Positions 1 to 64,000 of a DNA stretch of 64,000 nt are shown piece after piece (position 1 is the first letter of the stretch; each line of letters starts with the position of its first letter). The stretch comes from Planctomycetota bacterium. Its GTDB lineage: Bacteria > Planctomycetota > UBA1135 > JACQFD01. The DNA lies in assembly GCA_046160785.1 (NCBI GenBank), contig JBJXHE010000017.1:8038-72037 (forward strand), written 5' to 3'. The notes beneath the pieces were generated by a model. The model was not told the DNA's origin, searched no databases, and worked only from the letters and a program-made list of their open reading frames with translations. The position numbers and the translations under genes are program-made.

Positions 1-2
1 GT

Positions 3-2183
3 AATTTTTCCGAGGAAATATTAAATCAGGCGCTGCGCGGCGAAGGCGCGCTCGTTCCCGAGCGGCTTGCAAAAGAATTAGATATATCGATTGGACAAAA
101 ATTAACGATTCTGTCACGATCGAAGCCCGTCGACGTTGCCGTTCTCGGTTTGCTGCGGCCGTCTAAATTAACAAGCGCGTGGAATCGTACGATTCTAACG
201 GATATCAACTATGCGCAGGAGATTTTTGGTAAAAACGGAAGAGTGGATCGAATTGATTTATTACCGCGCGGAAAATTAACAACCGCGCAATTGCAACAAA
301 ACGCGAAAGGTTATCTTGAGCCGGGCATGCGTCTCGAAGAGCCCCGAACGCGAGGCGAACAGGCCGCGAACATGGTGCGCGCGCTCGAATTTAATTTAAC
401 GGCGCTTTCGGGAATTTCACTGATCGTCGGCGCGGTTTTAGTAGCAACCATGCTCGCGACGTCGGTCGTGCAGCGCCGCCCGATTCTTGCATTATTGCGT
501 TCGCTCGGCGCTACAAATCGGCAGATCATTGCAGTCATTTTATTTGAAGCATTTGTCATCGGGCTGCTCGGCGGAGTGGTTGGAATCCTCGGCGGCTACG
601 GCGGAGCGCAAGCTGCGATCGCTAATATTCGCTCGACGATTTCGGTCGTCGTCCAGGGAGTTCCGTCGAGCGAAATAGAACTTCCGCCGACCGCGATCCC
701 GCTCGGGCTCGGCGTCGGAATTTTAGTATCGCTGATCGCTGCCATATTACCGTTGCGCGAAGCACTTCGAACGCCGCCGATTCAAGGGCTCAGGCGCGAG
801 CGCCCGAAATTATTAAGTTCGCGGTCGTGGATGCGCGCGTCCGCCGCCGCCGTTATATTATTAATAAGTTCGTTTGTATTTTCACAATTGCCGCCAGTCG
901 GTGACCTGCCGTACGCCGCGCTTCTATCCATTCTTGCATTGTTTGTTTGTGTTTTAGTTATATCATCTCCGGCGCTCGACGCGGCCACGCGGTTTATTGC
1001 TAAATTTGACAAATCCTTTGGATTGATTCTTCGCATGGCGTCGGCCGCGCTTTCCGCGGGGAGAACACGCGCCGCGTGGGCGGCTGGCGCCGTGGGGATG
1101 GCCGTCGCGCTCGCGATCGCAATTACAACCATGGTTGGATCATTTCGAACCACGGTGACAGATTTTCTAAATCAAACAATTCAATCGGATGTTTGGATTC
1201 GTCCCGCGACGGCGGCGACGGGCGTACACGTCGGCCGGCTTGATCCGGAAATTGTTAATATCGCATTACAACAATTCGGGCCCGACGTCGTCGATCCGTT
1301 TCATGAGACGTGGGCGTTTATTGGTAATAAGCCCGTGGCCGTCTGCGGCGGCGAATATCGCGTTGTGCTGCGCGGCGCTGGGCTGCCGTTCCGCGACGGG
1401 CGCGACCCCGCGGACGTATTTCGTGAAGCTATCAAAAATAATACAATATTAATTAACGAGCCGCTTGCAAATCGCTTTCATGTCCGCGAAGGTGATTTAT
1501 TAAAATTAACAGTTCCGGGCGGCTTTTTTGAACGGCGCGTCGAAGGCGTTTTTTATGATTATTCAAGAAGCGAGGGAATGATGGTGATGGACCGAAGCGA
1601 TTATCTTAGCGTTTTTCCCGACGACGGCCCGAAAGATATGTCACTATTCTTGAATCCTGGCGAAAGCCCGGAAGCGGCGCGAGCGAAAATGATTGAACTG
1701 CTCGGCGGCCGGTTTCGTGTAGATATTCTATTAAATCGTGAAATCCGTAGCGAGGGAATGCGCGCGTTTGAACGAACGTTTGAAATTACACGCGTTCTGG
1801 AATTAGTATCGAGAATTGTATCCATTGTCGCCGTTATAACAGTTCTTTCCGCGCTCGTCGACGAACGCAGACATGATTTTGCGCTTGTGCGTGCCGTCGG
1901 CGGCGCAAAACTACAAATCATTGGAACCGTCGTTTGGCAGGGGGCGATCCTTGGTTTTGTAAGTATTGCCGGCGGAATTCTTTTTGGCATCCTCGGCGGA
2001 ATAGTATTAGTGAAAGTTGTAAACTTACAATCCTTCGGCTGGACGATGCGGTTCGCGTTGCCGTGGGGCGACATTGCGAGCGTCGCCAGCGCAGTAATCA
2101 CGACGTGCGTCGGCGCGGCTCTCGTGCCCGCGTGGCTGGCGTCTCGCGGCACCCCGCGCGAACTGCTTCGCGAGGATTCGTAG
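3..2183 (+). CDS. FtsX-family ABC transporter permease (MacB/YbbP-like, two FtsX modules); 5' end outside window
   Basis: The frame is open from nt 3 (NFSEEILNQALRGEGALVPERLAKELDISIGQKLTIL..., a MacB-type periplasmic segment), so the listed start at 150 is internal. There are two multi-helix FtsX-like TM blocks, near aa 85-215 and 555-677 of the listed ORF. Stop TAG is at 2181-2183, 1 nt before the next gene. Confidence 0.8.
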   Translation, partial: NFSEEILNQALRGEGALVPERLAKELDISIGQKLTILSRSKPVDVAVLGLLRPSKLTSAWNRTILTDINYAQEIFGKNGRVDRIDLLPRGKLTTAQLQQNAKGYLEPGMRLEEPRTRGEQAANMVRALEFNLTALSGISLIVGAVLVATMLATSVVQRRPILALLRSLGATNRQIIAVILFEAFVIGLLGGVVGILGGYGGAQAAIANIRSTISVVVQGVPSSEIELPPTAIPLGLGVGILVSLIAAILPLREALRTPPIQGLRRERPKLLSSRSWMRASAAAVILLISSFVFSQLPPVGDLPYAALLSILALFVCVLVISSPALDAATRFIAKFDKSFGLILRMASAALSAGRTRAAWAAGAVGMAVALAIAITTMVGSFRTTVTDFLNQTIQSDVWIRPATAATGVHVGRLDPEIVNIALQQFGPDVVDPFHETWAFIGNKPVAVCGGEYRVVLRGAGLPFRDGRDPADVFREAIKNNTILINEPLANRFHVREGDLLKLTVPGGFFERRVEGVFYDYSRSEGMMVMDRSDYLSVFPDDGPKDMSLFLNPGESPEAARAKMIELLGGRFRVDILLNREIRSEGMRAFERTFEITRVLELVSRIVSIVAVITVLSALVDERRHDFALVRAVGGAKLQIIGTVVWQGAILGFVSIAGGILFGILGGIVLVKVVNLQSFGWTMRFALPWGDIASVASAVITTCVGAALVPAWLASRGTPRELLREDS

Positions 2184-2184
2184 T

Positions 2185-3291
2185 ATGTTTAAATTATTCA
2201 TATTAATGGCTTTTTGTTACGTTTGCGCCGCGCCCAGCGGATGGGAGCGAATTTCGCCGTCGCTAACGATGTCGTTTCCACGCGACCACGGTGCACATCT
2301 ACAATTCCAGACAGAATGGTGGTACGTCACGGGCGAAGTCGAGGACGCGTCGGGGTCGCAGTTCGGTTATCAATTAACTATTTTCCGGCGCGGTCTTTCG
2401 CCGGGAAATGTAACAACGGGTGAAAAACCGTTGCATGTGCTCGCCGCGCACTTCGCGGTTGTCGATCTATCGAAAAAGAAATTTAACCACACAAGCCGCC
2501 TGCGGCGTCTCGACGGAAACTTAGCATTCGCGAGTGAACAGAAGTTGCATTGTTTTCTTGAAGATTGGGAAATACAACAATTGCAGGACGGCACGATCGA
2601 CGTTCGCGCATCGGACGCCGCCTCCGAAACGTCAATACAATTTCAACTGAATATAAAGAAAGACGCCGTGCTGCACGGGAAGAATGGATATTCACAAAAA
2701 GGCCCCGACCCCGGGAACGCGTCTGCGTACCTGAGCTGGACTCGCCTCGCAACGCGCGGAACGTTACAAATTCAGGGCAAGAATCTTAATATTACAGGTG
2801 AAAGCTGGTTCGATCACGAGTGGGGGACGAGCCAGCTCGCGAGCGGCGTCGTGGGCTGGGATTGGTTTGGCCTCCGCTTCGACGACGGGCGCGAATTGAT
2901 GCTTTACGGCCTTCGCCGCCCCGACGGAACCTATCTAAAACAATCTGGCGGAACGCTGATTGATACAGTTAATATAGGTAATACAGTTGATAAAGATGGA
3001 AACGGCGGAAAAGCTCGAAGTTTAACGTTTGACGATTTTGAAATGAAACCGCTTGCGCACTGGACGAGCCCCGCAACGAAAGGTAAATATCCAATTCGCT
3101 GGCGCATTCGAATTCCCGGTGAAAAGATAGAATTAGACGTGACTGCGAAAATTAACAATTCCGAATTGGATACGAGCGATTCAACAGGAGTTATCTATTG
3201 GGAAGGGCCGGTGCGCGTTGAGGGCACTCATCGCGGCACCGGCTACATGGAACTTACAGGATATGCGGGCACGCTCGGCGGCCGCTTTTAG
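2185..3291 (+). CDS. AttH-like lipocalin-domain protein (CrtC/hydroxyneurosporene-synthase-like fold)
   Basis: The N-terminus is signal-like (MFKLFILMAFCYVCAA). The FPRDHGAH...TEWWYVTG motif is typical of the AttH/CrtC-like family. The ATG lies 1 nt after the FtsX permease stop, which is the usual permease + AttH pairing. Confidence 0.75.
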   Translation: MFKLFILMAFCYVCAAPSGWERISPSLTMSFPRDHGAHLQFQTEWWYVTGEVEDASGSQFGYQLTIFRRGLSPGNVTTGEKPLHVLAAHFAVVDLSKKKFNHTSRLRRLDGNLAFASEQKLHCFLEDWEIQQLQDGTIDVRASDAASETSIQFQLNIKKDAVLHGKNGYSQKGPDPGNASAYLSWTRLATRGTLQIQGKNLNITGESWFDHEWGTSQLASGVVGWDWFGLRFDDGRELMLYGLRRPDGTYLKQSGGTLIDTVNIGNTVDKDGNGGKARSLTFDDFEMKPLAHWTSPATKGKYPIRWRIRIPGEKIELDVTAKINNSELDTSDSTGVIYWEGPVRVEGTHRGTGYMELTGYAGTLGGRF

Positions 3292-3305
3292 TATACTCTG
3301 TAATA

Positions 3306-5582
3306 TTAAGATTCAACTTCATAGAACGCACCCTTGAACTGAACGACAACATTCTTGCCGAGCGCGACACACGACGCGAGTTCCGGTTCCTTTGCGATCA
3401 GCGCGAAGTAGTCGTCCGAAAGAAACTTAATTTTAACAATATTGGTTTTGTCACGATCGGTAAACGTGTTTTCAACCCAGACATTGTTAACGTTCTGAAA
3501 AACGCGCTTTCCAACATTTCGCGTATTGGCGCGAATCGCGTCGGCGAGTTTTCCGCCGTCGCGCCGCTCCAATGATAGTATTACTTTTCCAGCAGCAGGC
3601 GGAGCGGTATTCGGTGCGGCGGCCGACGTCGAAGCTAAGTCTGACGCATTCTTACTATCTTCGACCGCGACTTCTCCAGAGGCTTTCTTTTCTAATGTTT
3701 CGAGCCTTCGTACGGAATCACGAACTTCATCTTCGAACGCGTCGCGGTCGCCGGCGAGGCCGCCGCCAAACGTTTCGCCCCATCCCGGACGTGGATTTGA
3801 TATACCGCGCGCGCTCGACAATCGTTGATTCTCTTCGACGACCAGAAATGATGTATACGGCGTAATAATATTATATTCTTTTCCGAGGCGCTTTATTTCA
3901 TCTATCAATTCGGGGTTGCTGCCGCGCAGGCGAATCTCATCCAAGAGGAATCCTACTTTTCGACCGGCCCAGAGCGCGGCTGTTGTATCATATTTTTCCT
4001 CGACTCTCGGAAAGTAAACTTCATAGGTAAATTCACGTTTCGATTCGCCGAACCGTCCGGAGAGTTTTAGTATCTTCTTTCCGTCGCCGCGATACCGGCC
4101 CGTCACCACGAGCTGGCTTCCGCGAAACAAATCGGGAAGCTGCCGCGGATATACATCAAAAAACTCGGCGTCGCCGCCGTCGATCGCAACGTCGGAAAGC
4201 ACGGGATTCGCTACTTTATCAAATAACGCGGAAACTTTTATTTCAACGTCTTCCTGCGGATGTACATATTCGCGAGCTGCCTTCGATTCGTTTGCGAGCG
4301 CGTCGAGTAATTGTGTATTAACGTCGAAGCCAACGCCAAATGTAAAGATTCGAAGGCCTTTTGTATTCTTTCCGCGGACTTTATTAAGTAATTGATTTTT
4401 ATCTGTAATTCCGACTGTCGGCAAACCGTCGGTTAAGAAAAATATCATTTGCATGCGTCCGGGCGCGGGTTCGTGGCGCAGCGCCGTGGAGAGCGCTTCA
4501 TCAATATTAGTGCCTCCGCGCGCTTCGAGTTTTTGGACCCACGCGCGAGCGCCTTCAATATTATCTTTTGTTGTTTCACAAATTTCCGGGCGAAACGCTT
4601 CGGCCTCGGTCGAAAATCGTATCATTGCAAAACGGTCATTGGCTGTCAGCCTTCCTAAACATTGCGCAAGCGCCTTCTTAGCTTGTTCCATCTTTTCGCC
4701 CGCCATGCTTCCCGATGTATCAAATACAAAAATAACATCTTTCGGCAATATTTGCGACGGCGCGAGATCGAAACGCGGCGTTAGCGATAACGTAAAGAAT
4801 CCGGGAGAGCCCACCGCGCGATGCACGAGAACGAGCGCGCCGAAGTCGCTTTGCGGCGAAACGAAAGTTAATATAAAGTTTTTGATTTGCGACGCGCCAG
4901 CGCCTTCATACGAAAAACGCGCAGCCTTTGAATTGATTTGTTTAACATCGAGCGCGTGCGTTGGCGAGTAGATACTTGCGATCGCGCGCTGCGAATCGAT
5001 CGTGCCTTCAATAATAAAAGACCGGATTCCCGCAGGAGAAAGCGCCGCGAGGCGCAAAGGTAATATATATTCTGAGAAACCTGCGGAGTCGCCGAGCAAA
5101 GTTGTATATTTTAATTGTACACGCGCCTGTCCGCGCGCGGGCACCGGGAATACCGACGCGCGCACGCAGCCGAGCCCGGCCCATTCGAGAATCGCGGGGT
5201 CGCGCTGCGATCGAACAATTCCTTCGTAGATCGAGCGCGCCTTATCTTTATCTAACAATTCCGCTTTTTGTGCTTTGCCGTCGATCCACAATTGAAAATC
5301 CGATACGGTCGCGCCCTCCGGAAGCGGCCAAATATAAGATTCTTCCGCGGGGGCGTTAGACGGATTATTAAATATCTGTTCGAGTTCCGTCGTTGCAGTC
5401 GTGTCATTGATGCGGATCGTCGCTCGTAGCGTGTCGAGATGCAAAACGCGCTGCGAAACCGATTGAATTGTAAATTCACGGTCGCGCGGAAGCGGCGCGA
5501 GTTGCCGCAGCGGCGTTGAGAATAATGGTATTGATAATGATAACGATAAAAGTGTAACTGTAGCGAGTCCCATTGATAGCAT
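3306..5582 (-). CDS. Secreted VIT + von Willebrand factor A domain protein (paralog B)
   Basis: The N-terminus is hydrophobic. A VIT-like region reads TIRINDTTATTELEQIF..YIWPLPEGATVSDFQLWIDGK. The VWA MIDAS motif is DVIFVFDTSGSMAGEK ... FLTDGLPT. The C-terminal ~65 aa are shared with the upstream paralog. Confidence 0.8.
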   Translation of the reverse strand: MLSMGLATVTLLSLSLSIPLFSTPLRQLAPLPRDREFTIQSVSQRVLHLDTLRATIRINDTTATTELEQIFNNPSNAPAEESYIWPLPEGATVSDFQLWIDGKAQKAELLDKDKARSIYEGIVRSQRDPAILEWAGLGCVRASVFPVPARGQARVQLKYTTLLGDSAGFSEYILPLRLAALSPAGIRSFIIEGTIDSQRAIASIYSPTHALDVKQINSKAARFSYEGAGASQIKNFILTFVSPQSDFGALVLVHRAVGSPGFFTLSLTPRFDLAPSQILPKDVIFVFDTSGSMAGEKMEQAKKALAQCLGRLTANDRFAMIRFSTEAEAFRPEICETTKDNIEGARAWVQKLEARGGTNIDEALSTALRHEPAPGRMQMIFFLTDGLPTVGITDKNQLLNKVRGKNTKGLRIFTFGVGFDVNTQLLDALANESKAAREYVHPQEDVEIKVSALFDKVANPVLSDVAIDGGDAEFFDVYPRQLPDLFRGSQLVVTGRYRGDGKKILKLSGRFGESKREFTYEVYFPRVEEKYDTTAALWAGRKVGFLLDEIRLRGSNPELIDEIKRLGKEYNIITPYTSFLVVEENQRLSSARGISNPRPGWGETFGGGLAGDRDAFEDEVRDSVRRLETLEKKASGEVAVEDSKNASDLASTSAAAPNTAPPAAGKVILSLERRDGGKLADAIRANTRNVGKRVFQNVNNVWVENTFTDRDKTNIVKIKFLSDDYFALIAKEPELASCVALGKNVVVQFKGAFYEVES

Positions 5583-5699
5583 TCCGGCCGGCCGACTTTC
5601 GCCTCCGATCCAAGCCCCGGCAACTGCGCGGATCGCTGACGGCGCGCTACCTCGTGGTATCGCCCGCCGAATCCATCACGAATCCCCGCGTTTTTTCTT

Positions 5700-5747
5700 A
5701 GGGACAGGTTAGGGGACAGGTTTGTACCTGTCCCCGGGACTGTCCCT
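5700..5747 (-). other. Two-tier GC-rich hairpin overlapping the stop codon of the upstream VIT-VWA gene
   Basis: The structure is AGGGACAG-gtta-GGGGACAGG-tttgta-CCTGTCCCC-ggga-CTGTCCCT, with a 9-bp inner and an 8-bp outer stem. Stop TAG (5746-5748) sits in the outer stem. No U-run follows on the coding (minus) strand, so it is not a canonical intrinsic terminator. Confidence 0.6.
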
Positions 5748-8031
5748 AGTCATGAATTTCATAAAAGACGTCGCCGACCTTAACGACGACGCGTTTGCCG
5801 AGCGCGAAACACGCGGCGAGCGAGGGCTCTTTCTTAAGGAGACTAAAATATTCGTTCGACAGGAATTGTATTTTTACAATTTTCTCTTTGTAGCTTTCGG
5901 TAAACGCCGATTCCACCCAAACGGTATCTATCAATTGGAACACGCGCGCGCCAACGGTCCGCGTCGTTTTTTGTAATGTCGGTATTGTAGGCGTGCGAAT
6001 TATAGTATCGGCGGGTCCGGGATACGTTGGACCGCCCGCGGCCGGAGTCGTCGGGCCGCCGGGTGCTGGCGTCGCCGGGCTACTTCCACCGGTAGGCGGC
6101 GAGGGAACTCCGGGCCGGCGGCCGGGACGCGCTGAAGGCGGATCCGGAGAGCTAAATCCGCCCGTTTGTTTACTTAACAAATCCGCTGCTTCGCTAGCAT
6201 CCACGGACGATGCGCCGGTTGTATTTGTAGCTAATGTTTCAAACCTCTTGCGCGCCGCGGCCGCTTCGCCGCGTTCCGAATTTGTTAATGTTCCGTCGCC
6301 GCGAAGGCGCGATGCGTCGACGCCGCGCGCGGCCGCGAGCCGTTCGCCGTCTTCAACAACTAAAAATGATGTGTAGGGAGTGATGATATGATATTTCCGC
6401 CCGACGCTCTTAATCTCATCGACGAGTTCCGGATTGTTACCATTCTTGCGGATTTCGTCGAGGAGGAATCCAACTTTTCGCGCCGCCCATAATTTACGAA
6501 TAGAATCATAACGTTCCTCTTTCGCTGGAAAATTAAAACTACAATTCCACTCTCGCGTCTCGCCAGCGACGTTGCCGAGCACTCGAATGGTTGTTATTCC
6601 GGCTCCTTGATAGCGGCCCGCGACGACGAGCCGGCCTCCGCGGAAAAGATCGGGCAGGCGTTTTGGATATATTTCAGATACGGCGAGGCCGTCCAAAAGA
6701 ATTGTTGTATCTGTTACGACTGGGCTCGACACTTTATCAAAGAGGGCGGAAATCTTAATTTCAATATTCTCTTCCGGACGCGCGTATTCCGTAATTCCGC
6801 GCGTCGTGTCGGCGAGTGAATCGAGCAGAACTGTATTCACGTTGACGCCGACGCCAAATGTAAAGATTCGAGTTTTGCGCCGGTTCATCGACTCGACCGA
6901 TCGCAAAATTTCTTTAACATCTGTGGATCCCACGGTCGGGATTCCGTCTGTTATGAAAAGAATCATGGCAAGGCGGTTTTCATTAGCTACTAATCGCAGC
7001 GCGGCGCTCAAAGCATCATGTATATTCGTTCCTCCGGCAGCTTCAATATTACGAATACAATTCGAAGCCTCCTCGACGTTTTCATTGGTTTTATCCAATA
7101 ATTTTTCGCTCTGGATCGAAACCTCCGAGCCGAAACGAATGAGAGCGAAGCGGTCGTGTGCTTCGAGGTGGCGAATACAATAATCGAGAGCGAGCTTGGC
7201 TTGCTCGATTTTCTCGCCGCGCATGCTGCCCGAAGTATCGCATACAAATATAACATCTTTTGGAATGGTGCGATTTGCATCAATGTTAGGATTGAAAACT
7301 AATGAAAAGAAACCGTCTTCGCCGGGCGTTCGATGCGCGACGGCCATCGATCCGAGCTCGTTGCCCGGATTTGCGTAAAGCAGCGAAAAATCTTTAACTT
7401 GAGATGGATCGTTCGTCTCAAACGAGAATTTTGATATCTTGTCTGTTGTTATAAATGCGGTGGTGTGCGTCGGCGAATAGGCCGTTAATATTTGTTTGTC
7501 CGACTCGACTGAACCGTCAATCACAAATGATCTGACGCCGCGCGGAGCGAGCGCGGCGAGCCGCAGCGGAAGCACATATTCATGAAACGGCCCCGTGGAA
7601 TGTATCAAATGAGAATATTGTAATTTAACTTTGGCGGTTCCACGCGCGGGCACCGGAAAAATCGACGCGCGCACGCACCCCTGGCCCGCCCATTCGAGAA
7701 GTCCGGGATCGCGCCGGCTCATAACAATTCGTTCGTAAACTCCTCGCGCCGTTTCTTTATCAAGCACCTCCGCGCTCATGGGTTTTCCGTCCATCCATAA
7801 TTGAAATTGCGTTACGGATGCGCCCTCCGGAATCGGCCAAAGATACTGTTCTTCGACGGGCGAATTCCGTTCATTACGAAACGTTTGCTCGATTTCGGTC
7901 GTCGCGACGTTATTAACAATTCGGACGTTCGCCGATATCGACTCTAAATGTAGCGTCAGAGCCTGATCGTTGGATGTCGCGCCCTGAACGGCGGCAAGAC
8001 TAAAAATGAATAATAGTAGTGTATTCAGCAC
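5746..8031 (-). CDS. Secreted VIT + von Willebrand factor A domain protein (paralog A)
   Basis: A signal peptide is present (MLNTLLLFIFSLAAVQGA). The VIT-like N-terminus and MIDAS motif (DVIFVCDTSGSMRGEK ... FITDGIPT) match paralog B. There is a Pro/Gly-rich linker, and the conserved C-terminal domain is shared with 3306-5582. Confidence 0.8.
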   Translation of the reverse strand: MLNTLLLFIFSLAAVQGATSNDQALTLHLESISANVRIVNNVATTEIEQTFRNERNSPVEEQYLWPIPEGASVTQFQLWMDGKPMSAEVLDKETARGVYERIVMSRRDPGLLEWAGQGCVRASIFPVPARGTAKVKLQYSHLIHSTGPFHEYVLPLRLAALAPRGVRSFVIDGSVESDKQILTAYSPTHTTAFITTDKISKFSFETNDPSQVKDFSLLYANPGNELGSMAVAHRTPGEDGFFSLVFNPNIDANRTIPKDVIFVCDTSGSMRGEKIEQAKLALDYCIRHLEAHDRFALIRFGSEVSIQSEKLLDKTNENVEEASNCIRNIEAAGGTNIHDALSAALRLVANENRLAMILFITDGIPTVGSTDVKEILRSVESMNRRKTRIFTFGVGVNVNTVLLDSLADTTRGITEYARPEENIEIKISALFDKVSSPVVTDTTILLDGLAVSEIYPKRLPDLFRGGRLVVAGRYQGAGITTIRVLGNVAGETREWNCSFNFPAKEERYDSIRKLWAARKVGFLLDEIRKNGNNPELVDEIKSVGRKYHIITPYTSFLVVEDGERLAAARGVDASRLRGDGTLTNSERGEAAAARKRFETLATNTTGASSVDASEAADLLSKQTGGFSSPDPPSARPGRRPGVPSPPTGGSSPATPAPGGPTTPAAGGPTYPGPADTIIRTPTIPTLQKTTRTVGARVFQLIDTVWVESAFTESYKEKIVKIQFLSNEYFSLLKKEPSLAACFALGKRVVVKVGDVFYEIHD

Positions 8032-8107
8032 GGCGAACCTCAGCGTGCTGTAGCGAACGACCGTGGAAATGTCACATCGTGATCATTTCTTCTGCAATGA
8101 GAATTCT

Positions 8108-9169
8108 CTATTTCTTAGCTTTCTTCGGCGGCAGAAGCGAATCACCCGTGGGCTTCGGCGTTTCGGCACCTGATGCAATCAGCGAAGAGCCGAGATACAC
8201 ACCGCGCACCAGTTTCTCCATATTATCAAATTCAATCTTATCAACTTCGTCGTTCGGAGTATGATAATCTTCGTGCGTCGATCCGGCGCTGACGGTTTGT
8301 CCAATGATACCTTTTAGGATAAAAGCAACATTGTCGGATCTCATATAATACCGCTGTTCGGGATACGGATCTTGATAAATCTCGACGCCCGCCGCTTTTC
8401 CTCCAATCGCGAGAATGGGCCCTAATGTTGAATATTCCCATCCCGTGACCCACGCCTTGTTTTTGCCAATGCCGTGGCTGCGTCCTAACATTTCCAAATT
8501 GATATTACACAGTGTTTTTTCGAGCGGAACTGCAGGATTTGTAACATAACCTTTCGAGCCGAACCCGCCCATTTCCTCGCCCGTGAAGCACGCGAATACA
8601 AGCGTGTGTTTCGGAGCCTTCGCGCGGGATTTGTAAGCTTTCGCCAACGCTAAGACTGCGACGGTTCCCGAGCCATCGTCGTCGGCTCCATTATTAATAT
8701 CGTCGCCTTCCTTGTTCGGTTTGCCTCGTCCGATATGATCATAATGCGCGGAGAATACAATTGCCTTCGCGTCGGGATCGGTGCCTTTGATAACGCCGAT
8801 AACATTATAAATCTCGGTTTTCGGCTCGCCTTCCTTTTTGTTATGATCCAATCTTCCGGCGTCAACTTGCTGAAGATAAGACTTCTTTTCGCCGCTTTTG
8901 TCTAATTTTAATTCTTCAAACCGCTTTGCAAGATATTCCGCGGCTTTCTTTTCGCCCGGGCTTCCCGTCAGGCGCCCTTCGAGTTCGTCGGATGCTAAGA
9001 ATGTGAGATCGCGTTTCAATTCGTCCGCGAGAATTTGTTTTGCCGCTTCGAGGTCGGCGGCGTCGGGCTTTTTCTCGTTGCGAAGGACAGACGGCGCGAA
9101 CGCGGCGGTGAATGCAATGATCGAAAAAAGGAATGTGATAGTTCGGGGCATGGCGCGGGATGTTAACAT
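8108..9169 (-). CDS. M28-family zinc aminopeptidase, secreted
   Basis: M28 metal-ligand context: [40 protein letters not shown] signal-like [19 protein letters not shown] follows the alternative ATG at 9151. Confidence 0.8.
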
Positions 9170-9176
9170 CAGAGAG

Positions 9177-10811
9177 ATGACAGATTCGTCGCCCGAGCGA
9201 AATCGTTGGTTTGAAAATATCTACCGTCCCGCCGTCGAGAAATCGGCCGAACGGGAAATATCATTTGCAACGCCATCCGGAATTCCACTCGAGCCGCTCT
9301 ACGGCGCCGGCGACGGGATGCCCGGCGAATATCCGTATACTCGCGGCATCCGGCCGTCGATGTACCGCGGGCGGTTTTGGACAATGCGACAATACGCGGG
9401 CTTCGGCTCGGCGCGCGAGACGAATCGGCGATTCCAGTTTTTGTTAGAAAACGGGCAGACGGGACTTTCGACCGCGTTCGATCTGCCGACGCAGATTGGT
9501 TATGACCCGGATCATCCGCTCGCGGCGGCGGAAGTCGGGAAAGTGGGCGTGCCGATTCCGTCGCTCGCAGATTTTGAGCGTTTATTTGATAATATACCGT
9601 TAGGAAAAGTATCAACGTCGATGACCATCAATTCGACGGCGCCGATATTATTATCAATGTACGTGGCGCTCGCGCGGCGGCAGAATGTACCAAAAGAGAA
9701 GATCGACGGAACTGTACAAAACGACTTATTAAAAGAATTCACCTCGCGCGGAACGTATCGGTTTCCGGTGCGGCCGTCGATGCGTCTTGTTATTGATACA
9801 ATTGCGTGGGCGAATGAAAACGCGCCGAACTTCAATCCAATTAGCATTTCGGGCTACCACATGCGCGAGGCCGGGTGTACCGCGCCGCAGGAGCTCGCGT
9901 TTACATTATCAAACGGGATTGCTTACGTTCGCGCTGCGCTCGAACGCGGATTAGATATTGATAAATTCGGCGCGCGACTGTCGTTTTTCTTTAATTCACA
10001 CAATAACCTATTCGAAGAGATTGCTAAATTTCGCGCGGCGCGGCGCATGTGGGCTAAAATTATGAAAGAGCGGTTCGGAGCAAAAAACCCGAACGCGTGG
10101 CAACTGCGTTTTCATACACAAACCGCGGGCTCCATGTTAACAAGCCAGCAACCGGATAATAACGTTGCGCGCGTTACCATTCAGGCGCTTGCGGCGGTTC
10201 TCGGAGGAACGCAATCATTACATACTAATTCCAAAGATGAAGCGTTATCATTGCCAAGCGAAGTTTCTGCGCGAACGGCGCTGCGGACGCAGCAGATATT
10301 AGCATTAGAATCGGGAGCCGCCGACGTCGTCGATCCGCTCGGCGGCGCGCCTTTTATTGAAAACCTCACTGACGACGTCGAATCGCGCGCATTACAATTA
10401 ATACAACAAATCGACGAAATGGGCGGCGCGGCGCCGGCGATCGAAAATGGATTTGTACAAAGAGAAATTCACAGATCCGCGCTCGCGTGGCAGCGCGACG
10501 TTGAATCTTCGAAGCGAAAAATTGTTGGTGTTAATTGTTATACTGTCGACGAGCCGGACCCGCCCGCGATCTTTAAGATTGATCCGAACGCGGTCGCGGA
10601 AGTGCTGGAGTCAGTCGATCGCGTACGAAAGACGCGCGATGCGGCGAAAGTTAATGATTGTCTCGACGCGCTTCAAGGCGCGGCGCGCGACGAGAAACTT
10701 AACTTAGTATCGTATTTGTATGATTGCGTTGAGGCGTACGCGACGGTGGGGGAGATGTGCGAGAGGATGGAGAGGGTTTTCGGTAAGTATCGCGCGCCAT
10801 CGATTTTTTAA
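9177..10811 (+). CDS. Methylmalonyl-CoA mutase family, large (substrate-binding TIM-barrel) subunit without a B12-binding domain
   Basis: The sequence contains [24 protein letters not shown] and [18 protein letters not shown], the Tyr/Arg pattern of MCM rather than ICM. It ends at ~544 aa with no DxHxxG B12 domain. The listed ORF start at 8898 is antisense to the peptidase, so ATG 9177 is chosen. Confidence 0.8.
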
Positions 10812-11018
10812 GTTATAATTAGCAGTAGTTATTTATTGTTAATGACTCCAGGGGACTTGATCGCGTCGTGTCACGCGTGCTCGCGCGCATAACCGTGGCG
10901 CCGGAGTATTAGTAAATACAGACGCGCCTGGACCACTGCCGCGGACGGCGATACGTAGCGGACCAAGGTCCGCTCCTTCATACGCGCCGTCATTAGATAT
11001 ATTAATAATGATGACGAC

Positions 11019-11054
11019 GGGGTCAGGCATTTCAATTAGGGGTGCCTGGCACCC
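11019..11054. repeat. Hairpin H1 (degenerate copy) at the inner end of the left palindrome arm
   Basis: GGGGTCAGGCAtttcaattaggggTGCCTGGCACCC. It has a 6-bp perfect core stem plus imperfect extension, and it is homologous to H2. Confidence 0.6.
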
Positions 11055-11117
11055 AATGGGACATAACTGTCGCTTTGCAGCCACAACTTCTTTATTAACA
11101 ACATTCTCAAATTTAGA

Positions 11118-11152
11118 GGGGTCAGGCACTCCTAATTAGGGTGCCTGACCCC
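11118..11152. repeat. Hairpin H2 (perfect 12-bp stem, 11-nt loop) at the inner end of the right palindrome arm
   Basis: GGGGTCAGGCAC-tcctaattagg-GTGCCTGACCCC. Confidence 0.8.
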
Positions 11153-11377
11153 AGGCTCCCGTTACTTAATCCGTCATTATTAATATTCCCGGTGGTGTAT
11201 CGCGAGCGCAGCGCGCCGTGGTGCGCGGAAGAAGGCGCTACGTATCGCCGAGCGCGGCAGTGGTCCAGGCGCGTTTGTAACAATTACTACATTTGCGCCG
11301 CGGTTTAGGCGCGCGAGCACGCGATACACACCGGGCCCTCGCGGGAGCGAGCTACTCACCGGGCCCCGGCGGGAGCC

Positions 11378-13750
11378 TTAGTTTTTCTTAGTTTTCGCAG
11401 ACGCGGTTTTATCTGTTGTAGATGTGTATATTACAGTTTCGGTCGCGAGTTTTGACACTGCCTGAAATTGGACCGCAACGGGAATATCAATTTCGAGGCC
11501 TGGTTTTGCGATGGATTCATTAAGCATTCCGTCGTCGCGGAAGTAGCCGCTGAGAGGTTTATTTTTTATAGTTACTGTAAAGGGCGCGGGCCCCGCTTGA
11601 ATGACGCCGTTTACTTTCTTAAATGTAAATTTGAAACTGTTATTTTTGTTGACAGGAGTGGCGACGCCGTTTGCGTCGAGAGTGTACACGAGTCCGAGGC
11701 CGCCAATATTAATAATGACGGTTTGGCCTTCCGGGTTAAATCCTTCCGGGACGTCGAGAGTGCCCTTTAACGTTAGTGAATCTTTAAGAGCTTTATGAGG
11801 ATCGTGGTTCAATTTGATGGAAAGAGATGTAATATCAAATCCCATGAACGTCGGAGGCGCTTCGAATCTACGGAGTGCGATTGGGATGACCACAGGATCA
11901 TTGAACGCGTCGGCGCTCGTAACGGTAATATGTACAATTGTGGTTTCCGGCGCGACCGCGATATTTCCGCCATTAAATGTAATATCAATAAAATCGCCGG
12001 GGCCGCCCGTCGGGTTTACAAGATTAATCGCGTTCGAATCAATCGAAGCTCCCCATGAAACGTCGCTCGGGAAGTTATTAATAAAACCCTGCGGATCGAA
12101 CGAGGTTGAAAACGTTCCAAATAGATCCGAAGTTGAGGTGGTTCCGAAACACGGCGGCTGCGACTGAAGCCAGCGCTGCGCCGGCTTCGGGCTTTTGTTA
12201 AATATGCGGTTCGCGCTTGGATCGACTACAAAAAATTCGGATTGAAACGTGCCGAGGTCAAAAAACGATCCGTTAAAAACTTTCTTATTTGTATTTTGAT
12301 CGGTAATCGAAACCTTTGCCGATTTTGCATCTTTATTAATCAGGAAATTGCCGGGCCCGTTGGGATTCACAATGAGCGGAAACGAAATCGATCCCGTCGG
12401 CGGAAGATTCTTAATATTAACGTTATTGATCTGCGGATTGCCGGGCGACAGTTGCGTAGTGCCGTTGGCGACATATTGTACATTCGTCGGGTTGATACTC
12501 GACCGGAAGTAATCGGCGGCTTGCTGCGGGAACATTTGTAATCCGGAGCCGGGTCCGCCCGTCTGGGTGCCAGGTCCGCCTTCGTTGATTAGTAAATTTC
12601 CCGCTCCGTGCGTCATTTGTGGCAATGCGCTCTTTTCTTTAAAAGTAAAGATACCTGTAGACCAAGTTACTTTTGTTGAACCGCCCGTAGAAACTGCATC
12701 TGTAGTTTCGCAGAGAGGCGACTTGCCCGGCATCGGTCCGGCGAGGAGCGCCGTTCCCGCGCATCCGAGGATCGGATCGCCATCGCCAAAGAAACCAGAC
12801 GCTGTAATTAATTGTTCGCTACAACTGCCGTCCGCGCACATTTCATAACTTCGAATAATAGTTGGAATCACGGCGACGCCGAACGGAGGCAGCGCGATAT
12901 TTGTAGTGATATCGTGATCCGACACGATGTGCGGATCGCCGGGCGGCAGCAGCAGGCCCGTCGGAAACTCGTCGCCGAATTGATGCGGAAAATTATCTTC
13001 GCCGGCGTTGGGCGACGAAAGCGCAAATATAACAGATGGGTCGCCGCTTGCGGGCGTGCGCGCGGACTGTTTCGTGGTGCCGGTTAATGTTACAAATGCG
13101 TAATTGTCAGGATCATTGTTCTCTAATAAATAAAACGTAAACGCCTGGTCGCCGCGGCGGCACACTTGGAATTCACCCATGCCCGCGGTCAAGTGTTCCA
13201 AATTCAATCGTGGAATTGTAGTATCCGACGGCGACGGCTCGACGATACAAATTGTAGTGTCGCCGACGCCGGTGATGGTTCCCGCTCCGACTCCGCCCGC
13301 GAATGTTACAGAATACGTTCCGGAAACAATACAAATGGCGCCGGCAGCCGCGATCGCGCCGCCCGGAATTGGAAAAGGAAACGCGCCGCCCGCAATCGGC
13401 TGGGGGCCCGGAATTGTAGGAACCGCGACGGGCACCGCGACCGGGCCGATCACCACCGGCGCTCCGCCGCCCATCGGTGCGCACGTTAATGTTAATTCAA
13501 GCGACGCGGCGCTCGGCTGCGCGCACAGAATATTAGGATTCCATGTTACAAATGGAAGCAGCCCGATCGGAACCGTGAATCCAATCCCAGCTCCCGGGAA
13601 AACTACAGTTCGTCGCGGAAATTTTGCTAAAAATATGCTTTGCCCGCAGTTGGGCCTCGGCGTTCCCTGGCACGCGAGGATGTAGGCGACGCCCGCGGTC
13701 GCAAAAACCATAGTGACTAATAAAACACGAAGGACGATTTTTTGTAACAT
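11378..13750 (-). CDS. Orphan secreted protein, ~790 aa, no recognisable domain
   Basis: The ORF is long and uninterrupted. The ATG at 13750 gives a signal-like MLQKIVLRVLLVTMVFATAGVAYILA. The protein is rich in Gly/Pro/Thr/Asn, has several Cys pairs, and its C-terminal third looks beta-rich. I recognise no catalytic motif. Confidence 0.6.
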   Translation of the reverse strand: MLQKIVLRVLLVTMVFATAGVAYILACQGTPRPNCGQSIFLAKFPRRTVVFPGAGIGFTVPIGLLPFVTWNPNILCAQPSAASLELTLTCAPMGGGAPVVIGPVAVPVAVPTIPGPQPIAGGAFPFPIPGGAIAAAGAICIVSGTYSVTFAGGVGAGTITGVGDTTICIVEPSPSDTTIPRLNLEHLTAGMGEFQVCRRGDQAFTFYLLENNDPDNYAFVTLTGTTKQSARTPASGDPSVIFALSSPNAGEDNFPHQFGDEFPTGLLLPPGDPHIVSDHDITTNIALPPFGVAVIPTIIRSYEMCADGSCSEQLITASGFFGDGDPILGCAGTALLAGPMPGKSPLCETTDAVSTGGSTKVTWSTGIFTFKEKSALPQMTHGAGNLLINEGGPGTQTGGPGSGLQMFPQQAADYFRSSINPTNVQYVANGTTQLSPGNPQINNVNIKNLPPTGSISFPLIVNPNGPGNFLINKDAKSAKVSITDQNTNKKVFNGSFFDLGTFQSEFFVVDPSANRIFNKSPKPAQRWLQSQPPCFGTTSTSDLFGTFSTSFDPQGFINNFPSDVSWGASIDSNAINLVNPTGGPGDFIDITFNGGNIAVAPETTIVHITVTSADAFNDPVVIPIALRRFEAPPTFMGFDITSLSIKLNHDPHKALKDSLTLKGTLDVPEGFNPEGQTVIINIGGLGLVYTLDANGVATPVNKNNSFKFTFKKVNGVIQAGPAPFTVTIKNKPLSGYFRDDGMLNESIAKPGLEIDIPVAVQFQAVSKLATETVIYTSTTDKTASAKTKKN

Positions 13751-13805
13751 GGCATCCCTGCAAATTGTAAACATCCGTGGGAGACATCGAAGGGCCGGCC
13801 ACAAC

Positions 13806-13842
13806 GCTACAACTGCGCACGCTACAACTGCGCACGCTACAA
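13806..13842. repeat. Tandem 15-bp repeat, ~2.5 copies (GCTACAACTGCGCAC)
   Basis: 13806-13820 and 13821-13835 are identical. A third partial copy runs into the duplicated tRNA trailer. Confidence 0.85.
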
Positions 13843-13866
13843 ATGGTGGGCGGCACAGGAGTTGAA
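13828..13866 (-). repeat. Exact 39-bp duplicate of the tRNA-Val 3' end (T-loop to CCA, 23 nt) plus 16 nt of trailer
   Basis: CTGCGCACGCTACAAATGGTGGGCGGCACAGGAGTTGAA occurs at 13828-13866 and again at 13910-13948. The second copy is part of the intact tRNA. Confidence 0.9.
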
Positions 13867-13925
13867 AATTAGCAGTCGCTAGAATTAACTAGCGGTGCGG
13901 CAATTCGTCCTGCGCACGCTACAAA

Positions 13926-14002
13926 TGGTGGGCGGCACAGGAGTTGAACCTGTGACCTCTACAATGTGAGCGTAGCGCTCTAACCAACTGAGCTAGCCGC
14001 CC
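13926..14002 (-). tRNA. tRNA-Val (anticodon CAC), CCA encoded
   Basis: Manual cloverleaf: acceptor GGGCGGC/GCCGCCC, D-arm GCTC-AGTTGGTTA-GAGC, anticodon arm CTACG-CTCACAT-TGTAG, variable loop AGGTC, T-arm ACAGG-TTCAACT-CCTGT, discriminator A, CCA. Confidence 0.9.
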
Positions 14003-14017
14003 TAAGTTAAACGTTAA

Positions 14018-14048
14018 TATAAAGAACCGGCTGTCTTCGAACAGCCGG
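14018..14048 (-). terminator. Candidate intrinsic terminator downstream of etfA
   Basis: The hairpin is CCGGCTGT-cttcga-ACAGCCGG (14027-14048). On the minus strand it is followed by TTCTTTAT. Confidence 0.5.
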
Positions 14049-14154
14049 AGAGTACCCGATTCGGGGGGTACGTGCTACGGGGTATGAGTGCTAACCACGA
14101 ATCCGCGAAGACTCGTACGCATGCGGTATGGCGTGCGCACCACCGCAACCCGGC

Positions 14155-15135
14155 CTACCCCGCCGCCGTGAGAGCTTTTACGGCTTCCGTCAGCACCGGC
14201 AATACTTCAAATACGTCGCCGACAATACCATAATCCGCAACTTTAAAGATCGGCGCTTCCGGGTCTTTATTGATAGCTACAATTACTCGCGACGACGACA
14301 TTCCGGCTAAATGTTGTATTGCGCCCGAAATTCCGCAGGCAATGTAAAGAGTCGGCGCGACGGTTTTTCCGGTCTGGCCGACCTGCTCGTCGTGCGGCCG
14401 CCATCCCGCGTCGACGACCGCGCGCGTCGCGCCGATCGCCGCGTTACCGCCAAACGCTTTTGCTAAGTTATCAATTAAACCCCAGTGTTCTGGGCCTTTG
14501 AGCCCGCGTCCGCCTGAAATCACAACGGGCGCTTCTGTTACATCCAGTTTCGCGGCAACCGCAGACAAGACTTCTTTAACAATAGCGAGAACGTCTCCAG
14601 TGCTCGAATTTTTGTTAACTACAGTTACAGGCGAACCCGTCTCGGAGTGCGCGAATACGTTGGGGCGGAGCGTCGCAGCGAGAATTCCCGACGCGGCCTC
14701 AACTGTAATATATGCTTTTCCGGCGTAGACGGGCCGCTTCGCGCGAATCTTACCATTCTCGACCGAGAACCCAATGCAATCGCTCGCGAGTCCGGAATTT
14801 GCTAAGACTGCGACGCGCGGCGCCAAATCTTTACCCTGCGGCGTCGCAGCAAAGAAAATCGCTGCCGGCTGTTTTTCGCCCACGATGCGATGGAGCGCGA
14901 CGGCGAAACCGTCGCCGGAATAGTTATTTAACTTTTCGTCTTGAATTGTAATAACTTCATTTGCACCCGCTTTTCCGAGCACCGCGCCAGCGTCGCCGAT
15001 CGCTGTTCCTACAGTTACCGCGGTGACCGACCCGCCAAGATTCTTAGCAAGTCGCGAAGCTTCCGAAACCGCTTCAAGCGAACTTTTGCGGATCGCGCCA
15101 GACTTTAATTCTACAAATACGAGAATGTTTGACAT
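14155..15135 (-). CDS. etfA: Electron transfer flavoprotein, alpha subunit
   Basis: The length is typical (326 aa) and the C-terminal FAD-binding region reads PTLYIACGISGAIQHLAGM. It overlaps etfB by 1 nt. Confidence 0.9.
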   Translation of the reverse strand: MSNILVFVELKSGAIRKSSLEAVSEASRLAKNLGGSVTAVTVGTAIGDAGAVLGKAGANEVITIQDEKLNNYSGDGFAVALHRIVGEKQPAAIFFAATPQGKDLAPRVAVLANSGLASDCIGFSVENGKIRAKRPVYAGKAYITVEAASGILAATLRPNVFAHSETGSPVTVVNKNSSTGDVLAIVKEVLSAVAAKLDVTEAPVVISGGRGLKGPEHWGLIDNLAKAFGGNAAIGATRAVVDAGWRPHDEQVGQTGKTVAPTLYIACGISGAIQHLAGMSSSRVIVAINKDPEAPIFKVADYGIVGDVFEVLPVLTEAVKALTAAG

Positions 15136-15893
15136 TAAAGCACCTTTGCTTCTTCGCGGAGTCTTTTGATAAGTTCGTCCACGGCCTCGGGGCCTTTACC
15201 CATGAAACGCCCTGCCTGGCGCGCGGCCGGCAGCGACATATCAATAATATTTAATTTCGACGCGCTCGCGGCGGCCGGCAATTCTTCCAGCGGCTTTTTC
15301 TTAGCAGCCATGATTCCCTGCAATTTTACATATCGCGGTTCGTTAAGACCTTTTTGAGTTGTTAAGACTACTGGCAATTTTGCTTCCACGACTTCGCGCG
15401 CGCCGCCCTCGATCTCGCGCTCGCAGCGCGCGACGTCGCCGTTGATTTCAACTTTAACAACTTCCGTAATGCAAGAATAACCAAGAATAGTAGCAATCAT
15501 GGTTCCGACGTGCCCGTTGTCGCGATCGACGGACTGCTTGCCGGTCATAACAATTCTCGGATTAATTTTCTTTATCTGCTCCGCAAGAACTGTAGCGATC
15601 GAAAACGCGTCGCGCGAATCGGACTGGTCGTCTTTTAGTAATATTGCTTTGTCGGCTCCGCGCGCGAGCTCGTTGCGCAATTCTTTCTGCGCGTCACCCG
15701 GCCCGAGGCAAAGAACTGTTACATTTCCGCCTCCGGATTTTTCTTTAATTCGCAGCGCTTCCTCGACGGCAAATTCGTCGAACGGATTCAGTTCATATTG
15801 AATACCGGCGGGGTCGATCGATTTACCGCTCGGCCCAACCTTCACGCGCGTGTCGGTCGACGGCACACGCTTCACGCAGGCAACGATGTCCAT
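15135..15893 (-). CDS. etfB: Electron transfer flavoprotein, beta subunit
   Basis: The N-terminus MDIVACVKRVPSTDTRVKV and the NPFDEFAVEEALRIKE motif fit EtfB. It lies directly upstream of etfA. Confidence 0.9.
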   Translation of the reverse strand: MDIVACVKRVPSTDTRVKVGPSGKSIDPAGIQYELNPFDEFAVEEALRIKEKSGGGNVTVLCLGPGDAQKELRNELARGADKAILLKDDQSDSRDAFSIATVLAEQIKKINPRIVMTGKQSVDRDNGHVGTMIATILGYSCITEVVKVEINGDVARCEREIEGGAREVVEAKLPVVLTTQKGLNEPRYVKLQGIMAAKKKPLEELPAAASASKLNIIDMSLPAARQAGRFMGKGPEAVDELIKRLREEAKVL

Positions 15894-15954
15894 AACTACA
15901 ATTAGGTGTTCGGGGAAAAAACGGGCGAAGAGCTTAACAGCCCGAGCGGGCCGG

Positions 15955-16680
15955 TTATATGCGGAAGTTGTCGCCGAGGTAAACGCGGCGGACTTCGGGG
16001 TCGTTTTCGAGTTCGGCCGTGCGACCGTGCCGAAAAATTTTGCCGTCGACCAGAATGTAAGAGCGATCTGTTATTTGTAGCGTTTCGCGAACATTATGAT
16101 CCGTTAACAATATGCCAATCCCCTGTTGCCGCAATTCCTTAAGAATCCCTTGAATGTCTTGAACCGCGATCGGATCGACGCCTGCGAACGGTTCGTCCAA
16201 AAGTAGTAATTTGGGATTCTTAGTAAGCGCACGAGCGACCTCGAGGCGGCGGCGCTCGCCGCCGGAAAGCGTTTCGGCGATTCGCGTACGCAGTTTTTCG
16301 ATATGTAATTGTTCTAAAACTTCGTCGAGACGTTTGCGTCGCTCGGCTCGCGACAGATCGGTGGTCTCCAGAATCGCAAGAAGATTGTCACGAACCGACA
16401 TTCTTCTAAAAACGGACGATTCCTGGGGAAGGTATCCCATTCCCAAACGCGCCCGTTTGAACATCGGGAGGTCGGTGACATCCGCGCCGTCGAATCTAAC
16501 ATTTCCCGACGTTGCTACAATTAGACCGACCGTCATCCTAAAAGATGTTGTCTTTCCCGCTCCGTTCGGACCAAGAAGTCCTACAATCTCGCTTTGTGTA
16601 ACATTAAAAGAAACGCCGTTGACGACCGCGCGTCCGCGATAAACCTTTCGTAGCTCTTCGGTTTCGAGAAGCGCCGGCAT
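15955..16680 (-). CDS. lptB: LPS export ABC transporter ATP-binding protein
   Basis: Walker A GPNGAGKTT, signature LSGGERRRLEVARAL and Walker B LLLLDEPFAGVDP are all present. At 241 aa the protein has an LptB-like N- and C-terminus. Confidence 0.85.
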   Translation of the reverse strand: MPALLETEELRKVYRGRAVVNGVSFNVTQSEIVGLLGPNGAGKTTSFRMTVGLIVATSGNVRFDGADVTDLPMFKRARLGMGYLPQESSVFRRMSVRDNLLAILETTDLSRAERRKRLDEVLEQLHIEKLRTRIAETLSGGERRRLEVARALTKNPKLLLLDEPFAGVDPIAVQDIQGILKELRQQGIGILLTDHNVRETLQITDRSYILVDGKIFRHGRTAELENDPEVRRVYLGDNFRI

Positions 16681-16955
16681 TTGTGGAAGAAGTGTGGATA
16701 GTTCTTTGTTAGTGCTTCGCAGAGCGAGATGCGCCGCAAGAGTGGCGTAAGTTTACAAAAACTTAACGCCGAATGAAGTTCTACATGCGAACCAAATTTG
16801 TTTGTGTAACATCTTATAACAAAAGAGATTGGGCGTTGTGGAAAACGTGTTGATTCGTGTCAGGAAGCTGTTGAAGATTTTTATTGTAGTAATGTGCGGG
16901 TTGCCCATGACGCATGTCAATCGTGCCGCACCCGGCTCGGATCGCGTGTGGATAA

Positions 16956-18371
16956 CTAACGAACGACGCCGATTCGAACGGCTGGAGAGAACGGCGGCCA
17001 CGGCCAAAAGACAAAAAACGCGCGGCCAAGGAAGTGGTCGGCCGGTACGAAATACCGCGCGATGTCGACGCGGCGCGTCGATTCCCCAATTCGATATTCC
17101 TCGCCGAATTCGTCGCGAAAGATATCAATTCCAGGCTGGCCCGGCATGTTAAATCTACGCGGATTCCAATCCGAGGATGCGCCCGACGTTCGCGTTCCGC
17201 CGACGAGCTTCGACATTCCATCAACTGGCGAATTTAGATATATCGTTTTTTCCATCCACGCGCGGCCGTCGGCGCTCGCGAGAGAATTATCACCTAACAT
17301 AAAATAATTGCCTTCGGGAATTGTAGCCGACCGAAATCCTTGCATGTTTGTGTAGTAAACGTCGCGGTCGAGTTCGATCGAATGGATCGTTAATGTTCCG
17401 CCTTCCGTCGCGAGCGACACGGAATTCTCGCCCGGAGTATTGGTGCTTTCAAATTCGCTTCGCGCGACCGATTCTCCATTGATAAAAACTTCGGCCGCCT
17501 CGTCTGCGCGCGCGAAAGATATTAAATTTTCCTGGCCGAATTTTAGCTTTACTTCTTTCGATGCAATCTCGCGGTCATTAAAAGTAATTTTTAATTTTCC
17601 TTCGCCCGCCGATGGTCCCGGGATTTCAACGCGCAAGGCGTCGCCGCCCCAGCCGAGCCGCATCGATAGTTGTTGGTGTTCCGCGGAAGGCGTGGTTCGG
17701 ATTGTTAGCCGGAGGTCGCGCACTCGATTGTGATCGGGCTCGTGCTGCGATGTAACCAATAACGGCTTTACCTTTTCCGGGTAGCCGTCTTCGTATGTAT
17801 CAAAAATGGTTTTTTTTGTTGCAAACTTCGCGGAGCCCGCCGCAGAAATAGTATGATTCTGTTCGGTGAAATTTGTTAGATCGAAATAGGCGGAAGGCTT
17901 TCGATCATCATCGTTATTCCAAACGTTGAGCCACATGGATTCTTGAATACGCGGCGGCTTTCGCGCGACGCGAAATTCCTCGGCCGCGGATTTCCGAACT
18001 TTAATATCGCCGTGTTCAATTTTTAATTCTTCGCCGGGAAGTCCGACGACTCTTTTGATATATCGATTCGCGCGATCGAGAGGATACAAAAACACCCAGA
18101 TTTCCCAGCGGTTTGGCCCGCGCACGAACGGAATTAATTTATCAACTAAAATGCGGTCAAAGATTTTTGTAGATACCGGCACTTGCCGCCCGTTCGAAAT
18201 CTGCGTGACGCGCGCGTCGAGGCCCATGAGCGTCGGCTGCATCGAGCCGGTCGGGATTTGAAAAGCTTCGAGCGTGAAATACTTCAATATCAGCGCCATT
18301 ACAATTGCAATGGCCGCCGTTTCTAAATTTTCGCGCCACGGGTGGGCGGTCGCGGAAGTGGGTTGTGTCAC
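16956..18371 (-). CDS. lepB: Signal peptidase I (long form)
   Basis: The S26 catalytic boxes are GSMQPTL (Ser), YIKRVVGLPGE (Lys) and GDNSLASADGR. It lies immediately downstream of lepA. A ~200-aa insertion lies between the boxes. Confidence 0.85.
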   Translation of the reverse strand: MTQPTSATAHPWRENLETAAIAIVMALILKYFTLEAFQIPTGSMQPTLMGLDARVTQISNGRQVPVSTKIFDRILVDKLIPFVRGPNRWEIWVFLYPLDRANRYIKRVVGLPGEELKIEHGDIKVRKSAAEEFRVARKPPRIQESMWLNVWNNDDDRKPSAYFDLTNFTEQNHTISAAGSAKFATKKTIFDTYEDGYPEKVKPLLVTSQHEPDHNRVRDLRLTIRTTPSAEHQQLSMRLGWGGDALRVEIPGPSAGEGKLKITFNDREIASKEVKLKFGQENLISFARADEAAEVFINGESVARSEFESTNTPGENSVSLATEGGTLTIHSIELDRDVYYTNMQGFRSATIPEGNYFMLGDNSLASADGRAWMEKTIYLNSPVDGMSKLVGGTRTSGASSDWNPRRFNMPGQPGIDIFRDEFGEEYRIGESTRRVDIARYFVPADHFLGRAFFVFWPWPPFSPAVRIGVVR

Positions 18372-18410
18372 GTTCGGGTTCCAGTTTGATTGATATATTG
18401 ATATAAATAA

Positions 18411-20210
18411 CTACTCGTCGTCAGTCTGAAGAACCGCGAGGAACGCGTCCTGCGGAATTTCAACATTGCCGACCGACTTCATGCGCTTCTTTCCTTCTTT
18501 TTGTTTATCTAACAATTTGCGCTTTCGCGACACGTCGCCGCCGTAGCACTTTGCAATAACATTCTTGAGCATCGGTTTGATCGTTTCGCGCGCGACGATC
18601 TTTCCGCCGATGGCGACCTGCAGCGCAATTTCAAACAAATGACGCGGTATCTCTTTTCTTAATTTTAACAATATCGCGCGGCCGCGGCGTTCCGCGTATT
18701 GCCGTTCGACAATGGTGGAAAGCGCGTCGACTTCCTGCCCGCTCACTAAGATTCGACATTTTACTAAATCGGCGTCGCGATAGCCGGCGACTTCATAATC
18801 CATCGTTCCGTAGCCGCGCGTCGCGCTTTTTAATTTATCATAAAAATCAAACAATATTTCCGCGAGTGGCATTTCAAATACAACAAGCGCGCGCGTCGGC
18901 GAAAGATACTCCGTTTTTTTGTAAGCACCGCGCCGGTCATTGCATAATTTCATCATCGTGCCGATCGACTCCGATGGCACGAGCAGCGATAAATTAACAA
19001 TTGGTTCGCGGAATTCTTTGAATACCGACGGATCCGGCACGTCCGCGGCGCTCTTGATTCTTTTAACAGAACCGTCGTTCATAACAATTTCGTAACCGAC
19101 CGACGGCGCCGTCGTCACAATATCAATATTGCTTTCTCGTTCGATGCGCTCCTGGATCACTTCCATATGCAATAATCCGAGGAACCCGCAGCGGAAACCG
19201 AAACCGAGCGCTTCCGACGTCTCCGGTTCGTAAGTAAACGACGCGTCGTTTAATGATAATTTATCTAATGCCAGCCGCAGCGCTTCGTAGTCGGCGTGAT
19301 TTGTAGGATACATGCCGCAGAACACCATCGGCTTCGGCTCGACATAACCCGGAAGCGCAGCGCCGCGCTCGCCTTTTTCAGATGTAACAGTATCGCCGAT
19401 GCGGACGTCCTGAAGACGCTTAATACCCGCGACGATGTATCCGACTTCGCCTGCTTCGAGGCCTTCGCCGGGCGTGCGCTTCGGGCGGAAAACGCCAATT
19501 TCGATCACTTCATATCCGCGGCCGGTTCCTAACATTACAATTCGGTCGCGTCTCTTAATTTTTCCATCAATTAAGCGAACGTATATAATAACGCCCATGT
19601 AATCGTCGAAGACAGAATCGAATATGAGGGCGCGCAACGGTTTTGTAGCATCTCCCGACGGCGGGGGAATTCTCTCAATAATCGCTGCTAATAATCCGTC
19701 GACGTTCTGGCCCGTCTTCGCCGACACGCGCACGCACTCTTCCTTCGGCAATGCTAATGAATTTTCAATTTCTATATCCACTTCCTCCGGGCGCGCGTGC
19801 GGAAGATCAATTTTATTTTGAACGGGGATTATTGTTAGCCCCGCGTTAATGGCTAAATGTGCGTTTGCTACAGTTTGCGCCTCGACGCCCTGCGACGAAT
19901 CTACTAATAAAAGCGCGCCCTCGCACGCTTGCAAACTCTTCATCACTTCATACGAAAAATCGACGTGCCCCGGCGTGTCGATCATGTTCAGCCGGTATTC
20001 CTTGCCGCGAAATTTATATTGCATTGCGACGGCCTTCGCTTTGATCGTGATGCCGCGCTCGCGCTCGAGGTCCATTCCGTCGAGCGTTTGCTCGCGCATG
20101 TCGCGGCGTTCGATCGTTCCGGTCGTTTCAAGGAATCGGTCGGCCAGAGTCGACTTGCCGTGGTCGATGTGCGCAACGATACAAAAATTGCGAATTACAG
20201 AGTCGGCCAA
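18411..20210 (-). CDS. lepA: Translation elongation factor 4
   Basis: The G-domain motifs are AHIDHGKST, DTPGH and NKID. The 599-aa protein has a LepA-specific C-terminus, and gene order is the classic lepA-lepB. Confidence 0.95.
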   Translation of the reverse strand: MADSVIRNFCIVAHIDHGKSTLADRFLETTGTIERRDMREQTLDGMDLERERGITIKAKAVAMQYKFRGKEYRLNMIDTPGHVDFSYEVMKSLQACEGALLLVDSSQGVEAQTVANAHLAINAGLTIIPVQNKIDLPHARPEEVDIEIENSLALPKEECVRVSAKTGQNVDGLLAAIIERIPPPSGDATKPLRALIFDSVFDDYMGVIIYVRLIDGKIKRRDRIVMLGTGRGYEVIEIGVFRPKRTPGEGLEAGEVGYIVAGIKRLQDVRIGDTVTSEKGERGAALPGYVEPKPMVFCGMYPTNHADYEALRLALDKLSLNDASFTYEPETSEALGFGFRCGFLGLLHMEVIQERIERESNIDIVTTAPSVGYEIVMNDGSVKRIKSAADVPDPSVFKEFREPIVNLSLLVPSESIGTMMKLCNDRRGAYKKTEYLSPTRALVVFEMPLAEILFDFYDKLKSATRGYGTMDYEVAGYRDADLVKCRILVSGQEVDALSTIVERQYAERRGRAILLKLRKEIPRHLFEIALQVAIGGKIVARETIKPMLKNVIAKCYGGDVSRKRKLLDKQKEGKKRMKSVGNVEIPQDAFLAVLQTDDE

Positions 20211-20314
20211 GGTCAGGTGATATTTGTGAAAAGGGCGGTGGCGGTGAAAGCGATCAGTGTAAGCGTAATGATCGCCAAAGCGACAGAGTGAGCGGCCCCC
20301 GCGGCGTGCCGCCG

Positions 20315-23300
20315 CTATTTCAAACCGGCCAAATACTCCAATAAATCCCGCATCTCGCGGCGATTGATAAACTTCCCGAGGCCTTCGGGCATCGACGAAA
20401 TATCGGGGCGGCGTTCGAGAATTTCGGCGGCGGGGACGTCCGCGAGCGTGTTGTCGGGTTTGCGAAGTTTAACAATCGTCGCGTCTTCGGATTCGATGCG
20501 CCCCGAAATAACTGTATGATCCTTCAATTCGAGAACGGTGGAATGATAACCATTTGTAATCTTACGATTCGGGTCGACGATCGCTTCTAATATATGCATT
20601 CGCGTCGAACGCGCGGAGAGACCGCGCAGGTCGGGGCCGACGACGCCCGCGTCGTCGTTGCTCGTTTTGTGGCACCGCAGACACGACAGTGAATTGTTAT
20701 TTCTAAAGATTAACTTTCCGCGTTCCGCGTCGCCGCCGTAAAGGCTGTCGAGCCACGGCGCGATCAGCGGATCCGTTTCCATTGCTAATTTTCGGCGCGG
20801 CATGCGGCCCGGAATTGTATCTTTCCATTTTTTCTCCGCCGCTTCGAGAATTTCAAGAGAGGCTTCCGCGGGCGCGAGCGACGCGTCGAGTTTTGTTAAC
20901 CAATTGGCAAGAATACCCTCCGCTTCAGGATTTGTACTTTTTAGTAATGAATCGGCCGTTAAAATATCTGTAATAATATCAAATGCCGCCCGCATCTCGG
21001 GCGCGCTGCCCTGCGTCAGCGCCGCTTGCGCCGCGGCGAGCGCATTGTTAGGAATGACTTTTCGGATGGTCTCTAGCGCCGCGACGCGCACTTCGAGCGC
21101 GCGATCCGACAGCGCGCCTGTTAATGATGAGGCGAGGTCGGGCGGATGGAGTTCTACTAACGTTCGCAGCGCCTCGCCGCGGAGTTTCGCGGAGAGATTC
21201 TGATCCTGGAGCCACTTTTTGATACGTTCGCCCTCCGCGTTAATTTTATATTTCGCGACGAGCTTCGCCCATTGTAACAAAAAGGCCTCGGGCGCTTTTT
21301 CAAAACCGTCCGCGGCCATTTCGTGAATCACAACAGATAAAACGCGCTTCGCATCGTTAGCTTCTGCTTCGCTTCGTACGATCGGCCGCCACTCGCCGGT
21401 CACCGCGTCGCGCGAGCCGGGCGCGGGGAAATTGTTTAAATGAGACAATGCTTCGAGTCGCAGCGCTTCGGAAACGTCGGCGCGCATCGCGAATTGTGCA
21501 ATCGCGCGAATGTTGGCTTCGCCTCCGATCCGCAGCGCCGCCGCCAGCGCGCGCCGCAGCGCGGGCGCTTCTTTAAGATTCGTATTTTGTAGTTGTAATG
21601 TTAAATCTCCGAGCGACGCCTCGATCGGAACATCATAAATCGCGCGCGCCGCTTCATTCACAACGCGCGCATCGGCGTCGTTTAAGTAAATAGATGCCGC
21701 CGGATCCTCTCGCCGTCTTAATGCTACAACTGCGCCGGTGCGCACGTCGGCCGACGCGTGTTTTGCTGCCGATTGTAATTGTTCATTCGTCGCGCATGCG
21801 GCGAGCGCCATCGCCGCCGCGTGGCGCAGCGCACGGTCGTTTTGCCCGGCGTCAATTAACAATTGAAATAACGCTTCTGTTACATTCGACGTTCCCACCT
21901 TTGAGAGCGCGATTGCAGCTTGAAGCCGCACGGGCGCGCTCGAATCGCTCAAACCTTTTATTAATGATTCCGCGGAATTCTTAACTTTTAGATTTCCGCA
22001 CGCGCGCGCGGCCTGCGCGCGAACCTCGTGCGCACGATCCGCAAGAAAATTAATAAACAGTTTGTCGTTCTTAATTTGATATTCACGTTGCGCGATCTCC
22101 AGACCCCAAAGTGCATGAACGCGCGCGAAAATATTCTTCGATTTTAACAAAACGTCGTGGAGTGCTTCCCCGCCCTTTTCACCGCGCGCAGCGAGTTCAA
22201 AATGAGCTTCCTGCCGCACGCGCTGGTCGCTGTGTTCCAATAGTAATGCTAATTCTTCGACGGCGCGGCCAGCCATTCCTTCCGATAACAATTTCGCGGT
22301 ATTTGTAGCTAATGCAATATTCTCAGCCGTCGCGCCCGGAAACGTTGCTTTGTAAATTCTGCCCTTGCCTGTCATTTCCCACCCCTGCACCCAATCTGTA
22401 AAATATAACGATCCGTCGGGCGCAAAATCGCAGTCGGTCACGAGCGTATTCCAAATAAACTTTTCCGACGGGCCCAAATCAAACGTCGCGCCTTTGGGTT
22501 TTAATGTAAATGATAGAATTCCGCTCCACGCCGGATCGCCTTCAAATTCACACAGAAAAAAGTGATTCTTATATTCCGGAGAAAGGCCCGTGCCGGGATA
22601 ATAAGTAAGTCCGGAGGGGCCGTTCGCGAACCATTGAATCGGTGGAATAATATACGCCGCCTGTCCCTCCCACTGCGGATGCCACAATTTTTCTTCGTTC
22701 CACGGCCCGCGCAAATGCGGATCGCCGAGCCATTGATAACCATAACGCCAGCCGCTGTCGCCGCCCTCGACGACATGCACAAATCGAGCGCGGTCGCCGC
22801 CGTCGGAATTGTTATCTCCGGTAAATAAATTTCCGAATTCATCAAATACTAATTCTTGCGGATTGCGCAGCCCGCGCGCGAATACTTCCAAATCGGAGCC
22901 GTCGAGATTGCATCGAAGCACCGCGCCTGTATCGTGATTTTCCACGCGCCCGCCAGGAATTTTAACATTCAGTCCGCGGTCGCCGCACGAAAAGTAAAGT
23001 TTACGATCGGGGCCGATGCGCAGCCCGTGCAGATCGTGTCCGATCATAGCAATATGAACGCCGTATCCGTAATGCAACGATTTTCGCTCGTCCGCGACGC
23101 CGTCGGAATTGTTATCGCGTAACATCCACAAATCCGGGATGCACGTATAATAAACATTACCTTTGTATGATAGTAATCCTGATCCGACTCCGGACGCCGC
23201 TTCATTAAATCCATCGGCGAAAACTTTATCGATATCCGCGATCCCGTCGCCGTCGGTGTCCTTCAGCCAGCGCACGCGATCCGGCGCTTTGCTATAATCA

Positions 23301-23683
23301 TCAAAATTATCTTTATCGTGTTTTTTATGAAGAGCGACGCGATCCTCGACCGTCTTCGCGGCCAGGTCATCGTCGCACCAATCCATATGAAGGCGAATAT
23401 CTGTAACGCCTTTGTGAAGGCGGAACGTCTCGGCAACGTAAAAGTTATTTTGATAATCTATACAAAACGAAACCGGATTTGCTAATTGTGGCTCCGCCGC
23501 AAAAAGAGTTATTTGCATTCCCTGTTTCAGTTGCATCTTGGCGATCGCGGCCTTTCCTTCATTTGACGCCGACTCGACGCGAGGCGCGAAATCCTTATCA
23601 TCTCCGGGAATTATCAATACGGCCGAGAGCGCGGCCGCCAGAGCGAAACGCGAAAATTTATGAGTGGAGTCGTGGTGCATCAC
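20315..23683 (-). CDS. PVC-type membrane-bound dehydrogenase-like beta-propeller / HEAT-repeat / CxxCH heme-binding protein
   Basis: The N-terminal half resembles glucose/sorbosone dehydrogenase. The centre carries HEAT-like repeats. A C-terminal cytochrome c motif is CLRCH. As I recall it, this architecture defines Pirellula/Verrucomicrobium-type families. Confidence 0.75.
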   Translation of the reverse strand: MMHHDSTHKFSRFALAAALSAVLIIPGDDKDFAPRVESASNEGKAAIAKMQLKQGMQITLFAAEPQLANPVSFCIDYQNNFYVAETFRLHKGVTDIRLHMDWCDDDLAAKTVEDRVALHKKHDKDNFDDYSKAPDRVRWLKDTDGDGIADIDKVFADGFNEAASGVGSGLLSYKGNVYYTCIPDLWMLRDNNSDGVADERKSLHYGYGVHIAMIGHDLHGLRIGPDRKLYFSCGDRGLNVKIPGGRVENHDTGAVLRCNLDGSDLEVFARGLRNPQELVFDEFGNLFTGDNNSDGGDRARFVHVVEGGDSGWRYGYQWLGDPHLRGPWNEEKLWHPQWEGQAAYIIPPIQWFANGPSGLTYYPGTGLSPEYKNHFFLCEFEGDPAWSGILSFTLKPKGATFDLGPSEKFIWNTLVTDCDFAPDGSLYFTDWVQGWEMTGKGRIYKATFPGATAENIALATNTAKLLSEGMAGRAVEELALLLEHSDQRVRQEAHFELAARGEKGGEALHDVLLKSKNIFARVHALWGLEIAQREYQIKNDKLFINFLADRAHEVRAQAARACGNLKVKNSAESLIKGLSDSSAPVRLQAAIALSKVGTSNVTEALFQLLIDAGQNDRALRHAAAMALAACATNEQLQSAAKHASADVRTGAVVALRRREDPAASIYLNDADARVVNEAARAIYDVPIEASLGDLTLQLQNTNLKEAPALRRALAAALRIGGEANIRAIAQFAMRADVSEALRLEALSHLNNFPAPGSRDAVTGEWRPIVRSEAEANDAKRVLSVVIHEMAADGFEKAPEAFLLQWAKLVAKYKINAEGERIKKWLQDQNLSAKLRGEALRTLVELHPPDLASSLTGALSDRALEVRVAALETIRKVIPNNALAAAQAALTQGSAPEMRAAFDIITDILTADSLLKSTNPEAEGILANWLTKLDASLAPAEASLEILEAAEKKWKDTIPGRMPRRKLAMETDPLIAPWLDSLYGGDAERGKLIFRNNNSLSCLRCHKTSNDDAGVVGPDLRGLSARSTRMHILEAIVDPNRKITNGYHSTVLELKDHTVISGRIESEDATIVKLRKPDNTLADVPAAEILERRPDISSMPEGLGKFINRREMRDLLEYLAGLK

Positions 23684-23748
23684 GCGGAGCGCAAAGATAC
23701 ACGAAAGATCTGGTATGCTCCCGTGCTTGGCCTCTCACCTTCTCATCT

Positions 23749-26700
23749 ATGCCGACTGCAACTTCCGAAACTTCGCGCGATTTTGACCTGGGCATCGCCG
23801 GTTTTCGCTACTCCGACTTATACAAACCCGGCCGCCTGCGCGAACTACAGATAGCGTTTGACCGAATTGTTGCATCTGCCGATCCTGAACTCGCGCGCGA
23901 GTGGGCTGAATTTGCCGCCGCCGGGGCGGTTGGAATTGATGCTAAGAAAACTTCGGATTTGTATATTCGCCGCGGGCGATACCTCGGACCATTTGTAGCA
24001 AAACTGTTTCATTGCGAAAGTGAGTGGGAGGCGCTCGGCGCGCAATCGGCGGCCGACACGCCGATTTTTCGTTTCAAGCGCGATTATGTAAAAAGGCGCG
24101 TTTTATCAAAATTCAAACCTAACGATTCGGCGGGCGATGCGCTGGAATTGCGAGCGGCCGTCGAGGCGATTTACCGCGCTCTCGGCGGTATTGTTCATCA
24201 TGTTAATGATGCGGAAATGGATATTGACGAAGAGCGCACAGCCGCCGTCGGCGCGCTCGAATTGTTAGATTTGCGCGCGCAGCTCGCGGGCGCGAAGTCG
24301 GCGGCCGCGCTCAAATCCGAAGGTGAAGCCGCGCGCGTGAAAGCTGAAATTCGCGCGCGGGAATTACAAACAAAACTCGCCGTCACGCGCCCCGAATATA
24401 AAGATCTCGAAATTGTAAAGTTCCTCGACGCCGCGCTCGACGTGATCGATCGCTGGATCCACGCGCGTTATTATGATTCGCGGACGCGAGCGAAAGCTAA
24501 GAATTGGTTATCGTATAAACAGCCGAAGAATCTCGACTATCAAAATCTGGTCGAAATTGTAAGAACGCAGAGTCATTTCCCCGAATTGTTTGAAGGCCCG
24601 GAGCATCATCGCCGCGAGCGCGACGGATTTCATTTAACGGATTCGCGCTGGAATTCGCGGCAAGTGCTCGGCGAAACGCACTATTGTTTGCTTTGCCACG
24701 ATCGCGACAAAGATTCGTGCTCGAAGGGATTTGTAAACGATAAGAAAGGTTATAATATAAATCCGCTGGGTGTGCCGCTCTCGGGCTGTCCGCTCGACGA
24801 GAAGATATCGGAGATGCATGTGCTGCGGCGCGAAGGCGATTCGATCGGCGCGCTCGCGATTATTATTGTTGATAATCCGATGTGTCCGGGCACCGGACAC
24901 CGCATTTGTAATGATTGCATGAAGGGTTGCATTTTTCAGAAGCAGGAGCCCGTTAATATTCCGCAAATTGAAACGGGCGTGTTAACGGATGTATTAAATC
25001 TTCCGTACGGATTTGAGATTTACGGATTATTAACACGCTGGAATCCGCTCGACGTGCGCCGGCCGCATCTGCTTCCATATAATGGTAAGAATGTGCTGAT
25101 CGTCGGCCTCGGCCCCGCGGGTTACACGCTCGCGCAATATTTGTTAAAAGAGGGATTCGGCGTCGCGGGTGTCGACGGGCTCAAGATCGAGCCGCTTCCC
25201 GCGGATCTCACGGGCGCCGATGGCAATATTCCGCGCGCGGTCAAGAATTATAAAGAACTCGAAGTGGACTTGGCCGGCCGTCCGCTGATCGGTTTTGGCG
25301 GCGTGAGCGAATATGGCATCACCGTTCGATGGGACAAGAACTTTTTAACTGTTATATATTTAACGCTCGCGCGAAACCGGCATTTTAAGATTTACGGAGG
25401 CGTGCGCTTCGGCGGAACACTAACAATCGACGACGCGTGGAAACTCGGATTCGATCACATCGCCATAGCCGCGGGCGCGGGCAAGCCTACTATTGTTGAA
25501 TTTGAAAATAACTTAATTCGCGGAATTCGAAAAGCCTCCGACTTTTTGATGGCATTACAATTAACGGGCGCGTTTCGCAAGGATTCGCTCGCAAATTTAC
25601 AAGTGAGGCTTCCCGCAATTGTTATCGGCGGAGGGCTTACCGCAATCGACACCGCGACGGAATTATTAGCCTATTACGTCGTGCAGGTGGAAAAAGTTAT
25701 CGAGAGGTTTGAATCGATTTGTAGTGAGATTGGCGAGCCGAGCGTTTGGCAAATGTATGATTCCGAAGAAAAGGAAATTCTGCGCGAGGCGGTCGAACAC
25801 GGGCGCGCCGTTCGTAATGAAAGGCTCGCGGCGGAAAAAGAAAACCGCGCGCCACGATTTCAACATTTATTAAATTCGTGGGGCGGCGTTTCTATCGTTT
25901 ACAGAAAAACAGTTCAGGAATCACCGGCCTATCGTTTAAATCACGAGGAGGTTGAGAAATGTCTTGAAGAGGGAGTTCGTTTTATTGAAAAGCTCTCGCC
26001 GAAGCGGGCGATCGCGGACGCAACGGGCGCGCTTTCCGAGATGGAGTTTACAAAAACGGACTCGCCCGAAGAAATTGTAAAATTAACTGTTCGGACGTGC
26101 TGCGTCGCGGCGGGAACGAGCCCGAATACGACGTATGAGCGCGAACTGCCGGGTTCATTTCAAGTGGATGCAAGAAAAGGTTTCTTCAAGCCGAACCGCG
26201 TTGTTAACAATTCGACTGGGATGTTAACGTTAGAATCGTGCGATTCAGGAGCGACCGGCGCGTTCTTTACTTCCTATCAAAACGACGGGCGCTTTATAAG
26301 TTATTACGGCGATAATCATCCGAAGTACGCAGGCTCCGTCGTGCGCGCCATGGCGTCGGCGCGTGACGGCGCTCCATTTGTAATCAAACTATTCGAATCG
26401 GAATTATCACAATTAAATCCGAGCGAGCAATCCGCGCGCAACGCACGATGGAACGATTTCACAACTCGCCTCGACGATGAATTATTAGCAACCGTCGTGC
26501 GTGTGGATCGTTTAACTCCAACGATTGTTGACGTTGTTGTTCACGCACCCCTTGCTGCTCGCGGTTTTCGTCCCGGACAATTTTATCGTTTGCAAAATTA
26601 TGAATCCTATTCGCGGAGCGGGAGCGTTCAGTCGTCGAGTGCCGTGTTAACGATGGAGGGTATCGCTCTGACGGGCGCATCGAATGATGTCGAGCGCGGA

Positions 26701-27465
26701 TTATTATCATTAATTATCCTTGAGATGGGAGTGAGCTCGCGGCTCTGCGGATTGTTGAAACCCGGCGAACCCATTGTTGTCATGGGCCCGACCGGCGCGC
26801 CCACCGAAATACCCAAGAACGAAACTGTAGTATTGTGTGGCGGCGGCCTCGGCAACGCCGTGCTGTTTTCGATTGCACGCGCACTCAAAGACAACGGATG
26901 CAAAGTTATCTATTTCGCAGGATACAAAAAACCCGAAGATTTGTTTAAACGCGACGAGATCGAAGCGGGAACACATCAAATCATTTGGTCAACGGACACG
27001 GCTCCCGCGATCGCGCCTCGCCGGCCGCAGGATCGCGCATTTGTTGGAAACATCGTTCAAGCAATGTTAAGTTTCGCGAAAGGCGAACTCGGCGAGGTCG
27101 TCGCTCCGCTCTCGGATGCATCGCGTTTGATTGTGATTGGTAGTGATCGGATGATGGCAGCCGTTTCGCGCGCACGGCATGAATTGTTAAAACCGTATTT
27201 GAATGAAGCGCACGTCGGAATTGGTAGTATTAACTCTCCGATGCAATGTATGATGAAAGAGGTTTGCGCCCAGTGTTTGCAGCGCCACGTGGATCCCGTT
27301 ACTAAGAAAGAGAAATTTGTATTTTCATGTTTCAACCAGGATCAACCGTTAGATTGCGTCGATTGGTCTCATTTGGCGGCGCGGCTGCGCCAGAATAGCG
27401 TTCATGAGAAACTAACCAATCTTTGGCTCACGCGAGCGCTCAATCGCATTTCCGATAAGTCATAA
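23749..27465 (+). CDS. Large fusion oxidoreductase: unknown N-domain + GltD/NfnB-like (Fe-S + FAD/NAD(P)H) + PyrK/NfnA-like (FNR fold + 2Fe-2S)
   Basis: ATG 23749 is chosen because the upstream part of the listed ORF overlaps the divergent gene. Cys clusters are YCLLCHDRDKDSC..GCPL and NPMCPGTGHRICNDCMKGC. The Rossmann motif is LIVGLGPAGYTLA. The FNR-like region is RFRPGQFYRLQN. The C-terminal pattern is CMMKEVCAQC...C. Confidence 0.65.
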   Translation: MPTATSETSRDFDLGIAGFRYSDLYKPGRLRELQIAFDRIVASADPELAREWAEFAAAGAVGIDAKKTSDLYIRRGRYLGPFVAKLFHCESEWEALGAQSAADTPIFRFKRDYVKRRVLSKFKPNDSAGDALELRAAVEAIYRALGGIVHHVNDAEMDIDEERTAAVGALELLDLRAQLAGAKSAAALKSEGEAARVKAEIRARELQTKLAVTRPEYKDLEIVKFLDAALDVIDRWIHARYYDSRTRAKAKNWLSYKQPKNLDYQNLVEIVRTQSHFPELFEGPEHHRRERDGFHLTDSRWNSRQVLGETHYCLLCHDRDKDSCSKGFVNDKKGYNINPLGVPLSGCPLDEKISEMHVLRREGDSIGALAIIIVDNPMCPGTGHRICNDCMKGCIFQKQEPVNIPQIETGVLTDVLNLPYGFEIYGLLTRWNPLDVRRPHLLPYNGKNVLIVGLGPAGYTLAQYLLKEGFGVAGVDGLKIEPLPADLTGADGNIPRAVKNYKELEVDLAGRPLIGFGGVSEYGITVRWDKNFLTVIYLTLARNRHFKIYGGVRFGGTLTIDDAWKLGFDHIAIAAGAGKPTIVEFENNLIRGIRKASDFLMALQLTGAFRKDSLANLQVRLPAIVIGGGLTAIDTATELLAYYVVQVEKVIERFESICSEIGEPSVWQMYDSEEKEILREAVEHGRAVRNERLAAEKENRAPRFQHLLNSWGGVSIVYRKTVQESPAYRLNHEEVEKCLEEGVRFIEKLSPKRAIADATGALSEMEFTKTDSPEEIVKLTVRTCCVAAGTSPNTTYERELPGSFQVDARKGFFKPNRVVNNSTGMLTLESCDSGATGAFFTSYQNDGRFISYYGDNHPKYAGSVVRAMASARDGAPFVIKLFESELSQLNPSEQSARNARWNDFTTRLDDELLATVVRVDRLTPTIVDVVVHAPLAARGFRPGQFYRLQNYESYSRSGSVQSSSAVLTMEGIALTGASNDVERGLLSLIILEMGVSSRLCGLLKPGEPIVVMGPTGAPTEIPKNETVVLCGGGLGNAVLFSIARALKDNGCKVIYFAGYKKPEDLFKRDEIEAGTHQIIWSTDTAPAIAPRRPQDRAFVGNIVQAMLSFAKGELGEVVAPLSDASRLIVIGSDRMMAAVSRARHELLKPYLNEAHVGIGSINSPMQCMMKEVCAQCLQRHVDPVTKKEKFVFSCFNQDQPLDCVDWSHLAARLRQNSVHEKLTNLWLTRALNRISDKS

Positions 27466-27471
27466 ACGGCT

Positions 27472-27897
27472 ATGGTTCGGGATTTATTATTAATCCACGG
27501 GCTCCGGATTCCGGGCTCCGAAGTAACTTTAACATTCGCGCGCTCGGGAGGGCCGGGCGGTCAGAACGTTAATAAAGTCGCGTCGAAGGCCGTGCTGCGC
27601 TGGAGCCTCGGCGCGTCGTCTCTTTCCGAAGATGTAAAATCGCGCCTCGCGGCCAAGCTCGCGGCCCAGATTACAAATACGGGCGATATTGTTATTTCAG
27701 CCTCGGAATACCGCGACGCGCCGCGAAACGCCGAGGCCGCGGTTTCGCGGCTGGAATTGATGTTAAACAATGCGCTTCGCGTCGCGAAAAAACGAAAAGC
27801 TACAAAACCAAAATACGGATCTGTTGTAAAGCGCCTCGAACACAAACGAGCGCACGGCAATCTTAAGAAGTCGCGGCGGGTTTCGGGCGACGAGTAA
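27472..27897 (+). CDS. arfB: Alternative ribosome-rescue factor / peptidyl-tRNA hydrolase ArfB
   Basis: The protein is 141 aa with a GGQ motif (GGPGGQNVNKV) and a basic C-terminal tail (KKRKATKPKYG...KKSRR). Confidence 0.8.
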   Translation: MVRDLLLIHGLRIPGSEVTLTFARSGGPGGQNVNKVASKAVLRWSLGASSLSEDVKSRLAAKLAAQITNTGDIVISASEYRDAPRNAEAAVSRLELMLNNALRVAKKRKATKPKYGSVVKRLEHKRAHGNLKKSRRVSGDE

Positions 27898-27899
27898 GA

Positions 27900-29606
27900 T
27901 TACCCGCGAAGTTTTTTCTTAACTTTATCCATAAGACTTTTTCCGAGCACCGACTCCGCGGCGCGCCGGGCGGAGTGTTTGATTTTTATAGTCTTCACGC
28001 CTGGCGGATCGCCGAGCGGAACTTCTATGAGCGCCGGAGCGGGAGCATTTAATATCGTTTGGAGCCGGGCTTCCGCGCCGCTTTCCATTTGTAAATAATC
28101 GATTCCGATCGACTCCGCGAAGAGTTCAAAATTCGGATTTGTTATTTCGGTGGCGTGCGCGGCGCCGTACTCCTGGATTTGTTTGATTCGGATGAGCCCG
28201 AGCTGGCGGTCATTAAATACAATCACTTTCACGGGAATCCGCTCGCGGGCGAGCATTAACATATCGAATCCCATCATGGCGAAGCCGCCGTCTCCCATGA
28301 GCGCGACGGTTGCGGAATTGTTATTTCCAACGAACACGCCCGCGGCGGCCGGAAGCGCGAAACCCATCGATTGAAAATCAGCGGGGACGATCAGTGTTCG
28401 CGGCTCCAACACTTGATAATATTTTCGCGCGAGCAACTGATGGAGTCCGGAATCTGTTACAATCGCCGCCGAGCGTGGAAGCGCGTTTCGTAATATATCA
28501 AAAAAGCGCGCGGCGGTCGGCGGCGACATCGTTGTAAATCGTGGCTCAAGTGCTTCAGGCGGTTCCGGAGTTAATAATTCTGATTTCAATTGTAATAATT
28601 CATCGGTCGCGAAGCCCGGCGCGCGCGGCGCGGATCCCGCGTTGACGGACGATAGGCGCCGGAGCAGTTCTGGCGCGTCCATTACAAATGCGTCGCGCGC
28701 CGGAATATTTGCATTGAGCACTTCGGCCGACGCGTCGACGTGGATGAATTTGTCTCTCGGAATTCGCAGGCGAAATCCGCCGGTGCCGTTATGTGTAAAT
28801 TTAACACCAAGACCAAGAACGAGATCGCACGACGCCAGAAAAGAGTTTAACTTATCAAAACGGCTTCCAATCTTATCAATCGGAAACGAGAACGGCGAAT
28901 CTTCGGGAACCGCGCCGCGCGCGGACGTTGTTAAGAAAACGGGACATGGATAATAACGCGCCGCTTCGGCGAGCTCCTTCGACGCGCCGCGCGCCCCCTG
29001 GCCGGCGTAGATTGCAATTCTCTTTGCGGCACCGAGCGCCGCGCGAATTTTAGCAAAGTCCGATTCATTACATTTAGCGGCGGCCGGCGCCGCGAAGGCA
29101 ACATCTGTTGCTTCAGCCGTCAAGAAAGATCTCGGAATTTCAACAATAACGGGACCCGGCTCGCCCTCGCACGCCAGCGCAAACGCGGCGTCGATGGAAT
29201 GTATTAAATCTGCGCGGCTGGCCACTTGTATAAACCGCTTGACGAGCGAAGACGCCATCTCTCGCTGCGGAATATCTTGTAACTGATATCGCGGCGTATC
29301 CAACTCGGTGGGCCGCCCGAGCAAATGTACAATTGCGAGCGAATCGAGCCTCGCCTCTGCGAGCGCCGGAATCGAATATGTAAATCCAGGGCCGGGGATT
29401 GTTATTAAAACGCCCGGCCGTCCCGTCGCGTGAAAATAACCATTCGCCATGAATCCCGCGGCAAGTTCGTGTGGCGCGGCGACCGTTCGAATCGTTGAAT
29501 TTCGCAAGGCTTCAAATAATTCCACATTCTGCGTGCCCGCGACGCCGAAAACGGCGCCCACGCCGCGGCTCTCAAGATATTTACAAATCGCGCGTGCGCC
29601 GATCAT
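27900..29606 (-). CDS. Thiamine-diphosphate-dependent enzyme, acetolactate-synthase-like
   Basis: The N-terminal TPP-Pyr domain reads GVGAVFGVAGTQNVELFEAL. The C-terminal TPP-binding motif is GDGGFAMMG...N. The protein is 568 aa. Confidence 0.75.
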   Translation of the reverse strand: MIGARAICKYLESRGVGAVFGVAGTQNVELFEALRNSTIRTVAAPHELAAGFMANGYFHATGRPGVLITIPGPGFTYSIPALAEARLDSLAIVHLLGRPTELDTPRYQLQDIPQREMASSLVKRFIQVASRADLIHSIDAAFALACEGEPGPVIVEIPRSFLTAEATDVAFAAPAAAKCNESDFAKIRAALGAAKRIAIYAGQGARGASKELAEAARYYPCPVFLTTSARGAVPEDSPFSFPIDKIGSRFDKLNSFLASCDLVLGLGVKFTHNGTGGFRLRIPRDKFIHVDASAEVLNANIPARDAFVMDAPELLRRLSSVNAGSAPRAPGFATDELLQLKSELLTPEPPEALEPRFTTMSPPTAARFFDILRNALPRSAAIVTDSGLHQLLARKYYQVLEPRTLIVPADFQSMGFALPAAAGVFVGNNNSATVALMGDGGFAMMGFDMLMLARERIPVKVIVFNDRQLGLIRIKQIQEYGAAHATEITNPNFELFAESIGIDYLQMESGAEARLQTILNAPAPALIEVPLGDPPGVKTIKIKHSARRAAESVLGKSLMDKVKKKLRG

Positions 29607-29610
29607 TTAA

Positions 29611-30639
29611 TTAGCGCTTCAACCTCGAGAGAGTATTTGTTATGAATCGGCCCGCGCGGAATTTCGCCGACTCGGCGCTCGACAACACCCAGCACATTTC
29701 TAACGTTCCGCCGAATTGGCTTTTGAAGTGTGTCACGGGGTTCAGCGACGCGTCGGTCAGATCATTAGCTTTGTATCCAAGCGCCGACAATGCTTCAAAT
29801 GTTTTCCATCGCACAAATGCGCTCGCGCCGATCTTTAAGAATTCAGGATCGGCTCCGGCGCCGACCGTATGCGACACCGGGTGCGGACCTAACAAAACGA
29901 GCTGCGCGGCGATGGAGCGGCCGTCAGGCGTTCGCGCGTGAAAGAGTTTACAAAAATGGATCGCACTGAGCCGCCGAAAATATTGTAAAAATTGCGGCTT
30001 GGGTAAATAGATCGGCGCGCCCTTTCGCTCGTGCGTTTGCGCGTGCATATTGTAAAAACTATCAAAATCGTCGTCGGACGTAATATTAATATTATGATCG
30101 GCGCAGCGATCGACGAGGCGGCGAAGGTTTTGCTCGACACGCTCCCATTGTTGCTTCAAATCGACGGTCGGCACAACATAAGTAAACGCAGGCGACGCCG
30201 ACCAGCCGCGGTCAATCCACAATCGCGGATCAGCGAATGCGCCGCGCGATTTGATACGTACGCTCGCGAGCCCGAGCGAAGCAACAAATCGTTCAAGCTC
30301 GCCTGCGATTTCTAAATGCTTTGAAGTTCGGATCGACGGATACTTTGTATCGTAATCGCGGAGCACGAGTCCGTTATAATATAATAATCTTCGATCCGAT
30401 ACAAATGTTCCAAAACGCGACGCTTCTTGATATATTGCAATTCCGCCGAGGATTTCGTCGCCCTTCAAGACGGCAGCGATCTGAAACGTCCCGCCCGTGG
30501 CGCCGCAGAGAATATCTAAATATTCCGGCGTCGAGTAAACACTTCCCGTCGACGACGCCGCGACGAATTTATTCCATTTGGGATACTCGACATCCTTAAG
30601 AATCCGCGCCGAAACGCCGCTAGTGGGAGTGGGATTCAC
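29611..30639 (-). CDS. FemAB-like / GNAT (Acetyltransf_6-type) acyl- or aminoacyl-transferase
   Basis: The size and the C-terminal NPVTHFKSQFGG motif resemble FemAB-family proteins of polysaccharide clusters. The stop is 4 nt from the downstream gene, and the start overlaps the upstream gene by 4 nt. Confidence 0.55.
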   Translation of the reverse strand: MNPTPTSGVSARILKDVEYPKWNKFVAASSTGSVYSTPEYLDILCGATGGTFQIAAVLKGDEILGGIAIYQEASRFGTFVSDRRLLYYNGLVLRDYDTKYPSIRTSKHLEIAGELERFVASLGLASVRIKSRGAFADPRLWIDRGWSASPAFTYVVPTVDLKQQWERVEQNLRRLVDRCADHNINITSDDDFDSFYNMHAQTHERKGAPIYLPKPQFLQYFRRLSAIHFCKLFHARTPDGRSIAAQLVLLGPHPVSHTVGAGADPEFLKIGASAFVRWKTFEALSALGYKANDLTDASLNPVTHFKSQFGGTLEMCWVLSSAESAKFRAGRFITNTLSRLKR

Positions 30640-31937
30640 TTGGTGCGAGGCATCAGATGATTTTTCAAGAATCGTTTAACTAAGAATCGAAAATTACTAA
30701 TCACCGGCCCGGTGTCGTTCCACGCGAATATGGGTTGTTTTGAACGCACCCACGACGCGACGCACGATGCTAACGATACGCGTTTCGCCGCGAGCGCCGC
30801 CAGGTTGCCATGTTTACGCTCGCGTTGATACCAAAAATAACCTTCGAGGTCAAAGTAAGGATACGCGCAGCCGACGTTTGTTTTGTAGTCATTCATTTTC
30901 GGAAGTTCGATTCCGAGCGCGTCGGCGTACGCCATTTCGCAGACGGGCGCGCCGCAATACTCTGCAAATTCAACGTACCACCATGGCCGGACATTTACTT
31001 CTAATAAACAAAAATTACCGTTGCGCGGATCGCGCTTGAATTCCGCGCTGAAGATTCCGCGATAGTTTAAATATGCAAACAATATCTTGAGATTGTTCAT
31101 CGCGGGCTCGACGAGATCCATCGCAATACTTTTCATATATGTACTATTTCCGAAATCGGCCGGGTACATGCGCAGGCGCTGCCGCGCGAACTGCGCGCGG
31201 ACGGCTCCGGTTCTATCAATAAAACCGTCAATGAAATAATGTTCGGTCGGCGGCCCCGGAATATACTCTTGCAGCAAAACATGAAATCCGGCTTTTTGTA
31301 GCTCGTTAAACTTTAAGATTGCTTCCGCTTTTGTTGATACATGCAATGCCTTTACTTTATATTGCTCGATGAAACGCGCCGAAGATCGCGGCTTCAAGAA
31401 CGCGCCGTGAAAACGCTTCTCATCCATTTCGTGCAACAATCCGGGGTCGTCGCTCACCACGGTCATTGGATGCGGCAATCCGAGCTGCGACATGACAGAC
31501 GCTAATTTTCCTTTGTCTAATAATATGGAAATCGTTTCGGGCGGCGCAAGAGATGTTAAAAATCTCTTTTTAAGATATTCGGGAATCGCGGCCGCCGCTT
31601 CCGTCCATGTGTCTGTACACGGAAAAAGAACTGCTCGTTCAAATGATAACGATCTCACTATGCTAATAAAACGATCAGTCGAAGCGCCCGGACTTTGAAA
31701 CTCCGCCGGGACGATCAGCGGTTTATAATACTTTGATTGGGTTACAAGATCGTTTGGATTTGTATAAACAAGTGTTTGTATTCCGCGGCGCGAAAGCGTT
31801 CGCAGCACTCCGAGCGCGGTGATACTTGTTCCAAATACAATGGCAGGAATATCGCAGCGTGAGGCGGCATTTGATCCCGAATTGTGAATTTGCGATTGCA
31901 AATGATCAAATTCTTTTCGCGACGATGACATAACCAT
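30636..31937 (-). CDS. ATP-grasp superfamily ligase (COG3919-like)
   Basis: LLQEYIPGPPTEHYFIDGF and FSAEFKRDPRNGNFCLLEVNVRPWW are typical of the ATP-grasp fold. The N-terminus has a Rossmann-like AIVFGTSITALGVLRTL. Confidence 0.65.
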   Translation of the reverse strand: MVMSSSRKEFDHLQSQIHNSGSNAASRCDIPAIVFGTSITALGVLRTLSRRGIQTLVYTNPNDLVTQSKYYKPLIVPAEFQSPGASTDRFISIVRSLSFERAVLFPCTDTWTEAAAAIPEYLKKRFLTSLAPPETISILLDKGKLASVMSQLGLPHPMTVVSDDPGLLHEMDEKRFHGAFLKPRSSARFIEQYKVKALHVSTKAEAILKFNELQKAGFHVLLQEYIPGPPTEHYFIDGFIDRTGAVRAQFARQRLRMYPADFGNSTYMKSIAMDLVEPAMNNLKILFAYLNYRGIFSAEFKRDPRNGNFCLLEVNVRPWWYVEFAEYCGAPVCEMAYADALGIELPKMNDYKTNVGCAYPYFDLEGYFWYQRERKHGNLAALAAKRVSLASCVASWVRSKQPIFAWNDTGPVISNFRFLVKRFLKNHLMPRTK

Positions 31938-32709
31938 TCACGAATCCATCGTCTTTCGAGAACGACCCAATAAACTTAGCAATTCCCTGAGTTGCGGCGC
32001 ATCCAATCCAAACAAAAGGCTTCGCAAACCAATGTAAAGAAACCGCGCCGTCGCGGCGAATTTCGCGTGCTCCGAGCCGGTAAATGGCGCGCGATGCGAT
32101 CGCGCCCGCGACCGTCGGAAAATTTCCGCGAGGCGAAATGCGTTCAACTTCAAAACCGGCCGACTTGAAAAGTTGTTGTAATCCGAACGGTGTAAATCTC
32201 CAAAAGTCATAGGGCGTTTGATGCAATTCAACCGCGAACGGAACAGTTAACAATACACGGCCGCCCGGTTTTAGTATTCTTCTGATCTCTTTTAATACAA
32301 CCATCGGCTCTGGAACGTGCTCGAGCACTTCGGTGCAAAGACAACTATCAAATATTTCATTAGCAAACGGAATTTCCTGCGCGTCGCCGAATGCATCAAC
32401 AATACCATTCAATCTTTTAAAGGAAACGCGCAGCGCATCTTCAACATTCATCACCGCGCCGGGATGTTCCACTCCATAATAATGTTCAATTGATGTAAAT
32501 AATGAAGCGTAAGGCCGGTCGCCGCAGCCGACGTCGAGCATCTTCCCTCGCATTGCGGGAGCTTCCGCCGCGATGCCTTTCCACAATAGTTGATGATCTA
32601 GAAAATAAGGATTAAATAAAGAATGTTTCCAAACAGCGCGAAGGCGCTTGCGGAAAGTTTTTCTAGGTGCGAGGGAGATTTCGTCGGGCACAGGGGGAGC
32701 ATAACTCAA
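31906..32709 (-). CDS. Class I SAM-dependent methyltransferase
   Basis: Motif I is MLDVGCGDRPY and post-I is FDSCLCTEVLEHV. It is the first gene of the 4-gene minus-strand operon and overlaps the ATP-grasp ORF by up to 32 nt. Confidence 0.75.
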   Translation of the reverse strand: MSYAPPVPDEISLAPRKTFRKRLRAVWKHSLFNPYFLDHQLLWKGIAAEAPAMRGKMLDVGCGDRPYASLFTSIEHYYGVEHPGAVMNVEDALRVSFKRLNGIVDAFGDAQEIPFANEIFDSCLCTEVLEHVPEPMVVLKEIRRILKPGGRVLLTVPFAVELHQTPYDFWRFTPFGLQQLFKSAGFEVERISPRGNFPTVAGAIASRAIYRLGAREIRRDGAVSLHWFAKPFVWIGCAATQGIAKFIGSFSKDDGFVNGYVIVAKRI

Positions 32710-32839
32710 AATTGTCGATTCCGCGCACGCATGATCATTAAAAGTCTTTAGATGCTTTGCCTGTTTCCCCGATTAACGCAAATAATCCTTGGAACGAGGC
32801 GGCTCATTCCGCGCGAGCGACGTTCGATCTTAGCGAGAT

Positions 32840-33865
32840 TTGTTACTGATGACATCATTACCATCCAATTCAAAAGCATCCGTTGCGGATCCCTCTACGA
32901 TGCCGCCGACACCGGCGGATGCCGCCACGTTGCGCGCGTCGATTCTTAAGATTACGACCGGTGCAAAAATTGTGGAAGCAGCCGTCGATTGGATTCAAAA
33001 TGTATTAGTTAAGATTCCATCTGGAGACGCCGCTGCGGTGCGCGTCGTCGCAGGATTTCGCGTCCAGCGTCCGTCGGGATCATTAAAGAGTATTAAAGTA
33101 TATTCACGCGGCAACGCTGTAGAAACTACATTTAGTATTGAACGCGTCGGTTTGTTTGGGGGAAACAACCCCGTGCTGCAGGTGCTCGCGCACGAGAAGC
33201 CCCACGATCCATTTGTTACATCCTTTCAAAAGGCGTTGAGCCAGGAATTAACTATAGCTTCAGTTCCCATCATGAATCTCAAGGGAATCTGGGGCTCGAT
33301 TTGCATTGGATTTAAACAATCCGATCTTACATTTGAGTCTGCGGAAAGAATTCTGCGAGTCGTGGTACGCGTTGTTAACGATCAACTTTCGAAGCACGAG
33401 ATCCCGCAGGCTCAAGCAATATTAAATACGGCTCCGCGTTCCATTCTTCCGGTCGACGAGTTTTTGGGCAATCTGGATTTGTTATTAGCGTGTTCACCGA
33501 AAGGCGCACCTGGTGCCGGTATTATTGCATTTTCGCTTAAAGCTAAAACAAGCGACGACGCGGCCGCGATCAAGCGCATGATTCGCCAGGTTGCGCAGCG
33601 GGCAATTGATATTTCGCGAAGCCTGGATACTGTTACAATCGTCGGAGACGACACCGTTCTTCTCGTATTGCCGCGCGCCGACCAGGCTGTTTGCGCAAAT
33701 GTAATTTCTCGATTGCAGAATAAACTAAAAGCTACAATTCCGGCGGCTGCGAGCGGCGGGTTCACTTCGACGACACTGGACGCCACCGCGAATTCCTCGA
33801 TGGAATTGTTTGAATCTCTCGCGTCCAAGTCGCGAGCGGCCGCGGCTCCGATTTCGATTTATTAA
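32840..33865 (+). CDS. Hypothetical regulator-like protein: GAF-like domain + degenerate GGDEF-like domain (inference)
   Basis: The central region ends in a GAF-like ASVPIMNLKGIWGSICIGF. The C-terminal region is spaced like a GGDEF domain, but IVGDDTV replaces the RxGGDEF signature. The start is TTG 32840 or ATG 32849. Confidence 0.4.
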   Translation: MLLMTSLPSNSKASVADPSTMPPTPADAATLRASILKITTGAKIVEAAVDWIQNVLVKIPSGDAAAVRVVAGFRVQRPSGSLKSIKVYSRGNAVETTFSIERVGLFGGNNPVLQVLAHEKPHDPFVTSFQKALSQELTIASVPIMNLKGIWGSICIGFKQSDLTFESAERILRVVVRVVNDQLSKHEIPQAQAILNTAPRSILPVDEFLGNLDLLLACSPKGAPGAGIIAFSLKAKTSDDAAAIKRMIRQVAQRAIDISRSLDTVTIVGDDTVLLVLPRADQAVCANVISRLQNKLKATIPAAASGGFTSTTLDATANSSMELFESLASKSRAAAAPISIY

Positions 33866-33870
33866 AATAA

Positions 33871-35250
33871 CTAATATCTGCCGAGCTCGAACCGGAGGGC
33901 GTCTTCGAGGTTCGGATACTCAAATCGGAAACGCGCGTTTTGTAAGACTTCGGGAATTACCCGCTGACTTCCTAGTAATAATGTTTCCCCGAGTTCTCCG
34001 AATGCTAACGATACTATCGGGGCGGGAAGCGGGGCGATCGTGGGGCGGCGAAGTACGCGCCCGAGGGTTTTTGTAAATTCACTATTCGTGACGGCGCCCG
34101 GCGCGACGGCATTCGCAGCGCCCGAAATTTGATCATTCATGATCGCGTAATGAATCGCAGCGACGGCATCGTACAACGAAATCCAACTCATCCATTGATC
34201 GCCTGATCCGACGCGACCACCGGCTCCTAACAAAAACGGAATTAACATTTTCTTGAGAGCGCCGTCGCGCGCGGCGAGAATCACGCCGAATCGTAAATTT
34301 ACAGTTCGAACGCCGCGGTCGCGCGCAGGTTGAGCGGCCGCTTCCCATTCCTGGCACACTTTTGATAGAAAGTCGAGCCCCGGTGCGCTCGTTTCTGTAA
34401 GAATCTCATCGCCGCGATTCGCGTAAATTCCGATTGCGGACGCACTCACGAACACGCGCGGCGGATTCTTTAATTTTATAATTTCAGAAGTTAAGAATCG
34501 CGTGCCCTCGACGCGCGACCGGCGAATCTCTTCCTTCTGTTTCGTGCTCCAGCGCCGCGATGCAATATTCTCGCCGGCTAAATGTATAATCGCGTCGAAG
34601 CCTTCCAGTTTTGTAGATTCGATTTTTCCGGCTTTGGGATCCCACTCGATGCGTTCGGAAAGATAATTATATTTCTGCCGGCCCGGCCGCGTGATCGGAA
34701 TCACGGTGTGGCCGCCCGTTGTTAAGAATGCGGCGAGCGACGATCCGACGAGGCCGTTCGCGCCCGTGATTCCAATTCGAAGTGATTCGTTGGGATACTC
34801 ACAATGTCGCCGGACGTCGCTTTTTAGTATTTGGTGGCGATACCGAAACGCGCGGTCAAGGTCAGCGCGCATTTTAAAATTTATGATTGGGCCTAGTCCG
34901 AACGGTAATTGGTAACGAAGGTGATCCGAGAGGACGCACGCACCCGAGTTGTCTGGCAAAACGGAATGATAGTGTTCCCATTGAAACGGCCCGCCTTTCG
35001 TTTCATCAACAAATGATAATTGTGCCCGGTTGAAATCTTTATGTTGCGAGATCCATTTCATTGCAAAAGGGCCGATTCGCATTTTTGTTATAACGCGCCC
35101 GTTTGTTTCGACGTTTCCGTGGCGCTCCAATACTTCCAATGGCTGAAACCCTGGCATCAGGCGCTCGAGGGCGCCGGGCCTCAAATGCCAATCGAATACT
35201 ACTTTTGCAGGCGCGTCGACGCGGCTCTGTAATCGAAATTCGTATTTCAA
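33871..35250 (-). CDS. SRPBCC-domain + YfcH/SDR39U1-like NAD-dependent epimerase family protein (DUF1731 C-terminus)
   Basis: The Rossmann motif is IGITGANGLVGSSL. The TIGR01777-like tail is ...LGSQRVIPEVLQNARFRFEYPNLEDAL. A ~150-aa cyclase/START-like domain sits at the N-terminus. Confidence 0.7.
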   Translation of the reverse strand: MKYEFRLQSRVDAPAKVVFDWHLRPGALERLMPGFQPLEVLERHGNVETNGRVITKMRIGPFAMKWISQHKDFNRAQLSFVDETKGGPFQWEHYHSVLPDNSGACVLSDHLRYQLPFGLGPIINFKMRADLDRAFRYRHQILKSDVRRHCEYPNESLRIGITGANGLVGSSLAAFLTTGGHTVIPITRPGRQKYNYLSERIEWDPKAGKIESTKLEGFDAIIHLAGENIASRRWSTKQKEEIRRSRVEGTRFLTSEIIKLKNPPRVFVSASAIGIYANRGDEILTETSAPGLDFLSKVCQEWEAAAQPARDRGVRTVNLRFGVILAARDGALKKMLIPFLLGAGGRVGSGDQWMSWISLYDAVAAIHYAIMNDQISGAANAVAPGAVTNSEFTKTLGRVLRRPTIAPLPAPIVSLAFGELGETLLLGSQRVIPEVLQNARFRFEYPNLEDALRFELGRY

Positions 35251-35259
35251 GTAATTACT

Positions 35260-36312
35260 TTATTTTAGCTTTGATTTGAGATCGTCAAGTTCTTTCTTTA
35301 GTTTCTTGAATTCCTGTAACAAATCAGGAAGCCGCTTGGAAGCGGCCCATTCGCGGTTGCGCCGCGCGTTTTCACGCGCGGGATATCCGATAATTTTCAT
35401 TCCGGGAGTTGTAAACGATCGAAGCACCGCGGATTTTGATAATACAGATACGTCGTCGGCAATTTCGATGTGCCCCGCGGCTCCGGATTGGCCGGCGAAG
35501 ACAACGCGCTTTCCTATTTTTGTACTTCCGGCGATGCCGACGCCCGCGGCAAATGCACAATTTTCTCCAATATTACAATTGTGCGCGATGTGAACATGTG
35601 CGTCGAACTTGCATCCTTTTTGTATTCTCGTTGCGCCGATGGCGCCGCGCGCAATCGTACTATTGGGGCCGACTTCCACGTCGTCTTCAATGACAACATT
35701 TCCGACCTGCGGAAATTTTTCGTAACGGCCGTCGGATGTTTTCGCAAATCCAAAACCATCCATTCCGATCACGCTGCCAGAATGTAATATAACACGGTTG
35801 CCGATTACAATTTCGTGAAAGACAACGGCGTTCGGGAAAAGTATACAGTTATCTCCGATCGTGGTCGACGCTCCAATCTTAACTCCCGGCATCACGAGCG
35901 TGTCCTTGCCAATTTTAACATTATTACCAATCACAACGTGGGCGCCGATGCTCACGCCGGAAGCTAATTGTAGGTTTTCGCCAACGACAGCCGTTTTATG
36001 TATTCCCGGAGATTGATCAAAAGGAATGAGCGGCGGGCGAAAGAATGCAATACAACGAATAAATGCAATGTAAGGATCGTCGACGCGGATCCAGGCTGTT
36101 TCCGCCTTGCGCGCCGCTTTGAATTCTTTATCTCGTGCAACGAGCACAGCGCCCGCGCGAGTCGATTCTAAGTATTTTTCAAATTTTATATTTCCGAGAA
36201 AGACAAGTGTTTCCGGCCCGCCTTCTTCAATTTTAGCAACACCCGAAATTGCAATATTCGGGTTGCCTTCGACGTCGCCGCGGACGAGGGCCGCTATATC
36301 GCTAACGTTCAT
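35260..36312 (-). CDS. lpxD: UDP-3-O-acylglucosamine N-acyltransferase
   Basis: The N-terminal LpxD domain (MNVSDIAALVRGDVEGNPNIAISGVAKIEEG) is followed by long left-handed beta-helix hexapeptide repeats and a C-terminal helix. Confidence 0.9.
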   Translation of the reverse strand: MNVSDIAALVRGDVEGNPNIAISGVAKIEEGGPETLVFLGNIKFEKYLESTRAGAVLVARDKEFKAARKAETAWIRVDDPYIAFIRCIAFFRPPLIPFDQSPGIHKTAVVGENLQLASGVSIGAHVVIGNNVKIGKDTLVMPGVKIGASTTIGDNCILFPNAVVFHEIVIGNRVILHSGSVIGMDGFGFAKTSDGRYEKFPQVGNVVIEDDVEVGPNSTIARGAIGATRIQKGCKFDAHVHIAHNCNIGENCAFAAGVGIAGSTKIGKRVVFAGQSGAAGHIEIADDVSVLSKSAVLRSFTTPGMKIIGYPARENARRNREWAASKRLPDLLQEFKKLKKELDDLKSKLK

Positions 36313-36410
36313 TATTATAATTTACAGAAATGGAGTTGGGCGGAAACTCGTTTTTGTTGGATTCGCTTTGGGTTTTTGTGCATGTCACTCTACCGGCGTG
36401 CACCGGGAAT

Positions 36411-38189
36411 TCACAGTCCGATCGTCTTGCAAAAACTGGGGTCGACGCTGGCCACTACGCGATTTCGAGCTTCCTTCAGACGCGGAGTATCTAATTCTTC
36501 TTTGATGCCGCCTTCGAGGGCCGCTGCGAGATGAAGCCTCGCCTCGTCGGCTTTTCCGAGCGCCGCTAACAAATGTGAATATACAAAACGCATTCGCGCG
36601 CCGCCTCGGCCCGTCTTCACAAGATCGTCTAACACAACAATTCCGAACGGCGCGCGTTTTTGATTTAATAATACAATTGAGTAATCGATTAACAATCGCC
36701 CCGTCGGGTTCAGCCGCGATGCAATTTGAATTTCAACAAGAGCGTCTTCATAACGTTCGAGTCGCGCAAGCAAATCCGCGGCGTCGAGGTGCGAGGCGGC
36801 GTTGTCAGGATCGAGTTGTATCGTTTCGCGCCGCGTCGCGAGCGCTTCTTCATAACGATTCCGATAAGCTAATAAACCCGATTTGATACCTAATGCTTCG
36901 ACGCAACGGGCGTCTTTTTCGAGCGCCTGGTTTGCTAATGATTCCGCTTCGGGTACGCGGCCGTATTCGAGATGCCACGACGCGACGCGCGCGAGCACGC
37001 GTGGATCGCCATTACAATTCCGCAGCGCTTCCAAATACCAACGTTCCGCTTCCTTCAATTCATTAAAATGTAACAATACGTCGGCGTACGCGAGCGCGAC
37101 CGTCGAATCCGACGGCGCTCGCTGCGCGGCAAGAGCGAGCGCGCTTCGAGCGGAATCATAACGATTTGCTTCGGCGAGCCGGCCCGCGCAAATGCACAAT
37201 ACGCGGCCCGACGCTGCGGGATGCGCGGCCGCCTTTTCTACAATTCGCACGGCATCGTCGTGCCGCTGGTCGCGATCATAAACTTTGAGAATGCCAAGAA
37301 TCGACGCCTCGTGGCCCGGGTCGATCGCAAGCGCGTAACGAAAGTAAGTTTCGCCTTCTGTTGCATTCCCGCGTGTTAATAATGATCCAATGGTAGCAAG
37401 CGTCAGCGGATCGGCCGGATCAATTTCGAGAGCCTTTCGTAACAATTCTTCGGCTTCCTTGGCGGCGCCTTGCTCGGCGAGAAACCGCGCGTAGTCACCG
37501 AGAAGGCGCGTCGAACGCGGATACTTCTCAATTCCTTTTCTTAGTATTTCAACCGCGTTCTTGCGGTCGCCTCGATCCACATAATATTTCGCGTGCCAGC
37601 CGAAAACGCGGTCGCTCGGAGAGCCCACTAAAAATGCTTGCTTAAATTCACGCTCGGCGGCTTCCGCGTTTCCAAGTTTATGTTGTAAATATCCGTAGTA
37701 TCCGCGCAGTTCGGGATCGTTCGGTAATTGTTGTAATACGATTTCGGCTTGAAGCGCCGCGTCCGCGAGCCGGCCGCACGCGCCGAGCACAATAGATAGT
37801 TCGAGCCGCGCGTCTATTGCATCGCGTGCATTACTTGTATTTGTTTTAGTATTTGTATTAGTATTATTAACGCTGTCGCTTGCTAATAAATTTTCAAGCA
37901 TCCGCAGAGCGTCGCTCGCGCGGCCAGTTCTTGTATAAATCGAAGCGAGCGCGACGGTGAGTCTAGGATGTTCATGATGCGCGGCGAGCGATCGCGCCAG
38001 GCGTTCTTCGGCCTCTTGTAAATTTCCGCGATCACGGTCGCGCTCTGCAAGCGCAATCACTACAGATGGCTCATCCGATGCTAATTTTTCGGCCCATCGC
38101 AGCGCGCGCTGGCCCGCGTGCGGCTCCGCCCGCGCGGCGCGCGTTGCGTCGGCATAACGAATCAGGAATTTTGCAATTGAGGTGCGCAC
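36411..38189 (-). CDS. Tetratricopeptide-repeat protein
   Basis: There are more than 12 TPR-like units (A..Y..AL..DP patterns) along 592 aa. An internal low-complexity stretch reads NNTNTNTKTNTSN. Confidence 0.8.
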   Translation of the reverse strand: MRTSIAKFLIRYADATRAARAEPHAGQRALRWAEKLASDEPSVVIALAERDRDRGNLQEAEERLARSLAAHHEHPRLTVALASIYTRTGRASDALRMLENLLASDSVNNTNTNTKTNTSNARDAIDARLELSIVLGACGRLADAALQAEIVLQQLPNDPELRGYYGYLQHKLGNAEAAEREFKQAFLVGSPSDRVFGWHAKYYVDRGDRKNAVEILRKGIEKYPRSTRLLGDYARFLAEQGAAKEAEELLRKALEIDPADPLTLATIGSLLTRGNATEGETYFRYALAIDPGHEASILGILKVYDRDQRHDDAVRIVEKAAAHPAASGRVLCICAGRLAEANRYDSARSALALAAQRAPSDSTVALAYADVLLHFNELKEAERWYLEALRNCNGDPRVLARVASWHLEYGRVPEAESLANQALEKDARCVEALGIKSGLLAYRNRYEEALATRRETIQLDPDNAASHLDAADLLARLERYEDALVEIQIASRLNPTGRLLIDYSIVLLNQKRAPFGIVVLDDLVKTGRGGARMRFVYSHLLAALGKADEARLHLAAALEGGIKEELDTPRLKEARNRVVASVDPSFCKTIGL

Positions 38190-38248
38190 GAAAAGTTTTC
38201 CGCGGCAATCTTATAACTTGCGAAATCTTCCTGTTCTCGCCGCGTCTC

Positions 38249-38276
38249 TCAACTCTATGGGGTTCGCGGTCGATGA
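38249..38276 (+). promoter_or_regulatory. Candidate sigma-28 (FliA)-type promoter upstream of motA
   Basis: TCAAC-N15-GTCGATGA is compared with the enterobacterial/Bacillus consensus TAAA-N15-GCCGATAA. It lies ~60 nt upstream of the motA ATG. The consensus for this phylum is unknown. Confidence 0.25.
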
Positions 38277-38334
38277 TCGGGTGCGCCAGCGGTTTCCGCG
38301 GGCGCAAACTCCGCCCTGCGTTATTGGAGAGACA

Positions 38335-39123
38335 ATGGACCTTGCGTCGATTCTGGGAATAATTGTAGCAATCGGAATGATCCTGCTCGGGCAGATCCTC
38401 GAAGGAGGACACCCTGGATCATTAATGCAAATAACAGCTTTTATTATTGTTATGGGCGGCACGGTCGGGGCCGTCATGGTGCATTGCACACTCGCCGATT
38501 TCTTGCGCGGACTCAAAATGGCGAAGGGCGTCTTTTTTGATAAGAAAATTCATATAGCACATACGCTCGAAGAATTAGTTAATTTAGCATCGCTCTCGCG
38601 CCGCGAAGGATTGATAGCGCTCGAATCTAAGATTTCCGAAATTAAAGATCCATTCTTAGCAAGAACGCTGGAGCACGCGGTCGACGGCGTTTCAGCTGTA
38701 GATTTGCGCAATTTGATGGAATCGGATTTGGAAATGGAAGACCGCCAATTGTTAAGTGGCGCTTCCGTATTTGAAACGGCCGGCGGATATGCGCCGTGCG
38801 TCGGAATTTTGGGCGCGGTGCTCGGACTTATTCACGTCATGGAAAACCTCGACGATCCGAGCAAGCTCGGCCCCGGCATCGCGGTCGCATTTGTTGCTAC
38901 AATTTACGGCGTCGGCGCGGCAAATTTATTTTTCTTGCCGATGGGAAGTAAACTAAAACGAAAGATACAAATAGAAGCTCTCGAAAAGCAAATGATCATC
39001 GAGGGCGTGTGCGCGATTATTGAAGGCGTGAACGCGAGCGTGATGAAAAAACGCTTACATTCGTTCGTGGCGCAGCTCGACCCGAAGGCGGCCGCCGAAC
39101 ACGCAAAGGAAGGGAAGAAGTAG
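38335..39123 (+). CDS. motA: Flagellar stator protein MotA
   Basis: ATG 38335 is preceded by GGAGAGA. The sequence MDLASILGIIVAIGMILLGQILEGG and the C-terminal TM3-TM4 plug region (GPGIAVAFVATIYGVGAANLFFLP) fit MotA. Confidence 0.85.
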   Translation: MDLASILGIIVAIGMILLGQILEGGHPGSLMQITAFIIVMGGTVGAVMVHCTLADFLRGLKMAKGVFFDKKIHIAHTLEELVNLASLSRREGLIALESKISEIKDPFLARTLEHAVDGVSAVDLRNLMESDLEMEDRQLLSGASVFETAGGYAPCVGILGAVLGLIHVMENLDDPSKLGPGIAVAFVATIYGVGAANLFFLPMGSKLKRKIQIEALEKQMIIEGVCAIIEGVNASVMKKRLHSFVAQLDPKAAAEHAKEGKK

Positions 39124-39154
39124 TCTTCACCGCGCGTGAATTAATAATAATATA

Positions 39155-39889
39155 ATGGGTAAGAAGAAGGGTCATAGCGAGGGACACGTGAACCACGAGC
39201 GATGGCTCGTTTCCTACGCCGATTTTATTACACTACTATTCGCGTTTTTTGTTGTTATGTACGCGATCTCAGACTTAAACTCACGCAAAGCGAAGCAAGT
39301 GTCTCAATCTGTAAAATTCGCAATGCACTTCGCGGGATCGGGCGGCACAAACGAAATTGGCATTTTCGGGGGAAAATCAATGGATAAGACTGCGCCTCAG
39401 AGCGGCGGCCAAGTGGGTTCGATGGAACAGTGGGTGCGCGAGTCGACGACGGTTTACGAATTCTTAGCAAAAGAATTAAAAGATGAATTAACAAAAACTG
39501 AGGAAACATCGCGAAAACTCGACGAACGCGGAGTTGTTATATCTCTTCCGGCGCGCTGGCTCTTCGAAACGGGTTCGACGCGAACGACGGAGAAAGCGGA
39601 AAAGTATCTAAAAACCATGCTCGAAGGTGCGAAAAAGTATCATAAAGACGTGATGATCGCGGGGCTCACGTCGCGCGTTCAATTCCCGGCAGGCTCCAAG
39701 TTTACAGATAGCACGTCGTTACAATTGGGAAGATTAGCGACATTGGAGCGAATGGTAGTGGATCAGCTACAATTCCCGGCGGACCGCGTGAAGGTAATGT
39801 CGGAAACTAACAAAAAGGCAGCGGGCGGATACGCGTCGCCGGCCCAGGTGGAGCGGGCAGCGTTGATTGAATTGATAATATTGAGATAG
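39155..39889 (+). CDS. motB: Flagellar stator protein MotB (divergent OmpA-like C-domain)
   Basis: RWLVSYADFITLLFAFFVVMYAIS contains the conserved Asp in the TM helix. The gene follows motA by 31 nt. Confidence 0.75.
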   Translation: MGKKKGHSEGHVNHERWLVSYADFITLLFAFFVVMYAISDLNSRKAKQVSQSVKFAMHFAGSGGTNEIGIFGGKSMDKTAPQSGGQVGSMEQWVRESTTVYEFLAKELKDELTKTEETSRKLDERGVVISLPARWLFETGSTRTTEKAEKYLKTMLEGAKKYHKDVMIAGLTSRVQFPAGSKFTDSTSLQLGRLATLERMVVDQLQFPADRVKVMSETNKKAAGGYASPAQVERAALIELIILR

Positions 39890-39971
39890 AGATTGCGGGT
39901 TGGGTTACATGGCGCGAGAAAGAGGCGCGGTCTCACTTCTTATAGCGAACGGAATTATGCTGATGTTAATG

Positions 39972-40098
39972 AACGCTCCCGCATAGCGCCGCTTCGGCGT
40001 AAATCCCCATGCTCGCTAAAACAAAACGCGACGCAAAGCGTCGCGTTTTATTTTGATGCTGCGCGGGAGACGCCTCCGCGGCGCTACGCGGGAGCGTT
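39972..40098 (+). repeat. Structured repeat element E1 (127 nt): long closing stem, two conserved 29-nt blocks, apical terminator hairpin
   Basis: The closing stem is AACGCTCCCGCaTAGCGCCGC / GCGGCGCTAcGCGGGAGCGTT, 21 bp with one A-C mismatch. Blocks 39995-40023 and 40051-40079 are identical to the E2 blocks. The apical hairpin AAAACGCGACGC-aaa-GCGTCGCGTTTT+ATTTT spans 40023-40054. Confidence 0.8.
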
Positions 40099-40134
40099 AG
40101 TTTACAGTTAGCCACACAGTGCGTGAATGAGAGA

Positions 40135-40164
40135 AACGGGGACAATCCCCGTTATTTTTTATTT
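40135..40164 (+). terminator. Intrinsic-terminator-like hairpin T1 facing rightward transcription
   Basis: AACGGGG-acaat-CCCCGTT is followed by ATTTTTTATTT. The T-run overlaps stop TAA (40159-40161) of the minus-strand orphan gene. Confidence 0.5.
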
Positions 40165-40929
40165 AAACCACGAAATATCATGTCGAAGGTCGCTGTTATA
40201 AATCTTCTGGTAGGCGTCAGCGATGCGCTGTTGCGACATTGAATCGTTAGTCCACTCGTATTCGCGTATTAGATACTCTCTCGGAACAATATACTTAAAG
40301 CACTGAATCGTTTGTGAATACTCGTCTCGAGCGTTCGCATCTTCGCTAGTAACGTGATCGATACAATTCTTTATCCAAAACAAGATCAATAAATTCACGA
40401 TTAATGATATAATGAATGTGAGGGTCGCACTCAACGCCAGAATTCGAATCCAACGAGTCCGTTGCGTATCAACTAAATTCTTGAATCTCCTCACCGCATT
40501 TACAAGAAGAACAATGATCACTATCATAACGACGCAGACGAGTGCGAGAGGTACGATAAACAACAAAGGGGAATTCGCGGTGCCGCCCAGCACAAATAGA
40601 TATCCAATTATTAAGATTGGCAGATAGGGGAGGGCCGCTAACAAAACTAGACACTCAACGGATAACAGGAAGCAATCACACGCGAGGCTCATCAACGCAT
40701 ATCTTCCGTTTGCAATGAAAGACAGCATCGATAACGCCGGATACAAAATTATCAAAAAATATAATCCAGGTCGAATATCTAACATCACCCGAAAATCGAT
40801 GGAACCTTGTTTTATTAATATAGGATCCAGGAACAACAAGACCGAAGAAACAAAGCAAGCGGCCAGGCACTGAAGTAATAACTTATTTTTAACAGCAAAG
40901 AAGTGCAACTTCTCAGTGAGTCGTTGCAT
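40159..40929 (-). CDS. Orphan polytopic membrane protein (about 6 TM helices + ~70-aa soluble C-terminus), AT-richer than its neighbours
   Basis: The ORF is 256 aa with an ATG start. Six hydrophobic segments can be read by eye. I recognise no family. The DNA is visibly AT-richer than the flanking genes, but this was judged by eye and not computed. Confidence 0.55.
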   Translation of the reverse strand: MQRLTEKLHFFAVKNKLLLQCLAACFVSSVLLFLDPILIKQGSIDFRVMLDIRPGLYFLIILYPALSMLSFIANGRYALMSLACDCFLLSVECLVLLAALPYLPILIIGYLFVLGGTANSPLLFIVPLALVCVVMIVIIVLLVNAVRRFKNLVDTQRTRWIRILALSATLTFIISLIVNLLILFWIKNCIDHVTSEDANARDEYSQTIQCFKYIVPREYLIREYEWTNDSMSQQRIADAYQKIYNSDLRHDISWFK

Positions 40930-40960
40930 TGGCGTTACTCGCGACTGTTAGTTAACAGAA

Positions 40961-40988
40961 CGATAAAAGAACGGGGACAGTCCCCGTT
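40961..40988 (-). terminator. Terminator-like hairpin T2 facing leftward transcription, upstream of the orphan gene
   Basis: The plus strand reads AACGGGG-acagt-CCCCGTT (40970-40988). On the minus strand the hairpin is followed by CTTTTATCG. T2 is 18/19 identical to T1. Confidence 0.45.
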
Positions 40989-41027
40989 CTTCCTGGTGTC
41001 ACCTTCTTCACTCATAATTGCTATTAA

Positions 41028-41151
41028 AGCTCGGGGCGTCGCGCTGCGGAGGCGTCTCCCGCGCAGCATCAAAACAACAGATTGCGCGTAGCGCGATCTG
41101 TTGTTTTAGCGAGCATGGGGATTTACGCCGTAGCAGCGCGATGCCCGAGCT
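41028..41151 (-). repeat. Structured repeat element E2 (124 nt), an inverted copy of E1
   Basis: Read on the minus strand, the stems are AGCTCGGGCaTCGCGCTGC ... GCAGCGCGAcGCCCCGAGCT. They pair but differ in sequence from E1. Blocks 41102-41130 and 41046-41074 are exact reverse complements of the E1 blocks. The 17-bp apical hairpin is at 41071-41107. E2 overlaps the stop codon at 41150-41152. Confidence 0.8.
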
Positions 41152-42130
41152 ATCCTTCGTCATCCGTCATCGCTCTTCCCGCCGCCGCGACCACCGGATC
41201 TGGATAATTACCATAACGGCGTTCCATGCGGGCGTCCATGTCGGTTTCGGCCAGCGCGACGAGGCCGCCGAAGCGGCCGGCTCGTAAACATTCGCGAACG
41301 ATAACGATCAGTTGAGTTAACAAAAACAGAACTGTTATATTAAGATACGTCGCTTCGCCGGCGCTTGCGAGTTCGACGCACCACGCGAGTCCGTAAAGTA
41401 ATATTAATTCCAGCGCGAACGGGATGATTCCGGCGGTAAGCGCGGAGAGCGGGCGGCGGAAGAATAAGGATGTTCCGTGAAGCGCCGCCATGAACGCGCT
41501 GCGGCCTCCGCGAACGGCGATCGACGCGCGGCCGAGGTCGGATACTAAAATAATAAATGCAACGCTCAGCGCGAAGCCGGCCGTTTGTATATTTACAAAT
41601 AAATTAGCGGAGCCTTCCGTGGCAAATTCGCGGAGTTCGGTGGAATCGGAATCGGTCAGAAATTTTTGTAGTGATTCAAAGGGCAGGCCGTAAAAAATCC
41701 AGCGTGCCGCGCCGATGGCCGCGAGCGATAATATTGCAAGCCGCAGAAAGCGTACAAAACGCGCTCCGCCGCCCGAACAGAATGCTTTTAATCCCGCGCG
41801 CGCGTTGCGTTCGTGGCGGTGTACTAATATTTCGAGCCACCCGCCCGTTGAAAACAATCCTAACAAAAACGCGCCCAGGATCGACGCGAGCAGCGCCGGT
41901 TCCGCCGTTTGTAACTTATCGCGCAAGTCGAAGAAAATTGTATATTCCAACTCCGGGCCGAGAATGGAGGGGTCGGCGCGGTGCAGGGTGCTCGCCCCGA
42001 AGGCGCGGCCAAACGTTAGCGCCGCCGGAAGCGCGAGCGCAAAATAACCTAAACACAACGCTAATAAAATTCGGCCGCGAACCGATGCATACAATATTGA
42101 GCCGAAGACGCCTTCAAGCACGCGCTTCAT
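41150..42130 (-). CDS. Polytopic membrane protein of unknown function, translationally coupled to the M1 peptidase
   Basis: The 326-aa protein has several long hydrophobic segments. Its start overlaps the peptidase stop by 4 nt (42127-42130). Confidence 0.6.
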   Translation of the reverse strand: MKRVLEGVFGSILYASVRGRILLALCLGYFALALPAALTFGRAFGASTLHRADPSILGPELEYTIFFDLRDKLQTAEPALLASILGAFLLGLFSTGGWLEILVHRHERNARAGLKAFCSGGGARFVRFLRLAILSLAAIGAARWIFYGLPFESLQKFLTDSDSTELREFATEGSANLFVNIQTAGFALSVAFIILVSDLGRASIAVRGGRSAFMAALHGTSLFFRRPLSALTAGIIPFALELILLYGLAWCVELASAGEATYLNITVLFLLTQLIVIVRECLRAGRFGGLVALAETDMDARMERRYGNYPDPVVAAAGRAMTDDEG

Positions 42131-44463
42131 CGCAGGCTCCCGAAGAATTGCAATTGCGTTTCGGCGTGCAGGAGCGCGCGCAGCGTCCAGCGGAGAGTCG
42201 GCCGGCCGTCGCCTTCGACGAAATAGTTATTATTAAGAAAATTCGAGTCGATTAGTAATTTTCGTTCGGGGTCGACTTTCACCCATTCGAGTTTCGGCCC
42301 GGGCGGCAGCGCCTTGCGCCACCAGCGTTCTTTACCATTCCAAATCTCGAATTGTGATGATTCGCCCTCGCGTTTCCATTCCACTTTCACGGGCCATTCG
42401 ATTTCTCCGAATCTCTTAACAATAAAATCGGATTCATACAGTTTCTTCTCCGCCGCGCCTGGCGCCACGGGATCTTTATCTTTCGAAGTCACGCGGCGGC
42501 GCGCGTCGCCGCGGCCGAAATAACCCATCGGTTTTTGTAGTTCCCGGTTGCGGACGCCCTCGACTCCATAATCAAGAATATTCGATCCGCCGAATGTTTG
42601 TTTAATAAAACTGTCGAGTAGTTCAACGTCGGCGTCCGGGCCCGCGAACTTGCGAATTGTATTAAAAAAATCCTCGGGGCGCGGATGCTCGAATCGATAC
42701 ATTGCGCAGTACGCCCGCATCACGCGCGCCCAGGCGTCGGGGCCGACGATGCGTTCTAATGTATGCAAAACGGTTGCCGGTTTTTGATATGAATTCGTCC
42801 CGGTCGTCTGGCTGTCAAGGAATGTATACGATGCGCGATCGGTGCGATCCGCCTTCGGTCCGCGCGAGAGATACGTTGAGCGGTCGCGCAGAATTTCATT
42901 TTCACGCTCCGGAATAAAATTAAGAAACGGGAGCTGCCGATACCAGCGGAGCGCGGGGTCGTTCGGAAGAATATTAAAGATTTCGGATTCGCCTGGCGTC
43001 GGGTACGCGACACTTCTCAACGTTAATAACCTTTCAATTCCTGAAGCGGGTTCCGCGATATTTAATAATGGGCGGCCGTCGAAATGTTGTGTTCCGATCG
43101 CCGTTTCGGTCGATTGGCCACCGTACGCCATCGTTAACGTTCGCCCCTCGGCATAGGTATTCAATCCTTCATCGAGCCATGCGTGCTCGAATTCATTACT
43201 ACCAATCAAACCATAAAAATGCTGGTGGCCGAATTCGTGAATTGTAACACCCTCGGGCGTGAACACGTTCGCCGACGGATTGCGCCGCGTGCCAGCTGTA
43301 AAAAGCGTTGGATACTCCATTCCCGACGCGCCGCTCGAGTAACGCGGATCCACAACTGTTAATACTTCATACGGATATCTTCCATACCAAAGGCCATACC
43401 AGCGAAGACCTTCGTACGTCGCGCGAAAATGCCGGTCGGCCTGGTTCGCGTGCTCGGGCTGCAAAAGAATTGTTACATCGACATTTGTTAATTTTAACTC
43501 TTCCGCGGTGAGGCCCGTTGCCTTTGCGATGCGGTCGCGTTCGGCCGCGTATTTCGGATCGCGCTCGGCCTCCTCCGCTACAAATTTCCTTTTTACAATA
43601 ATGTATTCGGGGTCGGCCGTCCACGCAAAGTTATGAACGTCGTTTTGTACAAAACGGTAACGAACTGTATCATTTGTGCGGAACGGCCCGTCGACCATCT
43701 TGCCCGTCGCGCCCACTTTCCCTTCGTACCGAAGCGGCAGCACAATGGTTACATCGTAATTTGAATATTCATGAAAAAATTCAGTGTTCGCGTGGAATTG
43801 ATGTGTGTTCCATCCCCACGTTCCGCCGGCGCGCTTTTCGTAAACACCGATTTTCGGATACCAATGTGCAATAAAAACAAAATCATCTTTTCGCCCGGTG
43901 CGCGCGATGGTGCGCGGAATGATATTATCAAATGCGACGTCGAGCGCGACCGACTCGCCCTTTTGCAGGGGAACCGGCAGCGGCACTCTTAATACAGTTT
44001 CGTCGTCGAGATTCTGGTCGTCCGGCGCCACGAATTTTGAATTCGTTAATACATCAATTGAAGACGCGACCGCCGGAATCTTATCATCCGCGCGCTCGCC
44101 CTGCGCCACTAATCTTAATGTTTGTATTTCGGTAGTCGCGAAACTGTCGTCGCGAACTTTTCGCCCTGGCCTTGCGAGCCCGCGATCCGCTTCGCGAAGC
44201 CACGTCGCGCTCGTGTTTTTCCAACCATTCCAATATAAATGAAATTCAAGTTCGGTAATCGCGGCGGGCGAAGGATTATCAAATTCAATTCTGCCAGTTG
44301 TTTGAATGCGCGTCGCGTCTTCGTGCAGCTGCGCCGTAAATGTATAATGTTGAATTCGCGCGCTTTTTGTAGGAATCGCGGGAATCTTTAGATTCTGCGC
44401 GCTAGGGTCTTGCACCGCAGCGGCGAGTGCGGCCAACAGGGTTGAAATTGTGAAAACCCGCAT
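42127..44463 (-). CDS. M1-family (gluzincin) metallopeptidase, secreted
   Basis: HEFGHQHFYGLIGSNEFEHAWLDEGLNTY gives HExxH plus the distal Glu. ATG 44463 yields the signal-like MRVFTISTLLAALAAAVQ. Confidence 0.8.
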   Translation of the reverse strand: MRVFTISTLLAALAAAVQDPSAQNLKIPAIPTKSARIQHYTFTAQLHEDATRIQTTGRIEFDNPSPAAITELEFHLYWNGWKNTSATWLREADRGLARPGRKVRDDSFATTEIQTLRLVAQGERADDKIPAVASSIDVLTNSKFVAPDDQNLDDETVLRVPLPVPLQKGESVALDVAFDNIIPRTIARTGRKDDFVFIAHWYPKIGVYEKRAGGTWGWNTHQFHANTEFFHEYSNYDVTIVLPLRYEGKVGATGKMVDGPFRTNDTVRYRFVQNDVHNFAWTADPEYIIVKRKFVAEEAERDPKYAAERDRIAKATGLTAEELKLTNVDVTILLQPEHANQADRHFRATYEGLRWYGLWYGRYPYEVLTVVDPRYSSGASGMEYPTLFTAGTRRNPSANVFTPEGVTIHEFGHQHFYGLIGSNEFEHAWLDEGLNTYAEGRTLTMAYGGQSTETAIGTQHFDGRPLLNIAEPASGIERLLTLRSVAYPTPGESEIFNILPNDPALRWYRQLPFLNFIPERENEILRDRSTYLSRGPKADRTDRASYTFLDSQTTGTNSYQKPATVLHTLERIVGPDAWARVMRAYCAMYRFEHPRPEDFFNTIRKFAGPDADVELLDSFIKQTFGGSNILDYGVEGVRNRELQKPMGYFGRGDARRRVTSKDKDPVAPGAAEKKLYESDFIVKRFGEIEWPVKVEWKREGESSQFEIWNGKERWWRKALPPGPKLEWVKVDPERKLLIDSNFLNNNYFVEGDGRPTLRWTLRALLHAETQLQFFGSLR

Positions 44464-44628
44464 ATTTAAGGTTCGCGATTCTCGCGGCACGCGTGCCTCT
44501 CGCAAGCGCGCGCCGCGCGTCACTATGAAAATCTTTCCCAAAGCTAAAGCGCTTGCCTGTTTCGACCGACCATTCTTTCGTGGCTGCCATTTCATTCTGT
44601 GATTTCTAGGCCGCCACTGGAGTCTGCT

Positions 44629-44949
44629 ATGGGTCTCGAATCTTTAAATCGTGTCGGTGCGAGTTCTCGCAATGTCGACGGTCCGTCTGCGCGACCGAAC
44701 GGTGCCAGCGAGCCTGCGCGGCCATCGTTACAAAACGGCGGACGCGACGCCGACGTTATTGATATTAATACTGTTCATAATGTTGCGAGCACGTTCTCGC
44801 GCCATCAGGAGCGGCTTGAGCGCGCGATTGAAAGCCGGCGAAAGCTCGTCGAGGCGCTGCGAGAAGTTATGAACAGCGGAGGACTGGATACGCCGGAAGC
44901 GGCAGGCCGTGCCGCCGACGGGATCCTGCGCCGAGGGTCGGTTGGCTAA
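44629..44949 (+). CDS. Possible anti-sigma-28 factor FlgM-like protein
   Basis: The protein is 106 aa. Its ATG is preceded by GGAG at a 6-nt spacing. The N-half is disordered, and the C-terminal helical segment RRKLVEALREVMNSGGLDTPEAAGRAADGIL resembles the FlgM sigma-binding region. The neighbourhood is flagellar. Confidence 0.35.
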   Translation: MGLESLNRVGASSRNVDGPSARPNGASEPARPSLQNGGRDADVIDINTVHNVASTFSRHQERLERAIESRRKLVEALREVMNSGGLDTPEAAGRAADGILRRGSVG

Positions 44950-44988
44950 AACTAATTATCCGCGAACGGACGGTTATAAACGAAAATG

Positions 44989-45019
44989 AGGAGCGCCTGG
45001 TGCGCTCCTTGTTTTTTTT
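44989..45019 (+). terminator. Intrinsic terminator between convergent genes
   Basis: AGGAGCGC-ctggt-GCGCTCCT is followed by TGTTTTTTTT. An A-rich run (CGAAAATG) lies upstream, so it may act in both directions. Confidence 0.7.
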
Positions 45020-45028
45020 ATTATTAAG

Positions 45029-45697
45029 TTACTTCTTAACTTTCACGCTCTTTAGCATTTCTTCAAAAATGGGTTTCGCGTCCGTAACAGTTCTCGCGGG
45101 GCCGGTAAGTTTAAAGAAGTATCCGCCGTCGGCCTGATCCAGCATTGCAACAATCATTTTTGCACCTGCGATCTTGCCTTTTACTTCGCCGGTGGGCGTC
45201 GTATCTGTAAAATTGCCGTCGCCCTCGAAGATCTTTGCGGTCGCGGCGCCGAGCTGCAATTCCCGAATTGTAGCTTTATCGCGCGTGAGCGGTGTTCCGT
45301 CGGGAAGCGAGAGCTGGCTCGCCCAGCGATCGACGTTCTGATCGAAATTCCCAGCGCCGCCTTTAAAGAAGAATACAATAATTCCCGCGTCGGCGGAGTC
45401 GCCGCCCGAACTTGGAACTAACAATTCCGCCACGCGCATCGTCGAAGCCGGTTTTGTATATTTCCATCCCTTTGGAACTTCGAATTCAATTCCAGCAGCT
45501 GTTACTTTACCCGCGTTCTCAACACCGGCAGCGTGTGGATTTGGAGTATTCGGTTTCACCGGCCCCGGCGTGCGCGCCTGTTCGCTCGGCAACGGAGGAA
45601 GTTTGCGTGAAGACTTGTCGTCGGGCCGGCACGCGGCGGCCAGCGAAATAACTAATACTAACGGAACGCACAGCGACGAGCGGCGGATGTGTTGCAT
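45029..45697 (-). CDS. Lipoprotein of unknown function (operon gene D)
   Basis: The lipobox is VISLAAAC. The 222-aa protein has a Pro-rich linker followed by an alpha/beta-looking domain. Confidence 0.65.
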   Translation of the reverse strand: MQHIRRSSLCVPLVLVISLAAACRPDDKSSRKLPPLPSEQARTPGPVKPNTPNPHAAGVENAGKVTAAGIEFEVPKGWKYTKPASTMRVAELLVPSSGGDSADAGIIVFFFKGGAGNFDQNVDRWASQLSLPDGTPLTRDKATIRELQLGAATAKIFEGDGNFTDTTPTGEVKGKIAGAKMIVAMLDQADGGYFFKLTGPARTVTDAKPIFEEMLKSVKVKK

Positions 45698-45777
45698 TTC
45701 CCAATTATGCGGCGTTTCAAATCAAAACGCGATGCTCATATTCAATCTCTTCAGCGAGTGCGCGGGGCGCGCAATCG

Positions 45778-46404
45778 TCATTTGCCGTTTCTTATTGTTG
45801 CGACCGCTTGCGCCGCGACGAGCCCCGCGAATCGCGCGGGAGAAACCTGCGTGAGCGTCCAATTGTAAGAATCGACGGAGCGGGCCGAATAGTTAGCATA
45901 TGCACTTTCGACTGCGTTCGCCGCATCGCGGTCGGCCATGTCGAAATGGGCATTGCAACTCCATAACGTTAATCCGGAATTCGCCGAGATCATATCTAAT
46001 CTCAATCCTAAATTCTGCGGCGGATACGCGCGGAAAGCGGTCACGGCTCCGAACAGAACGGCGTCGGCGCCGTGGCGAATTGCTAATTCTAGAATCGTTT
46101 CTAACTTATATTTTCCCGTGCGCCGCGGATTATCATTATTAGCGAAGCGGTCGTCGCTCAGGTCGAGACTTATCATTTCAATCGACGTTCCCTTCTCGAA
46201 TTCTTCGACAAACGCGCGCTCGACCGCGACGACGTCGGCGCCGCCGGCCGTCTCGTCCGCGAGCGGCACAAACACAACGCGCCGCAAGTTTAAATTTACA
46301 AATTCTTCGGAGCGAAATGCGGGCACTGTTCGCATCGTGTCCGACACCGCGGAACACGCGCCGGCGCAACACGCAAGAACTGTTATAAAGGTAATTCGTA
46401 ACAT
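45778..46404 (-). CDS. Lipoprotein, possibly LpoB/CsgG/LPP20-like fold (operon gene C)
   Basis: The lipobox region is TVLACCAGAC. The motif ADAVLFGAVTAFRAYPPQNLGLRLDMISANSGLTLW resembles the strand-loop-strand signature of that lipoprotein superfamily. This rests on my memory of the motif only. Confidence 0.55.
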   Translation of the reverse strand: MLRITFITVLACCAGACSAVSDTMRTVPAFRSEEFVNLNLRRVVFVPLADETAGGADVVAVERAFVEEFEKGTSIEMISLDLSDDRFANNDNPRRTGKYKLETILELAIRHGADAVLFGAVTAFRAYPPQNLGLRLDMISANSGLTLWSCNAHFDMADRDAANAVESAYANYSARSVDSYNWTLTQVSPARFAGLVAAQAVATIRNGK

Positions 46405-46409
46405 TGCGT

Positions 46410-47084
46410 TTACTTATGATCCGCCGCGCGGTCGGCCGGTTTTTGTTCATTTGCCGGACGCGACTCGGCATTCGCTACAACTTTCGCGGCTGGCGCCGGG
46501 GGCGGGTCAACCGCGGGATCAATAACAAGTCCGTTGTCGGCTGCGATCTTTAATGATCGCTCCAGCAGAATTTTAGTTTCGATCGATTCCTTTTCGGATT
46601 CGGCGACGCGCAGCGCCGCCGTCACGAGCCGTTCCTGGAGATCGCGAATTTTACTTTGCATTCGATCGCGTTCAGAGCGCGTCGTCTCAAGTTCATTTTG
46701 TAATGATTTCATTTCCTTTTGAATATCTTCGAGCTGCTTTTGCGTTTTTGTATAGTTCTCCTCGAACTTTACAGCTTTCTCTTTCTCCACTTTTAGTTCA
46801 TTTCGCGTTCTGTTAAGAATCTGCGGAATGCTTTCTTCGCCGACGCTTTCAGACGCGCGCCTCGACGAGAGCATCGGGTCGTTCGCCCCGCGCGGTTTCG
46901 GATTATTATTATCCTGAGTCGCGGAGGCGTCGACGGCCACGCCGCCGGAATTGATATCATTTGTGAGATCGGCTCCCAAACCGGCATTCTGAGGTTCCCC
47001 GGTCTGCGAACCTCGGCCCGTATTGCACGCGGCAAAAGTTAATATAACAAATAAAAAAACGAGACTTTGGGTGAAGCGATTCAT
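46410..47084 (-). CDS. Coiled-coil lipoprotein (operon gene B)
   Basis: The lipobox is ILTFAAC. A ~110-aa heptad-rich segment reads EKEKAVKFEENYTKTQKQLEDIQKEMKSLQNELETTRSERDRMQSKIRDLQERL. The start overlaps gene A by 4 nt. Confidence 0.65.
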   Translation of the reverse strand: MNRFTQSLVFLFVILTFAACNTGRGSQTGEPQNAGLGADLTNDINSGGVAVDASATQDNNNPKPRGANDPMLSSRRASESVGEESIPQILNRTRNELKVEKEKAVKFEENYTKTQKQLEDIQKEMKSLQNELETTRSERDRMQSKIRDLQERLVTAALRVAESEKESIETKILLERSLKIAADNGLVIDPAVDPPPAPAAKVVANAESRPANEQKPADRAADHK

Positions 47085-47374
47085 ATTCCGGCCTCCGTTG
47101 CAATTTTAGTTGTTGCCGCTTTAGTAATTGCCGCATTCATTGTTGCCGCATTCATTGTTGGGTCCGCGTCGCGGTCTAAAACGAGTTCGATCTCCATCGC
47201 GCGTCCGCAAACGCAATCGATTCGGACGGCGCGGACGGCGCCGTCGGCACGAATTAATTGTAAGTTAGGTGCCGGATGGACGGTGTGCTCTCCATTCACG
47301 GCCGGAGTGGTTTCGTGAATCTTGAGTTGATCGCGTTTGATGATACGCGCGGGAGCTGGGGAGGTTGTGCGCAT
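47081..47374 (-). CDS. Small protein of unknown function (operon gene A)
   Basis: The 97-aa protein has an ATG start and no signal peptide. An in-frame tandem 15-bp duplication at 47130-47159 encodes TMNAA twice. It is coupled to gene B. Confidence 0.5.
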   Translation of the reverse strand: MRTTSPAPARIIKRDQLKIHETTPAVNGEHTVHPAPNLQLIRADGAVRAVRIDCVCGRAMEIELVLDRDADPTMNAATMNAAITKAATTKIATEAGI

Positions 47375-47408
47375 CTGTAAACTACTAGTATAAACTACAA
47401 ATCGATGG

Positions 47409-47436
47409 ACTATAAAAATGGGGGGGGAAATGTAAA
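47409..47436 (-). promoter_or_regulatory. Candidate sigma70-type promoter with a homopolymeric C8 tract in the spacer
   Basis: The minus strand reads TTTACA-TTTCCCCCCCCATTTT-TATAGT, with a 16-nt spacer. It lies 35 nt upstream of the gene A ATG and directly after the stop of the preceding ORF. Confidence 0.4.
47420..47427. repeat. Homopolymeric G8 (C8 on the minus strand) tract
   Basis: Read directly from the sequence: ...AAAAATGGGGGGGGAAATG... Confidence 0.95.
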
Positions 47437-47700
47437 TTATGCAGTACGGTCTACGATTTGTCCCGTTTCCGGCGGCGGCGGAACAGCTTCGCCAGCTGTA
47501 GCATCCGGGTCTTCTGTATCGTTTGCGGCTTTTGTATCATCTTCATTTTCTGAGGCGTCTTCGTTTTGTTGTGATTCTTCTGCGTCCTCATCCAGGGTGA
47601 ATTTTTGTTGTCGATCTCGAGGACGTTCGCCCAGCCGTGGTATCGACTCCGGAGGTCCCGGGCCGACCATCGGAGGAACGCGTTGAATCGGGAGCTCCAC
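47437..47700 (-). CDS. Small acidic, probably disordered protein downstream of fliA
   Basis: GTG 47700 is preceded by GGAGG at a 6-nt spacing, and lies 1 nt after the fliA stop. The 87-aa protein has a D/E-rich centre (DEDAEESQQNEDASENEDD). Confidence 0.4.
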   Translation of the reverse strand: MELPIQRVPPMVGPGPPESIPRLGERPRDRQQKFTLDEDAEESQQNEDASENEDDTKAANDTEDPDATAGEAVPPPPETGQIVDRTA

Positions 47701-47701
47701 T

Positions 47702-48451
47702 TCATACCTCCGCCGCCTCTGCGGCCTGCGCCGGCTCCATGATGGATCGTAAGTGTACAATTGCGCGCGCGTGAATTTGCGATGCGCGGGATTCTGAGAA
47801 TCCCATCACTTCCCCGATCTCTTTTAATAGTAAACTCTCCGCGTAATATAAAGTTATCACCTGCCGCTCAACTTTCGGTAATTGTGCAATTGCTTGGGCC
47901 AGTTTTGCTCGCAGTTCATTTTGCGCGGCGATGTTCGACGGATCGGCCTCTTTTGATGATTTTAACAATGCGCCGATTCCCGAATCGTCCGATGGATTAT
48001 CATCAATCGAGACGACCTGCGCGGTGTGATGTGCTAATAATGCTTCGTCGAGTTCTTCTGTAGTAAGTCCCGTTTCCTCAGCGAGTTCTTCAGGGCTTGG
48101 CGGCCGCCCTTCGCGCTGTTCAATTTTCCGGCGCGCGTTCTCAATTAAACGATAACGATCGCGGCGCGTGCGCGGCAGGAAATCTAATCTTCGCAATTCA
48201 TCAAGAATAGAACCGCGAATATGAATATAAGCATGCGTCGAAAACGCGGTTCCGCGAGAAACATCATACGTTTGAACCGCGCGCCACAGTCCGATCGCGC
48301 CCCACGCGCACAGATCATCGCGGTCGAGCGTCGGCGGCAGATCGATTGCTAATCTTCCGACGACAAATTTTACTAACAAAAGAGAATCTTCAAATCGCTT
48401 TTGCATCTGCTCCGGAGTTGTCATTTCCGCGTAGGCGTCCGCGCGTGCCAT
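47702..48451 (-). CDS. fliA: Flagellar sigma factor sigma-28
   Basis: The 249-aa protein has sigma-70 regions 2, 3 and 4 (DDLCAWGAIGLWRAVQTYD..., region 4 ESLLLKEIGEVMGFSESRASQIHARAI). It follows flhF-flhG. Confidence 0.9.
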   Translation of the reverse strand: MARADAYAEMTTPEQMQKRFEDSLLLVKFVVGRLAIDLPPTLDRDDLCAWGAIGLWRAVQTYDVSRGTAFSTHAYIHIRGSILDELRRLDFLPRTRRDRYRLIENARRKIEQREGRPPSPEELAEETGLTTEELDEALLAHHTAQVVSIDDNPSDDSGIGALLKSSKEADPSNIAAQNELRAKLAQAIAQLPKVERQVITLYYAESLLLKEIGEVMGFSESRASQIHARAIVHLRSIMEPAQAAEAAEV

Positions 48452-48735
48452 CAGATGTTTCCTCCGGGCTTTGTTATCTTAACAGAAGCGGCCGGCGCCT
48501 CGGGCGTCGCGCTTTGTGTAGTATCCAGCGCGCGTTCTAATAAATTATATAATATTGGCACAATGCACACGATTGCTAATGCTGAGATGAGTCCGCGAAA
48601 AGCCGCGGTCCACTCGGTGGTTCCGTTGAGTAGTGAAAGCCCGGCCGCGAGGGCGAAGGCGCCCGCCGACGTCCTGGCAACGACTACTTGGCGCGGCGGT
48701 AACATCGCTGGCCAATTTCGTCGCTTTAGATCCAT
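48451..48735 (-). CDS. Small membrane protein between flhG and fliA
   Basis: The 94-aa protein has two hydrophobic segments. Its stop overlaps the fliA ATG (TGATG, 1-nt overlap) and its start overlaps the flhG end by 10 nt. Confidence 0.5.
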   Translation of the reverse strand: MDLKRRNWPAMLPPRQVVVARTSAGAFALAAGLSLLNGTTEWTAAFRGLISALAIVCIVPILYNLLERALDTTQSATPEAPAASVKITKPGGNI

Positions 48736-49616
48736 TCGCTTGAGGACGCGGGCGCGGCTAATTGAATTGTTGTAACCGCATTTGTAACTCTTCCTGCGAG
48801 CAGCCTTAACGCGGCGGCCGCGGATGAACCCGGCTCCGCAAGGACGAGGGGCTTGCGGGCGGCGGTCGCTCGCGTCACGGCCGCGTCGCGCGGAATCCAG
48901 CCAAAAGATTCAATTTGCGAACCGAGAAAGCGCCCGACAACTGCTACAAATCGCTCGGCGAGCTGGCGCGCTTCGACCGGGCCCGGAGCTTCATTAACAA
49001 TAAGTCCGATTTTTGTTAATGGCGCGCGTGTGTGCGCAATCTTAACAACTGCGTACGCGTCCGCGATCGACGCGGGGTCGGGCGTCGCGACGACAAGTAA
49101 TAAATCCGCGGTGTGCGCGATCGCGAGTCCGTCCTGATGAATTCCGGCCGGAAGATCAAATATAGCAATATCGCGCGACTCGGCGCCTTTGTTAATCATC
49201 GAAAGAATCGCAGAACGTTTTGTTACATCGAGCTGCGCGTAGTTTTCAATTCCGCGCGGCGCGAGAAGCACGTCCACGCCCGATGGGCCGCGCACGACGA
49301 GTTGTTCCACGCTGCGATTAGAAGTGATGCCGTGGCTTAAATTATAATTTCGCGGGAGATTTAATATTGCATCGAGCGAGGAAAGCCCAAAATCACAATC
49401 AACTAATAATATTTTAGGAGCGATGCCGCGGCGCACGCCGCGCGCGAGCGCGACTGCAAGATTCGCCGCAATGGTTGATTTCCCGACGCCGCCCTTTCCG
49501 CCCGTCACACCGATTCGGGGCGTCCGGCGCGAGCGCGCCGGTTGATACATTTGAATGGTATCAACAGGATTGTTAATTAATAATAGTGAATCGGCTTGCG
49601 TGGGCATGTTAAACAT
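48726..49616 (-). CDS. flhG: MinD/ParA-type flagellar number regulator FlhG
   Basis: The deviant Walker A is GVTGGKGGVGKST. It lies downstream of flhF. Confidence 0.85.
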   Translation of the reverse strand: MFNMPTQADSLLLINNPVDTIQMYQPARSRRTPRIGVTGGKGGVGKSTIAANLAVALARGVRRGIAPKILLVDCDFGLSSLDAILNLPRNYNLSHGITSNRSVEQLVVRGPSGVDVLLAPRGIENYAQLDVTKRSAILSMINKGAESRDIAIFDLPAGIHQDGLAIAHTADLLLVVATPDPASIADAYAVVKIAHTRAPLTKIGLIVNEAPGPVEARQLAERFVAVVGRFLGSQIESFGWIPRDAAVTRATAARKPLVLAEPGSSAAAALRLLAGRVTNAVTTIQLAAPASSSEWI

Positions 49617-50625
49617 TCGCTCGAGCCGCTTCCGCGCTCGCCTTTAAGATAAAATGAGCCGCGCGCTCGCCGGTCGCGCGTTCGAGATCGCCAGGCACTT
49701 CCTGCCCTGTACACAAAAACGCTAAAGGTAATTTTTGTTCGAATGCAACAGTTATCGCGGGCCCGCAATGTTCTGTTTCATCGAGTTTTGTAATCACCAA
49801 ACCCGTGGGCTTCGTTGCCTGGAATTCACGCGCCGCGGAGCGGACGGATTCGAGCGATTGCGTCGCGGATAATACTAATAATGTTTCGAGCCGCTCCGCG
49901 TGTCCGAGCGTTGACGCGAGCTCGGCCAGGCGCTCGGCGTCGTTCGGGCTGCGGCCCGTTGTATCAATTAAGATAATATCACAATCCCGATACTTCTCCG
50001 GCGCTCGTATCAAATCCGCGGGTGTAAATAATACACCAAACGGCGCGGCGAGCATGTCGGCGTACGCCCTCAGCTGCTCGACCGCGCCGATTCGATATGT
50101 ATCAAATGTGAGCAATGCAACTTTACGTTTCGACTGGCGCGTGAGCCGCCCGGCGAGTTTAGCAATCGTCGTCGTCTTTCCGACGCCGGTCGGCCCCACC
50201 AATGCAACTAATCGCGGGCCGCTGGCGTGCGGCGGGCGCGATGGCAAGATTGGAATCTGGTTTGCTAATGTTAGTGATGCAGCGTCGAAGGCTAATGTTC
50301 CTCCGTGCGGAGCGGCCGCGGCGAGTGCAAGACTGCGCAGGTCGCCCGTGATTCCCGCGCTGCGCAGCCGTTCGTTCAAGTCCTGCAGGCCCGCGGGCGC
50401 ATTCGACTCAAAATTAGCAATTCGCGCGCGCAGCAATTTTAACTCTTGCTGTATCGCTAATGATTCTCCGCCGGAGCCCGTTCGCGCGAAATTGTTAACA
50501 ACGACAAGCTCGACGCCGTCCGCCGTCGCGCGCGTTGTTAATATTCGAGCCTGGTCGCCCAGCTCTTCACGCGCGAGCAGCAGCGCCTCGCGAGCGGACG
50601 GAGCAAAAAAGCTGCGCACTCTCAT
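49609..50625 (-). CDS. flhF: SRP-type GTPase FlhF
   Basis: The G-domain motifs are VALVGPTGVGKTTTIAKLA, DTTGRS and ITKLDE. The N-terminus is FlhF-like (MRVRSFFAPSAREALLLAREELG). Confidence 0.85.
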   Translation of the reverse strand: MRVRSFFAPSAREALLLAREELGDQARILTTRATADGVELVVVNNFARTGSGGESLAIQQELKLLRARIANFESNAPAGLQDLNERLRSAGITGDLRSLALAAAAPHGGTLAFDAASLTLANQIPILPSRPPHASGPRLVALVGPTGVGKTTTIAKLAGRLTRQSKRKVALLTFDTYRIGAVEQLRAYADMLAAPFGVLFTPADLIRAPEKYRDCDIILIDTTGRSPNDAERLAELASTLGHAERLETLLVLSATQSLESVRSAAREFQATKPTGLVITKLDETEHCGPAITVAFEQKLPLAFLCTGQEVPGDLERATGERAAHFILKASAEAARANV

Positions 50626-52766
50626 TAGTTAACTCCCACCATCGCTAACGATTCGACGGATTTCGCGGACTGCGCTTCTTGATACGAAAGCACTGGAACG
50701 CGCGGCGCGCTTGGAATTAATAGATCGCGCACGAATTTACGAATATTTCCGCGCACGAGCACGACGGGTTCGCGACCCGATTTGGAAGATGCAGAAGCAG
50801 AATTAACAATTTGATCGACGACGCGCTTGAGTTCGGTCGCCGTCGGAGCGTCGGCGTTTGGATTTGTTAACATCGATGAAATGCGGGCTTCCACCGCAGG
50901 GTCGAGCGTAATGGCAAAGATCTTTCCGTCGCCGCCCGCGACGCGCTCGCAAATTCCGCGGCCAAGCGCCGTTCTTACAATTTCGGTGAGGCGGTCTGTA
51001 TCTTTAGTTTGCGCGCCGTGGTCGGCGAGCGTTTCTAATATTTGCGGCAGATGTTTAATAGAAATGCGCTCGCGCAGCAGATTCTTCAATACTTTTTGGA
51101 TCTCGCCGATTGTTAATATTCCCGGCACAAGTTCTTCGACGACAGCGGGGGATTTCTTTTTAATAGTTTCGAGGAGATGCTTCACGTCGTCGCGGGTGAT
51201 CACTTCGTGCGCGTGGCGGCGCAGCAGTTCTGTAACGTGTGTCACCAGCACAGAGACCGGCTCAATTAATGTATATCCTAACAATTCCGCGTCCTGGCGC
51301 TGGGCCGCTGGAATCCATTTCGCGGGAAGCCCGAAGACGGGCTCTGTTGTAGCAATTCCCTGAATGGGCTTTGCGCGTCCCGACGGATCCATCGCTAATA
51401 AATGGCCAACCATCAATCGGCCCGCGCCGACTTCCTCGCCGTTGACTAAGATTCGATACGCGTTCGGGTCGAGCCGCATATTATCTAATATTCGAACGGG
51501 CGGTACTACAAATCCTTCGGTCGAGGCAAACTGCCTTCTTAACATTGCAATATGATCTAATATTCCCGCGCCATTGCCGGGGTCGACGAGTGGAATTAAA
51601 CGATAACCGACCTCCGCGCTGAGACGGTCGACTTGTAACAGATCGTCAACCTTCTTCGGATCGGCGTGTTCCGCCTCGGCTCCCTTTGCGTTAGCATTCG
51701 CGTCGGCTCCGTGGCCTTTCTTGCCTTTCGCGGTGCCTTTCGCATGTGTAGTATTCGCGGCGCCTTCATTTTCATACAATTGTTCGACGCTGCGCGTTTG
51801 ATTATAAAATATATAACAAACCGCTGCGAGCGCGACGAACGGTAACATGGGTATTCCGGGCAGCAGAGCGATGCCGCAGAGAACCGCCGCAGTTGTTAAG
51901 ATCGCGCGAGGATGGCTGAGAAAGGGCAAAGCCATTTCCTTCGAGAGCCGGGCTTCCATCGCTGTTTTTGTTACAATGACGCCCGACGCAGTGGAAATTA
52001 ACAATGCGGGAATCTGGCTCACGAGGCCGTCGCCAACGCTAAGAACCGCGTAACGCTGAACGGCTTCTCCGAGCGGGCGGCCGTCCATCAGCACACCTAT
52101 CAATACTCCGCCGACGAGATTAATTATTGTAATTAACAATCCCGCGATCGCGTCTCCGCGAACAAATTTGCCGGCGCCGTCCATCGCGCCGTAGAACTCG
52201 GCTTCTCTACCAATAATTTCTCGCCTCGAGCGCGCTTCTTCGCCTGTGATCAATCCGGCATTCATGTCGGCGTCGATCGCCATTTGTTTTCCGGGCATGG
52301 CGTCGAGAGTGAATCGCGCCGCAACTTCGCTGATTCGATTGCTACCTTTCGTAATAACTACAAATTGAATGACGAGCAGAATTGCAAATACAACAAGTCC
52401 AATAATAATATTCCCGCCGACGACAATTTTACCAAACGCGTCGATGAGGTCGCCCGCATGGCCGGTCGACAGGATGCTGCGCGTCGATGCGACGTTGATG
52501 CCGAGGCGCGCCAAAGTTGTAAAAAGAAGCAGCGTTGGAAATGTTGCAAACTCGAGTGCTTTGCGCGTATTTAATGAAATGAGCAATATGCCGACGCTGA
52601 GCGCAATATTGCATGCAATCGCGAAATCTAATATGAGCGGCGGCAGCGCCGCGACGAGTACGACGAGAATGGATATAACAAATCCGCCGAGCAGCCAATC
52701 GCCGTGCTTCAGCACTCCGCGCGCGAGCGGCTTCAGCGACGATTCGATTTGAAGCGAGGTCATCAT
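50625..52766 (-). CDS. flhA: Flagellar type III export gate protein FlhA
   Basis: The 713-aa protein has the conserved TM domain, the FHIPEP-like region (FVRGDAIAGLLITIINLVGG) and a cytoplasmic C-domain. Confidence 0.95.
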   Translation of the reverse strand: MMTSLQIESSLKPLARGVLKHGDWLLGGFVISILVVLVAALPPLILDFAIACNIALSVGILLISLNTRKALEFATFPTLLLFTTLARLGINVASTRSILSTGHAGDLIDAFGKIVVGGNIIIGLVVFAILLVIQFVVITKGSNRISEVAARFTLDAMPGKQMAIDADMNAGLITGEEARSRREIIGREAEFYGAMDGAGKFVRGDAIAGLLITIINLVGGVLIGVLMDGRPLGEAVQRYAVLSVGDGLVSQIPALLISTASGVIVTKTAMEARLSKEMALPFLSHPRAILTTAAVLCGIALLPGIPMLPFVALAAVCYIFYNQTRSVEQLYENEGAANTTHAKGTAKGKKGHGADANANAKGAEAEHADPKKVDDLLQVDRLSAEVGYRLIPLVDPGNGAGILDHIAMLRRQFASTEGFVVPPVRILDNMRLDPNAYRILVNGEEVGAGRLMVGHLLAMDPSGRAKPIQGIATTEPVFGLPAKWIPAAQRQDAELLGYTLIEPVSVLVTHVTELLRRHAHEVITRDDVKHLLETIKKKSPAVVEELVPGILTIGEIQKVLKNLLRERISIKHLPQILETLADHGAQTKDTDRLTEIVRTALGRGICERVAGGDGKIFAITLDPAVEARISSMLTNPNADAPTATELKRVVDQIVNSASASSKSGREPVVLVRGNIRKFVRDLLIPSAPRVPVLSYQEAQSAKSVESLAMVGVN

Positions 52767-52786
52767 TTGTTATTTCTTCGCTGCTT

Positions 52787-53869
52787 TTATCGGCGAACGC
52801 CCCGGCGCAACCGGAATATAAATGCCAAAACTTCCGCGACGGCTTTATACAAATCCATCGGGATCGCGATTCCAACTTCGGCGGATTTGTAAAGTGCGCG
52901 CGCGAGCGGGGGATTTTCAACAATCGGGACGCCCGCTTCCGTTGCGATTTCGCGAATTTTCTTAGCTATCAAATCCTGGCCTTTCGCAACGACGATCGGC
53001 GCGTCGTCCGCGGGTTCGAGCCCGCCCGGCCTTCTGTAACGAAGCGCGACGGCGAAGTGCGTTGGATTTGTTATAACTACAGTTGCGGTTGGAACGTCGG
53101 CGAGCATTTTCCGCTGCGCCGCGGCGCGTTGCGCTTTCCGGATGCGCGCTTTAATCGCGGGGTCGCCCTGCGCTTGTTTATTTTCATCTTTTACTTCTTC
53201 TTTAGTCATGCGCATGTCGCGGCTGAACTGCCAGCGTTGATACAAAAAATCGAGCCCGCCGACGAGCAGCGTTGCCATCGCGATTCTAAATAATAATGAA
53301 AACGCGAGCGACGCGCCGGTTCCAAAACTTGCGCGCAGCGGCGCGCGCCCGAGCGTTAGCATCTGTCCTATCAAATCACCGCTCGCCGCATATACAATTC
53401 CAATAATGAACGCTAATTTCAAAAGTGCGGTTGAAAGCTGCACCAGCGACCGCGGCGAGAAGAGGCGCTTCATGCCAGTCGCCGGATCCATGCGCTCAAA
53501 CTTTAAATCTAACGTTTCCGTGCGCAGCCGGAAGCCCACTTGAAGATATGCAATAATCGCAGCGGAGCCGACCAGCCCCGCAAGCATCGGAAGCGCCGCG
53601 GGAGCGATTCGATTTGCGATTTGTACTAAATGACTACTGATCATGCTGAGGTCGACGTCGCCGCGCGGCACGCCCGCGAGAGTGTCGCGCAGGAAGTCTT
53701 GTAATACTAAGAATATCGGAGCTCCGGAAAGTCCGACAAGCCCGAGCCCGATCAATAACAAAACGGATTGTGATAATTCGGAACTGTATGCAACTTGCCC
53801 TTTGTTGGCCGCATCATCGAGCCGTTTGCCAGAGGCCTCCTCGGTACGTTGATCTTGATCGCCTGCCAT
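52787..53869 (-). CDS. flhB: Flagellar export switch protein FlhB
   Basis: The N-terminus reads QDQRTEEASGKRLDDAANKGQV. The NPTH autocleavage site is present (VVITNPTHFAVAL). Confidence 0.95.
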   Translation of the reverse strand: MAGDQDQRTEEASGKRLDDAANKGQVAYSSELSQSVLLLIGLGLVGLSGAPIFLVLQDFLRDTLAGVPRGDVDLSMISSHLVQIANRIAPAALPMLAGLVGSAAIIAYLQVGFRLRTETLDLKFERMDPATGMKRLFSPRSLVQLSTALLKLAFIIGIVYAASGDLIGQMLTLGRAPLRASFGTGASLAFSLLFRIAMATLLVGGLDFLYQRWQFSRDMRMTKEEVKDENKQAQGDPAIKARIRKAQRAAAQRKMLADVPTATVVITNPTHFAVALRYRRPGGLEPADDAPIVVAKGQDLIAKKIREIATEAGVPIVENPPLARALYKSAEVGIAIPMDLYKAVAEVLAFIFRLRRGVRR

Positions 53870-53896
53870 TGAATTATTATATTATCAACAAAAATA

Positions 53897-54682
53897 TTAT
53901 TGAATGCCCGGCAATGCTTCAAAAAGCGCGCTTCGCATCAATTCAAATAACGATTCGAGCCCGATGCGCAGCGCCGGTAACAATAACGCAAGTGCGCCGA
54001 GTGCCGCGGCGACTCGGAGCGCGTAGCCCGAGTCGAGAATGTTTAATTGTGGAACCGCGCGCGAAACGACTCCCAACAGAACTGTTACAACAAACATTGC
54101 AATCATAATCGGCGCAGCGAGCGCAACGCCCGCCTCGATGAATCGCGTTAATATTTGTATTAGTCCCGCGATCGGATCGGGCCCGAAATCAAATGTTCCG
54201 ACGGGAATCTTATGAAATGAATGGGCGAGGCCGGCGACGATCCACTCGTGCGCGCCAAGTGTAATAAAAATGAGCCCCGCGATGGTTTGATAAAGAGTTG
54301 TTATAACCGGCGAACTCGTTCCGCTGACCGGGTCGAGCGTCGCCGAAAGGTTAAGACCCATTTCTGTTGTAACTAATTCGCCGGCGACGCGCACGCCCGC
54401 GAAGGCGCATGCAATGATCCACCCGAGCAGCGCTCCTACTAAAAACTCGCGCGCGACGAATGGTATGATTGCCAATCCTAACGATGGGCCCGTCCACTCG
54501 GGCGCCTTCACCGCGGGCATTAATACTATTGTGATCGCCACGCCGAGCGCCATTTTGTAGCGATTGAATCCGCCCGAGCCCGTGAAGAGCGGCGCCGTGG
54601 AAATGAGGGCGAGCACGCGTGTTAAGAATAACACGGCGTATTCAATCTTGACGGGAAATATATAAGTTAAAAATTCGTACAC
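53897..54682 (-). CDS. fliR: Flagellar export gate protein FliR
   Basis: The 261-aa polytopic protein sits between fliQ and flhB. Confidence 0.9.
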   Translation of the reverse strand: MYEFLTYIFPVKIEYAVLFLTRVLALISTAPLFTGSGGFNRYKMALGVAITIVLMPAVKAPEWTGPSLGLAIIPFVAREFLVGALLGWIIACAFAGVRVAGELVTTEMGLNLSATLDPVSGTSSPVITTLYQTIAGLIFITLGAHEWIVAGLAHSFHKIPVGTFDFGPDPIAGLIQILTRFIEAGVALAAPIMIAMFVVTVLLGVVSRAVPQLNILDSGYALRVAAALGALALLLPALRIGLESLFELMRSALFEALPGIQ

Positions 54683-54700
54683 GGATTTCGCTTCGATTGA

Positions 54701-54976
54701 TTATTTTACAGATGCGTAGCGCGGCAGCTCCCGAAGCAGGTGGGCCGTATAATTAACAACCTTTCCCATGCCCCACGGAAATACGAGCAACGTCACTGCG
54801 AGCACCGCGATCATTTTCGGAACGCTCGCGAGCGTTTGTTCATGAACGGCGGTGACGGTTTGCAGGATTGCTACAATTAAGCCGACGACGAGCGCGGTCG
54901 CGAGCATGGGTAGACTTACCAATAACGCGAGAATGAGAAGTTCGCGGCCGAGGTCGAGAACGAGCGTTGAATTCAT
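54701..54976 (-). CDS. fliQ: Flagellar export gate protein FliQ
   Basis: The 91-aa protein has two TM helices and a typical FliQ sequence (LLVGLIVAILQTVTAVHEQTL). Confidence 0.9.
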   Translation of the reverse strand: MNSTLVLDLGRELLILALLVSLPMLATALVVGLIVAILQTVTAVHEQTLASVPKMIAVLAVTLLVFPWGMGKVVNYTAHLLRELPRYASVK

Positions 54977-55006
54977 CAGATTAATTATGTTATACTTGTG
55001 GTTTAT

Positions 55007-55717
55007 TTATACTTGAACCGATTCGACGAGGGAGCGAATGACGAGATTCCATCCGTCGACGAGAACAAATAACAATACTTTGAGCGGCGTCGAGATCATC
55101 GTCGGCGGCAACATAAACATTCCCATGGATAGCAATACCGCTGAGACGACGAGGTCGATTAGAATAAACGGCAGGAAAATTAAGAATCCCATCGTGAACG
55201 CCGTCTTGATTTCGCTCATTAAGAACGCGGGAACTACAATTCGAAGTTCGAGGTCTTGTTTATTATTAGGCTTTGCTGTTCCGGAAATATCAACAAAAAG
55301 CTGCAGATCCGAGTCGCGCGTATGGTGCAGCAGAAATCCTTTAATAATCGTGCTGCCTTCCATGCCCGCTTCCTTGAGCGAGACCTTCCCTTCCGAATAC
55401 GGCACGATCGCTTTATCATAAACCTGCGACGCCGTCGGATACATAATAAATAATGTTAAGAATAGCGACAGCCCCATGAGCACTTGATTCGGCGGCAATT
55501 CTTGAATCGCGATGGCGCGGCGCACGAACGAAAGAACAATGATGATTCTCGTAAAGCATGTAACAGATACGAGAATTGCCGGCAGCAGCGAAAGTAATGT
55601 TAATACGGCCGCCATCTCGAGCGGCGCGGGAAGCCGTCCGGGCTGGGCGAGCGCATCGCCGGCTTTTGCCATCGCGTCGACAGCGGGGTTTTGTAAAATG
55701 CTCAATAACGCAATCAT
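55007..55717 (-). CDS. fliP: Flagellar export gate protein FliP
   Basis: The sequence shows conserved FliP motifs (FTRIIIVLSFVRRAIAIQELPPNQVLMGLSLFLTLFIM; PFILIDLVV). Confidence 0.95.
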   Translation of the reverse strand: MIALLSILQNPAVDAMAKAGDALAQPGRLPAPLEMAAVLTLLSLLPAILVSVTCFTRIIIVLSFVRRAIAIQELPPNQVLMGLSLFLTLFIMYPTASQVYDKAIVPYSEGKVSLKEAGMEGSTIIKGFLLHHTRDSDLQLFVDISGTAKPNNKQDLELRIVVPAFLMSEIKTAFTMGFLIFLPFILIDLVVSAVLLSMGMFMLPPTMISTPLKVLLFVLVDGWNLVIRSLVESVQV

Positions 55718-56469
55718 TACAATAAGTCCTCGTCAACGCTCGCGCCCACTGTTACATTTAGTCTTGCATTCTCCATTTCTTGCAATTCCGCGATCGTGCG
55801 CCGCGGCGCCGGCTGCGTTCTGCGGGGCATCGCGGAAATCTCAACGTCGCGATCTGTATCATTTGTTAACGGACGCGATCCCGCATCGGCAGACGGAGCC
55901 GCGCGCGGCTTCGATCGTTGCAAGAGATTATTGATAAGTCCGCGAAACGCGGGAACCGCGTCGCGGCGGCCATCATGATTCAATTCCAATTCGCGCGCCG
56001 CGATTTCGGCGGGAGCGAGCCCGGCTTCTTCTTCCTTGAGTTCTGTAATAAACGACACGGGGCCTTCGCCGATCCCGAGCACGACGACGCGGTCGTAAAT
56101 GCGCGCGACGGCAATCGACTTCTTGTTGCCAAGATTTAATACATCAATAACTTCGAGCCGTTTTTTTTGTCCGCGTTTGCGGAACGATAACGTTTTTGTA
56201 TGTTTAATGATCCACAGCGACGCGAACCCCGTCGCGGCGATTCCTAAGATTGCGATTCCTAACTTTGCGAGCGCTTCTTCATCGGCCGTCGCCGCTTTGC
56301 TTATGGTTTCATGAGTCTTTGCCTCGTTGGAAGAAACTACAATTTTCGCCGGCCGCGTCGCGCCGCCGTTGGCGTTCGTCGGGAATAGTAGTGGTGTTGC
56401 TAAGATTGCGGCGAGCACGCCGACGAGGGCGATGGCGATCGGAATGAAGCGATTCGAGAGCTTGTTCAC
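55717..56469 (-). CDS. fliO: FliO-like protein (long form)
   Basis: It starts at GTG and has one N-terminal and one central TM helix. A FliO-like core reads LEVIDVLNLGNKKSIAVARIYDRVVVLGIGEGPVSFITEL. It lies directly upstream of fliP with a 1-nt overlap. Confidence 0.6.
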   Translation of the reverse strand: MNKLSNRFIPIAIALVGVLAAILATPLLFPTNANGGATRPAKIVVSSNEAKTHETISKAATADEEALAKLGIAILGIAATGFASLWIIKHTKTLSFRKRGQKKRLEVIDVLNLGNKKSIAVARIYDRVVVLGIGEGPVSFITELKEEEAGLAPAEIAARELELNHDGRRDAVPAFRGLINNLLQRSKPRAAPSADAGSRPLTNDTDRDVEISAMPRRTQPAPRRTIAELQEMENARLNVTVGASVDEDLL

Positions 56470-56630
56470 AACCGAATTGGACGCACGCGCGTTGCCACGC
56501 TCGAATCGCGAGAGGCCAGACGTTTACGTATTTCCCGACTGTCGCAGCCTGCAACACTCATCGCGAATCGCGACAGTTCCGGCGCCGCGTTTGTGCCGGA
56601 CGCGCGCGGCCTGTATACAACAACACAATC

Positions 56631-57608
56631 ATGATCATCGTTACCGGCGCCGCAGGATTTATTGGTAGTGTTGTCGTCCGCGAACTCAACGCCGGCGGCT
56701 CATTGGATTTGTTAGTTTCCGACCGGCTCTCTGTCGCGGAGAAATGGAGAAACCTCCTCGGCAAGCATTATTTAGAATATATCGATCACGAAGATTTGTT
56801 AATGCGTCTTGAGAACGGCGATCTGAAGAATGCTAAGATTAGCGCAATCGTACATATCGGCGCGCGCACGGACACGACGGAGCGCGACTCGGCGTTGCTC
56901 ATGAAACTGAATTACGATTATACAATTCGTATTTGTAAATGGGCGTTGCAGAAAGGCGTTCGATTTATTTATGCATCGTCGGCGGCGGTGTACGGCGACG
57001 GGTCTCTCGGTTTTTCCGACGCGGACTCTCTCACGCCGAAGCTGCAGCCGCTCAACGCGTACGCGTTCACGAAATGGTTATTTGATAATTGGGCGATCAC
57101 AAACGGCGTTGCTAAAGATATTGCCGGCCTGCGCTTCTTTAACGTTTACGGGCCGAACGAATATCATAAAGGACGCATGGCGAGCGTCGTATTTAATGCC
57201 TTTCCGCGGGCGGTGAAGGAAGGAACCGTACAACTATTTGAATCCGACCGTTCCGAAATTCCGCACGGCGACCAGAAGCGCGATTTTGTTTACGTCCGCG
57301 ACGTGGCGCAAATTATTAAGTTCTTCTTAAAGAATGATAAACAAAACGGAATCTTTAACGTTGGCAGCGGCGCCGCGCGCACGTTTAACGATCTCGCGAG
57401 CGCGCTGCTCCAGTCGTGCGAGCGGCCGGTCTCCGGTATTCGATATATTCCGATGCCGGCCGACCTGAAAGGTAAATATCAATATTTTACGGAGGCCGAC
57501 CTTTCCCGCCTGCGCGCGGCTGGTTTTCAAGAGAAGACGACGGCGCTCGAAGCGGGAATCGGAGAATATGTTAAAAACTACCTTCGTAAGGATTGGGAGC
57601 GAATGTAG
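56631..57608 (+). CDS. hldD: ADP-L-glycero-D-manno-heptose 6-epimerase
   Basis: MIIVTGAAGFIGSVVVRELN and the catalytic YAFTKWLFD (YxxxK) are present. The 325-aa protein resembles HldD/RfaD along its whole length. Confidence 0.85.
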   Translation: MIIVTGAAGFIGSVVVRELNAGGSLDLLVSDRLSVAEKWRNLLGKHYLEYIDHEDLLMRLENGDLKNAKISAIVHIGARTDTTERDSALLMKLNYDYTIRICKWALQKGVRFIYASSAAVYGDGSLGFSDADSLTPKLQPLNAYAFTKWLFDNWAITNGVAKDIAGLRFFNVYGPNEYHKGRMASVVFNAFPRAVKEGTVQLFESDRSEIPHGDQKRDFVYVRDVAQIIKFFLKNDKQNGIFNVGSGAARTFNDLASALLQSCERPVSGIRYIPMPADLKGKYQYFTEADLSRLRAAGFQEKTTALEAGIGEYVKNYLRKDWERM

Positions 57609-57660
57609 CCGTTTTTAGCAAAAGCGTATTATTAGTAAATATAAAGAAGGAGCCGTTTGA

Positions 57661-59814
57661 ATGGAAACGCCGCCCAAGCCCGCCGTCTTTTGGAAACATA
57701 TCCTTTTCGCGGAAGAAACGCCGCTCACACCCGCCGGATGGCTCGGAAACCAGCCGGCCGCATCATTATCAAAAGCGATCGAGGCTGTCGCGGCGCGACG
57801 CAAAGTTAAAGAATCCCGCGACGCTGTTTTCTTAGTGATTCGATCCGGAACGGCTGCCGAAGCGCAGTGGTGGATTTATGAATTTGTCGAGGACCGAATC
57901 CTAGATGTAGCGATCGGCGACATTGCGATTCACGACCTTCCGCTCGCGGCCGACCCCGATGCGCCGCAAACGTATCTCATCGACGCGTTTGGCGCCGTTG
58001 GAAAGTTAGTTATCGAAAATGCACAGTTCGCAATTCGGAAAATGGCGATCCGCGCAGACGCCGGGAGCGCTGCCGCAATACTTCAATTAGAAGAACCCGC
58101 GGTCGCGCGCGCGGTCGTCGACGGATTTGTAGTTCCGCGCGAAATGTCAAATCACGCCCAGAATATTCGTTGGACGCCAAAATATGCATTTAAGCCCGGC
58201 GCTTCTCTCGCAACGTTAGCGAACGGACTCGCGTGGATGTCTGCAAATCTCCCAAAGGATATAAACATTCGCGCGGTGGGATCGCGGCACTCGTGGTCGC
58301 CGATCGCGCGCTGCGACGGCGTCACGGTTCTTCCCGGCGGTTGGACGGGAATATCACAATTGAACGCGGCCGGCGTTGCGCCAAATATAACAGATCCGGA
58401 TAGTTTATTTCGCGTTCTCGCGGGCGTCCGTATTCGAGAATTGAATTCTGGATTGCAACGATTCGGGCGGGCGATTCCGTATCTCGGCGGTTTCGATGGA
58501 CAAACAATCGGCGGCGTGCTGCCGACGGGCACGCACGGGTCCGTTCTCGCGCACGGCCCGCTCGCCGATCTGATTCGTAGTATCGATTTAGTTTGTTTTG
58601 ATGGCCAAATACTACGAATCGAGCCTGCGCGCGAGCCGGTCACAAATGTAAATATTCTTCCGCCGTTAATTGCAAATGAAAAAGTAAAAATAACACTTCG
58701 ACTCGACGACGATCTGTTCGACGCGGTGCGCGTGGGGCTTGGCGCATTCGGAGTGATTCATTCACTCGTGATCAAGACGGTTCCGAAGTTTTGGTTAAAA
58801 GAGGTTCGGACCGTCGCATTGTTTTCAGATATATCCAATCGGCTCGCCGGCGAAAATATATCCAATGTATTTGAAACAAAAGAAACCGTGCTCGCGAAAG
58901 CGGAGAATCCTGCGCTGCCGGTTGTCGCTGCGCCCGGCGGGCTCGGGTTCGACGGGCATCCGAAGCGCGCGTTTCATTTTGAACTTCTCTGGAATCCTTA
59001 TACTGGAAAAACGCTTATAACAACTCGCCACTGGGTCGACGAACCTATACGAAAGGAACTCGAGAAACGGGAGCCGCGCTTTTTTGATAATCCACCGATT
59101 CGTAATATTTTTCGAATACTCGGACTCGACCCGATGCCCGACGAATTCAGCCGCCCGGACGCCGTTGAAATATTAACAGAACACGCAGGTCCGGCCTCGA
59201 TTGGGCTCGTCGAACAGATCGCGAAAGACAATCCGGGCGCAATGATAAAATTAATCGACACGGCGATCGACGGTCTCGCCGACCGGAAAGGATATATTCA
59301 ACGAAGTTATAATGTATTTAATATTGGAAAGGCCGCGAATCTGCTGCCGTCGCTGTCGGCGACCATTTCCGTTCCGCTCAAAAACGATCTTTGGCTTCGC
59401 GCCGCGGAATTGATGGCATCCGTTGTGAATGAAAAACTAAGAAGCGGCCTCGTGCTCACGGCGCCAACCTCTCTGCGTTTTGTTAGAGAATCGAATGCGT
59501 GGATGGCCGATCCCGCGGACGTTTGCAAATTTGAAATTATCTTCGGAGGCAATAGTAAATTTTTGCAAACAACGTCGAACGAACTCGTGGGCGCGATCTA
59601 TCACGCGCTCTGCGGCGCGCTCGGAATTGATCATATTCGCTTTCATTGGGGCCAGCTCATTCCGAACGGTACGCTCGACGTGGCCGGCATTAATAATAAA
59701 CGGCCGGTGCCGGCGGCGTTTCCTAATTATATCAAATGGAGAAAGTTGCGCGACGAGCTCGATCCCGATCATCGCGGCATGACACCGTGGCTCGAATCCA
59801 TCCTTCCGAAATAA
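57661..59814 (+). CDS. FAD-linked oxidase (sugar-1,4-lactone oxidase / VAO-like) with an N-terminal extension
   Basis: The FAD-binding PCMH-type region reads IRAVGSRHSWSP ... GQTIGGVLPTGTHGS. The C-terminal ALO-like part ends IRFHWGQ. The first ~170 aa carry no recognisable motif. Confidence 0.7.
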   Translation: METPPKPAVFWKHILFAEETPLTPAGWLGNQPAASLSKAIEAVAARRKVKESRDAVFLVIRSGTAAEAQWWIYEFVEDRILDVAIGDIAIHDLPLAADPDAPQTYLIDAFGAVGKLVIENAQFAIRKMAIRADAGSAAAILQLEEPAVARAVVDGFVVPREMSNHAQNIRWTPKYAFKPGASLATLANGLAWMSANLPKDINIRAVGSRHSWSPIARCDGVTVLPGGWTGISQLNAAGVAPNITDPDSLFRVLAGVRIRELNSGLQRFGRAIPYLGGFDGQTIGGVLPTGTHGSVLAHGPLADLIRSIDLVCFDGQILRIEPAREPVTNVNILPPLIANEKVKITLRLDDDLFDAVRVGLGAFGVIHSLVIKTVPKFWLKEVRTVALFSDISNRLAGENISNVFETKETVLAKAENPALPVVAAPGGLGFDGHPKRAFHFELLWNPYTGKTLITTRHWVDEPIRKELEKREPRFFDNPPIRNIFRILGLDPMPDEFSRPDAVEILTEHAGPASIGLVEQIAKDNPGAMIKLIDTAIDGLADRKGYIQRSYNVFNIGKAANLLPSLSATISVPLKNDLWLRAAELMASVVNEKLRSGLVLTAPTSLRFVRESNAWMADPADVCKFEIIFGGNSKFLQTTSNELVGAIYHALCGALGIDHIRFHWGQLIPNGTLDVAGINNKRPVPAAFPNYIKWRKLRDELDPDHRGMTPWLESILPK

Positions 59815-60002
59815 ACCAACTTTTCGCAAACGATAAAAACTTCAAAAACAAACTGTTGAATATCAACTTCACAAATAGCAATATCAGGATCATTCGCAAG
59901 CGGAACGAATCCGCGGCTGGCTGGCAGTGTGCTACTATTCCGTGCTGTATAATCCGTGCACAGTAGATTCATATTTATAACAATAGGAACAATAGGTGAC
60001 CC

Positions 60003-62039
60003 GTGAAGTTACTATCGATGCCGCGCGCCTTTGACGAAATCGCGACGCGTTACATTGCGTTTCTCGCGGCGCTCCTCGCCGTATTCTTAGGAACCTCGCT
60101 TGCGTGCCACGAGATGGGAATGCGCGGAATCCCGTCGATGCGAGACTTTTTTATTATTCGCGGAGTTGGAAGTCTCGAGAACGCCGTCGGATTTATTCCG
60201 GGCCTCGTCGCGATGTTTTTATTGTTGGTTGCCGCGACAGCCGCTTTGGTAACGAATGCATCATTCAAATCATTTGCAATTCGCGCGTTTGAATCGATCG
60301 TCGCCGGATTTTTACTATCCGTAATGTTAGGAACGATCCGCGACAACGAAGGCGGCACGATTGGTTATTTTCTGGGAAGCCGGCTCGCCGCAACGATGTC
60401 GACGCCGATCGCCGTCTCGCTTTGCGCGGTGACGTCGCTGCTCGCGTTATGGTTAGTATTCGAAGGAAATCTTCGCGATCTCGCGAGCGTCGAGATAAGT
60501 AAAAAGGCTCCGCGCCCGGCTCCGGCCCCGGCTTTTGAAATACAACGGGAAATACAACATTCAATACAACAGACAACACAACAAAAGGAAGAACCCGCCG
60601 ATTCGAAGAATGTTGCATTTGACCTTTCTGTAGCAAAGGCCGTGGAAGCGAATCCACCGGTTCATGAAAAAATCACAATTGCGCCGCAGGTCTCCGAGTT
60701 CCAGCCAGTCGATCTTGCGGATCTAAATGACCCTCTTGTCCGCGTTCGCCCCCGCAAGAGTGTGGTGCCCGTTGAAGGATCCCCGCGGCGGCGTGTCCCC
60801 GAACCCGCTCGCGAGCCGTATCCCGTTTCAGACCCAGACTCAGACTCACATCAAATTCACAATTCTGCCGAAGGAACAGAACCTAAGCTTGATGTTGATG
60901 CGTCAAATGGCGTATTAAATATTGTCGGCGACGCGCCTCCCTCGTTCGCCCAACCGACGATTCATCAAGAGCTAACGGCTGCAGGTGTCCCCGAATCCTC
61001 GCAATCGCAAACTCTAGAATTAGAATTAGTAAATTACGTCCCAACGGTTGGGTTTATTAATAATGAGACAAAACAAGATGAAATCTATGAAAGCGTTGAC
61101 GCCGATCGAGGTCCATTGTTTGACGAGTTCGGACGGATTCGAACTCTGGAACAACACGTGGAACCTCCCGTCGAAATGGTTGGACCGGCCGAAGCCGGCG
61201 AAGGCCCGGCAGGACTGTCTGCCCTCTCCGCAACCGTTATCGAATACGACAATTATTCCCGTAGCGAAGCCAAACCCGCGAAAGAAGCAGGACACGAAGA
61301 AGCGAACGGCGACTCGCGGCGAACGTTAAGTCTTTCCCGATTAAAGGGGCCGCAATATCAAGAAACGGAATTGATAGATTGGGATCTTCCGCGAACGATT
61401 CCCGACGCGCCGGCGCCGAAAGCGAAAACACCCCAGCTCGAATTGTTTGATACCGGATTTGATACAACAGAATCGGGAATTGCGGCGACGGTCATAGCTC
61501 CCGCCGTGGAAGAGCTGTCCGTCGATAAAACGGCCGTGAATGTTAGTGAAGCCGCTCCCGCCGAAACGAAGAAACGCGGACGGCGCAAGCAGCAAAATAA
61601 AGAATCGGAAGCCGCGCCTCATGTTACAGAAAATATTTCAGAGAGCGTTCCAGCAGTTGTTTCAGACAGCGTTGCAGCGAGTGCGATCGTTAGTGATCTG
61701 CCGGATGTTAAGATTGAGGCGCCCGTTGAAATTGTTGCCGTAGCCGTGCCTGCAGCCGCGATCGTTCCACCTTCTGAACAGCCGGCCGCGCAAACATCAA
61801 CTGGACAGGCAACATCTGAACAATCGCCCGACCTGTTCCTCGATCGCGCCGCGCGCGTTGTGATTTCGCAGGGCCGCGCATCGATATCATTTCTCCAACG
61901 AAAACTGAGTATTTCACTCGGAGACGCGCAGCACATCATGGCCGCGCTCGAAGCGGCGGGTGTCGTCGGACCCTACCGGGGCACTCCGTCGAGAGATATT
62001 CTAATCGATCTTGCAGAGTGGGACGCTCGCCGATTGTAA
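60003..62039 (+). CDS. FtsK-like protein with 4TM N-domain and gamma (winged-helix) C-domain but no motor ATPase
   Basis: The start is GTG. Four TM segments include NEGGTIGYFLGSRL (FtsK_4TM-like). A ~400-aa acidic/Pro-rich linker follows. The C-terminus LFLDRAARVVISQGRASISFLQRKLSISLGDAQHIMAALEAAGVVGP aligns by eye to FtsK-gamma. I saw no Walker A motif. Confidence 0.65.
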   Translation: MKLLSMPRAFDEIATRYIAFLAALLAVFLGTSLACHEMGMRGIPSMRDFFIIRGVGSLENAVGFIPGLVAMFLLLVAATAALVTNASFKSFAIRAFESIVAGFLLSVMLGTIRDNEGGTIGYFLGSRLAATMSTPIAVSLCAVTSLLALWLVFEGNLRDLASVEISKKAPRPAPAPAFEIQREIQHSIQQTTQQKEEPADSKNVAFDLSVAKAVEANPPVHEKITIAPQVSEFQPVDLADLNDPLVRVRPRKSVVPVEGSPRRRVPEPAREPYPVSDPDSDSHQIHNSAEGTEPKLDVDASNGVLNIVGDAPPSFAQPTIHQELTAAGVPESSQSQTLELELVNYVPTVGFINNETKQDEIYESVDADRGPLFDEFGRIRTLEQHVEPPVEMVGPAEAGEGPAGLSALSATVIEYDNYSRSEAKPAKEAGHEEANGDSRRTLSLSRLKGPQYQETELIDWDLPRTIPDAPAPKAKTPQLELFDTGFDTTESGIAATVIAPAVEELSVDKTAVNVSEAAPAETKKRGRRKQQNKESEAAPHVTENISESVPAVVSDSVAASAIVSDLPDVKIEAPVEIVAVAVPAAAIVPPSEQPAAQTSTGQATSEQSPDLFLDRAARVVISQGRASISFLQRKLSISLGDAQHIMAALEAAGVVGPYRGTPSRDILIDLAEWDARRL

Positions 62040-62072
62040 CATTTAATTGTTAACGGCGGGGTCTCTCCCCAC

Positions 62073-63482
62073 ATGACCGCTCCGCCCAACAAAAAAACAA
62101 CTCGCGTTAGTCTTGTCCATCTTGGTTGCGCCAAAAACCAGGTCGACTCGGAAGTATTGTTAGGTCGCCTCGCCAGCGACGGCGCTGTTATTTGTAATGA
62201 TGTCGCCGATTCTGAGGTTGCCGTTTTAAACACTTGTGCGTTCATCGGCCCGGCTCGCGAAGAGTCGATGTCGGCGATCCGAGAATTAGTTAACAAAAAA
62301 CGCGCGGGCGAATTGCGCGGCGTGATCGTCGCGGGATGCTTAACACAACTATTCCGCCCCGACTTGGAAGCCGATCCCGAGCTCGCTGACGTTGACGCAT
62401 TTATAGGTTTGAGCGACTACACCGGAATTTCGGAGGTCGTACGCGCAATCGACGACGGCCGCAACGCGCGTGCGCTGACAGGCGGTGCCGTTCGCGGTTT
62501 ACCGATCGACACGGTTCGATTGTTAACAGGTCCCGCGTCTTTTGCATATTTAAGAATCTCGGAAGGCTGCGACCACGATTGCGCCTTTTGTATCATTCCG
62601 CGGATTCGCGGAAAACACCGCAGCAAATCATTACAACAATTACGCTCCGAGACGGAGGCGCTCGCGGCGCAGGGCGTTCGCGAAATTGTTATGGTTGCCG
62701 AAGACTCGACGTGGTTTGGTCGCGACACCGACGGACCGCAGCGCCTGCCCGATGCAATACAAACAATCGCGGACGTGCCCGGAATTCGATGGGTGCGCGC
62801 CATGTACGCGTATCCGAACGGGCTTCCGAAGGGATTAACTACAGTTCTGCGCGATCACGAAAACGTCGTCGAATATTTAGATATTCCAATTCAACACATC
62901 GCGGGAAATGTATTAAAAGCGATGCGTCGCGCGTCGTCGGGCGATCGCGTGCGTGAAACATTAAATATGTTGCGCGCGGAAGTGCCGGGCATCGCGCTCC
63001 GCACGACGGTTATTGTTGGTTTTCCCGGAGAGACCGAAGCCGATTTTATTGAATTGCTCGAATTTGTTAGATCATTCCGGTTCGAGCGGCTCGGCGCGTT
63101 TCGCTACTCGCCCGAGAAGAATACGGCCGCGAACGCGCTCGCGGGCGCCGTTCCGCCCGAGGAAATCGAAAAACGTTATGATTCGATCATGCGCGCGCAG
63201 CGCGAAATTGTTATCGAACGTAACAAATCGCTGATCGGTAAAGAACTCGAAATATTAATTGATTCGGTTGACGCGCGCGGAACCGCGACGGGGCGCACGC
63301 GAGCCGACGCGCCCGAGATTGATTGTAGTATTCGCTTAATTGGCAAAGGATTTCCCGGGCAAATTCTCGACGCAAAAGTGCTGTCGATTGAAAACGACGG
63401 TTATGACTTAGTCGTGAAACCTATCAAAAACACCGTTGCGCGCCGCGGGCCTGCCGGCGGATCCGCGAAGCTTCAATGTTAA
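62073..63482 (+). CDS. rimO: Ribosomal protein S12 methylthiotransferase
   Basis: The UPF0004 N-domain is VSLVHLGCAKNQVDSE. The radical-SAM motif is CDHDCAFC. A TRAM-like C-terminus is present. The protein is 469 aa. Confidence 0.9.
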   Translation: MTAPPNKKTTRVSLVHLGCAKNQVDSEVLLGRLASDGAVICNDVADSEVAVLNTCAFIGPAREESMSAIRELVNKKRAGELRGVIVAGCLTQLFRPDLEADPELADVDAFIGLSDYTGISEVVRAIDDGRNARALTGGAVRGLPIDTVRLLTGPASFAYLRISEGCDHDCAFCIIPRIRGKHRSKSLQQLRSETEALAAQGVREIVMVAEDSTWFGRDTDGPQRLPDAIQTIADVPGIRWVRAMYAYPNGLPKGLTTVLRDHENVVEYLDIPIQHIAGNVLKAMRRASSGDRVRETLNMLRAEVPGIALRTTVIVGFPGETEADFIELLEFVRSFRFERLGAFRYSPEKNTAANALAGAVPPEEIEKRYDSIMRAQREIVIERNKSLIGKELEILIDSVDARGTATGRTRADAPEIDCSIRLIGKGFPGQILDAKVLSIENDGYDLVVKPIKNTVARRGPAGGSAKLQC

Positions 63483-64000
63483 AGACTGTTGCCGACTGGA
63501 TCACGGCGGCTCGATTTATATTATCGATTGTTTTATTCTATTTCCTTTGGGCGGCAGAAGTAACAAATCCGGCGGAACGCTCGGCGATTGCGTGGACGTG
63601 TTTTGTATTATTCGTCGTCGCGGCGATCACGGATCTGCTCGACGGCGCCGTCGCGCGCGCGACGAAATTGAGCGAGTTCGGCAGAGTCGCTGATCCGTTT
63701 GTAGATAAAGTTCTGGTCGTCGGAACGTTAGTATTCCTTGCTGCAATTCCCGAAACGAGAAAATATATACAAACGTGGGCTGTGGTTACGATTGTCGCGC
63801 GCGAGTTTTTTGTAACCGGCGTGCGCGGATTCGCCGAAGCGAAGGGAATGGCGTTTCCGGCCGACGCGTTTGGAAAGCTAAAGATGGTTTTGCAATGCAT
63901 GTCGGCGGGCGGCGGATTGTTATGTTTGGCAGGCGCGGGCGCGAAAGGCGACGGCGGAATTATCAGTATATTCTGGGAATACGTGCCCGAGATCACCGTC
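63476..64000 (+). CDS. pgsA: CDP-diacylglycerol--glycerol-3-phosphate 3-phosphatidyltransferase, 3' end outside window
   Basis: The ATG overlaps the rimO stop. The CDP-alcohol phosphatidyltransferase motif is DLLDGAVARATKLSEFGRVADPFVDK. The frame is open to nt 64000. It is absent from the ORF track because it has no stop in the window. Confidence 0.85.
   Translation, partial: MLKTVADWITAARFILSIVLFYFLWAAEVTNPAERSAIAWTCFVLFVVAAITDLLDGAVARATKLSEFGRVADPFVDKVLVVGTLVFLAAIPETRKYIQTWAVVTIVAREFFVTGVRGFAEAKGMAFPADAFGKLKMVLQCMSAGGGLLCLAGAGAKGDGGIISIFWEYVPEITV

Follow-up and report, generated by a model that had tools for sequence, protein, structure and literature searches.

The locus described here raises the question of whether a protein that has both ends of the DNA translocase FtsK, and no motor between them, can be a working part of the cell and, if so, which part. 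The gene lies at 60003..62039 on the forward strand of the window, by which we mean the whole 64-kb stretch of planctomycete DNA that was analyzed. Read from a GTG at 60003 to the TAA stop at 62037-62039, it encodes 678 residues; an alternative ATG at 60018 gives the 673-residue protein of the NCBI model (P0001). The reading frame is uninterrupted, as a preliminary description of this DNA had noted. From the N to the C terminus the protein has four transmembrane (TM) helices, an acidic disordered linker of about 435 residues, and an FtsK gamma winged helix. We lean, with modest confidence, toward a functional and conserved motor-less FtsK paralog that is accessory to the FtsK/Xer segregation-division apparatus. 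As judged from its sequences, the family is a natural variant of FtsK with an anchor and a re-specified gamma domain and without a pump.

The automatic NCBI product name, "DNA translocase FtsK", is therefore misleading for this motor-less protein, and surveys of FtsK presence or absence that are based on names or on gamma-domain matches would miscount it. Neither the NCBIfam nor the PADLOC search of the protein gave a match, and its PHROG matches were confined to the gamma region (best, 42 bits). With no PHROG or PADLOC family beyond gamma and with the surroundings of a housekeeping chromosome, it does not appear to be a phage or defense protein.

Family and distribution

When 1.84 billion proteins were searched exhaustively with a family-specific N-terminal profile, 13 clear relatives (E<1e-30) and one weaker match of 372 residues (P0015, E 2e-4) were retrieved. 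The family is taken as P0001-P0004 and P0006-P0015, and a wider set adds L007b, L008b, and L091b, whose N-termini are related to those of the family by hhalign (95.5%, E 1.6e-8, and 78.6%, E 1.7e-5). The window protein scored 263.8 bits against the N-terminal profile, for which a local check gave a self-score of about 260 bits. All relatives have the 4TM-linker-gamma layout and come exclusively from Planctomycetota metagenome-assembled genomes or metagenomes. This motor-less architecture, the distribution of which the preliminary description had proposed to survey, is restricted to one small set of uncultured Planctomycetota. In the 13 full-length members, FtsK_gamma was the sole Pfam domain found. 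The two ends are conserved and the linker varies freely in alignments of 4 and of 13 sequences, and the motor-less reading frame is intact in independent assemblies. All members belong to uncultured organisms, and their interactions and localization are proposed here from sequence.

The membrane anchor

The N-terminal membrane domain (60003..60512, forward strand) was delimited by hydropathy and is modeled by AlphaFold as a helical bundle with pLDDT of 76-92. Hydropathy places TM1 at 60051-60107 (ORF residues 17-35), TM2 at 60195-60251 (65-83), TM3 at 60273-60329 (91-109), and TM4 at 60405-60461 (135-153), all on the forward strand, with the same spacing as in P0005 and P0020. Both termini of the anchor are predicted to be cytoplasmic from hydropathy and charge distribution. 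TM3 and TM4 are joined by a conserved acidic loop (60330..60404, forward strand) with the pattern D/E-x-E-GG-x-x-G...G-x-R-L, which includes EGGTIGYFLG in this protein and in which G112, G113, G116, G120, and L123 (P0001 numbering) are invariant; hhalign places it on the GG loop of canonical FtsK. Its position is that of the second periplasmic loop, with the SGG motif, of E. coli FtsK-N, which is functional (PMC6113214). Four TM helices, cytoplasmic ends, and a GG-containing TM3-TM4 loop, as seen by hydropathy, charge distribution, and AlphaFold helices, make up the topology of the FtsK_4TM domain.

The resemblance to the FtsK 4TM domain that was suspected at the outset thus holds for topology and for the GG loop, but the statistical side of the comparison is weaker. 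The anchor is too divergent from FtsK for Pfam PF13491, which gave no match at E<=10 in the window protein and none in any of the 13 family members. The N-terminal profile search of 1.84 billion proteins retrieved no canonical FtsK, and a fold search with the N-terminal domain matched nothing meaningful. The hhalign comparison of the anchor with FtsK_4TM gave 17% (E 1.5e-3) by itself and 41% (E 2.9e-4) once the sister sequences were added. This match is collinear over 150 columns and pairs TM1-4 and the GG loop with their FtsK counterparts, whereas reversed controls in the same comparison reached 0.6-0.7% over only 35 columns. Taken as a statistically weak collinear match with a topological resemblance, these results are no more than suggestive of homology between the anchor and FtsK_4TM.

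The linker and the absence of a motor

The region between anchor and gamma (60513..61817, forward strand; residues ~171-605) is rich in A, P, E, V, and S, has a net charge of -33, and has no Pfam match. In the AlphaFold model the whole region is predicted as disordered; its pLDDT stays under 50 and it forms no secondary structure. The acidic, proline-rich spacer first noticed by eye is therefore real, and so is the reported lack of Walker A/B motifs, of a RecA-like domain, and of any motor remnant, on which Pfam, tblastn, six-frame inspection, profile-profile alignment, and AlphaFold agree. PF01580 and PF17854 had no match at E<=10 in the window protein, which leaves no divergent P-loop motor detected in the linker, and no match at E<=1 in 13 family members. 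The Walker A motif was absent from all six frames of 59900-62100, and canonical FtsK searched by tblastn against the whole 64-kb window matched the gamma region only. A motor vestige in the linker was also considered and was rejected, as the profile-profile alignment of the linker, carried out at full length, with the FtsK motor gave zero confidence. The architecture of anchor and gamma without a motor is real and conserved, and therefore the protein cannot pump DNA.

Two short islands stand out in the otherwise variable linker. The first, DPLVRVRPRK (60729..60758, forward strand; consensus DPEVRLRPR), is a candidate short linear interaction motif; D238, V241, R242, P245, and R246 are invariant in the 4-sequence alignment, and the island is kept in the 13-sequence consensus. 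The second, WDLPRTIP (61380..61403, forward strand), is conserved in the same two alignments and resembles the [YW]xLPPxxLL of canonical FtsK, which precedes Walker A there by ~153 residues. Nine of 13 members have the [YW]xLP core, with a chance of ~0.03 per shuffled linker. Because this comparison was made post hoc and on related sequences, we keep WDLPRTIP only as a weak hint, read from sequence, of descent from a full-length FtsK. The linker also contains a basic patch, KKRGRRKQQNK (61569..61601, forward strand), which was read from the sequence; in P0002 and P0006 it takes the AT-hook-like form KKPRGRKPK, and not every member has it.

The gamma winged helix

The C-terminal gamma domain spans 61818..62036 (forward strand), with the Pfam match at 61830-62006. 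The PF09397 match (residues 610-668, E 2e-15) scored 56.6 bits, where the cut-off is 30.6, and PDB sequences of P. aeruginosa FtsK gamma were matched as well (E 2e-6). The AlphaFold model of the domain gave Foldseek TM-scores of 0.77-0.89 with the solved FtsK gamma structures 2j5p, 2ve8, and 2ve9. The earlier assignment by eye is confirmed by both the score and the fold.

The surface of the domain is another matter. Residues 1289-1297 of E. coli FtsK gamma contact DNA and activate XerD (PMC5052618), and KOPS is read by R1300, E1303, and E1306 (PMC2680272). The equivalent of E. coli 1289-1297 (RQFRIGYNR) is RKLSISLGD (61899..61925, forward strand) in the window protein, in which R1289 is kept and G1294, Y1295, N1296, and R1297 are substituted. 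Canonical gamma domains read IGY(N/T)RA(A/S)R where the family reads IS(L/F)GDAQH. Within the family, G1294 is replaced by S or P, D/E1303 mostly by A or S, and R/K1297 by D or E in 13 of 15 sequences, a charge reversal; at position 1300, 8 of the 15 have H, 5 have R, and 2 have L. The full set of KOPS and XerD contact residues is thus lacking in the family, although R1289 and E1306 are retained, and the net charge of the H2-loop-H3 region falls from about +2.5 in canonical domains to about -0.3. The altered contact stretch is nearly invariant inside the family, and the family signature, RASISFLQRKLxIxFGDAQ...GVVGPYRGNPSRDILL together with the linker islands DPEVRLRPR and (W)DLPRTIP, is present in the window protein. 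Scaffold residues A1282, S1283, S1285, Q1288, R1289, G1309, and R1320 are common to the family and to canonical gamma.

Because the contact stretch is rewired, with G1294 lost, R1297 changed to D or E, R1300 mostly replaced by H, and the charge lowered, canonical reading of KOPS by the family gamma appears unlikely from these sequences. Binding of XerD and binding of DNA by the rewired face are both uncertain, and the domain may bind DNA in another way.

Genomic neighborhood

A gene for a RimO-type radical-SAM methylthiotransferase (62073..63482, forward strand), a conserved neighbor, begins 33 bp downstream of the motor-less gene. No terminator-like site was found in the 33-bp gap, and from the sequence the two genes are probably co-transcribed. 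The start of a PgsA-type CDP-alcohol phosphatidyltransferase gene follows (63476..64000, forward strand) and runs off the window; it belongs to the rimO-pgsA-pgpA block. The genomic position of the family, ahead of rimO-pgsA-pgpA, is the same in all relatives. The motor-less gene lies upstream of rimO-pgsA-pgpA-HAMP/SpoIIE-mazG-priA in the window and in L001, L002, L003, L004, and L084, and it is likewise directly upstream of rimO-pgsA-pgpA in L089. A scan for consensus sigma-70 promoters upstream of the gene found none. A TATAAT seen by eye in the AT-rich, 188-bp upstream gap, about 50 nt before the gene, is a candidate element.

A tblastn search found no canonical ftsK in the 64-kb window. 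In two related lineages (L007/L008 and L091), a homologous motor-less gene is immediately downstream of a complete ftsK. In L008 this ftsK (P0020; 4TM, alpha, motor, and gamma) ends at 7729, while the motor-less gene begins at 7726, so that stop and start overlap, and rimO comes next; the arrangement in L007 and L091 matches it. This tandem pair points to an origin by tandem duplication and to joint expression. The preliminary suggestion that the protein modulates a full-length FtsK receives real support from this adjacency in two related lineages. In the window clade the conserved linkage is to rimO/pgsA/pgpA and not to ftsK, which could mean a different functional connection. The four nearest canonical FtsKs (P0022-P0025) were considered as the FtsKs of the window clade and set aside, as they come from different samples and assemblies and their match in GC and tetranucleotide composition is only circumstantial.

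Alternative explanations

The NCBI product name and the error-prone assemblies at some related loci, with frameshifts in the L007 ftsK and in L088, might be taken as signs of a decaying remnant or an artifact, be it a recent internal deletion in ftsK, a split gene with its motor in a neighboring ORF, or a mis-assembly. However, the same intact architecture with strongly conserved ends recurs, in independent assemblies, in at least 15 divergent sequences, the motor is absent from the whole window in any frame, and the ftsK adjacent in the sister lineages is complete with an anchor and a gamma domain of its own. The 13 clear relatives, intact and of the same layout, also speak against a recent deletion pseudogene. 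We consider this explanation effectively refuted and its residual probability negligible. It is also improbable, though less so, that the anchor does not derive from FtsK and that an unrelated four-helix domain captured gamma by shuffling, giving a winged-helix protein unrelated to division. The silence of PF13491 in every member and the failure of the exhaustive profile search to retrieve a canonical FtsK would fit such an origin, as would the existence of other motor-less gamma architectures (DnaJ-gamma-TM, Zn-ribbon-gamma-TM, and others) and of motor-less gamma in phages (PMC8190038). Against it are the collinear whole-domain alignment with FtsK 4TM at 17-41% versus below 1% for reversed controls, the identical TM spacing, the position directly after ftsK in two lineages, and the acidic linker that follows the anchor as it does in the neighboring canonical FtsKs.

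Other alternatives concern function. The preliminary description proposed a tether for KOPS-type sequences, in which the gamma head would bind specific, possibly skewed, DNA motifs and, with no pumping involved, keep them at the membrane or the site of division. The gamma fold is intact, the wing arginine R1320 and Q1288/R1289 are conserved, the basic AT-hook-like patch in several members could add unspecific affinity for DNA, and R1300, E1303, and E1306 are retained in proteins of the sister lineages. In the family itself, however, the residues with assigned roles in KOPS reading or DNA contact (PMC2680272, PMC5052618) have changed: G1294 is lost, the basic residue at 1297 is D or E in 13 of 15, ten of the 15 sequences have H or L instead of R1300, and the acidic residue at 1303 is mostly gone. 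In addition, the H2-loop-H3 charge drops from +2.5 to -0.3, and the long linker, with its net charge of -33, would repel DNA. The proposal is weakened by these replacements and by the charge reversal at 1297, and we regard it as rather unlikely. Still less probable in our estimation is that the canonical pump has been lost from the window clade and that the motor-less protein is its sole FtsK-like protein, filling only the division-scaffold role of FtsK-N. No ftsK is adjacent in the window clade, unlike in the sister lineages, but this absence was judged within 64 kb of the genome, and ftsK is reported to be conserved throughout the PVC superphylum (PMC12283558). Moreover, the distance of the canonical FtsKs P0022-P0025 from the sister-clade FtsK (~53%) mirrors the RimO distance (~55%), and one of the four lies on the contig whose composition comes nearest to that of the family-bearing loci. 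We give an equally small chance to a variant in which the pump is lost or replaced in the window clade and the rewired gamma of the motor-less scaffold serves Xer-type recombination, or some other partner, by activating or positioning it, with no translocation involved. If true, it would be a natural uncoupling of the division and regulatory roles of FtsK from DNA pumping in an FtsZ-less bacterium.

Proposed role

The explanation that we prefer is that the protein assists the FtsK/Xer segregation-division apparatus as an accessory. In the ancestor of this small group of uncultured Planctomycetota, ftsK would have been duplicated in tandem, after which one copy would have lost its alpha/beta motor. 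The pair may have persisted in the related lineages, while the copy of the window clade would have stayed beside rimO-pgsA-pgpA. The anchor would place the protein in the membrane, and the acidic tether would give it reach. The gamma-like head may then serve as a docking module, the canonical DNA/XerD face of which was rewired and afterwards frozen by selection. Such a history suggests for the head a specific partner that is not canonical KOPS, perhaps a Xer-type recombinase, FtsK itself, or DNA of a different specificity. Confinement to one small group and the position behind a normal ftsK in related lineages make an accessory partner most likely, rather than a pump or a dead gene. FtsK-N is known to hexamerize independently of the motor (PMC3870252), and ftsK, conserved across PVC bacteria, is the sole essential dcw gene in P. 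limnophila (PMC12283558). A motor-less paralog under selection would separate the scaffold and regulatory functions of FtsK from translocation, and the family may offer a handle on the lone roles of the N-terminal and gamma domains and on the re-targeting of the gamma surface.

Comparison with known systems

The FtsK/SpoIIIE proteins (E. coli FtsK; P0020 and P0022-P0024) have the same order of parts as the motor-less protein, with a four-TM anchor and GG loop, an acidic disordered linker, and gamma, but the alpha/beta RecA-like motor is entirely absent from the latter. SftA of Bacillus subtilis is a second FtsK-family paralog that lacks the membrane anchor, keeps the motor, and works beside the full-length translocase. 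It is similar in being a paralog short of one module, and differs in that its truncation is the opposite one, as the motor-less family keeps the anchor and has no motor. A motor-less protein that performs one regulatory task of FtsK gamma, the activation of XerD, without DNA translocation has a precedent in XafT, a Xer activation factor encoded by the satellite phage TLC-phi. It is a soluble, phage-encoded protein of unrelated fold and is not a gamma domain; the analogy with the motor-less family is functional only and applies under one partner scenario.

Engineered E. coli FtsK-N and FtsK-deltaC localize, hexamerize, and support division (PMC3870252; reviewed in PMC12283558). They resemble the family in having the membrane domain, optionally the linker, and no translocase, and they show that a motor-free FtsK can function. 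They are, however, laboratory constructs without gamma, whereas the natural family keeps a modified gamma beside a full ftsK, at least in the sister lineages.

Gamma domains without a functional FtsK motor, as in the family, also occur elsewhere. In phages, FtsK_gamma has been described at the N terminus of a small terminase, and gamma-like genes that stand alone are also reported (PMC8190038); we found metagenomic DnaJ-gamma-TM, Zn-ribbon-gamma-TM, and gamma-Mrr proteins (L124, L160, L137, L111, L126, and L156). These non-translocase proteins lack the FtsK-like N-terminal four-TM anchor with its long acidic linker, and neither ftsK nor rimO is linked to any of them. Their partner domains are unrelated, L124 and L160 are tethered to the membrane by a C-terminal TM helix, and, unlike the family, these proteins retain the canonical IGYNRAAR recognition helix.

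Domain Organization

The open reading frame at 60003..62039 (+ strand) is uninterrupted, and its product has 678 aa when read from a GTG codon; the NCBI model starts at an ATG five codons downstream to give a protein of 673 aa (P0001, MFN0205100.1) labeled 'MAG: DNA translocase FtsK [Planctomycetota bacterium]'. Its sole significant Pfam domain is FtsK_gamma (aa 610–668, 56.6 bits versus a gathering score of 30.6). FtsK_SpoIIIE, FtsK_alpha, and FtsK_4TM gave no Pfam match even at E<=10, and no NCBIfam match was found. By sequence comparison the C-terminus is similar to the solved gamma domain of P. aeruginosa FtsK (2j5o/2ve8, E 2e-6). Hydropathy predicts four TM helices (ORF aa 17–35, 65–83, 91–109, and 135–153) with an 'EGGTIGYFLG' loop between TM3 and TM4, and a linker of 435 aa, rich in A, P, E, V, and S and with a net charge of −33, leads from this anchor to the gamma domain.

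AlphaFold, run with an alignment of 13 sequences, gave a confident helical bundle at aa 1–160 (pLDDT 76–92) and a confident winged helix at aa 601–673 (pLDDT 80–95), with aa 188–601 unfolded (pLDDT <50) and devoid of secondary structure. In Foldseek the C-terminus matched solved structures of FtsK gamma (TM-scores 0.77–0.89), with 41–43% identity to the P. aeruginosa domain. No Walker A motif occurs in the six frames of window 59900–62100, and a canonical FtsK query matched only the gamma region in a tblastn search of the entire 64-kb window.

The preliminary description of four TM segments, an acidic linker, and a gamma domain in one uninterrupted frame was thus correct by hydropathy, Pfam, AlphaFold, and Foldseek; the gamma assignment, made there by eye, is significant in Pfam, and the reported absence of a Walker A motif and motor was upheld by the Pfam, tblastn, six-frame, and AlphaFold results. 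Integral to the membrane, the protein carries a cytoplasmic gamma-type winged helix on a flexible tether and has no ATPase. Since a motor is what defines a DNA translocase, the database name is wrong. A basic patch, KKRGRRKQQNK (window 61569–61601), lies within the strongly acidic linker; it is found in only some relatives and reads KKPRGRKPK, which is AT-hook-like, in P0002 and P0006.

A Conserved Motor-Less Family

For an exhaustive HMMER search of 1.84 billion representative proteins, we used a profile restricted to the N-terminal domain. The search gave 13 strong matches (E<1e-30) and a weaker one, P0015 (E 2e-4), with no canonical FtsK among them; the profile scores ~260 bits on its own members. 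All matches share the plan of anchor, variable acidic linker, and gamma domain, and FtsK_gamma is the only significant Pfam domain in 13/13 full-length members. In the public record the relative P0008 (MBI3820865.1) is called a hypothetical protein. Conservation centers on the anchor, the gamma domain, and two linker islands, DPEVRLRPR and (W)DLPRTIP, outside of which linker length and sequence are free to vary. The sequences come solely from MAGs and metagenomes labeled Planctomycetota, one to four per 90% cluster. When metagenomes were scanned with the alignment of the family, it again proved rare; the scan gave one full-length locus riddled with frameshifts (L088) and, as fragments, L090 and L089, the latter with rimO downstream. 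The family thus has a narrow distribution and is known from uncultured organisms alone.

The resemblance of the anchor to FtsK 4TM proposed in the preliminary description stood in topology and TM spacing, which are those of canonical FtsKs, and not in Pfam, where the FtsK_4TM model matched no family member searched. We compared the anchor with a 16-sequence FtsK 4TM alignment by hhalign, and the two are collinear over the whole domain with TM1–4 and the GG loop in register. The family gave a probability of 17% (E 1.5e-3, 150 columns), rising to 41% (E 2.9e-4, 150 columns) with the sister sequences included, versus 0.6–0.7% (E about 0.1, 35 columns) for reversed-sequence controls. Homology to FtsK 4TM is likely, if unproven. 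The conserved acidic-GG loop of the family matches in position the second periplasmic loop of E. coli FtsK-N, which is functionally important (D135/D136/Y139, just ahead of SGG; PMC6113214).

Gene Neighborhood and Probable Origin Beside ftsK

Upstream of the gene are a divergent flagellar type III export operon (flhA, flhB, fliR, fliP, and fliO; window 50625–56469, − strand), an epimerase gene, and a gene whose 717-aa product matches FAD_binding_4 only in part (57661–59814). The same flagellar block precedes the family gene in locus L084, which suggests that members of the clade have flagella. What separates the epimerase gene from the family gene varies: L084 has a peptidase-S41-like gene there, and in L001 the slot is empty. 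The 188-bp gap ahead of the gene (59815–60002) is AT-rich, and a consensus promoter scan of it returned nothing; a perfect TATAAT lies ~50 nt ahead of the start, and AGGTGA is found 3–4 nt ahead of the GTG at 60003, with an alternative ATG start at 60018.

Downstream, a rimO-type methylthiotransferase gene follows after 33 bp, a gap in which no terminator-like site was found, and then a pgsA-type gene. The order family gene-rimO-pgsA-pgpA-HAMP/SpoIIE-mazG-priA is also present at the loci of P0004, P0002, and P0007. With RimO as an anchor, 80 loci from species-representative Planctomycetota genomes were scanned locally, and a family gene immediately 5' of rimO was seen only where RimO is most similar: in L003 and L004 (74–77% identity), in L005 (72%; the same contig as L001), and, as a truncated copy, in L006 (53%). 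Neither gamma nor motor lies within 10 kb of rimO in ~72 more distant Planctomycetota.

Next in RimO identity come L007 and L008 (55–56%), where two gamma-bearing genes precede rimO. The pair in L008 (4841–9630), an Illumina-based assembly, begins with an intact ftsK (P0020, 962 aa, ending at 7729) with Pfam 4TM, alpha, SpoIIIE, and gamma domains. The second gene starts at an overlapping GTG (7726), which suggests translational coupling, and encodes a motor-less protein of 634 aa that has four TM helices with a 'GGTLGQIVGG' loop, a linker of poly-D/E type, and gamma. L007 (4588–9620) has the same layout with its ftsK (4850–7722) broken across two frames, 4TM being encoded in 4850..5854 and the rest, motor and gamma, in 4900..7722. 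An assembly indel in this 7-Mb long-read contig is the probable cause, rather than a true pseudogene. Both motor-less anchors are homologous to that of the family (hhalign 95.5%, E 1.6e-8). A third pair came from the metagenome scan (L091, 3–3963), in which a canonical ftsK with motor and gamma, closest to the L008-type FtsK (55–58% identity), ends at 2285 and is directly followed by a gene for a 573-aa TM-acidic-linker-gamma protein (anchor versus family profile 78.6%, E 1.7e-5).

Related lineages thus carry the motor-less gene with a complete ftsK in an operon-like arrangement. From these tandem pairs, the motor-less gene is best read as a paralogue that arose next to ftsK and is co-expressed with it, and the window's clade as one in which the link to ftsK was broken and that to rimO-pgsA kept. 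On short metagenomic contigs, ORFs of ~75 aa that match gamma weakly (38–49 bits) lie directly 3' of canonical ftsK (L114 943–1164, L144 883–1113, and L155 1064–1282); they could be mini gamma paralogues or could have arisen by chance.

Recognition Surface of the Gamma Domain

In E. coli FtsK, residues 1289–1297 (RQFRIGYNR) form one surface for KOPS DNA contact and XerD activation, with R1289 in a critical salt bridge (PMC5052618), and KOPS is read by R1300, E1303, and E1306, the protein becoming KOPS-blind when all three are changed to alanine (PMC2680272). We aligned 15 family, 2 sister, and 18 canonical gamma sequences. A1282, S1283, S1285, Q1288, R1289, G1309, and R1320 are conserved in both canonical and family proteins, and E1306 (E in 14/18 canonical sequences) is kept in the family. 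The invariant canonical G1294 is S or P in the family; position 1297, R/K in 18/18 canonical sequences, is D/E in 13/15; the invariant R1300 becomes H in 8, R in 5, and L in 2; and the D/E found at 1303 in 18/18 is mostly lost. The net charge of H2-loop-H3 falls from +2.5 (+1 to +4) to −0.3 (−2 to +1).

The replacement, 'RKLxI(S/P)(F/L)GDAQ(H/R)', is almost invariant among members; the surface is re-specified rather than decaying. With these contact residues replaced, canonical KOPS reading is unlikely, and the gamma head would instead pair with a specific partner, be it a protein or another type of DNA feature.

Possible Function and Alternatives

The protein is conserved under selection and is very probably a motor-less FtsK paralogue. 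It would work with the FtsK/Xer segregation-division apparatus, an accessory mechanism that we hold tentatively, as plausible and a little short of probable; the two statements taken jointly are slightly favored. FtsK-N hexamerises by itself at midcell (PMC3870252), so an FtsK-N-like anchor could assemble into oligomers with itself or together with FtsK, and additional gamma heads of different specificity would thereby reach the same site. The linker islands resemble short linear docking motifs. A DNA tether with altered specificity, for which the retained winged helix would speak, is rather unlikely given a surface that has lost its positive charge.

Capture of a gamma domain by an anchor unrelated to FtsK is quite unlikely; the silent Pfam model would fit it, and the register with FtsK 4TM and the position beside ftsK in related lineages would not. 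That this is the only FtsK-like protein of its genome, having lost the pump, is very unlikely. Within the 64-kb window tblastn found no canonical FtsK, and circumstantial evidence suggests one elsewhere in the genome: ftsK is reported to be conserved across the PVC superphylum (PMC12283558), the canonical FtsKs P0022–P0025 form a tight clade (72–81% mutual identity, ~53% to the sister-clade FtsK) whose distance mirrors the RimO distances, and the P0022 contig is closest in composition to family-bearing loci (r about 0.5). A remnant or artefact is hardly credible despite the frameshifts of L088. The number of divergent copies that are intact and constrained at their ends (13 strong relatives and one weaker) excludes an assembly artefact and the recent deletion pseudogene that the preliminary description had listed as a refuting outcome.

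Gamma without a motor is not unique, since phages have gamma domains outside translocases, in a small terminase fusion and as standalone genes (PMC8190038), and the metagenome scan returned DnaJ-gamma (L124 7776–8471) and Zn-ribbon-gamma (L160 1207–1629) proteins, each with a C-terminal TM, a gamma domain with a weak FtsK_SpoIIIE fragment (degenerate P-loop) and Mrr_cat nuclease (L137 778–2595), and three unknown domain-gamma proteins (L111 197–1111, L126 9575–10294, and L156 299–988). Unlike the family, these metagenomic proteins keep the canonical 'IGYNRAAR'-type helix and lack an FtsK-like anchor. We found no published description of a 4TM-plus-gamma protein without a motor in a literature search of incomplete journal coverage, and the anchor-linker-gamma paralogue is apparently a distinct, undescribed variant. 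It is set apart by its re-specified recognition face, its probable birth beside ftsK, and its FtsZ-less host phylum. In Planctomycetota, FtsK is the central division protein. The family is real and conserved, and bears on an open question.

Other Features of the Window

Two adjacent VIT and von Willebrand factor A paralogues (758 and 761 aa) lie at 3306–8031 (− strand). An 808-aa ORF at 11378–13804 (− strand) has no Pfam match, and a 1328-aa ORF at 23479–27465 (+ strand), whose listed start overlaps a neighboring 1122-aa DUF7133/HEAT gene, has only a partial Pyr_redox_2 match. The sole Rfam/ARAGORN match in the window is a tRNA-Val(CAC) at 13926–14002 (− strand).
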